Below, piece by piece: positions 1 to 64,000 of a DNA stretch of 64,000 nt. This stretch comes from Verrucomicrobiota bacterium (GTDB lineage: Bacteria; Verrucomicrobiota; Verrucomicrobiia; Limisphaerales; RI-55): positions 10,516-74,515 of the forward strand of contig JBDNGP010000028.1 in the NCBI GenBank assembly GCA_041689265.1, read 5' to 3'. Made by a program: the position numbers and the translations under genes. The notes below the pieces were generated by a model. It saw nothing but the letters and a program-made list of their open reading frames with translations, did no database searches and was not told where the DNA came from. How positions within the stretch are numbered: the first letter of the stretch is position 1; each line of letters begins with the position of its first letter.

Positions 1-827
1 AGAAACACCAGATAGAGGCTCATCGTGCACATGGTGCCCAACAAACCGTGCTCGGCGGCAATCACGGAAAAAATCATGTCAGAATAGTGATACGGCACCA
101 CGCCTTTCCTCTTGTAGGGGCTGTTGGCCAACCCGACGCCGAAAGATCCTCCGATCGCGACCGCCTTGGTTCCGTTCTCGGATTGGTAGGACATCCCACC
201 CTGGTGATTCTCAGGATGAAAGAACGCGTCGATCCGTTTCATGCGGTTCTCGTTGTTGTAGATGAGCGTTCCGACCAGCAGGAGACCGGCAATCCCGATG
301 ACGGAAAGGTGCGAGATCCGCACGCCGACGATCAACATCAACACGCCCGCGACCGCTCCCAAAACCAGCGTTGTTCCATAGTCCGGCTCGGCGGCGATCA
401 ACCCAAGAATCACCGCGCCGATGGACCCCAGATAAACAACGCCGTACCTGAACGTGCCGAGTTTGCGCTGGTGCCGGTCGGCGAAGGCCGCCATCCCGAT
501 GATCAACGCAAGTTTGCCCAGTTCGCTGGGCTGAAATCCGACGGGGCCAAGCGAAAGCCACCGTCGGGAACCGTTCACCAAACCGCCCGCCAGCACCGCG
601 ACCAGGCAGATCAGCGCGACGACATAGAACGGCCACGCCAGCTTTTTGAGCCAGCGATAATCCAGACACGCGATGATCGCGCAAATCACGACGCCGGCGG
701 CGAGATGGACCAACTGCTTGTTGAACAACGCCTGATCCGCCGTCATCACCGCGCTGCTGAGAACCACCACTCCCATCGCCAGAAGAAGCGAAACGCAGAT
801 CGCCAAAATGGTAGTTGCTGAACGCAT
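1..827 (-). CDS. ftsW: Cell division protein FtsW (SEDS family), 3' end outside the window
   Basis: Not in the ORF track because it has no stop in the window. Manual translation from ATG 827: MRSATTILAICVSLLLAMGVVVLSS...; SEDS motifs FQPSELGK and PYHYSDMIFSVIAAEHG; lies downstream of murD. Confidence 0.92.
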   Translation of the reverse strand, partial: MRSATTILAICVSLLLAMGVVVLSSAVMTADQALFNKQLVHLAAGVVICAIIACLDYRWLKKLAWPFYVVALICLVAVLAGGLVNGSRRWLSLGPVGFQPSELGKLALIIGMAAFADRHQRKLGTFRYGVVYLGSIGAVILGLIAAEPDYGTTLVLGAVAGVLMLIVGVRISHLSVIGIAGLLLVGTLIYNNENRMKRIDAFFHPENHQGGMSYQSENGTKAVAIGGSFGVGLANSPYKRKGVVPYHYSDMIFSVIAAEHGLLGTMCTMSLYLVF

Positions 828-840
828 TTTCTAAACGGAC

Positions 841-874
841 CTCCGGGCGTGACCGGCCACGATCACGCCCGGAG
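841..874. other. Perfect 12-bp stem-loop between the LysM gene and ftsW
   Basis: CTCCGGGCGTGA (841-852) pairs with TCACGCCCGGAG (863-874); no strong U-tract, so terminator function is uncertain. Confidence 0.5.
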
Positions 875-892
875 CATGTCAACCCAACCGCT

Positions 893-1702
893 CTAATTCG
901 ACGGAACCGGAATGACGAGTTTCTGCCCGACGTTGATCCGGCTGCCTTTAATATTGTTCGCCTCCTGGAGGGCCTTGACGCTGACGCCGTAATTCTTGGA
1001 GATGCGGGTCAGGGTATCGCCCGACTTCACCGTGTAGGTCGTCCCCCGGGCGGAAGTCTGGCTTCCGGACTCAGGAACGGAGGGCGTCACCGCCTGCACA
1101 TCGGGTGGCAGATTCAGGGTCTGGCCCACCTGTAGTTTGAGTGAGTCGACACCGGGATTCGCACTGCTGATATCAGACGGCTTCAGATTGTGTTTCTTCG
1201 CGATGCCCGTGAACGTATCGCCCGGAAGGATGACATAAGGAGTCATCTCTTCGACGATCAACGGCTGGGGCACCGGCTCGGTTGGGACGAAGCGGTTGGC
1301 ATTCGTGGGCGCGAACGGATTGCTGCCCGGCGTGGCCACGTTCTGGCTTTCGGTCCCGGCGAAGCGGTTGTTGTCGATGGGTGGCAGCGGAGGCATCGTG
1401 CGATCGGTCGTCGGCCGGGGAATCCCGCCCGGAATTTCGACGGGGGCCTCGGTGTTTGGAAGATTGAGAGACGCGAACGGATCATCGTTGCTCGTGATCG
1501 GCTCCGGATTGCTGAGTCCGCTGTCGGTGAACTTCGGCTCGGCTTCGGGGGCCTCCTCCTTGCAGCCGAGGAACAGGAGTCCGCCGAGAACGACTCCGTG
1601 AATCGCGAGAATGGTGCTGACCACGATCTTGATCATGGAGCGTTTGTTGTTCGCCTGGGTTTCGAGGGCACCCTGGGGCATGAGTGGGTTGGGTGTGTTC
1701 AT
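893..1702 (-). CDS. Membrane-anchored protein with two LysM domains (NlpD-like)
   Basis: N-terminal hydrophobic segment ending LLFLGC, Pro-rich linker, LysM repeats YVILPGDTFTGIAKKH and YTVKSGDTLTRISKNY. Confidence 0.9.
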   Translation of the reverse strand: MNTPNPLMPQGALETQANNKRSMIKIVVSTILAIHGVVLGGLLFLGCKEEAPEAEPKFTDSGLSNPEPITSNDDPFASLNLPNTEAPVEIPGGIPRPTTDRTMPPLPPIDNNRFAGTESQNVATPGSNPFAPTNANRFVPTEPVPQPLIVEEMTPYVILPGDTFTGIAKKHNLKPSDISSANPGVDSLKLQVGQTLNLPPDVQAVTPSVPESGSQTSARGTTYTVKSGDTLTRISKNYGVSVKALQEANNIKGSRINVGQKLVIPVPSN

Positions 1703-1734
1703 GATATTTCTGCGTTAATCTGTTGTGGCCGTTT

Positions 1735-3141
1735 CTAATTCTTAACAATGGTCTGCTTTTCGGCGGGGAGTACCTGCAACATAAGCACGGACCGGCGAAA
1801 TTCATCTCCGCGATGTTGATAATCCCGGAACATGTCGAAACTCGCACACGCCGGGGACAACAGCACGACGTCGCCGGGGCGGGCGGAATCCGCCGCACGG
1901 GCCACGGCATCCGCCAGTGAATTCACCAGTGTGCACGGGGTGAAAAGACTCCACGCGGCGCGTATTTTCTCACGAGTTTCCCCCAAAAGAAAGGCACCTT
2001 TTACGCGTTGTGAGAGAAGCGGGCCCACGTCGTGATATTCGAATCCCTTGTCCTTCCCGCCCGCAATCAGCCAGATGTTCGGCTCCAAGGTTGACATAGG
2101 TCCCACAGAGCGAATCGCTTGCGCGGTCGCGTCCAGGTTCGTCGCCTTCGAATCGTTGATGTATCTTACGCCGCAGATCTCCGCGATCGGTTCGCAGCGG
2201 TGCGGGGCCGGCTCATAATTCTTCAGGGCGGCAATCACCGGTTTCAGCGGCAGCCGCAGGACCCGGCTCACCGCCAGAGCGGCCATCAGATTCTCGGCAT
2301 TGTGCGGTCCGGAAACGCAGCATTGATCCATGCTGAGCAACGGGCCGCTCCAGTCCGGCAGCTGGCTGATAATCAGTCCACGTTCCAGGAACAGATCCGC
2401 CCGGCGGTTGTTCGCGCTGAAGGTGATCACTTTGGAATTCACCAAAATGCCCAGCGACCGCATCTGCGCGTACGCCTCGCTCTGGACGATCGCCCAGTCG
2501 AACGCCTGCTGGTTCATGAACATCCGTGCTTTGGCCCGTATGTACTCTGACATCGACTCGTAACGGTCGAGGTGATCCGGCGTCAGATTGGTGAGGACCC
2601 CGACACTCGGACGAAAATGGTGGATGGACTCGAGCTGGAACGAGCTGGCTTCAATGGTCAGAAAATCAAGATCCTTGCTCTGCTCCACCACGTCGCAGAT
2701 CGGCAGGCCGATGTTGCCCGCCGCAACGGTCTGGCGACCGGACTGCGTCAGCACGCTCTCGATCATCTCGGTGGTCGTGGTTTTCCCGTTGGTGCCGGTG
2801 ATCGCGATATGCAGACACACGGACTGGCGGAAACCCAGCTCCAGTTCGCCAATGACCGGCACCTGTTTTTCTTCAGCGAGCTGGCGGACGAGCGCGCAAT
2901 TCTTCGGCACGCCCGGACTCAGGACCGCGAGGGCAAGGTCAACATCCGGCGCTTCCATTTTTCCCAGCGTGATCCGGGCGCCGCCCGCCTTCAGCGGTTT
3001 GACCAGCTGCACGAGTTCCGGTGAATCATTCGAATCGACCGCGAACACCCGCGCCCCGCGCCGCAACAACAACGCGCAGGCCGAACGTCCGCTGACGCCC
3101 AACCCGATCACGAGCACGTTTTTGTTTTTCAGATCGTTCAT
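1735..3141 (-). CDS. murD: UDP-N-acetylmuramoyl-L-alanine--D-glutamate ligase
   Basis: GLGVSG, ITGTNGKTTT, DHLDRY, NDSKATN, LLSPACASFDMF. Confidence 0.97.
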   Translation of the reverse strand: MNDLKNKNVLVIGLGVSGRSACALLLRRGARVFAVDSNDSPELVQLVKPLKAGGARITLGKMEAPDVDLALAVLSPGVPKNCALVRQLAEEKQVPVIGELELGFRQSVCLHIAITGTNGKTTTTEMIESVLTQSGRQTVAAGNIGLPICDVVEQSKDLDFLTIEASSFQLESIHHFRPSVGVLTNLTPDHLDRYESMSEYIRAKARMFMNQQAFDWAIVQSEAYAQMRSLGILVNSKVITFSANNRRADLFLERGLIISQLPDWSGPLLSMDQCCVSGPHNAENLMAALAVSRVLRLPLKPVIAALKNYEPAPHRCEPIAEICGVRYINDSKATNLDATAQAIRSVGPMSTLEPNIWLIAGGKDKGFEYHDVGPLLSQRVKGAFLLGETREKIRAAWSLFTPCTLVNSLADAVARAADSARPGDVVLLSPACASFDMFRDYQHRGDEFRRSVLMLQVLPAEKQTIVKN

Positions 3142-3151
3142 GACAGTTTGC

Positions 3152-4297
3152 TCAACGGATCTTCAGGGTACTCAACGCCACCAACGCAAACAAAATCCCC
3201 AGAATATAAAATCGCGTCACCACCTGCGATTCATACCAGCCCATTCTCTCGTAGTGATGATGCAGCGGCGCCATCAGAAACACGCGACGCCCTTCGCCAT
3301 ACCGCCAGCGGGTGTATTTGAAAAAGTAACGCTGGATGAGCACGGAGCCGGCTTCCATCACGAACACCCCGCCGGCGATCACAAGAATGAACGGCTGATG
3401 GATCAGCACCGCGATGATGCCGAACGCGCCTCCGAGCGCCAGCGATCCGGTGTCGCCCATGAACACCTGCGCCGGATGACAGTTGAACCACAGGAAACCC
3501 AACGCGGCACCCAGCATCGCCGCGCAAAACACGGTCAATTCAGCGGCACCCGGAGCGGACGGAATCAGCAGGTATTCGCTGAACACCTTGTTGCCCGCGA
3601 GGTAGGTGAGAATCGCGAAAACCGAGCCCACAATCGCAGTCAATCCAATTGCAAGTCCGTCCAAACCGTCCGTTAGATTAACAGCATTGGAACTTCCGAC
3701 AATCGCAAAAACCGTAATCCCGATCCCGAGCCATGCCATGTCCTTGAAAGTTTCCTTCATGAACGGAATGGAGATTTCGCTCACCAGATGGTTCGTGGTC
3801 GGCAGATACCAGAGATAAACGGCGATGAAGATCGCAAGACCGAACTGGACGATCAGCTTGACGTGCTCGGCTGCGCCGCCGCTGTTCTGTTTCGTGACCT
3901 TCGCGTAGTCATCGTAAAACCCCAGCCCGGCCAGAACCAGCACGCTTAACAACGTCAGCTGAAGCAGCGTGTTCCACTGCGCCCAGAGTAAGGCGGTCAG
4001 GTCCATGATCAGCACCAGCATCACGCCACCCATCGTCGGCGTCCCCTTCTTGCTGAGGATGCGCGCCTTCAGATCGCCGCCCTCCTCGGCCTTGTCCGAG
4101 TAATCCTGACCGAACTTCAACGCCTTCAACCAACGGATGATTCCCGGCCCCGCCCAGAGGCTGAGCAGCAACGCCGTCACGGCCGCACCCACGGCCCGAA
4201 ACGTGACGTACGTGAAAAGGTGCATCAACGAAGCGACGCCCGACCATGCGGTGCCCTCCGTCAGCTCTGTGATATATTGGCTCAGGTAAAATAGCAT
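3152..4297 (-). CDS. mraY: Phospho-N-acetylmuramoyl-pentapeptide transferase
   Basis: KKGTPTMGG, NAVNLTDGLDGL, FMGDTGSLALG, MAPLHHHYE. Confidence 0.98.
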   Translation of the reverse strand: MLFYLSQYITELTEGTAWSGVASLMHLFTYVTFRAVGAAVTALLLSLWAGPGIIRWLKALKFGQDYSDKAEEGGDLKARILSKKGTPTMGGVMLVLIMDLTALLWAQWNTLLQLTLLSVLVLAGLGFYDDYAKVTKQNSGGAAEHVKLIVQFGLAIFIAVYLWYLPTTNHLVSEISIPFMKETFKDMAWLGIGITVFAIVGSSNAVNLTDGLDGLAIGLTAIVGSVFAILTYLAGNKVFSEYLLIPSAPGAAELTVFCAAMLGAALGFLWFNCHPAQVFMGDTGSLALGGAFGIIAVLIHQPFILVIAGGVFVMEAGSVLIQRYFFKYTRWRYGEGRRVFLMAPLHHHYERMGWYESQVVTRFYILGILFALVALSTLKIR

Positions 4298-4301
4298 CTG
4301 C

Positions 4302-5723
4302 TCAACACCGGTTGTCAGGTCGATCCTTTGTGACCGGTGATTTGGTAAAACGTTCCATGATCTGCTCCAGCCGGCTCGTCCGCGATCCTTTCAACAACAC
4401 GAGATCGTCGGCCCGGATTTCTCCGGTGAGCAGGTTCGCCACTTCATCAATTGATCCGCAACAACGTGCGTTCAAGAGGCCGGCTTCACGCGCCGCCGAG
4501 GCGGTCGTTTCAGCCTGCGTGCCGATGGCGATCAACTGGTCCATCTTCAATTCGGCTGCGAGCCGGCCCACTTCCAAATGCGCAGCATGCGCATGCTTCC
4601 CCAACTCAGCCATGTCGCCCAAGACCACGATCCGCCTTCCCCTCACCGGCAGTTCCGCCATCGTCACCAACGCGACGCGGGTGCTGTCAACGTTGGCGTT
4701 GTAGGCGTCATTGAGGATTCGCACGCCGCTAAATTCCAGAAGTTCCATTCGCATCTTGGCCGGAGGACACTCTCTCAAACCATCAGCGATCTGATCCCGT
4801 GACAGACCGAGATGAGCACCCACCGCGACCGCGAGCAGGGCGTTGCCGACTTGGGCGCGGCCCAACATCTTCAATTCAAACGTGCCGTCGAAACGGCCGT
4901 TCGGAGAGCGCACTTCAAATTGTTGAACCGATCCGGTGAACCGGATGTTTTCTGCCCGCCACGCGTTGTTCGAATGCATGCCAACCCGAACAACAGTCGC
5001 CTTGGTACGGGCCGCTAATTCATTGGCCCGTTCGCAGTCGCCGTTAAGAAACAGAAATCCGTTTGCGGGCAGCAACTCGGGGAGCGCGCCCTCCTCCTTC
5101 ACCACGCCGTCAAGATCTTCAAAGAATTCCAGGTGCTCGCGTCCGATGCTGGTCATCACGCCGATCTGCGGTTCGATGATGCGGATCAACGGCGCGAGTT
5201 CGCCAGGGTGATTCGTCCCGACTTCCAGCACCGCCGCCCGGTGCGAGGACTCCAGCCGGAGCAACGTCAACGGCACGCCGATGTCGTTGTTGAAACTGGC
5301 CTCGCTCCAGAGCACCGGAAACTTTTGACTCAACACCGCCGCAAGCAATTCTTTGGTGCTGGTCTTGCCGTTTGATCCGGCGACCGCGATCACCGGCAAA
5401 TCAAAATCTTTTCGATACCGCGCGGCGATCTGTCCGAGCGCAAGCCGCGTGTCGTCGACGCGGATGACCCCGGCGGTTCGGGTCGATGATTCGAGCGCGT
5501 ACTCTTTCTGAATCAAAACACCGGCCGCACCGCGTTCAAGAATTTTGGCGGCGAATGCATGACCGTCGAACCGTTCACCTTTAATCGCCAGAAACAGGTC
5601 GCCTTCGGACGCCGTCCGCGAGTCCGTGGAAACACGGCGCACCGGTGCATCCGGTGAACCGGAACACAGTTCACTGGAACACGCTTCACTCAAATATTTG
5701 AGGGTGCGGCTTTCCATTTTCAT
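4302..5723 (-). CDS. murF: UDP-MurNAc-tripeptide--D-Ala-D-Ala ligase
   Basis: AGSNGKTSTKE, FNNDIGVPLT, NDAYNAN, LGDMAELG, LLKGSR. Start may be 5717. Confidence 0.96.
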   Translation of the reverse strand: MKMESRTLKYLSEACSSELCSGSPDAPVRRVSTDSRTASEGDLFLAIKGERFDGHAFAAKILERGAAGVLIQKEYALESSTRTAGVIRVDDTRLALGQIAARYRKDFDLPVIAVAGSNGKTSTKELLAAVLSQKFPVLWSEASFNNDIGVPLTLLRLESSHRAAVLEVGTNHPGELAPLIRIIEPQIGVMTSIGREHLEFFEDLDGVVKEEGALPELLPANGFLFLNGDCERANELAARTKATVVRVGMHSNNAWRAENIRFTGSVQQFEVRSPNGRFDGTFELKMLGRAQVGNALLAVAVGAHLGLSRDQIADGLRECPPAKMRMELLEFSGVRILNDAYNANVDSTRVALVTMAELPVRGRRIVVLGDMAELGKHAHAAHLEVGRLAAELKMDQLIAIGTQAETTASAAREAGLLNARCCGSIDEVANLLTGEIRADDLVLLKGSRTSRLEQIMERFTKSPVTKDRPDNRC

Positions 5724-7244
5724 TCAGACCAGGAGACAGTCCAGACGCGAGCCTGAACGCGTCTGCTCACGCAGCGCACGGGCGGCCAGCGCATCCCGGG
5801 CGATCACCCGGTCGTCAAAGGGAAATACGGTGTCGTCAAATTCCTGGTACGTTTCGTGGCCTTTGCCGGCGATGAGAACGGTGTCGCCGGGCCGGGCCAT
5901 ATTGATGATGTCCTCGATCGCACGACGCCGGTCGAGTTCCATTCCAAAGTTGTCGTCACGTACCAGTCGGTAGCCCTCTTGAATCTGCCCTGCGATGTGA
6001 GAGGGAGATTCGCGGCGCGGATTGTCATTGGTGATGAGAGTGTAATCCGCGAGTCGCGCGGCGACTTCGCCCATCTTCGCGCGCTTGCCTACGTCGCGAC
6101 TGCCACCGCATCCGAAAAGCAGCAGCAGCCGGCCTTCGGTCACTTCACGGACGGTTTTCAGCACCTGCTCCAGTGCGTCGCCGGTGTGGGCATAGTCGAC
6201 AAAAATGTTGAATGATTCATTGGCAGAGACCCTCTCCAGACGACCGGGTACGGGCGACATTTTCCTGAGTGCTTTCTGGATCAGTTTCCAGCTGATGTTG
6301 AGCGTCGTGGCGGCACCGATCGCGGCGAGCGCGTTGTAAATATTGTAACGACCGATGAGAGGCATCTCGAACCTCAGCTGTTTTCCATCCGTTTCGAGAT
6401 TGAAGATGGTGCGGTCCTGACGCAGTTCAATGTCATGCGCGCGGAGTTGCGCGGACTGTCCGAGTCCGTACGTGAGTTTCACCGCCACGTCCTGTTCGCG
6501 ATGGAGCCGCTGGCCGTACGCGTCGTCGATGTTCACCACCGCGGCACCTTTCTTTTCGCCGTGCTGCAACGCGGTGAACAGTTTCATTTTGGCAGCGAAA
6601 TAGCCGTCCATCGTGCCGTGATAATCCAGATGGTCCTGCGTCAGGTTCGTGAAAATGGCCACGTCAAATTCGACCCCGAGCGTGCGTTGCTGATCCAGCG
6701 CGTGCGAGCTGACTTCCATCACGCAGGCCTCGCAACCCGACCGGACCATCTGCGCGAGCATCTGCTGAATTTCCAGCGCCTCGGGAGTGGTGCGGGCGGC
6801 GGGAATCACGCGGTCGCCAATCTCGTAACGGATGGTTCCCAGCAGGCCGGTCTTGATGCCGGCGGCAAGCAACATTTCCTTCACGAGAAATGAAACGGTC
6901 GTCTTGCCGTTCGTGCCGGTGACACCGATCACCTTGAGCTTGGAACTCGGATTCTCATAAAACGCGGTGGCGGCGCGGGCCATCGATTCACGTGAATCAG
7001 CCACGACAATCATGGTCGTGTGCGCGGTCGGAAATCCGTCCCGCTCGCAAATGACCGCCGCAGCTCCGCGCTCGATCGCGTCCTCGATGTAATTGTGCCC
7101 GTCGGTGTTCTGCCCTTTCAGCGCGACGAACAGGGTCCCCGGCGTTACGCGACGCGAATCGTACGCAAGACCGGTTATCTCACGGTCAAGCGAACCTTCG
7201 ACTTCAAGCGTCGACACCGATTGCAAGAGTTGCCGAAGTTTCAT
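5724..7244 (-). CDS. murE: UDP-MurNAc-dipeptide--meso-DAP ligase
   Basis: GVTGTNGKTT, MEVSSH, DHLDYH, DYAHT, DNPR (meso-DAP specificity motif), AGKGHETYQ. Confidence 0.97.
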   Translation of the reverse strand: MKLRQLLQSVSTLEVEGSLDREITGLAYDSRRVTPGTLFVALKGQNTDGHNYIEDAIERGAAAVICERDGFPTAHTTMIVVADSRESMARAATAFYENPSSKLKVIGVTGTNGKTTVSFLVKEMLLAAGIKTGLLGTIRYEIGDRVIPAARTTPEALEIQQMLAQMVRSGCEACVMEVSSHALDQQRTLGVEFDVAIFTNLTQDHLDYHGTMDGYFAAKMKLFTALQHGEKKGAAVVNIDDAYGQRLHREQDVAVKLTYGLGQSAQLRAHDIELRQDRTIFNLETDGKQLRFEMPLIGRYNIYNALAAIGAATTLNISWKLIQKALRKMSPVPGRLERVSANESFNIFVDYAHTGDALEQVLKTVREVTEGRLLLLFGCGGSRDVGKRAKMGEVAARLADYTLITNDNPRRESPSHIAGQIQEGYRLVRDDNFGMELDRRRAIEDIINMARPGDTVLIAGKGHETYQEFDDTVFPFDDRVIARDALAARALREQTRSGSRLDCLLV

Positions 7245-7246
7245 GG

Positions 7247-9154
7247 TCAGTCGTCCACGTTCAGGGACAGGAGTTGATCCGGCGCTTCCGGTGATTTGTC
7301 GGGTTTGATGTTGAGATGTTGTCCGGTGAGACGGGCCAGTTCCGCAAAGATGGGACCGGCGACTTTCCCGCCGAAATAGCCCCGATTCTTCTCCGGTTCG
7401 TTCACGGTGACTGCGATACAGATCCGCGGAGCGGAGGCCGGGAACACACCGACAAACGAACCATAGTAACGCTTGTTGTCGTACGGCACGTTCGGGTCGC
7501 CGGTGTACTTGTGCGCGGTGCCGGTTTTCCCCGCCACCGTGTAGTAATCCAACGCGGCGGTCGTGGCCGTTCCGCCGGTTTCGGTGACCGTCTGCAGGGC
7601 CTGCATCATTTCGCGGCTGGTCCGCGCCGAGATCACTCGTCTCACCGGCTGCGGCTTGAAATCGATAATGACGTTGCCGTTCCGCTCCTTGATCTGCCTC
7701 AAAATCTGAGGACGCATCATCGTGCCGCCGTTGGCGATCGCAGAGTAGACGCAGGCGATCTGAAGCTGGGTGACGGCAGACGCGTATCCGATCGGCAACC
7801 GGGTGAAATCCACCGGTCGATACTGGTCGCGCGGGTGAAGAATGCCCGCCTCTTCGTAGAGCCCGATTCCGGTTTTTGAGCCGATGCCGAATTCCTTCAT
7901 ATAGGCATAAAAACGGTCATCGCCCAGCAGTGCGGCAATCTTTGCGGTCCCAATGTTGGAAGACTTGGTCACGATCTCCTTGACGGTCAAATCCTCGTAG
8001 TGGTGAGGAAGGTCGGTCAACGGCCTGGCGGGCGCGGCCCAGTAACCTTTTTCACAGTAAATGCTCGTCTCGAGAGTGACGGCGTTTTCCTCAAGCGCAC
8101 CGGCGATCGCAATCGCCTTCATGATCGAACCCGGTTCAAACATTTCCGTGAGCGGCAGCAGCCGCGAATGCTCTTCCTTGAAGGTGGTCCGGTCGGCGGG
8201 GTCGAAACTCGGAGCACTCGAGAGAGCGAGGATTTCACCGGTGTTCACATCCATCACCGTCACAAAAACACTCTGCGCCCCAAGTTCGATCAATGCCTGC
8301 TGGACGGCCTTGTCGGCGCCCTCCTGAATTCGGCGGTCGATGGTCAGGGCGACGTTTGACCCGTCCCTCGCGGCGAACCGGTCGGTCACCTGCTCGACCA
8401 GTTCCGTTCGCGCTTTCCGGACCCGGCCCGGAGTTCCGGCGAGCGGTTCGTCGAGGGCCGCTTCAATTCCGTTGGCTCCATATTGGATAAAATAGTCCGG
8501 GCCCGACGCCGCCGGCGATTTGTGTTCACGGCTGTTTACCAGGCCGAGAACGGGGGCCGCCATGCCACCGTTTGGATAATGCCGCGTCTGCACTTCGCGG
8601 CTCACGTAGACGCCCCGGCTGCGCACATTTTTCAGGAATTGCCGGGTGTCCTTCGGCAGGGAAGAAACATCCCAATCCGCGCCGATTGTTTTCAACGCCG
8701 CCCTAATTTCCTCCAGAGTGTCGTGAGAAACGGCGTTGGCAACACTGACAAATCTTACGGGCCTCATCTCGCCGGTTTTCGTGTCAAGATACTCGGCAGG
8801 ACCGATCCGCCGGGTGAGTTGCTCCTGAGGAATACCGAGGATCGGCGAGATCACTCGCGCGACTTCCGGATAGAGCGGCCCGTTGAACTGGGGATCCACC
8901 CCGATGTTGTAGTGCCGGACCGACGCAGCCAGCGTGCTGCCGCTGCGATCTGTGATCTCGCCACGCCACGGCATTTCGATCTCCTCGACGATCGAGCGCT
9001 CCTCGAATTTCCGCCTGGTTTCCGCCGCCGTGAGGTACTGCAGGTCGACCAGCCGCCAGCCCAGCCCAAAAAAGGCGATGATGACCAGCAGGGTCATCCA
9101 CATCAATCGATGGTATTGGGCTGATTTGATCATGGTTTTAAGTGCACCGGTCAC
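7247..9154 (-). CDS. ftsI: Class B penicillin-binding protein (FtsI/PBP3-like)
   Basis: N-terminal TM, RGEITDR, catalytic SIMK, SSN and KTGT motifs; position between ftsL and murE. Start may be 9133. Confidence 0.9.
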   Translation of the reverse strand: MTGALKTMIKSAQYHRLMWMTLLVIIAFFGLGWRLVDLQYLTAAETRRKFEERSIVEEIEMPWRGEITDRSGSTLAASVRHYNIGVDPQFNGPLYPEVARVISPILGIPQEQLTRRIGPAEYLDTKTGEMRPVRFVSVANAVSHDTLEEIRAALKTIGADWDVSSLPKDTRQFLKNVRSRGVYVSREVQTRHYPNGGMAAPVLGLVNSREHKSPAASGPDYFIQYGANGIEAALDEPLAGTPGRVRKARTELVEQVTDRFAARDGSNVALTIDRRIQEGADKAVQQALIELGAQSVFVTVMDVNTGEILALSSAPSFDPADRTTFKEEHSRLLPLTEMFEPGSIMKAIAIAGALEENAVTLETSIYCEKGYWAAPARPLTDLPHHYEDLTVKEIVTKSSNIGTAKIAALLGDDRFYAYMKEFGIGSKTGIGLYEEAGILHPRDQYRPVDFTRLPIGYASAVTQLQIACVYSAIANGGTMMRPQILRQIKERNGNVIIDFKPQPVRRVISARTSREMMQALQTVTETGGTATTAALDYYTVAGKTGTAHKYTGDPNVPYDNKRYYGSFVGVFPASAPRICIAVTVNEPEKNRGYFGGKVAGPIFAELARLTGQHLNIKPDKSPEAPDQLLSLNVDD

Positions 9155-9244
9155 CCACGGCCATCGGTTCCTCCATAGAACGAAAGCAGGCCGCAGGTGC
9201 CGGTGTATGATTGTTATGGTTTAACGTCGTCATTAAAATTTTAG

Positions 9245-9586
9245 TCACTGCCGCACCAGCGACATCTTCGTATTTCTTGCCGAATACTGCGGCTCCCGGA
9301 CGGTGACAACTTTTCGCAGATCCGTCTGCTGCATCTGAATCCTGTGGCCGAACAGGTAGGCATTGATCTGCGGACTCGTTGTGGCACGGTTAAGATCGGT
9401 GTTCGCCCGGCGCTGTTCGTTCACGAATCCGTCGATGGTCTTTTCGTTCTCGTCCCGCTGGTTTTTCAGATCGCGGATCTGCCCTTTCTGCAAAACATAC
9501 CCCACGCCCGAACCGCCAAGAAACAGGCTGACCAGAAGGACCTTTGCAACGGTGCTGAATTGGACGGACTGTTGGCGCTTGTTCAT
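9245..9586 (-). CDS. FtsL-like small membrane/coiled-coil division protein
   Basis: Single TM followed by a coiled-coil-like segment; lies between rsmH and ftsI (synteny-based call). Confidence 0.6.
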   Translation of the reverse strand: MNKRQQSVQFSTVAKVLLVSLFLGGSGVGYVLQKGQIRDLKNQRDENEKTIDGFVNEQRRANTDLNRATTSPQINAYLFGHRIQMQQTDLRKVVTVREPQYSARNTKMSLVRQ

Positions 9587-10524
9587 GCGGACCCTTTCAG
9601 TTTTTCGTAGACACGCAGCTGAGCACTGCGGCTCCGTGGATTCTCATCCAGTTCCACAGCGCCCGCCTTGATGGCTTTGTTTTTCACGATCTTCAAAATT
9701 GGTTGTCTCGGTCTTGACCAGTCCGGCCGCATCGCGTCATCGTCCCATTCATACTCGGCGCTGAGCGCCCGCCCGAACCGTTTCACAGCGCGGTCTTCCA
9801 ACGAGTGAAACGTGATGACCGCCAGCCGACCGCCCGGCTTTAACAGCGTCGTCGCGGCATTCAGCCCACGCATCAGCCCGCCCATCTCGTCGTTCACCGC
9901 AATTCGCAACGCCTGAAACATCCGCGTCGCCGGATGCGATTTCTTGCCGCGCCTCGGCAGAATCCGCTCGACCAGTTCCGCCAACTGCGCCGTCGACGTG
10001 ATCCGTCCGGTCTCCCGCACCCGCACGATACGGTTGGCGATCTTCCGCGACTTCGTCTCGTCACCGTATTCCCAAAAAATATTGGCCAGTTCAGTTTCGC
10101 CGTACTCGTTGACGATTTGTTCCGCCGTGAGCGGCTGACGCTGGTCCATCCGCATGTCGAGCGGGCCGTCGTGACTGAAACTGAATCCGCGTTCCGGAAC
10201 ATCCAGCTGTGGCGAACTCACACCGAGATCGAGCAGCACTGCGTCACAACTTTCACCCGGCACCCAGTCCGCGAGCTCGCCGTAATGCCCGCGCCGGATC
10301 TCAAAACGACCGGCGTACTGCGCCAACTGCCCGACAGCCGCTTCAATGGCCACGCCATCGCGATCGCAGCCATACAGAAATCCAGTCGGCAAAACCGCCC
10401 GAAGCATGGCTTCCGCGTGACCAGCTCCACCCAGCGTGCCGTCGGCGACCCGGCCGCCGTCCGACAACTGCAGGTTCGCCAGCACTTCCGCCAACAGCAC
10501 CGGTTTGTGAGTGAATAAGGACAC
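9583..10524 (-). CDS. rsmH: 16S rRNA m4C1402 methyltransferase
   Basis: HKPVLL, DGTLGGAGHA, DLGVSSPQLD, GPLDMRM, ITFHSLEDR, NPRSRSA. Confidence 0.98.
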   Translation of the reverse strand: MSLFTHKPVLLAEVLANLQLSDGGRVADGTLGGAGHAEAMLRAVLPTGFLYGCDRDGVAIEAAVGQLAQYAGRFEIRRGHYGELADWVPGESCDAVLLDLGVSSPQLDVPERGFSFSHDGPLDMRMDQRQPLTAEQIVNEYGETELANIFWEYGDETKSRKIANRIVRVRETGRITSTAQLAELVERILPRRGKKSHPATRMFQALRIAVNDEMGGLMRGLNAATTLLKPGGRLAVITFHSLEDRAVKRFGRALSAEYEWDDDAMRPDWSRPRQPILKIVKNKAIKAGAVELDENPRSRSAQLRVYEKLKGSA

Positions 10525-10548
10525 CTGGCATTATTCCAAAAACCTCGA

Positions 10549-11028
10549 TCAGGTTTTGATGATGAAATCCGTGTCGTGCAGCTCGTTGCACACGACGCGC
10601 ACGTTCTCGAAACGAAATTCAGCCTGAACCACTTTTTTCTCCGTCCGGTGGAACGGGTTGTAACCCGCGAACCGGGCAAACCGACCGCCACCGTCCGGCT
10701 TCGAATCGACCGCCTGCGCAGTTGCGACCGACACTTCCGGCACAACCTCGCGAACCGGTTGCAGCTCCGGCTGGTTTTCCACCGGCGCGGCTTTCGCGTT
10801 CATATCTGACGAACTGTTTCGCCCCACCCAACCCACCAGCCGACGCCACATCGAGCGGCCCGGCTTCTGGGGTTTCGCGTGAACTTCCGGTTTGGTCGCG
10901 ACAGTTGCTGGTCGTCGCTCGTTGAGCACCGGAAGCATCCCGGGCTCGCGCATCTGAAAACGTCCGACACAGTCTTTTCCTGAATCCAAACTGCGATCCA
11001 CCGCTAAAAATTTCAGTGCATTCATCAT
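10549..11028 (-). CDS. Hypothetical protein between mraZ and rsmH
   Basis: ORF fills the gap in operon orientation; ATG at 11028 is right after the mraZ stop; no family recognised. Confidence 0.7.
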   Translation of the reverse strand: MMNALKFLAVDRSLDSGKDCVGRFQMREPGMLPVLNERRPATVATKPEVHAKPQKPGRSMWRRLVGWVGRNSSSDMNAKAAPVENQPELQPVREVVPEVSVATAQAVDSKPDGGGRFARFAGYNPFHRTEKKVVQAEFRFENVRVVCNELHDTDFIIKT

Positions 11029-11029
11029 A

Positions 11030-11497
11030 TCACGCAAGTTCATCGAAGTAATCCGTTCCAGCCACCGCAGTGTAGCTTTCGTTCTGCGGGGCATGCCGTT
11101 CCGGACTCCAGATCTCGAATTTATTTAACAACCCGACAAATACGGCTTCTTTCTCGATGCCCGCCGCCTTCGCCATCCGGTCAGGCAGGCAGACACGACC
11201 CGACTTATCCACCATCACACTCTCCGAATTCGCGCCCACGACCCACTCGAGGGCTTTTTTTTTCGGATGGTTGCTCTCCATCCCAATCACTTTATCCCGC
11301 AGCGCCTGCATTTCTTTCGGCGGAAACACCCGAAGGCAGGTGCCTTCCTGATGCCCCTGCCAGATCAACATGGTGAGCTCAATCTTGGACGCGGACGGAC
11401 GCCAGCGAGCCGGGATCTGCAGCCGACGTTTCTCATCAACGCCATGCCGGGCATATCCCAGGTAGTTCTTTTCAAAACTGACTTCCAGTTCAGTCAC
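11030..11497 (-). CDS. mraZ: Division/cell wall cluster transcriptional repressor MraZ
   Basis: Two SpoVT-AbrB repeats (VDEKRRLQIPARWR; VDKSGRVCLP) and C-terminal VGLLNKFEIW. Start (GTG 11497) is uncertain. Confidence 0.93.
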   Translation of the reverse strand: MTELEVSFEKNYLGYARHGVDEKRRLQIPARWRPSASKIELTMLIWQGHQEGTCLRVFPPKEMQALRDKVIGMESNHPKKKALEWVVGANSESVMVDKSGRVCLPDRMAKAAGIEKEAVFVGLLNKFEIWSPERHAPQNESYTAVAGTDYFDELA

Positions 11498-11547
11498 TTT
11501 TCTATGTATCGGTCGACGTGCACACCACTTTACAGATATCTGCGGGA

Positions 11548-11578
11548 ATTTATGGTATATTAACACTCTGTCAGTCAA
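11548..11578 (-). promoter_or_regulatory. Candidate sigma-70 promoter of the dcw cluster
   Basis: AT-rich segment with TTGACT/CTGACA followed by TACCAT/TAAATT on the minus strand upstream of mraZ; spacing imperfect. Confidence 0.35.
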
Positions 11579-11757
11579 TTCCTAAATCAACCTCTGTTAT
11601 TCACACTTTGTTCACCGGAGTTACCCTGATTCCGAACAAACGTTACCGTTATCGCAAATTTGGAATTCTCTGATGAAATCCAGTAAGCCCCCCACTTCGC
11701 CCCTTTTCGCGGTTTGATTGACTCGATTTCCGCCCCTCTTCATATCATCCTGAACCC

Positions 11758-14085
11758 GTGAACGGCGTTCAATCCAAGTCCGGCTTGTCAAATTCAGCCC
11801 CTCAATGCCTTGCCCGCGAAATGTCCCGGGTGCTGGTGGAGGAACCGGGACTCGAGGCGGTCGTCGTCCCCAACGCGGGTACCGAACTCACCATCGCCAC
11901 CATGGGCCGGGATATCCCCTCGACGCTCGAGGCACGAGTAGGGGAAGCCGTTTCGGCCGGAACCAGCGCGGGAACAAACGCGGGTTGCGGCCTGATTGAT
12001 GGAACGAACGACTGCCGAACCTGCCCCAACCCGCTTGAGACCGACTCGCTCCAACTGCTGGACGTGGTGCGAACGCCGGAGTCGACTCGTTTCTCCAGAA
12101 AAACCTGCCCGACCGCTCCGAAATTCTGGCAGTGGCGAAACATCCCCTTTCCGCGTTTTGTTCAACGCGAAGTCGAACTCCCCGAACACGTCCATTTCGA
12201 CGAATGGAAATGGCAACTCTTCGCCGCCGTCCTCTGTGGCGTGCTCGGTGTCACCGCATACTTCACCTCGCATGAAACGGTTCGTGTCGTTCTCTTCGCG
12301 GCTTCGTATTTGTCCGGCGCGTGGTTTCCTGCACAGGAAACTTGGGAACGTTTGCGCGAGCGAGCCATCGACGTGCACTTCCTCATGCTCGCTGTCGCGG
12401 CCGGCAGCGCGTCGATCGGTGCTTGGAGCGAAGGAGCCATGCTGCTTTTTCTGTTTTCGATTTCAGGCGCGCTTGAACATTTCGCGCTTGGCCGGACGCA
12501 GAAGGAGATCAACGCGCTCTTTGCCGACGCGCCCAAGACCGCCACAGTCATCGATGCCTCTGGAAATGAAATTGAAACACCGGTCGAACGATTGTTGCCC
12601 GGCATGATGCTCGCCATCAAACCGGACACCCAGTTTCCGGTCGACGGCCAGGTCACCAAGGGAACGACCGCCGTCGATGAATCGACGTTGTCCGGTGAAT
12701 CAACGCCCGCCGACAAACAAACTGGTGACGCAGTCATGGCCGGCACAATGAATCTGTGGGGAGCAGTGCGGGTGGAAGTTACGCGACCTGCCGCCGAAAG
12801 CGCGTTGCAAAAAATTATTCAACTGATTCGCGAGGCGCAACGTAGCAAGGCACCATCGCAACGGTTCACCGACCGGTTCGGCAGCGGCTACACCGTCATC
12901 GTGCTGATGCTCACGTTGATCATGTTTTTCGTCTGGTGGCTTGGCTACGGATTGCCGCCGTTCATTTCCACGGAAGCCGTCAGCAGCGCGTTTTACCGGG
13001 CGATGACATTGCTCGTCGTTGCCTCGCCATGCGCGTTGGTGCTGTCGATTCCATCAGCGATTCTCGCGGCCATCGCGAGTGCGGCGCGGCGCGGTGTTCT
13101 GTTTCGCGGCGGTGCGGCGGTTGAAAAACTTGCTGAAGTCGACATCGTCGCGCTCGACAAGACCGGCACTCTCACCACGGGCAATTTGACGGTCGAATCG
13201 ATTGAAACGAATCCGCCCGGACACGAACAGGAACTCGCGACGATCGCGACGTCGCTGGCGAAGCATTCCACCCATCCACTCTCGCGTGCGATCACGGAAC
13301 ACGCCAAACGCCAGCACTGGAATTCCATCGAACTCGACCACTTCGAATCGGAGCCCGGACAGGGAGTTTCAGGCCGGAGCGAGGATCATGTTTACCTGCT
13401 CGGCCGACGCGAGTTCATCGAGTCGCTGAGTGATCGGACTATGTTTGATCGCACGACCATACTGAACGCCAGCGAACGTCCGCAGTTCGCTCAACCCGAA
13501 GTGTGGGTCACCGGAAACAATTTTGCCGGCGTGATCCGAATGCGTGACGACGTGCGCCCCGAAGCGGCGGCGCTCATTGACGATCTGCGAGCCCAACATT
13601 TGAAGACCGTTCTGCTCACCGGCGACAATTCAACCAACGCCGACGCCGTGCGAAAACAGCTGAACCTCGACGAGGTACTGGCCGAGCTTCGTCCCGACGA
13701 CAAGCTGCGCTACATCGTGAAGCAAAACGAAAGCGGGCATCGGGTCGCCATGATCGGCGATGGCGTCAACGACGCGCCGAGTCTGGCGGCCGCACACGTT
13801 GGTGTGGCCATGGGCGCCCGCGGATCGGACGCCGCATTGGAACAGGCGGACGTCATCCTGATGCGTGACAAGCTGGAGAATTTCCTGATCGCTTTTCAAC
13901 TCAGCCAACGCGCCAAAAAAATCATTCAGCAAAACCTCTTCGTCTCTCTCGGCACCGTCCTCGTCCTCGTGGGATTCGCGCTTGCCGGTGAAATCCCGCT
14001 CACGCTCGGAGTCCTGGGTCACGAAGGCAGCACGGTGATCGTCGTCATGAACAGTCTGAGATTGCTGTTCGGTCAGAACAGGTGA
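11758..14085 (+). CDS. Heavy-metal-translocating P1B-type ATPase (P1B-4 signature)
   Basis: SGES actuator variant, SPC in the metal-binding TM helix, DKTGT, GDGVNDAP and HEGST. SPC plus HEGxT is the established P1B-4 signature. Confidence 0.93.
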   Translation: MNGVQSKSGLSNSAPQCLAREMSRVLVEEPGLEAVVVPNAGTELTIATMGRDIPSTLEARVGEAVSAGTSAGTNAGCGLIDGTNDCRTCPNPLETDSLQLLDVVRTPESTRFSRKTCPTAPKFWQWRNIPFPRFVQREVELPEHVHFDEWKWQLFAAVLCGVLGVTAYFTSHETVRVVLFAASYLSGAWFPAQETWERLRERAIDVHFLMLAVAAGSASIGAWSEGAMLLFLFSISGALEHFALGRTQKEINALFADAPKTATVIDASGNEIETPVERLLPGMMLAIKPDTQFPVDGQVTKGTTAVDESTLSGESTPADKQTGDAVMAGTMNLWGAVRVEVTRPAAESALQKIIQLIREAQRSKAPSQRFTDRFGSGYTVIVLMLTLIMFFVWWLGYGLPPFISTEAVSSAFYRAMTLLVVASPCALVLSIPSAILAAIASAARRGVLFRGGAAVEKLAEVDIVALDKTGTLTTGNLTVESIETNPPGHEQELATIATSLAKHSTHPLSRAITEHAKRQHWNSIELDHFESEPGQGVSGRSEDHVYLLGRREFIESLSDRTMFDRTTILNASERPQFAQPEVWVTGNNFAGVIRMRDDVRPEAAALIDDLRAQHLKTVLLTGDNSTNADAVRKQLNLDEVLAELRPDDKLRYIVKQNESGHRVAMIGDGVNDAPSLAAAHVGVAMGARGSDAALEQADVILMRDKLENFLIAFQLSQRAKKIIQQNLFVSLGTVLVLVGFALAGEIPLTLGVLGHEGSTVIVVMNSLRLLFGQNR

Positions 14086-14103
14086 CGCGGCGGTGACCGT
14101 TCC

Positions 14104-15066
14104 CTATCGCAACCAAGGCAACCGGTCCAAGTCTACGTTGCCACCGGTCAACACGACGCCGACTTTTTTCAGGTTCCCAATTGATTTAAATTCATCGCTC
14201 AATACCGCAGCCAACGCCACCGCCGAGCTCGGTTCAACCATCAGCTTCGCCCGCTCCCACACCAGCCGCATCGCGCCAACGATTTCGTCCTCGGACACAC
14301 GAATGATCTGTTCGACGTGATCGCGCACAAACGGCCACGTCAAGTCACCGAGACTTGTGAGCAGGCCGTCGGCGATCGTCCTTGGTGAGGTCTGCGGAAT
14401 GATCGTTCCCGCCAGCTTTGATTGAAACGCATCGTCCGCGCCGGCCGGTTCACCGCCAAAGATTCGAATGTGCGGCTTGATCGATCTCGCGGCCAGGCAG
14501 ATTCCACTGATCAACCCGCCGCCACCGACGGGTGCGATGATCGCGTCAAGTTCAGGAACTTGTTGGAGAAATTCCAATGCCACCGTCCCCTGCCCTGCGA
14601 TCACGTCCGGATAATTGTACGGCGGAACGTAAATCGCCCCGGTCTCCTCGCACACTCGCTCCACCGTCGACTCCCGCGCAACCAGCGTCGGTTCGCACTC
14701 GATCACGCGCGCACCGTATTCGAGGACCGCGTTCTTCTTCACCGACGGCGTTGTTCGCGGCATGACGATGTGTGCGGTGATTCCGCGCAACTTCGCGGCG
14801 AGTGCGAGCGCCTGAGCGTGATTCCCCGAACTCTGCGTCGCGACCCCGCGCGACGCGTCTTCTTCCGACAGTTTCAGAACCGCGTTGCACGCTCCGCGAA
14901 ATTTGAACGCGCCAACCTTCTGAAACAGTTCGCACTTGAAAAACAACTCACGGCCCGACCGTTCGTTCAACACCGAGCACGTCATGACCGGCGTCTGGTG
15001 GGCGTATCTCCGGATGCGTACGGCGGCGTCTTCAACGTCAGAAAACTGAGGGATCAAATCGGACAT
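14104..15066 (-). CDS. PLP-dependent Ser/Thr dehydratase / serine racemase family
   Basis: FKCELFQKVGAFKFRGA, SSGNHAQ, PVGGGGL, TIADGL, EPSSA, TGGNVD. Start reassigned to ATG 15066 (MSDLIP). Confidence 0.93.
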   Translation of the reverse strand: MSDLIPQFSDVEDAAVRIRRYAHQTPVMTCSVLNERSGRELFFKCELFQKVGAFKFRGACNAVLKLSEEDASRGVATQSSGNHAQALALAAKLRGITAHIVMPRTTPSVKKNAVLEYGARVIECEPTLVARESTVERVCEETGAIYVPPYNYPDVIAGQGTVALEFLQQVPELDAIIAPVGGGGLISGICLAARSIKPHIRIFGGEPAGADDAFQSKLAGTIIPQTSPRTIADGLLTSLGDLTWPFVRDHVEQIIRVSEDEIVGAMRLVWERAKLMVEPSSAVALAAVLSDEFKSIGNLKKVGVVLTGGNVDLDRLPWLR

Positions 15067-15279
15067 CCTCAGAAGCTTGATCAAGCCGCTGCGAAAAGTC
15101 GAATCCGCTTTGCCTCGCTGACGCCCCGCATCTCCGCGAGCCAATTCCACTTTGGAGCCCTCCTCCTTTCGGCTGCGGAGCTTAACGAGAAACGCAAACG
15201 AACGCGGGGGTTGGTTTTCCAAGGCATTTCGCAGCTTCCCTATTTTCAGCGGATGGAGTAGCCAGTCCAGTCTCATCGA

Positions 15280-15462
15280 GTGAACGAAGAGACCGCCAGA
15301 ACAGATCGATCCGAGCGCACAGCCCAGACGTTTGCCACAACGCACTGGACCGTGGTGCTGTCCGCCCGCGAAGCCCGCGTGCGGCCGGCGAACGAGGCGT
15401 TGACCCGTCTTTGCCGGACCTACTGGCCGCCGTTGTTTGCGTTCCTTCGCGGCAAGGGTTGA
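15280..15462 (+). pseudogene. Truncated ECF sigma factor (N-terminal 60 aa only)
   Basis: FATTHWTVVLSA...ALTRLCRTYWPPLFAFLR aligns with the N-terminus of the intact ECF at 27579 (FATTHWTVVLAA...ALEELCRGYWYPLYAYAR); TGA follows and no continuation was seen. Confidence 0.8.
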
Positions 15463-15811
15463 CCACACCGGCTCGCGCCGCGAAACCTGATCACGATCGT
15501 TCGATCCGTAGATTCAGCCACCGGATCAGCGTGCGGCCCGGATGGTTGCGAGTGAATGCGTTCCATTTCCAGCAGTTGAGCCTCGTCTGTCACGTGATTC
15601 GTGCTGTCAAAAATTCCAGCGTCAAATCGTTCGACCGTCAGCCGCCGCCGAATCCCCGCCAGTGTATTTTCTTGGGATGACCGATCGGTTCAACGAAGCG
15701 GAGCACCCTTTGCCTGAATCCGTTTGCTCGAAATTGCACGAGCCCAACCAACGCCCGATCTGGCTCTCAAGTTGAATACGAAGATCCCTGGTCATGGTTT
15801 CCCGAGCCGCA

Positions 15812-18800
15812 TTACTGTTGCAGCCACGGAAACTTGATCAGGACGCGATAAAATTCGTTGTCCGCATTCCCTTCGATCGGGGCGGTGTGGCTCTGGGCGC
15901 CGCTCTTCAACACCGGCGTCGGAACAGGCTGCCAGTTGATCAGGTTGATTGAGGACCACAGCTCGTAATCCACGCCAAAGGAACCGTCCCACTCCACCGC
16001 TGGCCCTACATTGGAATCAAAGGCCACTCGCATTTCACGAGGAGTGGCCGGAGGACCGGTAGGGATCAGCAGACTGTTTGAGGGATCGGTCCCGGCGAAC
16101 AGTTCCTCGGGGTCGAGGTAGCCATCACCATCCGTGTCGCCGCCCAGCGGCGAACCGAGACCACCCAGGAAGATTTGTTCCCAGGCGTCGGGCAGACCAT
16201 TGCCGTCGAGGTCCGCGTAACCAGCTTCCGGCATTGCGGTGATCTGGAACTCGAGCACCTCGATTTCACCGACAGTGCCGGCTGGCGGCGGACCGGGCAG
16301 CAGGAATCCACGCACGTCGGCGGTCGCGCCGGGGACAAGCCAGCCAGAGCCGGATGCGCGCACCGGCTTGCCGTCGGGCTTGAAGAGAGTGTAGCGGCCG
16401 CTGATCGTTTCCAGTTCCACGTCGTGCGCGTTGTAGGCGATCTCACCGGTGACTTCCACCTGTGGACGTGGATCAACGAGCGCCAACATCAGGTCGCGGA
16501 GGTTGATGGCCGTCGCCTGCACGATCGGAAACAGGTAACCGGCCGGCACCGGATCACCACTGATCAGCCGCCGGAGGGCGTCGATGGGCGGATCGAGTGG
16601 CGAGTCCGTTAGCGCGGCCAGCATCGCCTGGGCGAAGGCCGCCTCCGCCGCCCGACGCAACGGCTCGAACTCGGGTTCAAGCTGGATGGCCGTGTTGAGC
16701 AGTTGCCAGACCTGGGCGATATCGTGCCCCGGTTGCAACAGCGTCGCGGGTTGCTGGAGCGCGTCGATGTCCGCGGCACTCATGAAACCGACGGACGGCG
16801 AGTTCGGCGAATCCGCGAGTCGCGGCCGTTGTGTGAGCGAGGAGATGCGGCCGAGTTCGAGCAGTCGGCTGCCGTACCAGTATTCGATGATCACCGCCCC
16901 CATCGTGCTGGCGGGGCCGACGGTGAACTCCGGCGGCTTGGCGTGGAAATCGTCCAGCGCCGCCTGCGCCGCCACGAGCCAGGCGGCGACCGGGTCGGCG
17001 GCATTCAAGTCGATCGGGATCGCAGGCACAGGCGGAAACTCGATGCCTACCAATGCGGTCATGGCCGGCCCGAACCCGCCGATCCCCTCCACTGCGTAGC
17101 CGGCCGGAAACCAGGCCTGCTGAGATAGAATGCCGCGCTTCAACGTCACGTCCGAGACCCGGTGCAGGCCGGGAATCTTCGTGCCCTTCTGGGGCGCCTG
17201 CCCCGGGCTGGCCGGATCGGAGAAGAACAGGTCCTGATCATCCGCCGGCAACACCGCCGATAGCGCGTCGTTCCATACGAAGCTGAACAACCTTCCGTCG
17301 AACACCTTCACGTGAGGTCCGGCCCGACTGGCGGGATCGTTGGGATCACTGCCTCCGATCAGCTCCTTGAAGTCGCTGTCGCCGTCGCCATCGCTGTCGG
17401 CCTTCGTGAGATCGGTGCCCGCGAGCAACTCAATGGCATCGGGCACGCCGTCGCCATCGGCATCCGGTTGCTGATCGATGAAATAAGCGGCGGTCTGGAT
17501 TGGGCTCAGTGAGCCGCCATTGTGTTCGCCGTAGAATTCAACGGTTGCGCTCTGCGCCAGCCAGACCGGACCCGCACCGGTCTGCCATGCGCCGAGGTTG
17601 ACGCGATAGTGAGGGGTGACCCCGACGCCGGGTTGAAAACTTATCTGGATCGAGTTCGGATAGTTCCCGGCCGGCGGGTTGATCGCAACGGTTGCCAGTC
17701 CGTTGGCCACCGGAGAGCCGAAGTAGTAAAGGCTCGATGAACGCTCCCACTGGTTGCCGAGAGCCGTCGAGCCAGCTCCGGGCGCGATGCCGGGTTGGAG
17801 GCTCTGCGGCATGGGGCTGCCGAGGCCCGCTGCCGGGCCACCGAAGGTCTCGACCACGGCGTTGATCTGATTGCCGATGACTTGCGCGCCGGCCGCCCAG
17901 TTGCCGGCGGCAAAGGACTCGATCAACAACGGCGGCGTGCCCCCGAACGGTGTGCTGGTGTAGAGCGCCACCGTGACGTTGTCCTGTGCGGCCGGTGCGG
18001 CCGGCCAGTCGCCGGTCTTTACCAGCCCGTAGCCGGTCGGGCCTTCGGACCACAGTTGGAATTGCGCGGAGTTGCCGTTGGGATCGCTGGCGATCGTGAT
18101 CAGTTCACCGTCAGAGCCCACCGCTCCGGCGAATTGCAGCCCGGGCGGTGGAGTCAGTTGTTGCAGCAGCGTGAGCCCCTGACCGGGAGTGAAGTCGTAA
18201 CGGCGAAGCTCTCCATTCGCGAACACTACGAGCACTTCATCATCAACATCCGGCAGAAACTTCACCGACTGGACGGGGCTGCCCAGATCGATCCAAACGG
18301 AATCGCCGACGCCGTACGGGACCAGGGCAATCGTGCTGAGGCCATCGGCGAAGGCGAGGAACCAGCCGGGCTGCGTCGCTCCGTTCGGATAGCCGCTGGC
18401 GAGTTCGTTGAAAGCGTGGGTGAACGGGACCCGCCGGATGGAATTGCCGGGGCCATAACTCGGCACCGGGTTGCGGGCAAAAATGCTCAGCGTCGGCAAC
18501 CCGCCCGAACCGGCATCGCGGTGGAGCATCCCAATCCCGCCAGGAGTGGTTGAGGCCTTTAGGCCGCTGATCATTTTCGCACCTGGCAGGCCTTCCTGCG
18601 CGAACCCAGCCTGGTACGACGTGACGGGCGTGAGCGGTGTTCCCGTGACGAGGTTCCAACCGCGCAAACCCAGCTGCGACGAGCCGGCCGTGGCGATCAA
18701 AAGCTCAGCCGGGCCGCTGCTCGACCGTTGTCCGATCGCGACGGCCAGAGGGCCGGCCCCGACGTCAAACGTCTCGGGAACGATCTGCGGTTGATCGAGA

Positions 18801-19171
18801 GTGTGCCCCCAGATCACGAGCAGTTTGTTGGCGGCGTAGCCGGGGAGGATGAGGTCGTCGAGTTGGTCGTTGTTCAAATCGGCCGCCGTCAGGAAGCGGC
18901 CGTCGAAGTGACTCAGGTACCGCCGAATCGAGATGTATTTCCATTCCGGATCGGAACGCTCCAGGTGTCGTCCGATCGTGAGGATACCGGTGTCGTCATC
19001 GTAGACCGCCGCTGCTGATTCCCCGTCGATACCCTTGATGTCCAGAAGGAAGTCGACCGCTGAACGACCGGTGGACGGCGCCGCGATGAGCAACCATGCG
19101 AACAGCAAGCAGCAGATGGCGCGCAGCGATCGGCCCGGCAGAAGGCACGAGATGGAAGGCGATGTGTTCAT
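15812..19171 (-). CDS. Large secreted protein: FG-GAP-like N-terminal region, Fn3-associated/CHB_HEX-like domain, DxDGDG Ca-binding repeats, C-terminal FYRV domain; carries CIS-like peptide motifs
   Basis: ATG 19171 overlaps the upstream stop (ATGA). Signal-peptide-like N-terminus; AADLNNDQLDDL; INPPAGNY...SATVEFYG; DADGDGVPD, DSDGDG, DLDGNGLPDAWE; YELWSSINLINW...FYRV. Confidence 0.85.
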   Translation of the reverse strand: MNTSPSISCLLPGRSLRAICCLLFAWLLIAAPSTGRSAVDFLLDIKGIDGESAAAVYDDDTGILTIGRHLERSDPEWKYISIRRYLSHFDGRFLTAADLNNDQLDDLILPGYAANKLLVIWGHTLDQPQIVPETFDVGAGPLAVAIGQRSSSGPAELLIATAGSSQLGLRGWNLVTGTPLTPVTSYQAGFAQEGLPGAKMISGLKASTTPGGIGMLHRDAGSGGLPTLSIFARNPVPSYGPGNSIRRVPFTHAFNELASGYPNGATQPGWFLAFADGLSTIALVPYGVGDSVWIDLGSPVQSVKFLPDVDDEVLVVFANGELRRYDFTPGQGLTLLQQLTPPPGLQFAGAVGSDGELITIASDPNGNSAQFQLWSEGPTGYGLVKTGDWPAAPAAQDNVTVALYTSTPFGGTPPLLIESFAAGNWAAGAQVIGNQINAVVETFGGPAAGLGSPMPQSLQPGIAPGAGSTALGNQWERSSSLYYFGSPVANGLATVAINPPAGNYPNSIQISFQPGVGVTPHYRVNLGAWQTGAGPVWLAQSATVEFYGEHNGGSLSPIQTAAYFIDQQPDADGDGVPDAIELLAGTDLTKADSDGDGDSDFKELIGGSDPNDPASRAGPHVKVFDGRLFSFVWNDALSAVLPADDQDLFFSDPASPGQAPQKGTKIPGLHRVSDVTLKRGILSQQAWFPAGYAVEGIGGFGPAMTALVGIEFPPVPAIPIDLNAADPVAAWLVAAQAALDDFHAKPPEFTVGPASTMGAVIIEYWYGSRLLELGRISSLTQRPRLADSPNSPSVGFMSAADIDALQQPATLLQPGHDIAQVWQLLNTAIQLEPEFEPLRRAAEAAFAQAMLAALTDSPLDPPIDALRRLISGDPVPAGYLFPIVQATAINLRDLMLALVDPRPQVEVTGEIAYNAHDVELETISGRYTLFKPDGKPVRASGSGWLVPGATADVRGFLLPGPPPAGTVGEIEVLEFQITAMPEAGYADLDGNGLPDAWEQIFLGGLGSPLGGDTDGDGYLDPEELFAGTDPSNSLLIPTGPPATPREMRVAFDSNVGPAVEWDGSFGVDYELWSSINLINWQPVPTPVLKSGAQSHTAPIEGNADNEFYRVLIKFPWLQQ

Positions 19172-22100
19172 GGCTGAATCGGGTTGGAAGCGTTGACGAC
19201 GCGGGTCCGGAGGACCTCGATTGGTTCGCGGTCCTCGCCGTGAAGGACCACGGCCGCGCGGTAGTTGCGGTTGGCAATCAAGGGATGACGCACCCGGAAC
19301 CACAGGCAGGGCGGTTCGTTGATGCTCAACCCCCGGACGGCGAACGCGCGATCAATGATGTCGATTTGACCGGCAGCCGGAGACGTGGTGAGGATCTCAT
19401 CCACGTAGTGACTGACCTGCAACATCGTGCCGCGGCTGCCCGGATCGGTCTGATGCAGATACACCGTGAAGGCGAGCGGCACCTGCAGCCGCGGCGTCAG
19501 GTCATCAAGCAGGATGCGTGGCGGCGTGGGCGCGGACTGGCCGGGTTGCGATGAATTCACGACTTCACTCCAATCGAAGCATCCAACCCGAATCCACAGC
19601 TCGGTGGCCGGCTGCGGACCGGTTCCCGGAATGACATCGGTCCAGTTCACCAGCAGCGCTTCGAGCTCGCGGGCCGGGTCAATGATCAACGCGGGGACCG
19701 CGCGTGCCGGCCAGGGCACCGGGCAATCGACGGGTGGGCCGCCGCCGGCCGGGTCTTCTTGCAGCCAGGTGATCTGCAGTTCATCGCTCCACTCGCCCGC
19801 TTCGCGTTCGCCGTATGCGCCCAATCCCACGGCGCGCACGCGGGCGCGATAGTTCTTCCCGGATTCCAAGCCGAGGTTGATGGCGAAGTTTGGCGAATCA
19901 TCACCGAAGCCGATGGCCAGCCGTGGTGAATCCACGACGCCCCAGAACTCGCCCACACCTGCTTCGTTGCCATCCTGAAAGATGTGGGCAGCTCCGGGCG
20001 GTGGCGGCGTGAGCGACAATTCAAATCGGTCCACTCCCGGCCGCGGTGAGAACCACGCGATCACGGAATCGGTCACGGGTTGCCCCGGAACCACCGGTGC
20101 CGCCGGCATGAAATGAGTGAGGCGCGGCGTGGGGAACCCCTCGGTGCCCGGCGTGTCCACGCAGCCCACCAGCGTCAGCACGCTCGGGTTGCCATTGCGA
20201 TCGTAGTATTGCAGGAAGTAGCAGGCGCGTCCCGGATTTGCAGGCGGTGCCGTTTCACAGATGTTCGCGAGATCGGGCACACCGTCGCCGTTCGTGTCCA
20301 CCCGGGCGCGGTGCTGCAGCACGAGCGGGCCATCGTCGCCCAGCCGGCGGAAGAGAGCGGCATCCCACACCTCGGGTGGCATGCCTTCGATATTGACGCA
20401 GACATCGACCAACTCGCCGGTGTCCGGATCGACCGGATCAATGAAGCCACCTGGACAGCCAGATGATGAAGTGCTGCAGTTCAGGTCGCCATTCCAGATG
20501 TGCTCCGGGTAGTTCGGACCATTGAACTGGGGTTGCGTGCCGAACCAGGTTGAGACCTTGTCGTTGGCGGTGCCAAAGCGGGCCTGGAACCGTCCCGCTC
20601 CTGAAAACGCCGGTTGGGCAACGATCTGGTTTTGCGCGCGGAATTGATAGCGCCCCAGCAGATCACCGGAGAGCTGGTCACGAAACTCCACCCACGCAAT
20701 CCGATGGTTGAGGCGATTCGCAGTGAATCTCAGGGGTCCGAGGACTGTCGTGTTCAACGACTGATTAACGTCGATCTGGCAGCACGGCACGCGCAGGCGG
20801 CCCTGCGGTTCACCTGGACCGGCGAGGTCGTAGAGGGCGCCCGGCACTGGTCCGCTGGCTCCGCTCAGGTTGCCAAAACCGGCGGGCGACGGACAACTGG
20901 TCGCGTCCTCGGCGACGAGCACGAACCAGCGGGTGCGTCCGTCGTCCGCGGGAAGTTGTGAGGCACCCGGCGTGAGGTCGGCGATACTGACGCGTTCGCT
21001 TGTTCCAATGTTGTTGATGACGGCGATCCGGTTCGGCGTGGCGGGCCAGAGTGCAGAGGCGCGTTCGACGAAGGCGTCATCCGGGTTATCGAAACGGTAG
21101 AGATGGTAGCGCCGGACCTCGGCGGGATCATCTCGCAGCCAGCTGATCCGCAACGCGTGATCGGCCGCGCCTTCCTGTTTGTAAATGTTGTCCACGCGGA
21201 TGCGCGAGGGCGTGGCGGGCGGCATCCGGTCGCAAATTTGCACCGGCAGGCCGGAACTCGGATTGCCAATGCGTCCAAAATGGTCGAGCGCCGCGACGTA
21301 ATAGGTCGCCTGAAAGGCATCGGGGAACTCCACGCCGCCGGGTGCGAAGCCCGCTTGATCAGCCGAGTCGTTGTCGTCGGTGATGAAGAACGCGTCGTTC
21401 GCCGGCTGGACCGGGCAACCCAGTGGTGCCGTGATGACCACCGGCACACGGTTCACCGGGATTGCGAAGCCATTGTTCACGGCATCCAGAAGCGCGGCCC
21501 GCGATAGGTTGAGCGGCGGTTCAGCGCCATTGGCGGCGATCCATTGCTGGCGGGGAATGCGATACACTTGATAGCCGCTCCAGTGGAAGGCCATCTCACT
21601 GAGCGCCGCCGGCAGGCACCAACGGAGGTGCACGCGCAGGTGACCTCGTGGCGTGGCTTCCAGTTTCTCAGACAGGCCGCCGGGTGCGGGAAGGTAGGCC
21701 GGCGTGGCGGGCGTGGTGACCCGTCCGATCACCGGCCCTTCGACCTGAGTCACGGGATCAATGACGCGCACTTCGAAAGTGTTGAAACTGGTGTCGGGCA
21801 CGCGGGCGATGTAGGCGCGGCCCTCGGCCAGGTTGATTTGCGGATGCACGCGACGCATCGCCTCGCGTTGCTGCAGGTCGTAGCCGCCCGGCAAATCGGT
21901 GCTCAGAAATGCGGACAGCTTCTGTGCAAGACTGGGATAAGGGCCGGCGGCGAGGATGCCGTCCAGATCCTGGTCCAGTTTGACGTTGTTGAAGCCGGCC
22001 GCCGCCGCCCGCTCGAGCAAGGCATGCAAGGTGGGGGCGTGCGCCGTGGGAGTGAGGACGGCGAGCCGTAGGTAGTTGCCCGGGTCGGTGGCCAGTCCCT

Positions 22101-22326
22101 GCTTGTGATACACGGCGTAACCGGCGTGCTTGGTAGCGCCTTCCAGGAATTGCAACTGGATGAAAACGTAGCGGGTTCCGGGCGTGGCGACATTGCCGAC
22201 CTGCGCCACGGCCACGATCTTGGGCGTGGCGGCCTGCGTGTTGTCCGGGCCATTGAGGACGGCAACGCTCAAGGCCAGGGCAGCCAGCACGCTGCGTTGA
22301 ATGCGGCAAAGAGTAGAAGTGTTCAT
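19168..22326 (-). CDS. Large secreted protein with fibronectin type III-like domains
   Basis: Signal peptide ending TQA-A; FN3-like segments YYVAALDHFGRIGNPS...PPATP and LESGKNYRARVRAVG...EWS; several Cys pairs. Confidence 0.85.
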   Translation of the reverse strand: MNTSTLCRIQRSVLAALALSVAVLNGPDNTQAATPKIVAVAQVGNVATPGTRYVFIQLQFLEGATKHAGYAVYHKQGLATDPGNYLRLAVLTPTAHAPTLHALLERAAAAGFNNVKLDQDLDGILAAGPYPSLAQKLSAFLSTDLPGGYDLQQREAMRRVHPQINLAEGRAYIARVPDTSFNTFEVRVIDPVTQVEGPVIGRVTTPATPAYLPAPGGLSEKLEATPRGHLRVHLRWCLPAALSEMAFHWSGYQVYRIPRQQWIAANGAEPPLNLSRAALLDAVNNGFAIPVNRVPVVITAPLGCPVQPANDAFFITDDNDSADQAGFAPGGVEFPDAFQATYYVAALDHFGRIGNPSSGLPVQICDRMPPATPSRIRVDNIYKQEGAADHALRISWLRDDPAEVRRYHLYRFDNPDDAFVERASALWPATPNRIAVINNIGTSERVSIADLTPGASQLPADDGRTRWFVLVAEDATSCPSPAGFGNLSGASGPVPGALYDLAGPGEPQGRLRVPCCQIDVNQSLNTTVLGPLRFTANRLNHRIAWVEFRDQLSGDLLGRYQFRAQNQIVAQPAFSGAGRFQARFGTANDKVSTWFGTQPQFNGPNYPEHIWNGDLNCSTSSSGCPGGFIDPVDPDTGELVDVCVNIEGMPPEVWDAALFRRLGDDGPLVLQHRARVDTNGDGVPDLANICETAPPANPGRACYFLQYYDRNGNPSVLTLVGCVDTPGTEGFPTPRLTHFMPAAPVVPGQPVTDSVIAWFSPRPGVDRFELSLTPPPPGAAHIFQDGNEAGVGEFWGVVDSPRLAIGFGDDSPNFAINLGLESGKNYRARVRAVGLGAYGEREAGEWSDELQITWLQEDPAGGGPPVDCPVPWPARAVPALIIDPARELEALLVNWTDVIPGTGPQPATELWIRVGCFDWSEVVNSSQPGQSAPTPPRILLDDLTPRLQVPLAFTVYLHQTDPGSRGTMLQVSHYVDEILTTSPAAGQIDIIDRAFAVRGLSINEPPCLWFRVRHPLIANRNYRAAVVLHGEDREPIEVLRTRVVNASNPIQP

Positions 22327-22332
22327 GAGCGG

Positions 22333-25300
22333 TTAGAAGTCGACGGAAAGCGCGGGGTTGCTGCTGGTATCGAGAGTGACGCCGAAGTCGGAGTCCACCT
22401 TGATGCAGAAGGGGCACGGCCCAAGTTCGAGATCGGTTTCGATTTTGCCGAGCAGACTGGCTCCGTCCTGGGTTGCTGAGCCGCTGAGTTCGACGGCGCC
22501 GCTGCCCGAAAGCAGGCAGAGGAATTCGCCGCTGACTTCGCCCCGCAGGAAGCCGCCCACGCCGAAGTTAAAGTTCGAGTAGTCGGCCGGGTCGGATTGA
22601 AGAAAGCCAAAGGCGCCGACGCCCGCCCCCGCCTTGACCTTCAACAGGCAGCCGACGTCGTAGAAGGGAAACTTGCCGTTCACGCTGGCGATCACGCCGA
22701 TGAACGGCGGCGTCAACTGGTCCTGGATCAACTGCGGCGCCCACGCCGCGTAAGGCAAATTAGTGCAGGTGCGGCCGACGAAGAGCCCGCCGTGCATCGT
22801 GTAGTTGGAGAACGGCAGTTGCACCGGGCCGGAGCTGCCGAAGAGCGTCGCCTCGGCTTCGGCCGCGAGATAGAACTCGAAGTTGGCGGCGCCCTGGTTG
22901 GCGCTCACCGCAAGGGTCGCGCTCATCCGGTCGAAATTGACCGGCTGCAACGACAGACCGTCGGTCAAGGTTTCGAGGTTTCCTTTGAGACCAATCAGCT
23001 TGCCGCCGTCGGTGAAGGAAAACTGGGTCGAAAGCGTGATATTGACGTTGCCGAAGGGAACGTTGGCCGGAGCGACCGTGGCACCCATGGTGATGCGGTT
23101 GAACATCGCCGGAACCAGAGCCGGATCGCAGGCGGCCGCGCCGTCCGAATACAGTTGCTGGTATTCGAAGAAAGGATCGAGGGCGATGGCGATCGGCTGG
23201 GTGTGAATCACCGTGTGCGCGCGCAACGACAGGTAGGTCAGGTCCTGACCGGTGATGACGGCCTCACCCCGGAGGCTGGCCGCCTGGAGGTAATTGCCGA
23301 CGCCGGTGAGTTCACCCAACGTGCCGTCGAGATCGACCACCTCGGCAACCGCCTCGGTGATGGCTTCGTTGATCTGATCCAGCGCACTGGCGAGCACCTG
23401 CTTGACGAGGTGGTCCAGATGATAAAATCGGAAGCGCAGAACGTTCTGCACCTGGCTCATGACTGGCAGCGCGTAGATGCGTGCCTTCACCTCCGCCCGG
23501 ATGCGCGCTTCAATCTCCTCGACTGAGAACGAACCCGGATCGAGGGACACGGTTTCAAAGTAGTCCTCCAACGAATCCTGAACGTCCATCTGCAGTCCGG
23601 CAAACTCGACATTGGCACCCGTCAGCAGCCCATCCAGTTCGCCGTCGAGACCGGTGACGTTCTGCACCAGTTCGCGAAGTTCCTGCATGCGGGAGCGCAA
23701 TTCCTCCAACCGTTCCCGCATGGGACCCGCCTCGATGCCGGCGAGCTGGATCAGCTCGGGCACGCTCAACAGGTCAAACCCCTCGGGGAGATTCAAGAAA
23801 TCCATCGCCTGCTGCATGAAGCCGCCGACCTGAGCCTCCTCGCCGGGCGCAAGGAAAGCGCGCATGCCTTGCAGCCCGTCGCCGAGCGGGCCGAGCCGGT
23901 CAGTCACATTACCGGCCACGGCCTCGGCGATCAGGCTTTGCAGAGTCAGATTGAACTCAATCTTTTCCAGGGCACCAGCCGTGTCTTGCGTGGTCTTCAG
24001 CACGTTGGCTGCGGCCTGGATGAACGCGTTGTCAAAGATCGGGCTCAGCGCGACGTCCAGGGCTCCATCGACCTGTTGCGAGAGGAGACTGTCCAGTTCG
24101 TCGAGGCCGGCGTCGATGTCGGTGAACGCTGCGCCGACCGACAGATTGCCGAAGCCTTCCATAATTTCTCCGGTCGCGAGCTCGAGCGCGTTCGCAAAAA
24201 TGTTGTTCAGGCTGAGCCCGAACGTGGCGCCAAATTCGATGGCCGCCTCCCGGCCATTCAGGCGCGGCACATCGGCATCGGCCTCGGCGATGATGACGTT
24301 TATTTTTTTCTTCTCCAGCGAGCGGAAGGTGCGCGTGAGCGCGTCGTAGCTGACGGGAAAGTCGAACGGGATGATACCAAACCAGGTCTTCTCGGCGCGG
24401 GGCAGGTAAGTCTCGTTGTTGCTGGTAAGATAAGGCACGGGTTCGTCAAACGCGGGCGGGAGGCCCCGATGGACATTGTCGAACTCGATACTGCTGAAAT
24501 AGGTCTGGTTGTTGGCAGACCAGCCGCCTTGCATTCCCGGGATAACGTCCGGATCGAACGGGGGATTTTCGATGCCATGAATCTGCGCGTGAGTTTCCAT
24601 CGCCTCGAAATAGGGAAGAGCAACCATGCCCGCCACGTTGATCCAGCCCTCGTCGGCGGCCGGCGAAATGGGCGGATCGTTGTAGTAAGCGTGCCGCACC
24701 GGTTCGATGTGGTAGTCGCCGGCGAACGGGCTGGCGGAAGGCACGTGCAGGGCGCTCGCCGCGAGGGCGGTTTCCTTGCCGGTGGTCATGCGGCCGTTGC
24801 CCCGGAAGATCAACACGCCGTCGAGTTCTGCGGGAAAGCCGTTGGCACGGGCGCGGACGGCCAGTTCCAGACCGGAGTCGTCCATGGAACATGCGGCGGC
24901 GGACACGAAACGCGCGCTCTGGATCGCGATGCGGCTCTGCTGCCAGTAGGCGAGCTGGCGCACGGCCTCGCCTCCGGCGAGCGACATGCGATCCAACGCG
25001 CCGCAGCACTTGAACTCGATTTGATCAAACGCCAGCGAGAAGTCGGCCGGGTAAGGCAGCGTCAGGCCACCGGCGACCTGGCTGTGCTCGAACTGCGGCT
25101 GGTTGCCGATGAGTTGAAAGGCCCATTCATTGATCGTCATTGTGAACGGATCGGGCCCGCCCACCTGCACCGAAGGCGGCAGCGTCGCGGCGTCGGCCAC
25201 CCAGCGACCGCTCACACCGGAAGCGCGGGCATAGAGTTTCTGGCAGGTGTCGAGTTGATAGGGACCGAGCTGGCCACCACCGACGCGGGAAATTCCGTGC

Positions 25301-27147
25301 AACCCGGCGAAGCCCCGGAAGTTGGCGCCCGCATAATCGCCTGCACCCGCGAAATAGTCCGTCGTGCCGGGGTGTTCCAGGACATCGCCAGCGGCGGGAC
25401 GCAGGCCGGTGAGGAGCCAGCGGGCGGGATTGAACTCAGCCGGTTGTTCGCCTGGTTCATCGACCGTGTTGTTGCTGTCGTCCGTCCGGTCAAATCCATC
25501 CGCGGCGGCGACCACCGGGCCGGGAACAAGGATCTGGATGTTGTTGGCGACGTAGTTGTCCGTCTGATGCACGGGCAGTCCGGTGTCGGGATCAGTGCCC
25601 GAAGCAGCGCGACGCGTGATGATGAAGTCATCGAGCGGATTGGGATCGGCCACGGGCAGCCCTTCCGACCACAGGCTTCCTTGCGCGGTGAAACGCAAGG
25701 GCCGGGGACCTACTTGAAACCCTTCACGGGTCGCCGGATCGGGCAGGGTGTGCGGTGCATCCTCTGGCCGGCAGCCGCGATAGGTGATCATCGTGACGGT
25801 CGCCAGCGGGAAGGACGATTGCGCCGACAAGGGCTGGCTGTTCACCAGTTGCAGCGAGCCACCCGTGTGCGCGACGAAGCCGTGCGGGAAGTGGGTTGAG
25901 AAAACGCCGTTGGCAAACGTGAGCGTGGTGTTAAACCCGCCCGTCATGCCCGGTGCAATCAGGAGATCGCCGCTGGCGCTGGCGTTCAGGCGATCCCAGA
26001 AGCCGTCGTTGCTGTCGGGCAGTTCACCCTTAACTCCCGGGTCCTTCCATTGATCGAAATACCAGGCGCGGAAGAAGCGCGTGGCTGGCTGCGGCAGCCG
26101 CAGGTGGAAGAGATCCCACTGCCAGCCGGTGCCGGAAAATCCGACGGCCAGCCGCTCATCGACAAACTGGCGGGGCGCGTTGAAGGCACCCGTCGCGCCG
26201 CCGGACGGTTGAAAGTTCGCGCCCAGGTTCAGGACGACGCCTTCAGACGAGAACACCGGGTTGAGCATTTCTGTGGTGGCGGGGTTTAAGTCGTTCAGAC
26301 GCCAGCCCGTGCCCGGCGGCAACATCAGCGTGAAGGACTGCGCGAACATGCCGGCGGAATTGATCAGCACCGGTCCCAATCCCACCACCCAGCCGTTGAC
26401 GTTGAGCGGTCCCGGCGGCGGCGTCACATTGACCGAACCGGTGGTCAGCGTTGCCGCACCGGTAGCGTCGTTGCGGAGGACATCGATCGAAGCCGTGGCC
26501 GGCGCTCCGCTGTTGAAGGGGGCGCCACCGGCGAGCAGGCCGGACTGAATGAAGAGACGCCACGACTGGTCGGCGGCCAGTTTTACCGGTGCGCTGGAGA
26601 AGGAGAACATCGTGCCGCTCAGCCCGCCCAGGGAGAGGCTGCCATCGAAATGTCCAAAACTGTGCGGGCCGTTGATGACCGTGTGATCGGTCTGGATTGC
26701 GCCGCCGGGAGGATCGTCGTTGTGCAGGACCGAGACGACGATTTCGTAGTTCAGATCTTCACTGAGCACCACCGTGGGATCGAACTCCAGATTGACGGCC
26801 ACGGGCAGCGCGGCGACCACGCCGGGCACGAGAACGTTGACGGTCGTGTCCGCCGAACCGACGGACGTCGTCGTGCCGACCACGCGCAGGCGGGTGCGGA
26901 ATGTCACCGGAATGGTCCGGGCGAACGCGGCCGGCTGATTGCGACTCAGACCCACGGTGACCCCAAACCGGATCGTGTCGTTGGCCGAGTCGGTGTCGAG
27001 CAACCAGTTGTTGTCGAGCGTCACCTGCGGAATGGTCACGGTCACATTGGCAGGCGCGGCGACACCGGCGAACGGAGCGAACAGCAACGCCGTCAGCAAC
27101 ACCAGCCAGATTCGCGGATGACAGCCTGATTCGGATGAAATGTTCAT
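22333..27147 (-). CDS. Very large (1604 aa) secreted hypothetical protein
   Basis: Signal-peptide-like IWLVLLTALLFAPFAGVAA; beta-rich N- and C-terminal regions flank an acidic helical region. Start set at ATG 27147. Confidence 0.85.
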   Translation of the reverse strand: MNISSESGCHPRIWLVLLTALLFAPFAGVAAPANVTVTIPQVTLDNNWLLDTDSANDTIRFGVTVGLSRNQPAAFARTIPVTFRTRLRVVGTTTSVGSADTTVNVLVPGVVAALPVAVNLEFDPTVVLSEDLNYEIVVSVLHNDDPPGGAIQTDHTVINGPHSFGHFDGSLSLGGLSGTMFSFSSAPVKLAADQSWRLFIQSGLLAGGAPFNSGAPATASIDVLRNDATGAATLTTGSVNVTPPPGPLNVNGWVVGLGPVLINSAGMFAQSFTLMLPPGTGWRLNDLNPATTEMLNPVFSSEGVVLNLGANFQPSGGATGAFNAPRQFVDERLAVGFSGTGWQWDLFHLRLPQPATRFFRAWYFDQWKDPGVKGELPDSNDGFWDRLNASASGDLLIAPGMTGGFNTTLTFANGVFSTHFPHGFVAHTGGSLQLVNSQPLSAQSSFPLATVTMITYRGCRPEDAPHTLPDPATREGFQVGPRPLRFTAQGSLWSEGLPVADPNPLDDFIITRRAASGTDPDTGLPVHQTDNYVANNIQILVPGPVVAAADGFDRTDDSNNTVDEPGEQPAEFNPARWLLTGLRPAAGDVLEHPGTTDYFAGAGDYAGANFRGFAGLHGISRVGGGQLGPYQLDTCQKLYARASGVSGRWVADAATLPPSVQVGGPDPFTMTINEWAFQLIGNQPQFEHSQVAGGLTLPYPADFSLAFDQIEFKCCGALDRMSLAGGEAVRQLAYWQQSRIAIQSARFVSAAACSMDDSGLELAVRARANGFPAELDGVLIFRGNGRMTTGKETALAASALHVPSASPFAGDYHIEPVRHAYYNDPPISPAADEGWINVAGMVALPYFEAMETHAQIHGIENPPFDPDVIPGMQGGWSANNQTYFSSIEFDNVHRGLPPAFDEPVPYLTSNNETYLPRAEKTWFGIIPFDFPVSYDALTRTFRSLEKKKINVIIAEADADVPRLNGREAAIEFGATFGLSLNNIFANALELATGEIMEGFGNLSVGAAFTDIDAGLDELDSLLSQQVDGALDVALSPIFDNAFIQAAANVLKTTQDTAGALEKIEFNLTLQSLIAEAVAGNVTDRLGPLGDGLQGMRAFLAPGEEAQVGGFMQQAMDFLNLPEGFDLLSVPELIQLAGIEAGPMRERLEELRSRMQELRELVQNVTGLDGELDGLLTGANVEFAGLQMDVQDSLEDYFETVSLDPGSFSVEEIEARIRAEVKARIYALPVMSQVQNVLRFRFYHLDHLVKQVLASALDQINEAITEAVAEVVDLDGTLGELTGVGNYLQAASLRGEAVITGQDLTYLSLRAHTVIHTQPIAIALDPFFEYQQLYSDGAAACDPALVPAMFNRITMGATVAPANVPFGNVNITLSTQFSFTDGGKLIGLKGNLETLTDGLSLQPVNFDRMSATLAVSANQGAANFEFYLAAEAEATLFGSSGPVQLPFSNYTMHGGLFVGRTCTNLPYAAWAPQLIQDQLTPPFIGVIASVNGKFPFYDVGCLLKVKAGAGVGAFGFLQSDPADYSNFNFGVGGFLRGEVSGEFLCLLSGSGAVELSGSATQDGASLLGKIETDLELGPCPFCIKVDSDFGVTLDTSSNPALSVDF

Positions 27148-27228
27148 AATCTCGGCAAACAACGCGGGTCGGCAGAATTCAGCGAAGAGCGCGCGAACGC
27201 CGTTACCCAAGACGGTTCATGTATAGGC

Positions 27229-27253
27229 TTAAGCGTTTGCCGCGAAAGGTTAC
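27229..27253 (-). promoter_or_regulatory. Putative ECF promoter GTAAC-N14-GCTTAA for the secreted-protein operon
   Basis: Same bipartite motif and spacing as at 28464-28488. Confidence 0.5.
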
Positions 27254-27312
27254 GAAGAGTGTGCGAAGTAACTGAAATCGGGGGAGGCGAACCATCTGTC
27301 GGCGACCAACTT

Positions 27313-27488
27313 GGTAGGGCGTGTCGCTCCGCGCGCGCCGTTGGGCGTGTTGACGGGTCCAAATTCACCGGGCCAGTCCGAGCGTTCGAGAACTCGCCGC
27401 CGGCCCCGCCTGTAAACTTCCACAGCCTTCCTGCGCATCCTCATCCCGCAAAGCCCATCCCGGACCGCGCGGAGCGACGGTCTTTACC
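27313..27488. repeat. REP-doublet/REPIN-like inverted repeat (GGTAG type), degenerate
   Basis: Left arm GGTAGGGCGTGTCGCTCCGCGCG; right arm reverse complement GGTAAAGACCGTCGCTCCGCGCG. Confidence 0.6.
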
Positions 27489-27578
27489 TTTTGGCTCTCT
27501 CTCTCGCGCGACGACTTCGCATCCTATGATTGCGGCGTTTGGACGGCTGTGTCAGCTTTTGTGCGCGGAGCTGCCAAC

Positions 27579-28313
27579 ATGTCCGAGCCCATCAACAAAG
27601 CTGGTGTTTTCGCGACCACGCACTGGACGGTGGTGCTCGCCGCCGGTGATTCCGGATCGCCGGAAGCGGCGGCGGCGCTGGAGGAGCTTTGCCGGGGTTA
27701 CTGGTATCCGCTCTACGCCTACGCCCGCCGCGCCGGTCAGGACGTGGAAGCCGCGGAGGATCTGACCCAGGAATTTTTCGCGCGCCTTTTGCAGAAGGAT
27801 TATCTGCGCGTGGCCGACCGTCGACGCGGTCGGTTCCGCTGGTTTCTGCTGACCGCCTTCAAGTGTTTTCTCGCCAACGAATGGGACCGTCAGAAAGCCC
27901 TCAAACGCGGCGGTGGCCAGCGTCCCATCGCGCTGGATTCGCTGACCGCCGAACAACGTTATCAACTGGAACCGGCGGACCGGCTCAGCGCGGATCTGGT
28001 GTTCGAACGTCGCTGGGCGATGACCCTGCTGGAGGCCGCGCGGTTGCGGTTGCGGACGGAATACGAAGCGTCGGGCAAGGGTGACCGGTTTGAATTGCTG
28101 GAAGGCAACATGCCGGGTGAGCGCACGGAGAAAACCTATGCGCAGCTCGGCGAGCAACTCGGCATGTCCGAGGGCGCGGTAAAGACCGAGGTGCATCGCA
28201 TGAAACGGCGTTACGCGGAACTGATGCGTGAAGAGGTTGCCCGCACCGTGGCCGATGAGGTGGAGATTGATCTGGAACTGCGTCACCTTATCGACGTGCT
28301 GGGGCGGCAGTGA
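27579..28313 (+). CDS. ECF-type RNA polymerase sigma-70 factor (kinase-associated type)
   Basis: Region 2 (AEDLTQEFF...GRFRWFL) and region 4 HTH (TYAQLGEQLGMSEGAVKTEVHRMKRR); directly upstream of a Ser/Thr kinase. Confidence 0.93.
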   Translation: MSEPINKAGVFATTHWTVVLAAGDSGSPEAAAALEELCRGYWYPLYAYARRAGQDVEAAEDLTQEFFARLLQKDYLRVADRRRGRFRWFLLTAFKCFLANEWDRQKALKRGGGQRPIALDSLTAEQRYQLEPADRLSADLVFERRWAMTLLEAARLRLRTEYEASGKGDRFELLEGNMPGERTEKTYAQLGEQLGMSEGAVKTEVHRMKRRYAELMREEVARTVADEVEIDLELRHLIDVLGRQ

Positions 28314-28329
28314 GCAGTGCGCTGCAGTC

Positions 28330-28440
28330 GGTAGGGCGAAGCTCCTGCTGAGCCCATTTCAAAGTCCCAAAGGGACGGCACGCTTTTGGTTTCGCTCCGA
28401 TGGAGCTTTGATCAGGGCTCCGCGGGAGCGTCGCCCTACC
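28330..28440. repeat. REP-doublet/REPIN-like inverted repeat (GGTAG type)
   Basis: GGTAGGGCGAAGCTCCTGCTGAGCCC (28330-28355) versus reverse complement of 28415-28440, GGTAGGGCGACGCTCCCGCGGAGCCC: 23 of 26 identical. Confidence 0.8.
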
Positions 28441-28463
28441 GACGTTGAAATGTATCGGATGTT

Positions 28464-28488
28464 GTGACTTTTTTTCGCGTTTGCTTAA
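28464..28488 (+). promoter_or_regulatory. Putative ECF promoter GTGAC-N14-GCTTAA upstream of the kinase
   Basis: Matches the motif at 27229-27253 in both boxes and spacing. Confidence 0.5.
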
Positions 28489-28494
28489 TGATCA

Positions 28495-31400
28495 ATGGAT
28501 GACTCATCTGAAATGACGCCGACTACACATACCTGTACCGAGTGCGGCCGGGTGTTGTCGTCGAATTCGTTGGGCGACCGTTGTCCCAGTTGCCTGTTGT
28601 TGCTCGCGCTGACTCCGCCGCCCGAGGAATTCATCGAAGAAACGCCGGTGCTGCCGCAAGGAACGGCGGCCGCCGAACGGCGTTTCTTCGGTTCGTATGA
28701 ACTGGTCTCGGAGATCGCGCGCGGCGGCATGGGCGTGGTGTATCGCGCCCGGCAGTTTGATCCCGAACGCGAGGTCGCGTTGAAAATGATTCATCCGGCA
28801 GGACGTGCGACGCCGGCCGCGCGGCTCCGTTTTCAGGTCGAAGTGGCCGCAGTCGCGCGACTGCATCATCCGCGCATCGTCTCGCTCTACGAAAGCGGTG
28901 AGCAGGAAGGTGTCTGCTACTACACGATGCGGCTGATCCAGGGTGCGGGACTGGATGAATGCCTGGCCGATCGAAAGCTGGCGGGCGATCCGGCGACGCG
29001 CGTGGACCTGTTGATCAAGGTCGCGCACGCCGTTCATTACGCGCATGAACGCGGCATCCTTCACCGCGACCTGAAACCGTCAAACATTCTCATCGATGCC
29101 GATGGCGAACCATGCATCGCGGACTTCGGCCTGGCGAAGTTCCAGGAATCTGACGCCGGACTCACGCAGGACCAGTCGGTTCTGGGTTCGCCGAGTTACA
29201 TGGCGCCCGAGCAGGCCGCCGGCAAAGGCGACGCGGTCACGACCTCCGCCGACATCTACAGTCTCGGCGCAATCCTCTACGAGCTGCTGACCGGCACCCC
29301 GCCCTTTCTCGCCCGCACGCCGTTGGAGACCCTGCGGCAGGTCGTCGAGCAACCTCCGCTTCCACTGCGAAAACGAGTACTGGGATTGTCCCGCGATCTG
29401 GAGTCCATCTGCCTGAAAGCGTTGGAAAAGGAACCGTCGAGACGTTACTCGTCGGCGCTCGCACTGGCCGAAGATCTCGAACGCTGGCGACGCGGCGAAC
29501 CGGTGCAGACACGGCCGGTCTCCACGATGGAATCCGCCTGGCGCTGGTGCCTGCGCAAACCGGCGTGGGCGGCGTTGCTGGGGGTCAGCCTGTTGTCGCT
29601 GCTTACGCTTTCGGTCGGGTCCACACTCGTGGCGCGCCGTCTGCAACTGGCCAGCGACGAGACGCATCAGGTGGTCCGGCGTCTTCAGCTGGAGAATGCA
29701 GAGGGCTATCTGGCCGGCGATGAAACCGCGAAGGGACTGGCGGTGCTAGCGCATCTCCTGCGCGATCAACTGGACGACGACGTGGTGGGCACCAGGCTCA
29801 TGTCCGCTTTGAGCCAGCGCTCGTTCGCCGTGCCATTGGTCAGTCCATGGGGCAGCGGCGCGGAAGTGCTCGCAGTCGGGTTCACAACCGACGGGCAATT
29901 CTCCACCGGCGTCGCCCGCAATGGCGCGTTCCGACGGCTTGAACTGGCCACCGGCCAGACGTGGGATGCGGCCCTCGCGGGGCCGGATGAATGGTTGTCG
30001 GCTGCCGCCATCCATGAGAACGGCGAACTGGCTGCATCCGCTCATGCCGACGGATCTGTCCGGCTGTGGCGAACTGCGAAACCGCAGGTGTCAATTGCCG
30101 TGTTGGTTCACGAATCACCGGTGAGGCTGCTGCTCTTCAACCGCGACGCCACCATGCTGGCCACGGTGGATCAGCAAAACACGGTTCGTTGGTGGCGATC
30201 AGCCGCCGGACGCGGCTGGACCGGGACCCGGCTGCCAATCCCGACCGACGACACTGTCAACTCCGTGGACTTCAGTCCGGACGGCAGCTGGTTTGCGAGC
30301 GTATCGGAGTCTGGCGTTCTGTCTCTTTTGCCGGTGACAGACGGTGCGGAAAAACCTCTCCAATTTAATCTCCCCGGTCGTGGTGAGATGCTTGCGTTTG
30401 ATCCCGCGAGCCGTCGATTGGCGGTCGCCTCCGGCTGGAGCGCATTGACGATCTGGGCGCTCGACGATCTGGATGCGTCCCCCATGCGTTTGGTCCTGGA
30501 GACAACCTGCACCGATCTGGAGTTTAGTCCAGACGGTCGGTTCCTCGCTGCCGCAGGTTGGTCCTCTCACAATCGGGCATTCGTCTGGGACACTACTACC
30601 GGCGCACAAATCGGACCGCAATTGCTTCATCAGGGCAATGTGACGTCGGTGAAGTTCAGTCCGGACGGCCGGGAGCTGATGACGCAGGGGCACGACCACA
30701 GGGGACGCCGTTGGGATACGGTCAACTGGCAGCCTCTGGGCGCGACGCTGGTTCACATAACGGCGCCGTTGCAGGTGGCTTACGATGCCACCGGACGTCG
30801 ACTGGTAACCGGCAGCTACTCCGGTGTGGCGTGGTGGGATTTGTCTCCACCGGCCGGCAAACCAATTCTGCTTGCACATGCTGACCGGGTCATCCGTGGC
30901 GAATTTTCGCCCGACGGCTCCACCGTGGCCACCGGCACCACGGCTGGCCGTGTCCATTTGTGGAACGTGGGTGATCGCTCACTCAGGCGGGTAATCCAGG
31001 CACAGCAGGACGCCGTGCTTTCCCTGCGCTACAACCACGGTGGCGATCAATTTCTCACCTTCGGTATTAAAGGAACGGTAAGAATCTGGGATGCCGGAAC
31101 CGGTCAGGCCACGGGGTTCCCTCTTACTCATCCGGCACCTATTTACAGCGCAATATTCTCCTCCGATGACCAACGGCTGCTTACGGCCGGAACGGACGGT
31201 ATTGCGCGCTTGTGGAATGGCGCTTCGGGAGAGCGGACCGGGCCCGACATGAATCATGGCGCTCCATTGATCGGGGCTGAATTTGATCAGGGAGGGAAAC
31301 GAATCGTCACCTATGGCGAAAACCGCGAGCTTCGATTGTGGGATGCGCAAACGGGCCGGCCGGTGGGGACACCGTTGCTGTTTGGCAGCGTGGTGCGTCA

Positions 31401-32049
31401 TGCAGATTTTAGCTCCGACGGTCAATGGCTCGTCGCAGCGGGACAGGAAACCCATGTGGGCTTGTGGGAGGCCGCGACCGGCAGATTTGCGGGTGAGCCG
31501 CTGCGGCATCAAAACTCGGTTCTTATGGCCGCATTCAGTCCGGATTCCGCCTGGCTTGCCTCGGCTTCGACAGATTCCACCGCGCAGGTTGTGCGGCTGG
31601 GCGCGGGGACGGCTCCGGTCCTGATACAACACTCCGCCAGCGTGACGCAACTCAGCTTCAGCCCGGACAGCCGCTGGTTGTTGACCTGCTCGCAGGATGG
31701 CAGGACCCGCGTCTGGGATCCGGCGACGGGATCGCCGGTGTCGGAGCCGCTGCAAAGTGATGACTCGTCGGAAATTTGGGCGGCATTCAGCCCGGACGCA
31801 TCGTTGGTCCTGACGGTTGGTGGCGACCGAAACGCCAGGCTGTGGCCGGTTCCAAAATATCGCAGTGCGTTCGGACCGACCCTCGCCACCGTGGCGGAAG
31901 CCGTGGGTCGGATGACGGTGGGAAAAGAAAATTTGTTCCTGATCGCCCAACCGCCTGATTGGGAATCGTTGCCCAAACCTCTTGATCTGTCGAAAATGCT
32001 TTATCCTCCCACCGATGGGCGCCGTCAGGAACCGGGCGGTCACCACTGA
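28495..32049 (+). CDS. Hanks-type Ser/Thr protein kinase with TM segment and WD40-repeat sensor
   Basis: N-terminal CxxC...CxxC; IARGGMGVVY, VALK, HRDLKPSN, DFG, YMAPE, DIYSLG; TM helix; many FSPDG...W(D/N) repeats. Confidence 0.95.
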   Translation: MDDSSEMTPTTHTCTECGRVLSSNSLGDRCPSCLLLLALTPPPEEFIEETPVLPQGTAAAERRFFGSYELVSEIARGGMGVVYRARQFDPEREVALKMIHPAGRATPAARLRFQVEVAAVARLHHPRIVSLYESGEQEGVCYYTMRLIQGAGLDECLADRKLAGDPATRVDLLIKVAHAVHYAHERGILHRDLKPSNILIDADGEPCIADFGLAKFQESDAGLTQDQSVLGSPSYMAPEQAAGKGDAVTTSADIYSLGAILYELLTGTPPFLARTPLETLRQVVEQPPLPLRKRVLGLSRDLESICLKALEKEPSRRYSSALALAEDLERWRRGEPVQTRPVSTMESAWRWCLRKPAWAALLGVSLLSLLTLSVGSTLVARRLQLASDETHQVVRRLQLENAEGYLAGDETAKGLAVLAHLLRDQLDDDVVGTRLMSALSQRSFAVPLVSPWGSGAEVLAVGFTTDGQFSTGVARNGAFRRLELATGQTWDAALAGPDEWLSAAAIHENGELAASAHADGSVRLWRTAKPQVSIAVLVHESPVRLLLFNRDATMLATVDQQNTVRWWRSAAGRGWTGTRLPIPTDDTVNSVDFSPDGSWFASVSESGVLSLLPVTDGAEKPLQFNLPGRGEMLAFDPASRRLAVASGWSALTIWALDDLDASPMRLVLETTCTDLEFSPDGRFLAAAGWSSHNRAFVWDTTTGAQIGPQLLHQGNVTSVKFSPDGRELMTQGHDHRGRRWDTVNWQPLGATLVHITAPLQVAYDATGRRLVTGSYSGVAWWDLSPPAGKPILLAHADRVIRGEFSPDGSTVATGTTAGRVHLWNVGDRSLRRVIQAQQDAVLSLRYNHGGDQFLTFGIKGTVRIWDAGTGQATGFPLTHPAPIYSAIFSSDDQRLLTAGTDGIARLWNGASGERTGPDMNHGAPLIGAEFDQGGKRIVTYGENRELRLWDAQTGRPVGTPLLFGSVVRHADFSSDGQWLVAAGQETHVGLWEAATGRFAGEPLRHQNSVLMAAFSPDSAWLASASTDSTAQVVRLGAGTAPVLIQHSASVTQLSFSPDSRWLLTCSQDGRTRVWDPATGSPVSEPLQSDDSSEIWAAFSPDASLVLTVGGDRNARLWPVPKYRSAFGPTLATVAEAVGRMTVGKENLFLIAQPPDWESLPKPLDLSKMLYPPTDGRRQEPGGHH

Positions 32050-32219
32050 CTGTGATAGTTCCCGGTCAGCGCCGCCGGCACGTTGGTTCCTCGTTTCTGC
32101 GGCAGTTGCGTATTTGCCGCTTCAGTCAGCCCACTGGACGAAGATCTGCGAGGAGAAGATTCAGGTGAATCGCGCTGATGCAGCGCTACCAACTTGTTGC
32201 CGCACCTGTGGTTAAAGAA

Positions 32220-32294
32220 TGGAGCCAATGGTCGGGATTGAACCGACGACCTGCGGTTTACGAAACCGCTGCTCTACCACTGAGCTACATTGGC
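32220..32294 (-). tRNA. tRNA-Thr(CGT)
   Basis: GCCAATGTAGCTCAGTGGTAGAGCAGCGGTTTCGTAAACCGCAGGTCGTCGGTTCAATCCCGACCATTGGCTCCA; full cloverleaf, anticodon CGT, encoded CCA. Confidence 0.97.
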
Positions 32295-32308
32295 TTCCGA
32301 AGCGGCAG

Positions 32309-32336
32309 AAAATAGTGCGCCTGCCGGATACGGCAA
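32309..32336 (-). promoter_or_regulatory. Candidate sigma-70 promoter of tRNA-Thr
   Basis: TTGCCG-N16-TATTTT ending 14 nt upstream of the tRNA 5' end. Confidence 0.4.
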
Positions 32337-32479
32337 GCACTTTTCCTGTCGCGCTTGAGAATCTTGTCTGCTCAGCCCGCAAACCCCATCCATGAAAGCC
32401 GCAGATTTTCGTCCAGGAACAACTGGTATGAGCAATATTAAAGTCGTTGCCCCCGTCCATCTCCGGCTGTGCCGGCCGC

Positions 32480-34483
<2,004 letters not shown>

Positions 34484-34596
34484 AAATTCAATGTGGGTTC
34501 CCAGCCATCTTTATGAATCCGCCGTTGAGCGTCAACGTTTGGATCATTTTCAGGAAATATATTGCCGCCCTACAGCCCGCTTCCTAAGGTCGGTCC

Positions 34597-35487
34597 GTGC
34601 CGGTTAGTTTCACCATTTTGGGCAGTGGTTCCGGGGGCAATTGCGCCTACCTGGAGACGGATGACGTGCGCCTGCTCATCGACGTCGGCTTCAGCGGACG
34701 CCAGATCCGCAACCGACTCGCCAGCATCGGTCGCTCGCCCGAAACGCTCACCGGCATCCTGCTCACCCACGAACACAGCGATCACACGCAAGGGCTTGGG
34801 ATGATCGCCGCGAAGTTGAACATTCCGCTCTATTGCAATCGCCTCACTCGTGAAGCGGTGGAGAACCAGTTCAAGGTTCAATTCGATTGCCGGATTTTTT
34901 CAACGGGTGCGTCGTTTGAAATTGGCGATGTCGAGGTCGGCACATTTTCCGTCCCGCACGACGCGTATGATCCGGTCGGTTTTTTGATACAAACCAACGG
35001 GGGTAACATCGGCTTCCTCACGGATCTGGGTCACGCGACGAAGGCAGTCATTGATCGCGTGAAACCTTCGAACGTCCTCGTGCTCGAAACGAACTACGAT
35101 CTCAAGTTGCTTCAAGAAGACACCAAACGACCCTGGAGCATCAAGCAACGCATCATGAGCCGGCACGGGCACCTCTCGAACGATGCCGCGGCCGAGGTAT
35201 TGGAACAGGTCGCGTCCGATGATTTGCGTCAGGTTTACTGCGGGCACCTGAGCCGGGATTGCAACACCCCGGAACTGTCCACTCAGGTCGTCAGTGAAAA
35301 GCTGAAATCCATCGGTGCGAAGGGAATTCAAGTATCACCCACTTCGCAGAAGGAACCTTGCCCGAGCATTGATTTGAATTGGGCGCGGAAAGGCAAACCC
35401 GACGCACCCGCCGCCAATCCCGTTCCCCAAGTTGTCCAATCGCCCTTCGATGGTCTGAACGGCACCCCCGCCCTGCCCGGTTTTTGA
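34597..35487 (+). CDS. Metallo-beta-lactamase-fold hydrolase (YycJ/WalJ-like)
   Basis: LGSGSGGN, THEHSDH, PHDA, TDLG, LETNYD, GHLSN, HLSRDCN. Confidence 0.9.
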   Translation: MPVSFTILGSGSGGNCAYLETDDVRLLIDVGFSGRQIRNRLASIGRSPETLTGILLTHEHSDHTQGLGMIAAKLNIPLYCNRLTREAVENQFKVQFDCRIFSTGASFEIGDVEVGTFSVPHDAYDPVGFLIQTNGGNIGFLTDLGHATKAVIDRVKPSNVLVLETNYDLKLLQEDTKRPWSIKQRIMSRHGHLSNDAAAEVLEQVASDDLRQVYCGHLSRDCNTPELSTQVVSEKLKSIGAKGIQVSPTSQKEPCPSIDLNWARKGKPDAPAANPVPQVVQSPFDGLNGTPALPGF

Positions 35488-35499
35488 AAAAGAAATTTC

Positions 35500-35859
35500 A
35501 TGAAGCTCGAACTCCGCAAAACGTTTCAATTTGAAGCCGCCCATCTTCTCCCGCATCTGCCCGAGGATCACAAATGCCGGCGGCTCCACGGCCACAGTTT
35601 CCAGGTGGAAGTCGTCGTGGAAGGCGAGAACGATCCGAAGCTCGGCTGGGTGATGGACTACGCCGATATTTCCTCCGCGTTCAATCCGCTCTGGAAACAG
35701 CTCGATCATTTCTATCTGAACGAAATCCCCGGCCTGGAAAATCCCACCAGCGAAAACGTCGCCGTCTGGATCTGGGACCGCCTGTGCCCCGAACTGCCGC
35801 TCCTGAAAGAAATCGTCGTGGCCGAAACCTGCACCGCCCGCTGCGTATATCGCGGTTGA
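35500..35859 (+). CDS. queD: 6-carboxy-5,6,7,8-tetrahydropterin synthase
   Basis: FEAAH, CRRLHGHS, LDHFYLN, NPTSEN, ETCTA. Confidence 0.95.
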   Translation: MKLELRKTFQFEAAHLLPHLPEDHKCRRLHGHSFQVEVVVEGENDPKLGWVMDYADISSAFNPLWKQLDHFYLNEIPGLENPTSENVAVWIWDRLCPELPLLKEIVVAETCTARCVYRG

Positions 35860-35972
35860 TGAAACGCTCCGGGGCACACGGTTATCAGCCGGACGAACAC
35901 GGTGAAGGGCGAACTCAACTGCGTCTGGTTTCCGGCTGAAGACCTGAACCTCCGCGCGCGCCGCCGCACGTA

Positions 35973-36548
35973 TTATTGCGTCTCGGGGATGTAGCAACCG
36001 ACCGCCTTGGTGGTGCGCGGTTCCAGTTTTTCCCCCGCCAAAACAGCGTCGAGTGTGTCGCGAAGATCAGACTCGGTGGCGGCCGGTCTTCGTTTTCCCA
36101 GCGCCGCCTGCCGATCGTCGATGCGTCCCCGATAAACCAGTTTTCCGTCCGGCAGGAGCACAGCTGCTTCCGGTGTCATTTCAGCACCGGTGCGTTTCAC
36201 GAGCTCGTGCTTCCGGTCAATGATCACGGGCATGGTGTAGCCGTAATCCTTCGCGTGTCGTCGCGCCTTTTCCACTTTGAGATCCGGGTCGACCTGAACC
36301 AAGTAAACCGCCACATCGCGATCCTTGTAATCCTGATAAATCCTTTCGATCTCCGGCGCATAGGAATTGGCCACCGGGCAGGTGTGCCACACGAAAACAA
36401 GAACGGTCGCCTTGTGATTCGCCGTATCAAGCGGGTGCTGTTGCAAGCCCGCCAGATCCACGTACTCCGGACCGGCATCCGCCGCGCCCGCGTGGCCACC
36501 TGTCGCGAGCAATATCGCCGCTATGGTGATCAATCGTTTTGCGTTCAT
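35973..36548 (-). CDS. Secreted redoxin/AhpC-TSA family protein
   Basis: Signal peptide; CPVAN, TPEA, YRGRIDD, AVGCYI. Confidence 0.85.
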   Translation of the reverse strand: MNAKRLITIAAILLATGGHAGAADAGPEYVDLAGLQQHPLDTANHKATVLVFVWHTCPVANSYAPEIERIYQDYKDRDVAVYLVQVDPDLKVEKARRHAKDYGYTMPVIIDRKHELVKRTGAEMTPEAAVLLPDGKLVYRGRIDDRQAALGKRRPAATESDLRDTLDAVLAGEKLEPRTTKAVGCYIPETQ

Positions 36549-36692
36549 ATTCTCGGACAACACTACGTGAAGTCGGCAGCGATTGCATGCCAATTATTGA
36601 GCAAGTCCCTTCCATAATTGTGCTCCGACCTGTACCAAAAAAGGCGGACAAATCTCCGTCGGCAACCCACCATGTCCCCCGTTTAAGAAACC

Positions 36693-37457
36693 ATGACACG
36701 CCGGAAACAAATTTACGTGCTCGCGGTCGCCGGTGCGTTTGCCGTCGTCGCAGCCATCATTTTCGGGGTGACTTTTTTCGGCGAACCGCGATTCGATGAG
36801 CTGTCCTTGAGTCAATGGCTGTTGGATCCACACGTGAGCGAACCGGATCGGAGGCATGCGGTGCGGGCGATTGGAACAAATGCGATTCCGTATTTTCAAG
36901 AATGGCTGGAGGGGAAGCCCAAGTGGCTGGAAACGACGGTCAGTCGAATCAACGGCGCGCAACACCATTTCCAGTTTGACTACACGCCGCACGTGGACCG
37001 GCAGCTCGCCGCCATGCACGGTTTCTTTAATCTGGAGGAGCTCGCGCAACCGGCGGATCCGTGGTTCCGGAAGGGGTTGGAAAAGCAGGACTCCCTGTTT
37101 CTGTTTTACGCAGAGGCACTCATTTCATCGCGCGGCGAGGGGCTGAACGTGTTGCTCTCACTTTATTCGAGTTTGAGTTACACAGAAAAATTTCAAATTG
37201 TTTACTCGGTCTTTTTCAGCCTGAAGCAGCAACCGGAACTGGCGGAAACCTACCTGCGGTTCATGAACGACCCCGACCCGACAATTCAATCCGACGCCAT
37301 CCAATTGCTGAAGAATCTGAAGCAATGCCCACCCGAGCTTCTGGCAGAACTCATCGTCCTTCAGGAAGACCCGAAAGTGGCGCCGCTCGCAAAGAGTATG
37401 CTCGACCATTTTTCGCAACCTGAATTCGAGCCGGTCCAGCCGAACCAAGATCAGTGA
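36693..37457 (+). CDS. Hypothetical membrane-anchored protein, HEAT-like
   Basis: N-terminal TM; AVRAIGTNAIP and DPDPTIQSDA HEAT-like segments. Confidence 0.65.
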   Translation: MTRRKQIYVLAVAGAFAVVAAIIFGVTFFGEPRFDELSLSQWLLDPHVSEPDRRHAVRAIGTNAIPYFQEWLEGKPKWLETTVSRINGAQHHFQFDYTPHVDRQLAAMHGFFNLEELAQPADPWFRKGLEKQDSLFLFYAEALISSRGEGLNVLLSLYSSLSYTEKFQIVYSVFFSLKQQPELAETYLRFMNDPDPTIQSDAIQLLKNLKQCPPELLAELIVLQEDPKVAPLAKSMLDHFSQPEFEPVQPNQDQ

Positions 37458-37962
37458 ATTGAACCTCGTTTCCGCCTAACAATCCGACGATCTCGAGACT
37501 TTTTGGAAGCCTTTCGGAACCGGTCATTTCTACCGTCAAATGAGCCGACCTTCCAGCCCGTGATCCAATGACAGCTGTTAAAAAGTTCCTTCTACAGTCA
37601 GTTGGTTACAACCCGTTGGAGATTAGAGGGATGAGTATTGTGACGGAATGTCTTTTGACAGCAACGGTGGGAATAACTATCTCTTGATACAACAACTGAA
37701 GGGATTTTTTACGGGCTTGTTCAAGAAGCCGTTCGGGCCATCCCGGGTCTTCCCATTCGTTCCAGTTGACGAGTCGTTCCAAAGTAGTATTCCGAATTGA
37801 AACTGGCGTTGCCGTACCCGGCTGCCGGCTTGTTCAAGCCGTCGGCCAGCGGGAGGTATCGTACGTTCATTTCGATTTTTGGAAAGGGCGTTCGATCAAC
37901 GCCCGTGCCGGTCAGACGTGCCAACAAACTAGAATGACATGTTCCAGTAGGAGCCAAACAAT

Positions 37963-39456
37963 ATGCCACCCACACTAACTTATCCCGGAGTTTACATCGA
38001 GGAAGTCCCCAGCGGCGTCCGCACCATCAGCGGGGTCGCCACCTCCATCGCGCTGTTCATCGGATGGGCCGCCCGCGGCCCCACGGATCGCGCAGTTCGC
38101 CTGACGAGCTTTTCCGATTTGGAGCGGCAATTCGGCGGGCTTGATCTGCGCACGCTTCTGCCCTACTCGGTGAAGCAATTCTACGACAACGGCGGCGGCG
38201 ACGCCTACGTGCTGCGCATCGCGGACGCGGCCACCTCCGATTCCGCTTCTGCGGTGGTGGGCGATCTTACCTACACCGCCAGTTCCCCCGGTGCCTGGGC
38301 CAACTCTTACAGCATCCGCACCACACCCCGCGCCGTGCCGAATGCCGACCGCTTCCGACTGGATGTGATTTTCGAGCCAGCCAACAACGCGGTGGTCGAA
38401 TCGTTCGAAAACCTGTCTGCGAGCGCGGCTGACCCGCGTTATATCGAAACGATGGTCAACCGGCGCTCACAGTTCATCTCAGTGGCCGCGGCCGCGGCCG
38501 CAGCGGCGCCCGGGCTGGCTACGACTCCTCTTGATAACGACACCGCAGGTGACGATGGCAACGTCCTCGGACCCGCAGATGCCGCCTTTCGGACGGCACT
38601 GCTCGCATTGTTCGGCTTGGGCACGATCACGGATCGAATCGACCTTTTTAATCTGGTCTGTGTCCCCGGTCTGATCGATGCATCGACCATCACCACGCTG
38701 CAAGGACACTGCCGCCGCCGTCGCGCCTTTCTAATCGTGGACAGTCCGGACGGTGAAACGGTCTCCAACATGCCCGGCAATGTAACTCCGTTGGCCGGCC
38801 CCGACGGGATGAATGCCGCGTTGTTTTATCCCTGGGTGCGTTCGCCCGATCCGATACAGGAACGCGCGCTGCGCGATTTCCCTCCGTGCGGGTTCGTGGC
38901 CGGCGTGTGTGCGCGAACGGACGCGCAACGCGGGGTTTGGAAAGCCCCGGCCGGGAGCGAAGCCGGTCTCAACGGCGCTGCGGGCCTCGCCATTGTAATG
39001 AGTGAGGCTGAGAACGGTCAGTTGAATCCGCTGGGGATCAACTGCCTGCGCACACTTCCAGTGTTCGGCTCCGTTCTGTGGGGTGCTCGAACTCTGCACG
39101 GCGACAACGCCCGCGGTTCCGAATGGAAATACATCCCGGTCCGGCGCACGGCGTTGTTCATCGAAGAGAGTCTTTATCGCGGCACGCAGTGGGTCGTGTT
39201 CGAACCCAATGATGAACCACTCTGGGCCCAGATCCGGCTGAATATCGGTGCTTTCCTGCAGAACCTATTTCGTCAGGGTGCGTTTCAAGGCCGGACGCCG
39301 CGCGAGGCTTACTTCGTGAAGTGCGATTCCGAGACCACCACCCAGAACGACATCAACCAGGGTATCGTCAACATTCACGTGGGATTTGCTCCGCTGAAAC
39401 CCGCCGAGTTTGTCGTCCTTCGCATCCAGCAGATTGCCGGTCAACTTGAATCCTGA
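37963..39456 (+). CDS. Contractile tail sheath protein (eCIS)
   Basis: YPGVYIEE, PPCGFVAG, RGVWKAPAG, LNPLGINCLR, WGARTL, EWKYIPVRR, VFEPND, APLKPAEFV. Confidence 0.97.
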   Translation: MPPTLTYPGVYIEEVPSGVRTISGVATSIALFIGWAARGPTDRAVRLTSFSDLERQFGGLDLRTLLPYSVKQFYDNGGGDAYVLRIADAATSDSASAVVGDLTYTASSPGAWANSYSIRTTPRAVPNADRFRLDVIFEPANNAVVESFENLSASAADPRYIETMVNRRSQFISVAAAAAAAAPGLATTPLDNDTAGDDGNVLGPADAAFRTALLALFGLGTITDRIDLFNLVCVPGLIDASTITTLQGHCRRRRAFLIVDSPDGETVSNMPGNVTPLAGPDGMNAALFYPWVRSPDPIQERALRDFPPCGFVAGVCARTDAQRGVWKAPAGSEAGLNGAAGLAIVMSEAENGQLNPLGINCLRTLPVFGSVLWGARTLHGDNARGSEWKYIPVRRTALFIEESLYRGTQWVVFEPNDEPLWAQIRLNIGAFLQNLFRQGAFQGRTPREAYFVKCDSETTTQNDINQGIVNIHVGFAPLKPAEFVVLRIQQIAGQLES

Positions 39457-39470
39457 ACCCCAAAAAAGCC

Positions 39471-39995
39471 ATGGCACAATTTAGCGTCAACGCGAACCGA
39501 TTCGATCCCTACAAAAACTTCAAATTCCGTGTGAAATGGGACGGCCGCTACGTGGCCGGCGTCAGCAAAATGGGCGCACTCAAGCGGACCACCGAGGTCG
39601 TGAAACACCGCGAAGGCGGCGACCCCAGTTCGAGCCGAAAATCTCCCGGGCGGACGGAGTTCGAAGCCATCAGCCTGGAACGCGGCGTCACCCATGACAC
39701 CGAGTTTGAGAAATGGGCCAACAAGGTCTGGAACTTCGGTTCCGGTCTCGGCGCGGAGGTGTCCCTGAAGGACTTCCGCAAGGACCTCATCATCGAAGTT
39801 TACAACGAAGCGGGCCAGCAGGTTCTCGCGTACAAGGTTTACCGTTGCTGGGTTTCTGAATTCCAAGCACAGGCGGATCTGGACGCCAACGCCAACGCGA
39901 TCCTGATCCAGTCGCTCAAGCTGGAGAACGAAGGTTGGGAACGCGACTACGACGTAACCGAGCCGGCCGAGCCGTCGTTCGTCGAACCGGCCTGA
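39471..39995 (+). CDS. Tail tube protein (T4 gp19-like, Afp1/5-like)
   Basis: DPYKNFKFRV, REGG, KSPGRTEFEAISLERG, LDANANAILIQSLKL. Confidence 0.95.
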   Translation: MAQFSVNANRFDPYKNFKFRVKWDGRYVAGVSKMGALKRTTEVVKHREGGDPSSSRKSPGRTEFEAISLERGVTHDTEFEKWANKVWNFGSGLGAEVSLKDFRKDLIIEVYNEAGQQVLAYKVYRCWVSEFQAQADLDANANAILIQSLKLENEGWERDYDVTEPAEPSFVEPA

Positions 39996-40058
39996 TGAAA
40001 GGAGCCATCGACGTTGGAGCGCGGACGACACGTCCGCCAAGTTCCAATTTCTGTGATC

Positions 40059-40793
40059 ATGCGCGCACTCACTGAACCGGACATTCTGAACCTGTGGGAT
40101 CAGGCCGCGAACCAGCATCCGCTCGATCGGGCCTTGACGATTCTGCAGGCGGCAGACCCGGCGATGGAACGGGCGTCCGCAGCACGGCGGACGATCGGCG
40201 AACGTGACCGCCAATTGCTACACGTCAGCGAGTCGACTTTTGGTCCCGTGATGGACGTTGTGACTCATTGCCCGAAGTGCGCCGGGGAGATCGAATTCCA
40301 GTTTCAGACCGACGAAATTCATGCACCGAAGAGCGCCGCCGCCCGGCCGGTTCATGAACTGATTCACGAAGATTGGCGCGTCCGGTTCAGGTTGCCCGAC
40401 AGCCGGGACCTCGCTGCGCTTTTGCAGACGGACGAAACGCAAGATCCGGAGCAGCGGCTAATGTCGCGTTGCCTGATATCTGCGGAATGCGACAGAGCGA
40501 ACCGCGACGCGGCGGATGTGCCGACGTCGTTGTGGGACGACCTGTCCGTCGAGATGTCGAAGCTCGATCCGCAGGCAGAAATTGATTTTTCACTCGCGTG
40601 CCCCGCGTGCGGCCATCAGTGGAAGGCGTGGTTCGATATCGCGGATTTTCTCTGGCGCAAAGTTTCCGTGACAGCGCAGCTGTTGCTGCGGGAAGTGGAC
40701 GCACTGGCCCGCACCTATCATTGGAGCGAATCGCAGATCCTCGCGCTCAGCCCGGCCCGGCGTCGGGCCTATCTCGAACTGATCCAAACATGA
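40059..40793 (+). CDS. eCIS-associated protein with two CxxC motifs (T4 gp26/baseplate-hub-like or assembly chaperone)
   Basis: CPKC, FRLP, LDPQAE, CPACG, LARTYHWSESQILALSPARRRAYL; start set at ATG 40059. Confidence 0.7.
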   Translation: MRALTEPDILNLWDQAANQHPLDRALTILQAADPAMERASAARRTIGERDRQLLHVSESTFGPVMDVVTHCPKCAGEIEFQFQTDEIHAPKSAAARPVHELIHEDWRVRFRLPDSRDLAALLQTDETQDPEQRLMSRCLISAECDRANRDAADVPTSLWDDLSVEMSKLDPQAEIDFSLACPACGHQWKAWFDIADFLWRKVSVTAQLLLREVDALARTYHWSESQILALSPARRRAYLELIQT

Positions 40794-41554
40794 GAGGTTA
40801 CCTTTCCAACCTGACGTCGCGAGTGCTCGGACAGGGCTCGCCGATCAAGCCCCGGAGCGCTTCACCGTTTGAAAGTGGAGGTGGCGCGATCAGGGCAATT
40901 CAACAGACGCCGATGGTCGGAAAAGCCACAGGCGACGCGGCGGGGCAAAGTTCGCCTCATTCGGAATCCGGTCGTGATCTTCAGCCAACAACCTCAGCTA
41001 GAACACGCGATTCATCCCAACAAGATCCGTCCGTTAATCATCGGGCCAGTTCCGGCGAACTTTTGGTGCAGACGGACCCCGGGACGCGCCACCCGTTTGA
41101 GCGAACCCAGTCGTTCGAAAATGACGAGACCGGCCACGATGCTCATCCTTCGGCAGGGTCCGTTCGAACATCGGGCCGCGATTCAGCCGGGCGGTCTGTT
41201 GAACAGCAGACCCCCGCTTCCGAGCAACACGTTGAGCGAAACCGCAAGGAGCGATCGCATGATTCCAAATCACAACCGACGGAACGCGCGGATGCAAAAA
41301 CGATTCAACACGCCAGCATTTCCGAGAATGTTTTGGTTCGACAACCGTTGAATACGAGTTCCGTCAGAGACAAAGCTCACGGTCCGCAAACTCCAAAGTC
41401 AGTACCGGACACGGTTCATATTCACATCGGCCGGGTGGAAGTTCGCGCGCAGTTTCCCCAACCCGTCGCACCACCTCGAACGCCGTCGGCACGCGCGAAC
41501 AAAACGGTATCGCTGGAGGATTATTTGAAGAGTGGAACGGGAGGTGGCCGATGA
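40790..41554 (+). CDS. Low-complexity eCIS-associated hypothetical protein
   Basis: ATGA overlap at both ends; disordered centre; C-terminal VHIHIGRVEVRA...SLEDYL. Confidence 0.75.
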   Translation: MRGYLSNLTSRVLGQGSPIKPRSASPFESGGGAIRAIQQTPMVGKATGDAAGQSSPHSESGRDLQPTTSARTRDSSQQDPSVNHRASSGELLVQTDPGTRHPFERTQSFENDETGHDAHPSAGSVRTSGRDSAGRSVEQQTPASEQHVERNRKERSHDSKSQPTERADAKTIQHASISENVLVRQPLNTSSVRDKAHGPQTPKSVPDTVHIHIGRVEVRAQFPQPVAPPRTPSARANKTVSLEDYLKSGTGGGR

Positions 41555-42840
41555 GCAATTTCCTCGCGATGGGCGCGGTGACGGCGGTGATGCGTGGCTT
41601 GCTGGAAGCGAGTGTCACGCGTCACAACCTTGCCACCATTTTGGGTGCCGCCCCCGAAGTGTCAGCGCTGCCGCCGGACCGGATCACGAGCGCATCCGGA
41701 TCCCCGGACCGCATCAATCTCTTTCTGTTTCAGGCCACCGAAAACGCTGCGTGGCGAAACCAGGGGCAGCCTGCCCGCAACGCGCACGGCGACAGGTCGA
41801 GCAATCCCTACCTCGCTCTTGATCTTCACTATCTGGTGACCGCGTATGGGTCGGCCGATTTTCGGTCAGAAGTTCTGCTCGGGCACGCGATGCATGTGTT
41901 TCACGAAACGCCGGTGCTCACCCGCCAGACCATCACGGATGTTCTCGCATCGCTGACTCCCGGTGCGCTGGCCGACGCGCTGATTTCTGCGGGACTCGCC
42001 AATCAGGTGGAACAGATCAAGATCGTTCCACGCGTGATGAACATGGAGGAGGTTTCAAAAATCTGGACCGCGCTCCAGTCACAGTACCGATCGACCGCCG
42101 CCTATCAGGTTTCCGTGGTGCTGATCCAGTCCGACCATCCTGCCCGGTCCGCGCTGCCGGTGTTGACCCGCGGACTGCCGGTGCCCGCGACCGGCGCTGA
42201 TCAGGGCGTGCAGGTCCAGGCGGGTTTGCTGCCCGCGTTCCCCACCTTGGAATCGCTGACGCCGCCCGCCAGCGCCCCGGCGATCCGGTTGGGCGAACCG
42301 TTGGATCTGCATGGGCATCACCTTTTGGGCAACGCCATGCGCGCCCGGTTCCGGATGGTTCCCGGAACGGAAATCCGCGAGCTGAACACCGAACCCGGCG
42401 CAACCGATTCCGACTTCGCCGTGCAAATACTTTTGAATCCGGGCGACTGGCGGGCCGGGCTTTACGAGGTGAGCGCGCTGACCGAACAGGGTGGAACGGT
42501 CCGGGAAAGCAACCGGTTGCCGGTGGTTCTCGCGCCCCGCCTCGACGCCCTCACAGCGGTGATGAATGGTCCGCAATTGCAATCGATTCAAGTCACCTGT
42601 TCGCCGCCGGTGCGGCCCGGGCAGTCGGTCGTGTTGATTGTCGGTTCGCGCGAACTGCAGACTGAACCGTTCGCGACCGCCACGAACACGTTGACCTTTC
42701 CCGCACCGGCCGCTCCGGCAGCGTTGCCAACCGGCCAACAATGGGTGCGGCTCCGCGTGGATGGCGTGGAAAGCCTGCTCGTGAACTACGCCGCCACTCC
42801 GCCGGAATTCCAGAATTCCCAATCGGTGGTCATACCATGA
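41551..42840 (+). CDS. DUF4255 / Pvc16(Afp16)-like cap protein with C-terminal Ig/IPT-like domains
   Basis: MSNFLA, INLFLFQATENAAWRN, LDLHYLVTAYG, IWTAL...AAYQVSVVLI, VRLRVDGVES. Confidence 0.85.
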   Translation: MSNFLAMGAVTAVMRGLLEASVTRHNLATILGAAPEVSALPPDRITSASGSPDRINLFLFQATENAAWRNQGQPARNAHGDRSSNPYLALDLHYLVTAYGSADFRSEVLLGHAMHVFHETPVLTRQTITDVLASLTPGALADALISAGLANQVEQIKIVPRVMNMEEVSKIWTALQSQYRSTAAYQVSVVLIQSDHPARSALPVLTRGLPVPATGADQGVQVQAGLLPAFPTLESLTPPASAPAIRLGEPLDLHGHHLLGNAMRARFRMVPGTEIRELNTEPGATDSDFAVQILLNPGDWRAGLYEVSALTEQGGTVRESNRLPVVLAPRLDALTAVMNGPQLQSIQVTCSPPVRPGQSVVLIVGSRELQTEPFATATNTLTFPAPAAPAALPTGQQWVRLRVDGVESLLVNYAATPPEFQNSQSVVIP

Positions 42841-44849
42841 AAGGCGACCAGCTTAAATCGTCATGGGCCGACGCCAATCAAAAGGCGTTGATGGCGGAGC
42901 TGGCGTTGATCTGGAACGCGCTTCATCGGGGCACTCAGGATGATCGAGCGGAGAACGGCGGCAAGGAGCAGCGCGAGACGGATACCGCCTTCATGTTGAA
43001 GGAATCGCTCCGTGAAGCGTGCGGTGTCCTGGACGGGCCGACGACGATGGACCGGCTCACGGAATTGTTCGGACTGTCGCGGTTCGAGCGGGCAATTCTG
43101 TTGTTGTGTGCCGGGATCGAACTGGACGGTTCGTTTGCCAGAATATGCGCCGACTTTCAGGAGGACCGGAACCGTCCGCACCCGACGTTCAGTCTGGCCC
43201 TTTCGATTCTCCCGGAACCGCACTGGAGCGCGCTCAGTCCGGGTGCGCCGCTGCGTCACTGGAGATTGATCGAACCGGCCGGGGCCACGCCGTTGACGAC
43301 CGCGCCACTGCGGATCGACGAGCGGATTCTCCACTATCTGACCGGCGTCAACAGTCTCGATGAACGGCTGGTCGGTTATCTGGAGGCCGTTCCGCAGGAG
43401 GAGCCTTTCACCGATTCCGCGCGAGGAATTTCGTTGCAGCTTGCCCGGGCCTGGGCCGGGTCGGGAGGAGCAACCCTGCCCGTGCTCCAACTCTGCGGCG
43501 GCCCGCTCCGGAGCATGCGTAACGTGGCTTCCGCCGCCGCCACATTGACGGGCTGCACCCTCTACACGATGCCGGTGGAGCGCCTGCCCGGATCATCGGT
43601 CGAGTTGGAAATGCTGCAACGGATCTGGCATCGCGAAGCGGTCCTGAGCAACGCCGTGTTGCTCTTGGAATGCCCGCAACGATCGGGCGCGGAGAACCGT
43701 CACGATCTGCCCGTCAAATCCTGGGTCGAACGAAACCGCAGCCCGCTTCTCGTCGCCACGCCGGAACCGATTTCCGGCTGGTCGTGCCCCAGCTTGCGGT
43801 TCGACATCACGAAGCCGACCACCGTCGAACAACGCGCGCTCTGGAAGCATTGCCTGGGCGAAGCTGCCGTGAAACTCAACAGCCAGGTCGAGCGGCTGGT
43901 CAGCCAGTTTGATCTTGAGGCCCCGGCCATTTCGGAAGCCGCCGCCCGGGGATTGTTGCAGCTTCAGGCCGACGGCAAGCCTGTGGAGAAAACCACGTTG
44001 AAAGGCGTTCTCTGGGATACCTGCCGGAACGCCTCCCGGCAACGCCTTGATGAACTGGCACTCCGGATCGAATCGCAGGTGAAGTGGGACGACCTCGTGG
44101 TGCCCGAACGAATCCGCGACGCGCTGCGGGAGATCGCCGTGCATGTGAGCCGTCGCTCCCGCGTGTACGACGAATGGGGGTTCGCCGCGAAATCCAAACG
44201 CGGTCTCGGCATCACCGCCATGTTCAGCGGAGCGAGCGGCACCGGCAAGACACTCGCCGCAGAAGTGCTCGCCAACGAACTTGAACTTGATCTCTACCGG
44301 ATCGATCTCAGCCAGACGGTCAGCAAATACATCGGCGAGACCGAGAAGAACCTGGCCCGCGTATTCAATGCGGCGGAGGAGAGTGGCGCGGTGCTGCTGT
44401 TCGACGAGGCGGACGCGCTGTTCGGTCGGCGCAGCGAGGTGAAGGACAGCCATGATCGCTACGCCAACATCGAGGTGAGCTACCTTTTGCAGCGCATGGA
44501 GGCCTATCGCGGGCTCGCCATTCTGACCACCAACATGAAGGACGCGCTGGATCCGGCGTTTCTGCGGCGCATCCGGTTCATCGTCCAGTTCCCGTTCCCC
44601 GACGACAAATTGAGGAAAGAAATCTGGACGCGCGCGTTCCCGGGAAAAACGCCGACGCGCGATCTGGATCTGCAGCGATTGTCCCGACTGAACCTCGCCG
44701 GGGGCAACATCCGCAACCTGGCGATGAACGCGGCCTTTCTCGCGGCGGACAAGGATGAGCCGGTGCAGATGCAACACCTCGTGCGCGCCGCCCGATTTGA
44801 ATTTGCCAAGCTGGAGAAACCCTTTTCAGAAAGTGATCTCGTGGGATGA
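42837..44849 (+). CDS. AAA+ ATPase (Afp15/Pvc15-like)
   Basis: GASGTGKT, VSKYIGETEKNL, LLFDEADALFG, DRYAN, DPAFLRR; start ATG 42837. Confidence 0.93.
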   Translation: MKGDQLKSSWADANQKALMAELALIWNALHRGTQDDRAENGGKEQRETDTAFMLKESLREACGVLDGPTTMDRLTELFGLSRFERAILLLCAGIELDGSFARICADFQEDRNRPHPTFSLALSILPEPHWSALSPGAPLRHWRLIEPAGATPLTTAPLRIDERILHYLTGVNSLDERLVGYLEAVPQEEPFTDSARGISLQLARAWAGSGGATLPVLQLCGGPLRSMRNVASAAATLTGCTLYTMPVERLPGSSVELEMLQRIWHREAVLSNAVLLLECPQRSGAENRHDLPVKSWVERNRSPLLVATPEPISGWSCPSLRFDITKPTTVEQRALWKHCLGEAAVKLNSQVERLVSQFDLEAPAISEAAARGLLQLQADGKPVEKTTLKGVLWDTCRNASRQRLDELALRIESQVKWDDLVVPERIRDALREIAVHVSRRSRVYDEWGFAAKSKRGLGITAMFSGASGTGKTLAAEVLANELELDLYRIDLSQTVSKYIGETEKNLARVFNAAEESGAVLLFDEADALFGRRSEVKDSHDRYANIEVSYLLQRMEAYRGLAILTTNMKDALDPAFLRRIRFIVQFPFPDDKLRKEIWTRAFPGKTPTRDLDLQRLSRLNLAGGNIRNLAMNAAFLAADKDEPVQMQHLVRAARFEFAKLEKPFSESDLVG

Positions 44850-45223
44850 CCCTGACTCCTCAAATCCGATTACCGACTCCCGCCCGGTCCCCGGCGGTGA
44901 AGCCGGGATTTGACGCAACGCCGCAGAATGGCCGTCGACAAACCGCTGTGACCGGCAATGCCGAACCAAACCGCGCGGCGGTTCAAATGCAGATTGATGA
45001 ACTGGTGTTGCACGGGTTCGCCACGTCGCAACGTCACGCGATCAAGGACGCGGTTGAGCAGGAACTCACCCGGCAACTTTCCCTTCGCCGGGTTTCAGCG
45101 CCGGACGCGGACCGGTCCATTCCGTTTGTTGATGCCGGGCGTCTCAGTTTATCCAACGAGCTGACATCCGCCGAGATCGGTCGGCGCATCGCCAAAGCGA
45201 TACTGGGAGGGATGTTGCCATGA
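44846..45223 (+). CDS. Small eCIS-associated hypothetical protein
   Basis: Translationally coupled on both sides; VQMQIDELVLHGF...IGRRIAKAI. Confidence 0.7.
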   Translation: MTLTPQIRLPTPARSPAVKPGFDATPQNGRRQTAVTGNAEPNRAAVQMQIDELVLHGFATSQRHAIKDAVEQELTRQLSLRRVSAPDADRSIPFVDAGRLSLSNELTSAEIGRRIAKAILGGMLP

Positions 45224-48200
45224 AGACTGCCAGTCATGTCGCCCACGCCAATTCCGAATCATCGACCGCCAGCTCGAATCCGTCGCTGGTTCAGACGTCA
45301 TTGCTGCAACGCAAGTGCGCGTGCGGAGGTTCCGCCGGTGCCGGTGGCGAATGCGAGAGCTGCACGAAAAACAAGAGCCTCGGAATGCAGACGAAGTTGC
45401 GCATCAACGAACCCGGCGACGCTCACGAACAGGAGGCGGATCGGTTGGCCGATGCGGTGGTTCGCGGCGGACCCGTTTCGTTGTCCGCGTCGCAGCCTTC
45501 GCTGAGCGTGCAGCGAAAAGATCCCGGAGCCATCGCCGCGCCCAAGGCGGAAGAAACCTCCGAGGAGGACAAGTATAAGGAAGCCGCCAAGAAGATCGGC
45601 GAGGCCTTTCTGGAAACCGAACAGGGGAAGGCGCTCAAGGACGGCGCGTTGAAGGTTGGCGAAAAATTTGTCGAAACTGTCGAGGGCAAGGTGATCGCCG
45701 GGACCGCGCTGGGCGGCGCATTGACCGCGATCATCGCGAGCAATTCCGAACTGCCGGTTCCCATTCCGGAGATCCCGCTGGATTTCATTTCGAAGGGATT
45801 GAAGGCGAAGATCACTTATGAAGGGCCGGTTCAAAAACCCACCAACGTCTCGCTTGTCCTCACCACGGCGGGCGGCGTGAGTGCGGGCGGTTATTACAAG
45901 TATGCGGAAGCAGCCGACGGCAAGCCCGAGGACTATCAGGCGGGCCTGAGTCTTTCCATTCCACTTGGTCCAACGGCACCGACCAAACCGGGTCCGTCGG
46001 AAAAGGAGAAATTCCGTTCCAAGACCGCGCGAATGGCCGAGGACCAGCGAAAGTTTCGCGAATCGATGAAAACTCCGCAACAAAGAGCGGAGGAAAAGGA
46101 TTTTGTGATGAACTACGTCCTGTCCCAGCAGCGCGGAACTTTGCCGGGCACTCTGCCGGGATTGAGGCCGTTGCCCGGTGATTGGGACCCCTCGAAAGAT
46201 CAGGCCAAAAAGAAAAAAAAGGACACTCCGGTTCAACGAAAGGCGACGGGCAACAACACCGCGACTTCAAACGTTTCGAGCACCGCACCCGGCGTGGTGC
46301 ATGACGTCGTGCAATCGACCGGACAACCGCTGGACGCCACGAACCGTTCCTTCATGGAATCGCGCTTCGGACATGATTTCGGCAACGTGCGCATTCACGC
46401 CGACAGCCGGGCCGGCGAATCAGCGCGATCCGTCAACGCCTTGGCCTACACAGTCGGCAACCATGTTGTTTTTGATCCGGGCGCGTATTCTCCACAATCG
46501 ACGGAAGGCCGCCGGTTGCTGGCGCATGAATTGACGCACGTGGTTCAGCAGAGCGGCGGTTCGCCGAAATCCGTGCAGCGCCAGAAAAATGCGGACATCT
46601 CGTCTGCGTCGTCCGTGCCCGCCCGAAAACTTCCGGATCACAAGTCCACAGCCCCGAGAATGCGCCGGGTCGACGCGGTGGATGCCGACGGCTTTCCGGT
46701 CACGGAGAATTTCTGCGGCTGCGAGGACACGGTGGACATCATGGAGGAGCGTGTGAAGCGGTCAGTGGACTCATTCAAATCGTGTTACAAACCGGGGATG
46801 TTGGTGAACCGGCTTTACGATTGCGCGAGGCAGCGGCTTTACACGCCATCCGTCGGAGCGAAGCAGGCGTCGACGGTTCCGTCGGCGGCGCACACGTCGT
46901 CCAGTTCCGGAGCCGTCACCTGGCCGGAGAACGCAGAAGTGAAGACAAGGATGGCCGCGCTCGGGCATCGAACGCCTTGCTGGCCGCTGGTTTTTCAGAG
47001 TGTCTATCGACACGAGAAACAGCACGTGGCGGACTTCGATGCGGTGGCAAAGGACATCAATCCGGAATTTTTCGAGTCCTTCAAAAAACTGGAAGGTGAC
47101 GAGGACCGGCTGGAGAAACTCCAGGCCGAAGGTTTTAAAAAGGAGACCGCGCAGTACGAGGCCCAGGCTGTGAACACGTTTACGATGGGACCGGCAAAGG
47201 CGCTTCGGTTTGAACTGAATGCCTACGATGTGGAACTCAGGTTCATCACAAAACTCAGGTCCGCGCTCAGCCAGGTTTGTCGCAAAAAAACACCCCCACC
47301 ACCGCAGCCGGACGTGCCCCGCCCCGAAGTGGAGCATCCGAAACAACCGCCGCTCTGGCCGACCATTCTGGAGAACCGGATCGACTCCGATTCAGGCCCA
47401 GCTTCGGGAGTGGAGATGCAGCGAAAAAGCGCCAGCAACGAAGAAATGTACGCGCGGCCGGACACCGCGCCGCCGATCGTAAACGAGGTTTTGAGCAAGC
47501 AGGGAGCCGCTCTGGATGCACGTGTTCGCGCGGAGATGGAATCACGGTTTGGCCATGATTTTGGCGGAGTGCGTATTCATCAGAATGGACGCGCCGCAGA
47601 ATCCGCGCAGGCCGTTCACGCCTCGGCCTACACGGTAGGTTCGGACATCGTGTTTGATGACGGGAAATACTCACCGCAGTCGACGGAAGGACGCCGGTTG
47701 CTTGCGCATGAACTGACGCATGTGATCCAGCAGAGCGGCGGCAACGGGAAGGCGTCCGGCACGCAAATCGAAGCGGAAGCCGTTCGCAACGCCGACCGCG
47801 TGTTGACGGGCGGGACGACCTCGGTGCGGTCCGGCGCAGGGCCGGGCGAATTGCATCGCGCCCCGGCGGACGATAACAAGGAGATCGATTCGATTCTGGC
47901 GGCAGCCGCGAAGGCCCGCAGCGCAAAGTCTAAGACGGACATAATGATTCATTCGTCGAAGGTGATCTATGAGATGATTGCCCGTTACCTGCCCACCTAT
48001 GGCGGCCGGGTGAGCGGCGGCGATTACGACGCGGCGGTCAAACGCCTCGACGTCAAGGGGTCCGCGGATGGAAAGAACATCGCCATCACCGTCGGCAAGG
48101 ATTTCATCGGGGACGTGACCGATGCACGCGCGCTGAGGCCACTCGCTGCGGAACTTGAGAAGGCATTGGCCGGGACGGGCGTTAAACCGTTGCCCGAGGA

Positions 48201-50016
48201 GGAACCGGAGGTCGGCTCCGTTGCCACAGCCGCCACCCCCGTCCAAGGCGTTCGCACCAAAGGCATCACCTTCAAACGTGATGACCTGAAAGCCGTTGCC
48301 GCGGAGAACTACTGGGAGGCCAAAGTCGGGAAAGTGTATTTCATGATCCACGGACAAACGGCGGGCAAGCGTTTCAGCGCTGATACGGAGGAACACGACG
48401 CGGTCTTTTCCGTGCTGTGGAACGTCCGACCCAAAAAGCTGACAGCGCCAGTGACCAAGCTAATCAACATTCCGTCGCATGACAAATCGGCCGCAGGTGC
48501 CAAGACCGCGCCGCTGTCCTACCGGTTTACTTTCAAGCCCGCCGCCAAAGACACGGCCAATATGCCTTCCGTCGAATTTGAGTTCGTCGCCGAAGGTGCG
48601 GCCACCACCGCAACGACCGCCCCCGCCCCGGCAAAAGGCTACACGCCCCCGGCGCTCGGATTGACACACATCGGTTTTCCCGGTGCGGACATGGACAAAT
48701 ACTGGGCCGCGCATCCGGACGAGCATGGCCAACTCTACAACTGGATCGAGAACCTGGCATCCGATCCGTTCGACCAGATCGTCACCACATCGACCGGCAA
48801 ACCGGCCCAAACCACCACGTTCAAAGTCAAGGGCACAAAGCAATTGGGCAACGTCTCCGGCCTGAAGATCCAGTTTGTGGGCCGCGTGGCACATCAGTCC
48901 GAAGCCGCGCCTGCGGATTACCGCGCCAAAACCGATGTGGGCGATCTGGCGCTCGAAGCGCAGCAGGACAAGGCCAAGGACAAACTCGGAAGAGTGAAGG
49001 TTCCGCGGGATATTTCCACCGCCGAGGCGGCCGAGGTGAAATTCTTGGTGGCCGCGTATTTTAAGGACGGCACCCGCAATGCAGAAGTGGACGTGCTGGT
49101 GCCCGCGCTGGATACCGGCGGCGAAGTGATGTACACGTTCCGGTTCCTCCCCGGCAACGACGTGGAAACCGTCCGAGTCGGCGAGCCGAAGAAGGGCACC
49201 CGGCTTGACCGTGACCGACTGGACGCCGGTCGTTCGCCGGAGTTCCTGAGTCTCTACAAGGCGAAGGATGTGACCGGCCTCGCCGCGCACATCAAGAAGC
49301 GTTATCCGGGCGCGGCGATCAGCGGCAAGACGGTCGCCGACCTTCGGTTGGTGCTCAACAAGGAAATCACGGCCCACGCGGGCGACGTGTCTTGGTTCAA
49401 GGACAACTATGATCTGAGCATACTGGACAGTACGGACGCGGAAACCCGCTTGAAGGACAAGCACAGCTTCGCGACCCGGCAGACTGCCGACATGAAAGAT
49501 TTCGCGGGCGACGAATTGCGCCAGCTGGAGGCCACGCTCGAAACCATCAGCCTGGCCGTCCTGGCGCGCTTGAAGGGCGTGCGGCTGGTTCGGCAGACGA
49601 TCGCCATCGAGAAAGACGGGAGAACATTTAAAAAAGTCAAAACACGAACCGGGCGGACGCTGACCAACGGCAGCAACACCACCGTCATCCTTTTTGATCA
49701 GGCCGCGGTCAACGCCGACACTTTGTTCACCGGTGGGCGGCTTGGCGCGTTGTCGACTCCGAGCCTTACATTCGCCCATGAGTTTGGCCATGTGGCCGGA
49801 GACCAAGACGATATCCAAAAGGAATTCAACAAGTTTGTAACAGCCAAGAAGATCAACCCTGTCACGTCCTACGCGGGCTCCGACGCGAGCAAGGAGTTCT
49901 TCCCGGAAGCATTCGCCCTGTTCAGCACGGATCCAGAATGGATGAAATCCAACCAACCGATGCTGTTCACCTGGTTCGAGACACTGTCCACGACCGGCAA
50001 GCCGCCCAAGCCATGA
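45220..50016 (+). CDS. DUF4157 (eCIS core) protein with two DUF4157 copies and additional HExxH domains; candidate effector
   Basis: QRKCACGG, INEPGDAHEQEAD, two MESRFGHDFGxVRIH...AYTVG...LLAHELTHV units, RHEKQH, C-terminal AHEFGH...EFFPEAF. Confidence 0.9.
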   Translation: MKTASHVAHANSESSTASSNPSLVQTSLLQRKCACGGSAGAGGECESCTKNKSLGMQTKLRINEPGDAHEQEADRLADAVVRGGPVSLSASQPSLSVQRKDPGAIAAPKAEETSEEDKYKEAAKKIGEAFLETEQGKALKDGALKVGEKFVETVEGKVIAGTALGGALTAIIASNSELPVPIPEIPLDFISKGLKAKITYEGPVQKPTNVSLVLTTAGGVSAGGYYKYAEAADGKPEDYQAGLSLSIPLGPTAPTKPGPSEKEKFRSKTARMAEDQRKFRESMKTPQQRAEEKDFVMNYVLSQQRGTLPGTLPGLRPLPGDWDPSKDQAKKKKKDTPVQRKATGNNTATSNVSSTAPGVVHDVVQSTGQPLDATNRSFMESRFGHDFGNVRIHADSRAGESARSVNALAYTVGNHVVFDPGAYSPQSTEGRRLLAHELTHVVQQSGGSPKSVQRQKNADISSASSVPARKLPDHKSTAPRMRRVDAVDADGFPVTENFCGCEDTVDIMEERVKRSVDSFKSCYKPGMLVNRLYDCARQRLYTPSVGAKQASTVPSAAHTSSSSGAVTWPENAEVKTRMAALGHRTPCWPLVFQSVYRHEKQHVADFDAVAKDINPEFFESFKKLEGDEDRLEKLQAEGFKKETAQYEAQAVNTFTMGPAKALRFELNAYDVELRFITKLRSALSQVCRKKTPPPPQPDVPRPEVEHPKQPPLWPTILENRIDSDSGPASGVEMQRKSASNEEMYARPDTAPPIVNEVLSKQGAALDARVRAEMESRFGHDFGGVRIHQNGRAAESAQAVHASAYTVGSDIVFDDGKYSPQSTEGRRLLAHELTHVIQQSGGNGKASGTQIEAEAVRNADRVLTGGTTSVRSGAGPGELHRAPADDNKEIDSILAAAAKARSAKSKTDIMIHSSKVIYEMIARYLPTYGGRVSGGDYDAAVKRLDVKGSADGKNIAITVGKDFIGDVTDARALRPLAAELEKALAGTGVKPLPEEEPEVGSVATAATPVQGVRTKGITFKRDDLKAVAAENYWEAKVGKVYFMIHGQTAGKRFSADTEEHDAVFSVLWNVRPKKLTAPVTKLINIPSHDKSAAGAKTAPLSYRFTFKPAAKDTANMPSVEFEFVAEGAATTATTAPAPAKGYTPPALGLTHIGFPGADMDKYWAAHPDEHGQLYNWIENLASDPFDQIVTTSTGKPAQTTTFKVKGTKQLGNVSGLKIQFVGRVAHQSEAAPADYRAKTDVGDLALEAQQDKAKDKLGRVKVPRDISTAEAAEVKFLVAAYFKDGTRNAEVDVLVPALDTGGEVMYTFRFLPGNDVETVRVGEPKKGTRLDRDRLDAGRSPEFLSLYKAKDVTGLAAHIKKRYPGAAISGKTVADLRLVLNKEITAHAGDVSWFKDNYDLSILDSTDAETRLKDKHSFATRQTADMKDFAGDELRQLEATLETISLAVLARLKGVRLVRQTIAIEKDGRTFKKVKTRTGRTLTNGSNTTVILFDQAAVNADTLFTGGRLGALSTPSLTFAHEFGHVAGDQDDIQKEFNKFVTAKKINPVTSYAGSDASKEFFPEAFALFSTDPEWMKSNQPMLFTWFETLSTTGKPPKP

Positions 50017-50046
50017 CGGTGTAGCACTCAAAAAATAACTGTAACC

Positions 50047-50703
50047 ATGTCTTCATTTCCCAATTCACCCCGGCTCCTGAAGGGCGGCATCGTCCTGCTG
50101 GACGGCGAGTCGGGCGCGGTGTTGCGCACGGTCCTGTTGCAGTACAACCCGGACACGTTGTCGCGAACGTTGCAGGTTCAGGGATTCAGCTCGGATGGCG
50201 GCGACCGTTCGGAGTTGTTGCGTTTGAAAGCGCCGCCGGTGGAGACGATCAAGCTGGAGGCCGAGATCGATGCCACGGATCAATTGGAGTTTCCGGACCA
50301 GAACGCCGAGGTCGCCTCATCGGGAATTCAGCCCGCGCTCGCCGCGTTGGAAACCATCATTTATCCAGACAGCGGGAAACTTCAGTCGAATAACGCGCTG
50401 GCGGCCGGCGGCACGCTGGAGATCATTCCGATGCAGGCGCCGTTGACGATTTTTGTCTGGAGCAAAAACCGCGTGATGCCGGTGCGCATCACTGATTTCA
50501 GCATCACCGAAGAAGCGTTTGACACGCAGCTCAACCCGATCCGCGCCAAGGTCAGCCTGGGGCTGCGCGTGTTAAGCGTGAACGACACCGGCTTCGATCA
50601 TCGCGCCGGGAGCCTGTTCATGAGTTATCAGCAGCAGAAGGAGAAACTGGCCGCGCTGCATCACAGCGGCGCGCTGAGCCAGTTGGGAATTTCCAGCCTA
50701 TGA
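50047..50703 (+). CDS. CIS tube-initiator-like protein (Afp7/Pvc7 N-terminal-like)
   Basis: LQYNPDTLSRTL, FVWSKNRVMPVRITDFSITEEAFD...PIRAKVSLGL. Confidence 0.8.
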   Translation: MSSFPNSPRLLKGGIVLLDGESGAVLRTVLLQYNPDTLSRTLQVQGFSSDGGDRSELLRLKAPPVETIKLEAEIDATDQLEFPDQNAEVASSGIQPALAALETIIYPDSGKLQSNNALAAGGTLEIIPMQAPLTIFVWSKNRVMPVRITDFSITEEAFDTQLNPIRAKVSLGLRVLSVNDTGFDHRAGSLFMSYQQQKEKLAALHHSGALSQLGISSL

Positions 50704-51074
50704 ACGATCCGCAAAAATCCATCCAGGAGCTGCTCCAACCCAACGGCGCAAGCTCGCTCCGGTTTCCGCCGACGAGCCGTTATCACGGTGTGGGCGTGAA
50801 GGTGAAGGTGACGCCGGACGGACGGTCCATCGCGTATTTGAAACGCCGACTGGTGCCGGCTCCCGAGCGTTTTGAACTCCTGACGGAACACGAGGTGAAG
50901 CAGGGCGAGCGCCTCGACAACATCACCGCGAAACATCTCGGCGATCCCGAACAGTTCTGGCAGGTGTGCGACGCGAACGGCGTCCTTCGTCCCGCAGAAC
51001 TTGAGGAACCGGGACGCCGGTTGCGCATCACGCTGCCGGAAGGCATTCCCGGAAACGGAGGTGCCGATGGTTAA
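50700..51074 (+). CDS. LysM-like baseplate protein (eCIS)
   Basis: HEVKQGERLDNITAKHLGDPEQFWQVCDAN...LRITLP. Confidence 0.85.
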   Translation: MNDPQKSIQELLQPNGASSLRFPPTSRYHGVGVKVKVTPDGRSIAYLKRRLVPAPERFELLTEHEVKQGERLDNITAKHLGDPEQFWQVCDANGVLRPAELEEPGRRLRITLPEGIPGNGGADG

Positions 51075-52197
51075 CGGCGTGCAAATGACATTGATGATCG
51101 GGCCGGGCGTGCCGTTGCCCGTGCCGAAGGAGGTCGTGGAAGCTCTGACCGAGGTGAAGGTCATCGCTTCATCCGGCGAGACCGCGAGCGGCTTTGAGCT
51201 GACGTTCAACCTCAGCCGGCGTTCGCCGTTGCACACGGTGTTTCTGCTGTCGGGCGGCTCGGCGATTCCGGTGGTCCGTGTGGTGATCATCGTCACCGTG
51301 AACGGCCGGGCCGACGTGTTGATGGACGGCATGATGACGCATTACGAAGTGCAGACCGGCGCGGCGGGCGGCCAGACCCAGCTGACCGTGAAAGGAAAGG
51401 ATCTGACGGCGCTGATGGATTACATCGATTTCAGCGGCCTCCCCTACCCCGCGATGCCGCCGGCGCTGCGGGTGTTGCTGGTGCTCGCGAAGTATGCGCA
51501 GTTCGGAATCATTCCGCTGGTCATCCCGAGCATTCTTGAGGACATCCCGTTGCCCATCGACCGCATCCCCTCGCATCAGGGCAAGGATTTGGAATACGTA
51601 CAGAAACTGGCGTTGGAAGCCGGGTACGTTTTCTATCTTGATCCGGGACCGATGCCGGGAACGAGCGTCGCCTACTGGGGGCCGGAGATCAAAGTCGGTC
51701 CCGCGCAACCGGCGTTGAACGCGGACATGGACGCGCATCGCAACGTGGAATCACTAACCTTCCGTTACGACAAGGAAAGGAAGGAGATGCCGATTGTTTA
51801 CCTGCACGAACCGATCAGCAAGGTGTCGATCCCGATTCCGATTCCGGACATCAGCCCGCTCAGTCCGCCGCTCGGATTGGTGCCGCCAATCCCTCCGAAA
51901 ATCACCATCCTCGAAGACACCGCCAAAATGTCGCCGTTGAACGCCGCGTTGCACGGCATCTCCTACGCAGCCCGGCATTCGGACGTGGTGTTCGGCGAGG
52001 GCTCGCTGGACGTGACGCGTTACGGCCGGATTTTGAAGTCGCGACAACTCGTTGGCGTGCGCGGTGCCGGGGAGGGATTTGACGGACTTCACTACGTCCG
52101 CAGCGTGACCCACCGGATCAAGCGCGGGGAATACAAACAGAACTTTTCCCTGAGTAGGAACGGACTCCTTTCAACCACGCCGAAAGTTCCCGCATGA
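51067..52197 (+). CDS. Baseplate hub protein (late control D / VgrG N-terminal-like)
   Basis: Precedes the spike gene; GKDLTALMD, DLEYVQKLA, VGVRGAGEGFDGLHYVRSVTH. Confidence 0.78.
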   Translation: MVNGVQMTLMIGPGVPLPVPKEVVEALTEVKVIASSGETASGFELTFNLSRRSPLHTVFLLSGGSAIPVVRVVIIVTVNGRADVLMDGMMTHYEVQTGAAGGQTQLTVKGKDLTALMDYIDFSGLPYPAMPPALRVLLVLAKYAQFGIIPLVIPSILEDIPLPIDRIPSHQGKDLEYVQKLALEAGYVFYLDPGPMPGTSVAYWGPEIKVGPAQPALNADMDAHRNVESLTFRYDKERKEMPIVYLHEPISKVSIPIPIPDISPLSPPLGLVPPIPPKITILEDTAKMSPLNAALHGISYAARHSDVVFGEGSLDVTRYGRILKSRQLVGVRGAGEGFDGLHYVRSVTHRIKRGEYKQNFSLSRNGLLSTTPKVPA

Positions 52198-52706
52198 GTG
52201 AAAAACGATACTACGGAAAATACCGAGGCACGGTATTGAACAACATCGACCCGATGCAAACGGGCCGCGTGCAGGTGCAGGTGCCGAGCGTCACGGGCCT
52301 GATGATTTCGACCTGGGCGATGCCGTGTTTTCCCGCGACTGGAAAGCAGATGGGCACGTGGGCGTTGCCGCAGATCGGCACCGGTGTCTGGGTTGAATAC
52401 GAGCAGGGAAATCCGGACCATCCGATCTGGACCGGTTGCTGGTTTGGCACCGCCGCCGAGGTACCCGCCCTGGCGCTCGCCGGCAATCCGGCCAGCCCCA
52501 GCATCGTCCTCCAAACCGCGCTGCAAAACACCGTCATGATCAGCGACGTGCCGGGTCCGGCGGGAGGCATTCTGCTAAAAACCACCACCGGCGCAATGAT
52601 TTCGATCAGTGACACCGGGATCATCATTTCCAACGGCAAGGGGGCCATCATCAACATGACCGGCTCGATCACAGACATCAACGCGGGAGCACTCACCATC
52701 ACCTGA
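52194..52706 (+). CDS. Baseplate assembly protein V / gp5 OB-fold spike
   Basis: YYGKYRGTV, DPMQTGRVQVQVP, WAMPC, LPQIGTGVWVEYEQGNPDHPIWTG. Confidence 0.92.
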   Translation: MSEKRYYGKYRGTVLNNIDPMQTGRVQVQVPSVTGLMISTWAMPCFPATGKQMGTWALPQIGTGVWVEYEQGNPDHPIWTGCWFGTAAEVPALALAGNPASPSIVLQTALQNTVMISDVPGPAGGILLKTTTGAMISISDTGIIISNGKGAIINMTGSITDINAGALTIT

Positions 52707-52708
52707 CC

Positions 52709-53026
52709 ATGCCCGGACCCATCGTACATCTTGGAGCCACCGTCCTCTGCATGCACGCAGGCACGGCCCAGCCGACCGCGCCGTTTCCCCGCGTGCTGGT
52801 GAGCGGACAACCGGTCGTCAACCTGACCAGCCCGTATGTCGTGGCCGGATGCACGTTGGCGAGCGTCCCGAGCCCGCCGTGCGTGACCAGTCAATGGGTG
52901 ATGGGCGCGATGCGCGTGTTGGCGGGTGGCGCGCCGGTGGTCATTCAAGGAGGTCAGGCGGTTTGTGTCCCGACTGGCACCGGCCTCAACGTGGTCGTCG
53001 TTCAACCGAGGGTCATTGCAACATGA
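52709..53026 (+). CDS. PAAR-like spike tip protein
   Basis: GATVLCMHAG, RVLVSGQPV, GC...PC, RVLAGGAPV, QPRV; Cys/His metal ligands; follows the spike gene. Confidence 0.8.
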   Translation: MPGPIVHLGATVLCMHAGTAQPTAPFPRVLVSGQPVVNLTSPYVVAGCTLASVPSPPCVTSQWVMGAMRVLAGGAPVVIQGGQAVCVPTGTGLNVVVVQPRVIAT

Positions 53027-53391
53027 AACATTTCGACTTCCCCTACCAGCTCGATGCCCGCGGACGCACCGCCACGGCGGAACGCGATCCGCACATCTGC
53101 GACCTGATCGAGCAGGTACTGTTCACCTCGCCCGGCGAACGCGTAAACCGACCGACGTTCGGCTGCGGATTGTTGCAACAGGTCTTCGAGCCAAACAGCG
53201 AAACGCTCGCCGCTACCACGCAATTTCTCATTCAAAGTTCGCTCCAACAGTGGCTCGGTCACCTGATCCAGGTGGATGCCGTTTCGGTGGAAGCGCTGGA
53301 TGCGACGTTCAAAGTGACCGTCGCCTACACCGTCCGTCGCTCGGGTTCCAGCGAGGTCGCCGAGTTCAACTCTGGAGGAACCAACGCATGA
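53023..53391 (+). CDS. GPW/gp25 family baseplate protein
   Basis: DFPY, IEQVLFTSPGERVNRPTFGCGL; start ATG 53023. Confidence 0.92.
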   Translation: MKHFDFPYQLDARGRTATAERDPHICDLIEQVLFTSPGERVNRPTFGCGLLQQVFEPNSETLAATTQFLIQSSLQQWLGHLIQVDAVSVEALDATFKVTVAYTVRRSGSSEVAEFNSGGTNA

Positions 53392-55973
53392 TCTACCTGT
53401 GCTGCAACAAACGTCGTCGGCTGCTTCTGCGGCAAGAGAACGAACGTCGCAAGGCGGACGGCGATCCCATATTGAACGGCGCGGATTTTCTCGAAGTGCT
53501 GGATCAGGACGCCCCGTCGGGAATCGGAAACATCGAACGGCAGAACACGCTCCTCGTGCGGATGTTTGAACCGGGCTTCACGCTGGATGGCAGCAACGTG
53601 ATCATCACCGGCGGCCAACGCATAACGCCCGTCCGCGTGCTCTGGGCGCACACAGCCGACGCCATTCCCGCCGCCGTCGCCCCGCCGCCCGAGCGTGCTT
53701 TATTCGCAGCGTTGCCCGAGCCCGACCGGACGTTGGTGGTGCGCACGGATTCGACCGGCGATTATTCGACCTACCGGCTTTCACTGGTTCAATCAGCGAT
53801 CAACCCTGTTCCGCCCGACGGGTTCGACCCGCTGTTTTCCTCCATTGATTTTTCTTTCAAGGTCGAATGTCCGAGTGACTTCGATTGCGCGGATCGGAGA
53901 GAATGTCCGCCGGTCGCGGAGCCGCTGCCGCTGATTGATTATCTGGCGAAAGATTACGCGAGCTTCCGTCGGCAGATGCTGGATCGGATGTCCTTGTTGG
54001 TCCCCGGCTGGACCGACCGCACACCCGCCGATCTCGGCATCACGCTCGTGGAACTGATGGCCTACGTGGGCGACCGCCTGAGCTATCAGCAGGACGCCAC
54101 CGCCACTGAGGCGTATCTCGACACGACGCGGAAACGCGTGTCGGTCCGGCGTCACGCGCGGTTGGTGGATTACTTCATGCACGACGGCTGCAATGCCCGC
54201 ACCTGGGTGCAGATTCAATGTCAGCCGGGCACGAGCGGCGCGGTGCTTCCGTCGGCGACGCAGCTTGCCACGAAAGTGTTTCCCGATACGCCGGTTATCG
54301 CACCCGATTCGCGACCGCACGAGGATCTGCTCATTCAACGTCCGGTGGTATTCGAGACGATGACGCCGCTTGAACTGTTTTCCGAACACGAACGGATGAC
54401 ATTCTACACCTGGGGCGATGCTCAGTGCTGCCTGCCAAAGGGTGCGACGCGCGCGACCTTGCTCGGGCATTTTCCCAACTTGAAAACCGGCGACGTGGTG
54501 ATGCTGGCCGAGGTGTTAAATCCGCGCACCGGCACTGCTGCGGACGCCGACCGCACGCGACGCCATCCCGTGCGCCTCACACAGGTTCAATCTGACGGGA
54601 CCGGCGGCGGCCCGCTGGTTGATCCGTTGAACGGCGAGGAGATCACCGAGATCACGTGGGCCTCCGCCGATGCTTTGCCCGTTCCGTTTTGTCTCTCGGC
54701 GGTAACCGATACCGACCACGATTCAACGGAGGTTTCCGACGTGAGCGAACTCCGGGGAAACCTTGTGCTCGCCGATCATGGTCGAAGCTTCGTCGACCAA
54801 CCGCTTGGAACCGTGCCCGACTCGTTGCTATTCCGCCGGATGTCGGACGGCGACTCGTGTTCACCCGCGCGGCCGCAGATGATTCCGCCGCGTTTCCGTC
54901 CACAACTGGGCGAAGCGCCGGTGACGCAGGCCGGCTCCTTTGATCGAATGCACCCGGTCAGCAACGCGCTGGTTCAAGATCCGGCGGAAGCGCTGCCGGC
55001 AGTCCAACTGGAGAGCACCGATCTGGTCGGCGACGCGGCGCCGTGGAATCCGCAGCGCGATTTGCTGAACAGCGACGGGGCGGCGAACGAGTTTGTGCTG
55101 GAGGTGGAATCGGACGGATCGGCGTCGGTCCGGTTCGGCGATGACGCGCACGGACGGCGGCCCGAATCAGGTTCCACATTTGCGGCGACGCGTTACCGCA
55201 TCGGCAACGGCACCGCCGGAAACATCGGCGCGGAATCGTTGTTCCACATTGTCACGAACGAACCGGCGGTGGCGGGTGTCCGCAATCCCATGCCGGCAAA
55301 AGGCGGGACGGAACCGGAGACGATGGAGGAAGTCCGGCAGCGCGCGCCCCATGCATTCCGCAATCAGGAACGCGCCGTGACCGAGGCTGATTACGCCGAC
55401 AAGGCCCAGCTCAATCCCGGCGTGCAACGCGCGGCGGCGACGTTCCGCTGGACCGGCAGCTGGCACACTGTTTTTCTGACGGTCGATCCGTTGGGCGGCG
55501 TGATCACGAACAAGGCGCTCAAACAGCAATTCAGAACCGGCGTGCTGGGTGGACTGGAACGCTACCGGATGGCGGGTCACGATCTGGAGGCAGACGAACC
55601 GCGTTACGTCCCGCTGGAGATCGTGATGCACGTGTGCGTGAAGGCTGGATATTTCCGGAGCGACATGCGCGGCGCGCTGTTGTCCGTGTTCCACAGCCGG
55701 TTGATGTCGAACGGCCGGAAGGGCGTGTTTCACGCCGATAATTTCACGTTCGGTCAGGCGGTTTATCTGAGCCCTCTCTACGCCGCCGCGCAGGAGATCG
55801 CAGGCGTCGGCTCGGTTCACATCACGACGTTTCAGCGACAGGATCAGCCCGGCACTCTGGCGCTCGAAACCGGCCGGCTTGAACTCGACCGTCTGGAAAT
55901 CGCGCGCTGCGACAACGATCCCGGCTTCCCCGAGCACGGGATTTTTCAACTGGATCTGGGAGGTGGAAAATGA
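53388..55973 (+). CDS. Baseplate J/gp6-like wedge protein 1
   Basis: DYLAKDYASFR, ADLGITLVE, YQQDA, FGDD...G.RP, YRIGNG, RAVTEADY; start ATG 53388. Confidence 0.9.
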   Translation: MIYLCCNKRRRLLLRQENERRKADGDPILNGADFLEVLDQDAPSGIGNIERQNTLLVRMFEPGFTLDGSNVIITGGQRITPVRVLWAHTADAIPAAVAPPPERALFAALPEPDRTLVVRTDSTGDYSTYRLSLVQSAINPVPPDGFDPLFSSIDFSFKVECPSDFDCADRRECPPVAEPLPLIDYLAKDYASFRRQMLDRMSLLVPGWTDRTPADLGITLVELMAYVGDRLSYQQDATATEAYLDTTRKRVSVRRHARLVDYFMHDGCNARTWVQIQCQPGTSGAVLPSATQLATKVFPDTPVIAPDSRPHEDLLIQRPVVFETMTPLELFSEHERMTFYTWGDAQCCLPKGATRATLLGHFPNLKTGDVVMLAEVLNPRTGTAADADRTRRHPVRLTQVQSDGTGGGPLVDPLNGEEITEITWASADALPVPFCLSAVTDTDHDSTEVSDVSELRGNLVLADHGRSFVDQPLGTVPDSLLFRRMSDGDSCSPARPQMIPPRFRPQLGEAPVTQAGSFDRMHPVSNALVQDPAEALPAVQLESTDLVGDAAPWNPQRDLLNSDGAANEFVLEVESDGSASVRFGDDAHGRRPESGSTFAATRYRIGNGTAGNIGAESLFHIVTNEPAVAGVRNPMPAKGGTEPETMEEVRQRAPHAFRNQERAVTEADYADKAQLNPGVQRAAATFRWTGSWHTVFLTVDPLGGVITNKALKQQFRTGVLGGLERYRMAGHDLEADEPRYVPLEIVMHVCVKAGYFRSDMRGALLSVFHSRLMSNGRKGVFHADNFTFGQAVYLSPLYAAAQEIAGVGSVHITTFQRQDQPGTLALETGRLELDRLEIARCDNDPGFPEHGIFQLDLGGGK

Positions 55974-58759
55974 GCGACACACTGGACCCGAGCCTGGCGG
56001 GATTGAACGATTGCGGCTGCTGTTCCGGCACGACCGCCGAGACACCCGGCCTGCAGTTCAACCGCGAGGGGCTGGACGAAATTCAATACCGGATCGGCGA
56101 CCACGGTTCGTTCAAGCGGACGATGTTGTCCGAACTCACCACCGCCGACCACCCGCTGCTTCAGAACCTGACCACGCGGTCGGACGACGACTTTTCCATC
56201 GCGCTGTTCGATGCCTGGGCGACGACCGCCGACGTGTTGACCTTCTATCAGGAACGGCTGGCCAACGAATCCTATCTGCGGACCGCCACGGAAAAAGGCG
56301 CGGTGCAACGGCTGGCCCGGCTGATTGATTATCAACCCGCGCCCGGTGTGGCTGCCGACACCTGGCTGGCGTTCAACATGGAATCCGCACCCGGCGCGCC
56401 CGACGCCGTCCGCATCGATGCCGGCGCGAAGGTGCAAAGCATTCCCGGTCAGGACGAGAAACCGCAGACCTTCGAGACGCTCGAAACGCTGGACGCGCGG
56501 TTGGAATGGAACGCGATGGCACCAGCGTTGACCCAGGCTTCGCCGATTCTTCGCGGTGCGCTGGATTCCGAAAACATTCGCGAAACGTGGTTCAAGGGAA
56601 CCGCCACCCGGTTGCAGGCGGGCGATGCGATCCTAATCATTGGCGACGAACGCGAGAAAAACCCGACCGCGTATCCGGACAAGGAGCGCTGGGATTTTCG
56701 CATCCTGACGCGGGTAACCGAGAGCCCGGAGAAAAACTGGACGCACGTTGAATGGGAGGAAGGTCTCGGGCAGGTTCCCATCCAAGCGGCCGCCAAGAAT
56801 GTCCGTGCCTACGCGTTTCGTCAGCGCGCCGCACTCTTCGGCCACAACGCGCCGACGCCCAACCTCGTTTACGATTCACATGGCAACCCGATCAGTTCAT
56901 GGCCGAGCTTCCAAATAACGAACAACCTCATCGAACTCGATGCGGCTTATTCAAAAATTGTTCCCGGCAGCTGGGTGGCGTTGATGGCGCCGCCCACTGA
57001 CAGTCATGAACGCGGTTATGTCGAATTGTTCAAGGCGGACAAGGTGTCGTTTCCATCGCTGGCAAAGTTCGCCCTTTCCGGCAAGTCGACACGCATCAAG
57101 CCGGATTCCACGGAACATTTGGGCGACGACACCTTTTCGTTGCAAGACACACTCGTGCTCGCGCAGACCGAGCCGTTGGAAATCATTGAGCCACCATTCA
57201 CCCAGCGACCGGCCGAAGCACCCAGCAAGTTGGTTGCTTTGGATCCCGGTGTTCTGGCACCGGTGGAAGGGACACGGATTCTGGTGTCGAAGCAGTTGAC
57301 CGATCTTCCATCGGGCCGGCCTCTAATTGTTACCGGAAAACGGATGCGGGCACGGGTCAGTTTTGATGCCACCAATGTGATCCTCATGGATGACAGTGGC
57401 GCGACGTTCAAGGTGTTGAAACCTGGTGAAACTTTCATCGTAGTCAAGCGTCCGGGAATTAAACCCGGCGGGAACATCGAATGGCGATTGCGTCACAACG
57501 ATGGATGGGAGGGAACGCTCGTCACCGCCGTGGCCAATCTTTCATTGATTGGTTCACTGGCGGACGATGAAACGATCAATGAACGGGTGGAGGTGGATAC
57601 AATTTCAGGTAATCCATCGGAAATTCTGCTGCGCAACGACGGTCTGGCGAATCTCTACGACCGGTCGACCGTGACGATTTCTGGCAACGTCGCCTACGCC
57701 ACGCACGGGGAAACCGTCGAGGAGTTTGCCGGAAGCGGGGACGCTACGCGGGTGTTCCAGAAATTTTCACTGCTTCAAAAGCCGCTGACATTCGTACGCG
57801 CCGACAATCCGAAAGGAATGGAATCGACGCTCGACGCACGGGTGGACGACCTGCTGTGGAAGGTCGCGCCCAACCTGTATCAACGCGGTTCAAACGAGCA
57901 GGTTTATGTGGCCCGGCTCGGCGTGGATGACCAGCCGACGGTGACGTTTGGTGACGGCGTGTCCGGCGCGCGACTTCCGACCGGGCAGCAGAACATTCGT
58001 TTCAAATACCGCAAAGGCAGCGGGCTGGCGGGCATGATGAAGGCGGGTCAGTTGACGCAACTGCTGACGCGTCCGCTGGGCGTGAAGTCCGTGACCAATC
58101 CGTTGCCGGCCGAAGGCGCGGACGATGCGGAATCGCTCGACGACGCGCGAACCAACGCGCCGTTGACAGTGCTGACGCTCGACCGCGTGGTGTCGCTGAA
58201 GGACTACGAAGATTTCGCTCGAGCCTATCCCGGCATCGCCAAGGCGCTGGCCACGTGGACCTGGAACGGCCGGGTGCGCGGCGTGTTTCTGACCGTCGCC
58301 GGACCCGGTGGTGCGGCGATTGATCCCAAGGGGACTGTGGCGGAAGGATTGTTGAATTCCATCCGGGCAGCCGGTGATCCGTTTGTTCCCGTTCAGGTGG
58401 ACACCTATCGGCTGGCTGAATTTGAAGTGACGGGGACGATCACCGTGGATGGGCAGTTTGAGAAGGACAAGGTGCTGACCTCGGCCCGGGACAAACTGCG
58501 GGAGCGTTTCTCATTTACCCAACGCCTGTTTGGTCAACCGGTTGTGTTGAGCGAGTTGATTGGCGTCCTGCATTCCGTGTCCGGCGTCGTCGCGGTGGAC
58601 GTCGATCATCTGCAGCGAACGGATGTGGCCGACCCGGTTGATCCCGCGCCACGATTGCTTGCCGAACTGCCCGTCGGCGGTGCCGACACAGAATTGAAAC
58701 CGGCCGAGCTGTTGTTGCTCGCACCCGGAAACCTGGAGGAAATCACGAACGCATCATGA
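55970..58759 (+). CDS. Baseplate J/gp6-like wedge protein 2
   Basis: DVLTFYQERLANESYLRTA, FGDGVSGARLPTG, YRKGSG, RVVSLKDYEDFA. Confidence 0.9.
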   Translation: MSDTLDPSLAGLNDCGCCSGTTAETPGLQFNREGLDEIQYRIGDHGSFKRTMLSELTTADHPLLQNLTTRSDDDFSIALFDAWATTADVLTFYQERLANESYLRTATEKGAVQRLARLIDYQPAPGVAADTWLAFNMESAPGAPDAVRIDAGAKVQSIPGQDEKPQTFETLETLDARLEWNAMAPALTQASPILRGALDSENIRETWFKGTATRLQAGDAILIIGDEREKNPTAYPDKERWDFRILTRVTESPEKNWTHVEWEEGLGQVPIQAAAKNVRAYAFRQRAALFGHNAPTPNLVYDSHGNPISSWPSFQITNNLIELDAAYSKIVPGSWVALMAPPTDSHERGYVELFKADKVSFPSLAKFALSGKSTRIKPDSTEHLGDDTFSLQDTLVLAQTEPLEIIEPPFTQRPAEAPSKLVALDPGVLAPVEGTRILVSKQLTDLPSGRPLIVTGKRMRARVSFDATNVILMDDSGATFKVLKPGETFIVVKRPGIKPGGNIEWRLRHNDGWEGTLVTAVANLSLIGSLADDETINERVEVDTISGNPSEILLRNDGLANLYDRSTVTISGNVAYATHGETVEEFAGSGDATRVFQKFSLLQKPLTFVRADNPKGMESTLDARVDDLLWKVAPNLYQRGSNEQVYVARLGVDDQPTVTFGDGVSGARLPTGQQNIRFKYRKGSGLAGMMKAGQLTQLLTRPLGVKSVTNPLPAEGADDAESLDDARTNAPLTVLTLDRVVSLKDYEDFARAYPGIAKALATWTWNGRVRGVFLTVAGPGGAAIDPKGTVAEGLLNSIRAAGDPFVPVQVDTYRLAEFEVTGTITVDGQFEKDKVLTSARDKLRERFSFTQRLFGQPVVLSELIGVLHSVSGVVAVDVDHLQRTDVADPVDPAPRLLAELPVGGADTELKPAELLLLAPGNLEEITNAS

Positions 58760-60852
58760 GCACGCAAAAACCAGATTTGATGAAACTGCTCCCGGCGATC
58801 CACCGGTTGCGGGACGCGGAGGGCGGCGGTGCGTTGCGCGAACTGCTGGACGTGATCGGCACGCAGGCCGCCGTGTTGGAGGAGGACCTTGAACAGCTCT
58901 ATGACGACCTGTTCATCGAGACCTGCTCCGAATGGGTGGTGCCTTACATCGGCGACCTGATTGGTTATCAATCATTGCACGGGCAGTCGCCGGGCTTGGG
59001 CAGCGCGCGCTCGGAGGTCGCCAACACCATCGGTTACCGACGACGAAAAGGAACCGCCGCGATGCTGGAACAACTCGCGCGCGACGTCACGGGTTGGCCG
59101 GCGGCCGTCGTGGAATTCTTTCAACTGCTCGCGACCACGCAGTACATGAACCACGTCCGCCGTCACAATCAGCTGACGCCGGATCTGCGAAACTGGGAGG
59201 CGCTTGAATCGTTGGACCACGCGTTTGACCGGCTTGCGCATTCGGTGGACACCCGCCGGATCGCGTCGGGTGAAGGGCGTCACAACATTCCGAACATCGG
59301 CATTTTTATCTGGCGGCTGCTCGCGATGTCGCTCACCGATTTCCCGGCAGTCGCGGTCGACTCGCAACGTTTTCTGTTCAGCCCGCTGGGCATCGATCAA
59401 CCGCTGTTCACGCGACCAGAGACCGAGCCGACCGTCACCCATCTCGCCCGGCCGTTGAACGTGCCGGACCCGATCAGCCGACGTCGGATGTTTGAGCGGC
59501 CGGAGGATTATTACGGCGCTGGAAAAAGCGTTCACATCGAGGGCGTCGATCCCGGCGACGTGATGATTTGCAATCTGTCGGATGACGCCGGGAGTTGGGC
59601 GCACACGCCGCCGCCCGCGGGCAAGGTCGCGATCGATCCGGTGCTGGGCCGCATCGCGTTCGGAGATGCCCCGGACGGGCCGCCGAGCGTGACCTGTCAT
59701 CGCGGCTTCAGCATGAACCTCGGCGGTGGCGAGTATGAACGCGCCGACACCTTTGTTCTGCCCGCCCTGCCCTTCACCGCCATCACGGACGCGGACCTCA
59801 TCCAGGACGCGATCACCAACCGCGTTCCCGGTCAGCCGCTGCAAATCATCGACAACGGACGATACGCAGAAACCCTGCAACTGTCGGTGAACCCGGGCGA
59901 ACGATTTGAATTGCGCGCGACCAACGGTCGTCGGCCGACGCTGGTGCTGGGTGGCGATCTGGAAATTCTTGGCGGCGACGACGAGGCGGAAGTGACGTTG
60001 AGCGGACTGCTGATTCAAGGCGGGCGCATCCGGGTGCTCGGATCCCTGCGCCGGTTGCGGCTGGTTCATTGCACTCTGGTGCCCGGCATTCTTCTCGACG
60101 CGACGGGCGCGCCGCAGCAACCGGACGAGCCCAGCCTGATCGTCGAACACGGCGGCATCACGATCGAGATCAGCCACTGCATCACCGGCGGAATTCGCTG
60201 GCATGATCTGTCGCGACTGGAGCTGAACAACAGCATCGTGGACGGTCTGGACGAAACTGGAATCGCGTTTGCCGGTTCCATCCCAAGTCCGGCCGGAACG
60301 CTGGCCAACGTGGCGGGAACGTTGCGCATGGAAGAGACGACCGTCATCGGCAAGGCGCGCGTCACGATCATGGAGCTGGTTTCGAATTCCATCTTCTTCG
60401 CGCAAACCGAAACCGGCGACGGCTGGCCCGCTCCGGTTCTGTCCGAACGCAAGCAGACCGGCTGCGTGCGGTTTTCGTTTGTTCCCGATGAATCACGCAC
60501 GCCCCGTCGTTATCGCTGTCAGCCGGATCTTGAAGCGCAATTGAAAATTCAAGCGGCGGTCAAGGCCGCGCAAAAATTGAACCAGACCGTGTCGCCTGCA
60601 CAACGCGCCGCCCTGCGCAACGAAGTGGTCGCCTGGATGAAACCGGCGTTCACGTCCACGCGTTTTGGCGACGCAGCGTATTGCCAGCTCCGTTCGCGGT
60701 CGCCGAAGCAGATTCGCGAGGGCGCGGATGACGAGGCTGTGATGGGAGCGTTCCACGATCTTTTCGAACCCCAGCGGTTCACCAACCTGCGAATACGACT
60801 CAAGGAATATCTCCGGTTCGGACTGGAAGCCGGGGTCGTCAACGTGACCTGA
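58756..60852 (+). CDS. Tail protein I / gp7-like baseplate wedge protein
   Basis: LLPAIHRLRD, LYDDLFIETC.EWVVPYIGDLIG, RRRKGT, VAIDPVLGRI, EYLRFGLEAG. Confidence 0.82.
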   Translation: MSTQKPDLMKLLPAIHRLRDAEGGGALRELLDVIGTQAAVLEEDLEQLYDDLFIETCSEWVVPYIGDLIGYQSLHGQSPGLGSARSEVANTIGYRRRKGTAAMLEQLARDVTGWPAAVVEFFQLLATTQYMNHVRRHNQLTPDLRNWEALESLDHAFDRLAHSVDTRRIASGEGRHNIPNIGIFIWRLLAMSLTDFPAVAVDSQRFLFSPLGIDQPLFTRPETEPTVTHLARPLNVPDPISRRRMFERPEDYYGAGKSVHIEGVDPGDVMICNLSDDAGSWAHTPPPAGKVAIDPVLGRIAFGDAPDGPPSVTCHRGFSMNLGGGEYERADTFVLPALPFTAITDADLIQDAITNRVPGQPLQIIDNGRYAETLQLSVNPGERFELRATNGRRPTLVLGGDLEILGGDDEAEVTLSGLLIQGGRIRVLGSLRRLRLVHCTLVPGILLDATGAPQQPDEPSLIVEHGGITIEISHCITGGIRWHDLSRLELNNSIVDGLDETGIAFAGSIPSPAGTLANVAGTLRMEETTVIGKARVTIMELVSNSIFFAQTETGDGWPAPVLSERKQTGCVRFSFVPDESRTPRRYRCQPDLEAQLKIQAAVKAAQKLNQTVSPAQRAALRNEVVAWMKPAFTSTRFGDAAYCQLRSRSPKQIREGADDEAVMGAFHDLFEPQRFTNLRIRLKEYLRFGLEAGVVNVT

Positions 60853-60877
60853 GAAAACGCCATCCCCCAATATCATT

Positions 60878-63800
60878 ATGAGCTCTGACATCAGCCGACA
60901 ACGATTCGATCACTCAAGAAATTATGCCGGGGTCCTCATGCAGCAGGGGCGCGTGCTGCTCGACGCCGACTGGAATGAATGGCTTGAGATCATGGACCGA
61001 CATGCTCGCGCGGAGTCGCTCGACATCTTCGGGCCGTGCGCGGTGCCCAAACAGACGCCGGACGGTTTCCGCATCGGCCTGTCCGGCGGCAACATCACCA
61101 TCGGACCCGGTCGCATTTACGTACACGGAAACCTCGCCGAAAATCACGGTCGCGCACCGACCGAATGGGATCCGGTGCTCGCCGAACTGACGGGTACCGC
61201 CGACGTTCCGTTGAACCAACAACCGTTCCTTCCCGACCCGTCGCTGCTCAATCCGCAACCGCCAACTTCCGGTGGGCAGCACCTCGCGTACGTGGACATC
61301 TGGCAGCGCGAGGTTACTCCGTTTCAGCAACCGGATCTGATCGAAAACGCGGTAGGCGTGGACAGCACGTGTCGCTGGCAGACGGTCTGGCAGGTCAAAA
61401 TGCTGCCGAACGTTGGCGGCGCCACCGACAACGGTGCGATCACCTGCCGCACCGAACTTGGCGCATGGGATGACTTGATCCGGCCGAGCGCCGGACGTTT
61501 GTCCACGGACACCTTCAACGCGCCCGGCGATCCCGATCCGTGTCTGGTGCCGCCGTCCGGTGGCTACAAGGGGTTGGAAAACCGCCTGTACCGCGTGGAG
61601 GTTCACACGGTGAATGTGGCGACCGGCGCGGCGACATTCAAATGGGCGCGACACAACGCGAGCTTCGCCAGCGCGGTGAATTCAATCAACGGCGAAGACC
61701 TCGTGGTGGAACTGGTGGGGCGCGATGCCGACCTGCGATTCTCAGTCGGCGACTGGGTGGAAATCACCGACGATGCCCGTGAGCTCGCCGGGCTTCCCGG
61801 TTTCATGCGCAAGGTGAAAAACGTGGTTGATGCCACGCGTGTCGTGACGATTGACGGCGCGTTGCCGGCGGGATCGTTTCCCTCCGGCGCCGGCGGAACG
61901 ACGCTTCCGGAACGCCACACGCGTGTCCGGCGCTGGGATCACAAAGGACAGATTCGTTCAGTGAACGGAACCGTACATCACGATTTGAACGTCGCGGAAA
62001 GCGATGAATTAAAAAAGGGCGTGATGCCCGTGAACAGCGACGGCCCGGCGTTGCTGCTGGAGGACGGAATTCAGATCGCGTTCACGCTGGACGCGGGAAT
62101 TCCGGGCGGACGTTTTCGGGCGGGAGATTATTGGGTGTTTGTCGCGCGAACGGCGGATGCGTCCGTCGAGATTTTGGAGGAGGCCCCGCCGCGCGGGATT
62201 CATCATCACTATTGCCGGCTCGCGCTGGTGACGTTTCCCGGGACGGTGATCGATTGCCGGAAACTCTGGCCGCCGGATCAGGGCGACGGGCATGGATGCG
62301 ACTGCACCGTCTGCGTGTCCGCCAAATCGCACAATGCGGGAATTCTGACGATTCAAATGGCGGTTGATCAGGTCGCCGCGACCGGCGGAACGGTCTGTCT
62401 GGGCATCGGCATTTTCAACATCAACGAAGCCGCGATTCGTGTGCTGGGCGCGCGGTCGGTCCGCATTCGTGGTCAGGGCTGGGGCACCGTTCTCGCGCAC
62501 ACCGGGCCGGGCGCGGCGATGACCGTTTCCAGCTCCATCGGTCTGGCAATTGAACGTCTGTCTTTTCTCACCAACCGGCAGGAGCAGGGTCCGGCGGATC
62601 TCATGCTGGAGAACAGCGCGGACGTCGCGGTTGAGGATTGTTACTTCGTCCAGATTGGCAACGCGGAAGGCATCCGTGCCGCGATCGCCTTGGCCGGCGC
62701 TTTGATCCACACGCGCATTCAAAACAACGTCGTGTTCGCGAGCGCGGGAATCATCAACGCCGACGCGAATCAGAAGGACGTGGACCTCACCGCTCGACGG
62801 GCGCGTCCGCTGATGACGCTCGGATTGCACATCGAGGACAATCAGCTGCTCTGCGACCGGCTCGGCGTCCGGCTCGTCGGGATGTGCCTGCATCTGGGCA
62901 ACACGTCCATCCGCAATAATTTTGTGAACGACGCGCGCAACGGCTCAGTGCTGGCCAGCGGCGCAGTCTCGACCGAACTGTTCGGCGGCTCACGGCTGGA
63001 CATCACGGGCAACACCCTCCGCTGTTCCGGGGACGGCATCGGCGTCGGTACCGACGACACGCGAATCAGCAACAACGACATCGGCGCGGAAGGCGCCCGG
63101 TCTGGTCACGGGATTTTTGTGGATCAGGGCATTCTCCAGAAACCGGTCAACCGGTTGCAGATTTTTGAGAACCGGATTTTCGGGTTGGACGGCGACGGGA
63201 TTTTCCTGCGCGGACCGGTTCAATCCGGATTGATCAAGAGCAACCAGATCGAGCGCGTTCAGGGTGGCGGCATCGTGATGGGCGAGGACGCGGAAGCCGG
63301 GGAACTGGTCGTGGAAAACAACCAGCTCATCGAAGTGATGAACGTCTCCGCCAACCAGAGCGCCAATCTGCCGTTCCTCGCGGCGATCCATCTCATACGC
63401 GTTGAGCATGCCGACGTGTTGAACAACGTCCTTCGCGGAACAGCGTCCACCGCAACACTGGCCCCGCGACTGGCCGGAATTCAACTAACCGCCTGCGCCC
63501 AGTCGCGCGTAGAGGGAAACCGAGTGCATGGTTTGGGTCCGGACGGAGTGCCCGTGAGATCCGCTGACGCCATCGCCATTCTCGGCCTTCACGAACATAC
63601 TTCGATCGTCGGCAATCTCGTGGACCGTCCATCCACATCCGAGCGTGATCGCGCGTCACAATGGCGGGCCTTGAGAATTCTCGCGAGTGCGGCGGCCGTG
63701 TCGGCGGACGGCGGACGCGTGACCGCTTTCTCAGACACCGTCGGACGCCTGACGATGGCGCGCGTCAGCGATTTCGAAGCGATCATCACCGAGCGCAACG

Positions 63801-64000
63801 TGTTCTTCCGCACACTGCCCGCCGAATTCGCGCTCGTCCGTGGCAACCGGCTTTCTGCGTCGGGGGCCGCACCGGCGGTTGAAATCGCATCGTCCGGCCA
63901 TGTTCAAATGTCCGACAACCGGTCCAGCCTGGTGCCGCCCGTCAAGATCCCGGTCGTGTTGGTGCGCGCCCAAAGGATCATTTTCAACGCGAACTCCGTG
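60878..64000 (+). CDS. DUF6519 protein with right-handed parallel beta-helix (putative fibre/spike), 3' end outside the window
   Basis: Not in the ORF track because it has no stop in the window. MSSDISRQRFD..NYAGVLMQQGRVLLDADWNE, GYKGLENRLYRVEVH, RRWD, GDYWVFVARTA, HHYCRLA, then GGTVCLG and repeated IxxN beta-helix rungs. Confidence 0.88.
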   Translation, partial: MSSDISRQRFDHSRNYAGVLMQQGRVLLDADWNEWLEIMDRHARAESLDIFGPCAVPKQTPDGFRIGLSGGNITIGPGRIYVHGNLAENHGRAPTEWDPVLAELTGTADVPLNQQPFLPDPSLLNPQPPTSGGQHLAYVDIWQREVTPFQQPDLIENAVGVDSTCRWQTVWQVKMLPNVGGATDNGAITCRTELGAWDDLIRPSAGRLSTDTFNAPGDPDPCLVPPSGGYKGLENRLYRVEVHTVNVATGAATFKWARHNASFASAVNSINGEDLVVELVGRDADLRFSVGDWVEITDDARELAGLPGFMRKVKNVVDATRVVTIDGALPAGSFPSGAGGTTLPERHTRVRRWDHKGQIRSVNGTVHHDLNVAESDELKKGVMPVNSDGPALLLEDGIQIAFTLDAGIPGGRFRAGDYWVFVARTADASVEILEEAPPRGIHHHYCRLALVTFPGTVIDCRKLWPPDQGDGHGCDCTVCVSAKSHNAGILTIQMAVDQVAATGGTVCLGIGIFNINEAAIRVLGARSVRIRGQGWGTVLAHTGPGAAMTVSSSIGLAIERLSFLTNRQEQGPADLMLENSADVAVEDCYFVQIGNAEGIRAAIALAGALIHTRIQNNVVFASAGIINADANQKDVDLTARRARPLMTLGLHIEDNQLLCDRLGVRLVGMCLHLGNTSIRNNFVNDARNGSVLASGAVSTELFGGSRLDITGNTLRCSGDGIGVGTDDTRISNNDIGAEGARSGHGIFVDQGILQKPVNRLQIFENRIFGLDGDGIFLRGPVQSGLIKSNQIERVQGGGIVMGEDAEAGELVVENNQLIEVMNVSANQSANLPFLAAIHLIRVEHADVLNNVLRGTASTATLAPRLAGIQLTACAQSRVEGNRVHGLGPDGVPVRSADAIAILGLHEHTSIVGNLVDRPSTSERDRASQWRALRILASAAAVSADGGRVTAFSDTVGRLTMARVSDFEAIITERNVFFRTLPAEFALVRGNRLSASGAAPAVEIASSGHVQMSDNRSSLVPPVKIPVVLVRAQRIIFNANSV

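What the first reader, a model, noticed from the sequence alone, without database searches (positions are those of the whole stretch)
15812..19171. Secreted protein studded with short signature peptides of unrelated contractile-injection-machine proteins
Seen in the sequence (minus strand): AVDFLLDIKGIDGES (19016-19060), SDPEWKYISIRRY (18917-18955), FLPDVDDEVLVVFANG (18212-18259), KIPGLHRVSDVTLKRGI (17129-17179) and, more weakly, RDAGSGGLPT (18491-18520), VTSYQ (18611-18625) and LRGWN (about 18653-18667). From family knowledge these resemble the Hcp N-terminus (AVDxFLKxDGIxGES), the sheath motif (DPEWxYxxVRR), the gp5/VgrG OB-fold motif (LPEVGDEVLVxFxxG), the gp19-type tube motif (KxPGxxKxxDVTLKRG), further Hcp motifs (RDxxSGLPTG, VTSY) and the hub motif (VRGWD). 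Each match is only 5-17 aa and similarity stops abruptly; the scaffold is an FG-GAP-like/Fn3/DxDGDG extracellular protein. Four or more strong motifs from one machine class in one non-homologous protein looks non-random. Inference: an undescribed peptide-mosaic system, for example micro-fragment capture of CIS/phage-tail DNA into a surface protein, decoy or mimicry that interferes with contractile machines, or docking tags for the eCIS about 19 kb away.
Basis: partly seen in the sequence, partly recalled or inferred. Interest (0 to 1): 0.92.

Follow-up and report, generated by a model that had tools for sequence, protein, structure and literature searches.

The report
Injection-machine peptide patches in a secreted protein
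An exported calcium-binding propeller protein belongs to a clade whose members carry short stretches identical to hallmark pieces of contractile injection machines; in this copy the stretches are weak and sit in core strands, and why they exist is not known.

Summary
All seven peptides are at the stated coordinates in one gene (15812-19171, minus; 1119 aa). It has a Sec signal peptide, an FG-GAP propeller, an Ig-like domain, TSP3 calcium repeats, two beta domains, a helical domain and a C-terminal sandwich.

In this protein alone the resemblance is borderline. Pfam gives two sub-threshold hits (Phage_base_V E 0.025, CIS_tube E 0.0081). BLAST and my own Hcp model do not lift it above reversed controls.

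In its clade the effect is real. Pfam hits to six CIS families recur in 17 of 21 close relatives, against at most 1 of 37 distant members and 0 of 5 genomic ones. I compared 161 family proteins from other organisms with all 21,942 ORFs of this genome. Seven ORFs scored above every reversed control. Two are true domain homologues. The other five are two Hcp-like proteins, the gp19 tube, CIS_tube and the DUF4157 protein.

The patches lie in core strands of non-CIS folds and sit at different scaffold sites in different lineages. They are reshuffled by recombination between family alleles. They persist in a genome with no detected eCIS, so docking to the neighbouring eCIS is not supported. Mechanism and function remain open.

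The parts
15812..19171 (-). Gene for P0001 (1119 aa plus stop). The ATG at 19171 overlaps the stop of the upstream gene (ATGA).
19061..19171 (-). Sec-type signal peptide, residues 1-37. The cleavage site is inferred, not predicted by a tool.
   Evidence: Sequence; pLDDT below 50 for residues 1-34
17732..19060 (-). Beta-propeller with degenerate FG-GAP blades, residues 38-480. Holds the Hcp-like (38-52), sheath-like (73-85), LRGWN (169-173), VTSYQ (183-187), RDAGSGGLPT (218-227) and gp5-like (305-320) peptides.
19016..19060 (-). AVDFLLDIKGIDGES, the first strand after the signal peptide (E41-46 and the start of E52-58). It aligns with the 'EFxxxGDFDGDG' first FG-GAP blade of distant homologues.
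   Evidence: 11/17 identical to a real Hcp, 26.6 bits, within noise
18917..18955 (-). SDPEWKYISIRRY, strand E76-81. The window's own sheath has EWKYIPVRR.
18212..18259 (-). FLPDVDDEVLVVFANG, a hairpin (E312-317, turn, E322-328). Sub-threshold Phage_base_V match. It is a conserved 'DRLLVLFxDGxxAVYDF' hairpin across the whole family.
17477..17689 (-). Ig-like domain (CHB_HEX_C_1 / Fn3_assoc type in homologues), residues 495-565.
17327..17473 (-). First block of TSP3 calcium-binding repeats, residues 567-615.
17045..17296 (-). Beta domain, residues 626-709, holding the gp19-like hairpin.
17129..17179 (-). KIPGLHRVSDVTLKRGI (E671-678, RG turn, E683-688). gp19-like. Clearer in relatives: P0004 is 14/21 identical to the window's tube protein.
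16484..16993 (-). Helical domain, residues 727-896.
16697..16726 (-). HDIAQVWQLL, a degenerate form of the DUF4157-type 'AHELxHVVQQ' helix that relatives carry. The catalytic E and the second H are lost here.
16235..16462 (-). Beta domain, residues 904-979. Foldseek gave weak OB-fold matches to the mid-part, but which of its two beta domains they cover is not known. Contains the CIS_tube-like hairpin at 920-940 (nt 16352-16414).
16067..16219 (-). Second block of TSP3 repeats, residues 985-1035.
15815..16039 (-). C-terminal beta-sandwich, residues 1045-1119. Together with the TSP3 block, this module ends many unrelated large proteins of the phylum.
19168..22326 (-). Upstream operon gene, 1052 aa, signal peptide, no Pfam family. 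58% identical to its counterpart in an Opitutia MAG.
22333..27210 (-). First operon gene, 1625 aa, no Pfam family. 53% identical to its counterpart in the same MAG.
37963..64000 (+). The eCIS locus that supplied comparison sequences. It is not shown to be linked to the gene. Contents: sheath 37963-39456, gp19 tube 39471-39995, Pvc16_N, AAA, DUF4157 protein 45220-50016, CIS_tube 50047-50703, gp5 OB 52194-52706, gp25, Baseplate_J x2 and others.

Best explanation
P0001 is an exported, calcium-binding, multi-domain surface or extracellular protein. It is the last gene of a conserved three-gene operon of very large exported proteins, and it belongs to a large verrucomicrobial family of about 1150-aa proteins.

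In one clade of that family, short stretches of 9-23 residues have been rewritten into sequences identical or nearly identical to the most conserved blocks of contractile-injection proteins: Hcp, gp19 tube, CIS_tube, sheath, gp5 OB, PAAR-like and the DUF4157 HExxH helix. The rewritten stretches lie at ordinary scaffold positions: propeller strands, hairpins of the beta domains and one helix. The clade-level enrichment is shown.

The rest is inferred. The patches arose by short-patch replacement or by strong selection at sites whose scaffold sequence already resembled the motif. They were then inherited and reshuffled by homologous recombination between family alleles. In P0001 they are eroded remnants that now serve only as core strands of its own fold. 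P0001 itself therefore most likely acts with its two operon partners as a surface structure or adhesin, not as a part or partner of the neighbouring eCIS.
For: Architecture and family:
- Pfam and NCBIfam give TSP3 repeats in P0001. Distant members give FG-GAP and CHB_HEX_C_1.
- 2,457 relatives at E<=1e-3.
- AlphaFold models are confident: pLDDT 88 for the whole protein and 93.7 for residues 616-990.
- The operon is conserved in an Opitutia MAG at 53-58% identity.

Patches are real in the clade:
- Pfam CIS-family hits occur in 17 of 21 individually scanned close relatives.
- At most 1 of the 37 other members of alignment A3 has such a hit, and 0 of 5 genomic distant members.
- BLAST of the family against 20 real Hcps at >=26 bits: 34 real, 2 reversed, 4 shuffled. 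At >=30 bits: 9, 0, 0.
- Seven hits to my own Hcp HMM exceed every control hit.
- Exact 8-mers shared with the 21,942 ORFs of this genome: the top ORFs are the window's DUF4157 protein (9), a family paralogue, and the window's CIS_tube (5).
- After filtering, 7 ORFs score >=32 bits against 0 in the reversed control. Five are CIS proteins and two are true domain homologues.
- Other recipients show nothing. For 4,733 ORFs of this genome the maximum is 28.6 bits against 30.4 reversed. For 40 unrelated secreted proteins of the phylum the maximum is 21.6 bits. For 11 distant genomic members the maximum is 25.7 bits.

Patches are scaffold elements:
- DSSP of the models.
- Alignment with distant members.

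Erosion and reshuffling:
- P0001 has HDIAQ where relatives have HELAH.
- Identity between close homologues changes block by block. For example P0004 versus P0005 is 45% over 291-480 and 83% over 621-780.

Independence from a resident eCIS.
Against:
- Neutral patching from anywhere in a genome would not pick only CIS donors, so some selection or a specific link to CIS genes is still needed and is unexplained.
- PHROGs phage-tail models give no hit in 22 clade members.
- hhalign against the window's own CIS proteins gives only 0.1-14.5% probability.
- Clade members are related, so the counts across them are not independent events. I count about 8-12 independent sites.
- The Pfam control on 35 unrelated proteins was uninformative, because only 25 of 129 families were listed.
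Confidence: 0.45

Rival explanations
1. Functional strand mimicry. The clade displays copies of the strands and loops that build CIS tubes, sheaths and spikes, so that the exported protein can pair with such proteins, cap them or anchor them. Candidate partners are the Sec-exported Hcp-like proteins of the same cell, or tubes and spikes arriving from other cells or phages.
For: - The donors are exclusively CIS proteins.
- The same CIS_tube-like hairpin occurs at three different scaffold sites in different lineages. The same Hcp loop, GQATGKRQHKP, occurs at two different sites in P0032 and P0159.
- P0032 differs from its 66%-identical relative P0282 exactly in the patch that equals CIS_tube.
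- In several members the mature N-terminus after signal-peptide cleavage is an Hcp-type first strand.
- This genome and the nearest genomic relative both encode Hcp-family proteins. This genome's five copies all carry signal peptides.
- 6 of 20 family-bearing genomes have PF05638, against 24 of 381 others. Kinship and genome size confound this.
Against: - In the model of P0001 the segments are regular strands of folded domains, and solvent exposure could not be computed.
- The copied blocks are fold-core or active-site blocks of their families. Whether they are interface blocks is only recalled, not tested.
- 14 of 20 family-bearing genomes showed no Hcp.
- The patches decay in P0001, P0006 and P0010.
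Confidence: 0.25
2. No special process. The matches are convergent beta-hairpin grammar, plus a genuine zincin-type HExxH helix, plus selection bias by the reader and by me.
For: - The family scaffold already has proto-motifs at the sites. 'F...GDFDGDG' resembles Hcp 'FLKIDGIDGES'. 'DRLLVLFxDG' resembles gp5 'GDEVLVxFxxG' and the DUF1559 'LFADGSVRF'.
- P0001 alone is within noise.
- PHROGs shows nothing.
- Karlin-Altschul expectation for 33-35-bit ungapped matches in the search space is above 1. That is my arithmetic, not a tool result.
Against: - It cannot explain why all five unexplained top ORFs out of 21,942 are CIS proteins.
- It cannot explain runs of 8-13 identical residues: VRITDFSITEE, LLAHELTHVVQQ, TGKRQHKP, or HDKWID followed by DWG in a 14/23-identical match.
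- Distant members with the same fold lack the hits.
Confidence: 0.2
3. Hidden true homology. Parts of the protein are diverged CIS domains, for example a tube-like beta domain at 626-709 and a DUF4157 peptidase core at about 780-830.
For: - hhalign aligns 628-682 colinearly with residues 18-74 of the window's tube, at 14.5% probability.
- Three members reach Pfam's own cut-off: P0004 for Phage_base_V (24.4 against 23.8 bits), and P0024 and P0283 for eCIS_core (23.3 and 22.8 against 22 bits).
- In P0024 the eCIS_core match spans profile positions 37-75.
Against: - Foldseek on a confident model of 616-990 finds no tube, Hcp or zincin. PDB and BFVD give only weak OB-fold matches at E>=2e-3.
- The gp5-like site lies in a propeller blade.
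- The same motif sits at different sites in different members.
- Most of the family lacks the HExxH.
Confidence: 0.06
4. Docking tags or decoys for the eCIS encoded 19 kb downstream in the same genome.
For: - Proximity: the gene ends at 19171 and the eCIS starts at 37963.
- The window's own sheath and tube carry the matching motifs.
Against: - Only 1 of 8 family-bearing genomes among 151 sampled has a gp19 tube.
- The nearest genomic relative keeps the operon and the CIS-like hits in a genome where no gp19 or Pvc16 was found.
- P0001 is Sec-exported, whereas eCIS particles assemble in the cytoplasm. The second point is established knowledge, as stated in the passages of PMC8213781 read.
Confidence: 0.04

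Closest known systems
FG-GAP/VCBS propeller proteins with bacterial TSP3 calcium repeats (Pfam FG-GAP_3, TSP3_bac). NCBIfam's nearest named proteins are CglD and MtsD of Myxococcus.
   Same: Signal peptide, FG-GAP blades, Ig-like domain and two TSP3 blocks. The CglD and MtsD matches cover only the TSP3 repeats.
   Different: The middle part (two beta domains plus a helical domain) has no Pfam family and no clear structural neighbour. One clade carries CIS-identical peptides.
DUF4157 / eCIS_core ('PVC-metallopeptidase'), an eCIS core domain with HExxH.
   Same: Relatives carry '(L)LAHELTHVVQQ', up to 13 residues identical to the window's DUF4157 protein. Two relatives reach Pfam's cut-off. Passages of PMC8213781 describe the domain as eCIS-specific with an HExxH motif.
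   Different: Only the last 20-39 of 79 profile positions match. The motif lies in the middle of a Sec-exported protein, is degenerate in P0001, and is absent from most of the family.
Hcp (PF05638), including the signal-peptide-bearing Hcp-like paralogues of this genome.
   Same: Several family members carry Hcp blocks: first strand, HDKWIDxLxxDWG, TGKRQHKP, and the last strands.
   Different: The blocks sit between ordinary FG-GAP blades, so there is no Hcp domain. P0001's own Hcp-like peptides do not exceed controls.
Mosaic surface-protein genes shaped by recombination between alleles (recalled as a general class; no paper read).
   Same: Block-wise changes of identity between close homologues.
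   Different: That process shuffles homologous alleles. It does not explain peptides shared with non-homologous CIS proteins.

Membership tests
FG-GAP propeller / TSP3 exported protein family (this family) | Full-length alignment with about 1150-aa relatives | tested here: met
   117 relatives at E<=1e-30, many matching over nearly the whole length; alignments A1, A2, A4
FG-GAP propeller / TSP3 exported protein family (this family) | TSP3 calcium repeats above Pfam's cut-off | tested here: met
   TSP3_bac 38.3 bits against cut-off 25, 3 stretches
FG-GAP propeller / TSP3 exported protein family (this family) | FG-GAP repeats above Pfam's cut-off in P0001 itself | tested here: not met
   No FG-GAP hit in P0001 at E<=10. 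Present in 34 of 42 distant members. A propeller fold is predicted.
T6SS_HCP (PF05638) | Profile match over the domain | tested here: not met
   No Pfam hit in P0001-P0010. My own Hcp HMM gives -2.6 bits for P0001, below controls.
Phage_T4_gp19 tube (PF06841) | Profile match at or above 28.2 bits over the 134-position domain; tube fold | tested here: not met
   No hit in P0001. Relatives reach 12.8-17.2 bits over at most 37 positions. No tube among the Foldseek matches.
Phage tail sheath (PF04984 / PF17482) | Profile match to the sheath domains | tested here: not met
   No Pfam hit. Only an 18-column hhalign match at 6.2% probability.
Phage_base_V gp5/VgrG OB domain (PF04717) | Profile match at or above 23.8 bits; OB fold at the site | tested here: not met
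   P0001 scores 15.4 bits over 22 of 75 positions. The site is a propeller hairpin. P0004 reaches 24.4 bits, but also over only 26 positions.
CIS_tube (PF19266) | Profile match at or above 27 bits | tested here: not met
   16.4 bits over 21 of 158 positions
eCIS_core / DUF4157 (PF13699) | HExxH motif and profile match at or above 22 bits | tested here: not met
   P0001 reads HDIAQ and has no Pfam hit. Relatives P0024 (23.3 bits) and P0283 (22.8 bits) pass on partial matches.
eCIS accessory or docking protein | Co-occurrence with eCIS genes across genomes | tested here: not met
   1 of 8 family-bearing genomes among 151 has PF06841. In G151 neither PF06841 nor PF14065 was found; the PF14065 search had no positive control.
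eCIS accessory or docking protein | Physical binding to CIS parts | not testable with these tools
   Needs pull-down or cryo-EM

The most novel reading that the evidence does not exclude
A clade of exported propeller proteins is a true peptide mosaic. Hallmark strands and loops of contractile-injection proteins (Hcp, tube, sheath, spike, PAAR, PVC-metallopeptidase) are repeatedly grafted into a non-homologous scaffold and kept by selection. This gives the cell an extracytoplasmic protein that pairs with, caps or traps tube-type assemblies by strand mimicry. The targets could be its own Sec-exported Hcp-like proteins, or incoming T6SS, eCIS or phage-tail parts.
Probability: 0.25. Interest if true: 0.9.

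Novelty: categorically new. Interest (0 to 1): 0.72.

Why it matters
If the patches are functional, this would be a new way for bacteria to deal with contractile machines, or to build on exported Hcp-like proteins: copying the machines' own conserved strands into an unrelated exported scaffold.

If the patches are only traces of recombination, they still show a donor-specific short-patch process between non-homologous genes that has no description I could find. Two searches aimed at such peptides returned nothing on CIS-derived peptides in FG-GAP proteins. Two searches on signal-peptide Hcp-like proteins returned nothing relevant by their listings.

There is also a practical point. Sub-threshold, and even just-above-threshold, Pfam hits to Phage_base_V and eCIS_core in these proteins are not domains.

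For this particular gene the message is more modest. It is an ordinary-looking surface protein carrying faded copies of the patches.

Tried and rejected
- PDB sequence search. P0001 alone gave 0 hits at E<=10. The A1 profile gave 2 weak, irrelevant hits.
- Foldseek. The whole model matches only propellers. The mid-part gives only weak OB-fold matches in PDB and BFVD, so the idea of a split tube fold was rejected.
- hhalign of A1 against the window's DUF4157 protein, tube, sheath, CIS_tube and gp5 gave probabilities of 5.0, 14.5, 6.2, 0.1 and 0.1%.
- Recent gene conversion from the window's eCIS was rejected for P0001.
- PHROGs gave no tail family in 22 clade members. The control set was scanned.
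- The Pfam control on 35 unrelated secreted proteins was uninformative because the list was cut at 25 of 129 families. I replaced it with BLAST controls.
- ESM Atlas on P0024 640-1000 gave no usable hit.
- Complex prediction of P0001 35-490 with a G000 Hcp-like protein returned no verdict. It counts neither for nor against binding.
- Metagenome scans for the contigs of P0032 and P0004 found nothing.
- The 'VRGWD' hub motif and the solvent exposure of the peptides were not tested.
- Supplements of PMC8213781 were not opened. They may list DUF4157 architectures that bear on the DUF4157 comparison.

Full report
THE GENE

The region is one ORF on the minus strand, 15812-19303. The likely start is the ATG at 19171, which overlaps the stop of the upstream gene. 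This gives P0001, 1119 aa.

The N-terminus is a Sec-type signal peptide, read from the sequence. Pfam finds TSP3 calcium repeats above threshold.

Two genes upstream on the same strand (19168-22326 and 22333-27210) encode proteins of 1052 and 1625 aa with no Pfam family. A complete eCIS locus lies on the plus strand from 37963 to the window's end. It holds sheath, gp19 tube, Pvc16_N, AAA, a DUF4157 protein, CIS_tube, gp5 OB, gp25, two Baseplate_J proteins and others.

FAMILY AND FOLD

P0001 has nine close homologues at 40-70% identity. It belongs to a large family: 2,457 proteins at E<=1e-3, of which 117 are at E<=1e-30, mostly about 1150 aa long. Record titles place the relatives in Verrucomicrobiota. 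The nearest genomic relative is an Opitutia MAG.

AlphaFold models are confident, with pLDDT 88 for the whole protein and 93.7 for residues 616-990. They show:
- a propeller at 40-480
- an Ig-like domain at 495-565
- a TSP3 block
- a beta domain at 626-709
- a helical domain at 727-896
- a beta domain at 904-979
- a second TSP3 block
- a beta-sandwich at 1045-1113

Foldseek finds propellers for the whole model. For the middle part it finds only weak OB-fold matches at E>=2e-3, with no tube, Hcp or zincin, in both PDB and BFVD.

- 38-52: first strands of the propeller
- 73-85: a strand
- 305-320: a hairpin
- 665-681: a hairpin
- 816-825: a helix

In distant homologues the N-terminal site reads 'EFxxxGDFDGDGRxD', an FG-GAP blade. 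The 305-320 site reads 'DRLLVLFxDGxxAVYDF'. Those two sites are therefore conserved scaffold elements whose sequence has shifted.

IS P0001 ITSELF UNUSUAL?

Only weakly.
- At E<=10 Pfam lists four families for it. Two are CIS families: Phage_base_V at 303-324 (E 0.025) and CIS_tube at 920-940 (E 0.0081).
- Its Hcp-like, sheath-like and gp19-like peptides give no Pfam hit.
- An Hcp HMM built from 20 verrucomicrobial Hcps scores P0001 at -2.6 bits, below the best reversed control.
- phmmer with the genome's own eCIS proteins does not list it among the reported targets.
- Its best short match to 35 CIS proteins is 26.6 bits. That ranks 5th of 4,733 ORFs, but reversed ORFs reach 30.4 bits.
- Its motif-coding DNA shows no tract copied from the window's sheath or tube genes.

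THE CLADE IS UNUSUAL

Pfam at E<=10 was run protein by protein on 21 close relatives: P0001-P0010, P0014-16, P0024-26, P0030, P0032, the L056 protein, P0282 and P0283. It gives sub-threshold hits, and in three cases just-above-threshold hits, to Phage_base_V, Phage_T4_gp19, CIS_tube, eCIS_core, T6SS_HCP or Tox-PAAR-like in 17 of the 21. P0002, P0006, P0010 and P0282 have none. Four members also hit DUF1559 at the 305-320 site.

Alignment A3 holds 42 more distant members. Its CIS hits tally to 11, and 10 of them belong to P0024, P0025, P0026, P0030 and P0032. At most one of the other 37 members has a CIS hit. Five distant genomic members have none.

The same motif can sit at different scaffold sites. 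A CIS_tube-like hairpin is at 920-945 in P0001, P0004 and P0007, at 663-691 in P0025 and P0026, and at 813-831 in P0032.

TESTS WITH REAL SEQUENCES AND CONTROLS

Against the window's 15 eCIS proteins, the counts at >=26 bits are 60 (real), 33 (reversed) and 33 (shuffled). Individual matches include:
- P0004 'STARKKPGRTTFSNITLERGV', 14/21 identical to the tube
- P0032 'LPVRITDFSITEEPFGAGL', 14/19 identical to CIS_tube
- P0024 'EEPQGSELMAHELTHVVQQ', 12/19 identical to the DUF4157 protein

A search for PF05638 showed that this genome encodes five Hcp-family ORFs, all with signal peptides. Against 20 verrucomicrobial Hcps, the family gives 34 matches at >=26 bits, compared with 2 (reversed) and 4 (shuffled). 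At >=30 bits the counts are 9, 0 and 0. Examples:
- P0027 'GFGSSAGDANHDKWIDILAIDWG' (38 bits)
- P0032, P0159 and P0282 '(G)QATGKRQHKP'
- P0030 'EEHHYYTISLVNATIASV', beside the C337 copy's 'ETEHHYTITLVNARISSI' (Pfam T6SS_HCP E 0.1; compared by eye)
- P0002 'VDYFLKLDGVDGESTD'

These stretches sit between ordinary FG-GAP blades, so they are patches and not an Hcp domain.

I then ran an unbiased donor test. It used 161 family proteins from other organisms, with the genome's own copies left out and the calcium loops masked. They were compared with all 21,942 ORFs of at least 100 aa in this genome.
- For exact 8-mers, the top ORFs are the window's DUF4157 protein (9), a family paralogue on C10, and the window's CIS_tube (5). 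The remaining ORFs share 1-3, many of them low-complexity.
- For short ungapped matches after entropy and repeat filters, 7 ORFs reach >=32 bits, against 0 in the reversed control. They are a PA14-like true homologue, a true homologue of the C-terminal domain, two Hcp-like ORFs, the gp19 tube, CIS_tube and the DUF4157 protein.

The recipient side was also controlled. The rest of this genome's proteome is no better than reversed sequence. Forty unrelated secreted proteins of the phylum reach only 21.6 bits. Eleven distant genomic family members reach 25.7 bits.

Results against the effect:
- PHROGs phage models show no tail family in 22 clade members.
- hhalign probabilities are low.
- Clade members are kin, so the independent events number perhaps 8-12.

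VARIATION AND LINKAGE

Identity among the ten close homologues changes block by block. For example, P0004 versus P0005 is 45% over 291-480 and 83% over 621-780. P0005 drops to 47-57% over 781-900. This shows recombination between family alleles. The gp5-like and H-X9-DG-like hairpins are two allelic forms of the 291-480 block.

P0032 differs from its 66%-identical relative P0282 exactly at the CIS_tube patch: 'LPVRITDFSITEEPF' against 'TAVTDSDLALLEEPQ'.

There is no tie to a resident eCIS.
- The full-length family occurs in 8 of 151 sampled genomes, and PF06841 in 3 of 151. Only G000 has both.
- The Opitutia MAG (G151) keeps the three-gene operon at 53-58% identity.
- Its protein still hits eCIS_core (2.1e-4), Phage_base_V (5.5e-4) and gp19 (0.035).
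- Neither PF06841 nor PF14065 was found in that genome. The PF14065 search had no positive control.
- G151 does have two Hcp-family genes.
- In a 401-genome sample, 20 genomes have the family and 30 have PF05638. Six have both. This is a modest association, confounded by kinship and genome size.

READING

What is shown:
- The gene is an exported multi-domain calcium-binding protein in a conserved operon.
- Its clade shares short, sharply bounded peptides specifically with CIS proteins.
- The peptides occupy core elements of non-CIS folds.
- They vary by lineage and are shuffled by recombination.
- They do not depend on a resident eCIS.

What is inferred: how the patches arose (short-patch replacement or convergent selection at proto-motif sites), and whether they do anything.

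My best reading, at 0.45, is that P0001 carries eroded relics and works as a surface protein. Strand mimicry towards tube-type proteins, possibly the exported Hcp-like paralogues, remains open at 0.25. Plain coincidence stands at 0.2. It fits P0001 alone but not the clade data.

Literature read:
- Passages of PMC8213781 on DUF4157.
- Search listings only. None describes such peptides.

Noticed in passing
Genome contigs outside the window: C115:28449-28832(+), C115:29022-29300(+), C332:885-1265(-), C332:1459-1854(-), C337:4247-4636(+): Five Hcp-family (PF05638) ORFs, all preceded by Sec-type signal peptides. Four of the five lie as two adjacent pairs, near contig ends or on a very short contig. 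The mature N-termini start with the Hcp first strand. My tblastn with the window's eCIS sheath and tube found no second CIS locus; T6SS sheath families were not searched. Exported Hcp-like proteins were not found in two literature searches.
   Followed up: partly
window 39471-39995 (+): The eCIS gp19-type tube protein is 84-93% identical to the other 119 of the best 120 database proteins listed. Their source names span Anaerolineae, Rubrivivax, Azonexus, Caldilineaceae and Limisphaerales. This is an extremely conserved or recently mobile eCIS lineage.
   Followed up: no
window 19168-27210 (-): Two giant exported proteins (1052 and 1625 aa) with no Pfam, NCBIfam or other family form a conserved operon with P0001. 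Counterparts at 58% and 53% identity occur in an Opitutia MAG (L056).
   Followed up: partly
window 28495-32049 (+): A Ser/Thr protein kinase fused to a long WD40 propeller array (1184 aa) is transcribed divergently from the three-gene operon.
   Followed up: no
Genome contig C18:20429-22339 (-): A paralogue (P0010, 634 aa, 66% identical over residues 492-1118) consists of the C-terminal half only. It has no propeller and no signal peptide. A further family fragment lies on C10:3336-4173.
   Followed up: partly
P0001 residues 985-1119 (window 15815-16219) and many loci: The TSP3 block plus the C-terminal beta-sandwich ending in 'FYRV/FFRL' terminates many unrelated large proteins. Most matches in the 89 of 151 sampled genomes that matched the family profile cover only this module. 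It may be a sorting or anchoring module.
   Followed up: no
P0002, P0003, P0005, P0006, P0007 at the position of P0001 residues 300-325: These alleles carry 'HSSGANFLFADGSVRFYDF'. It matches the H-X9-DG C-terminal motif of DUF1559 (SBP_bac_10) pilin-like proteins (Pfam E 0.007-0.14 in 4 of them). This is a non-CIS example of the same kind of short resemblance.
   Followed up: partly
L125 (G232:C6) residues 15-26 of the family member: A distant family member from a genome that has Hcp genes carries 'SGLPTGARVFRP', beside the Hcp loop 'SGLPTGRRIYKP' (26 bits). This is a possible further patch outside the main clade.
   Followed up: no
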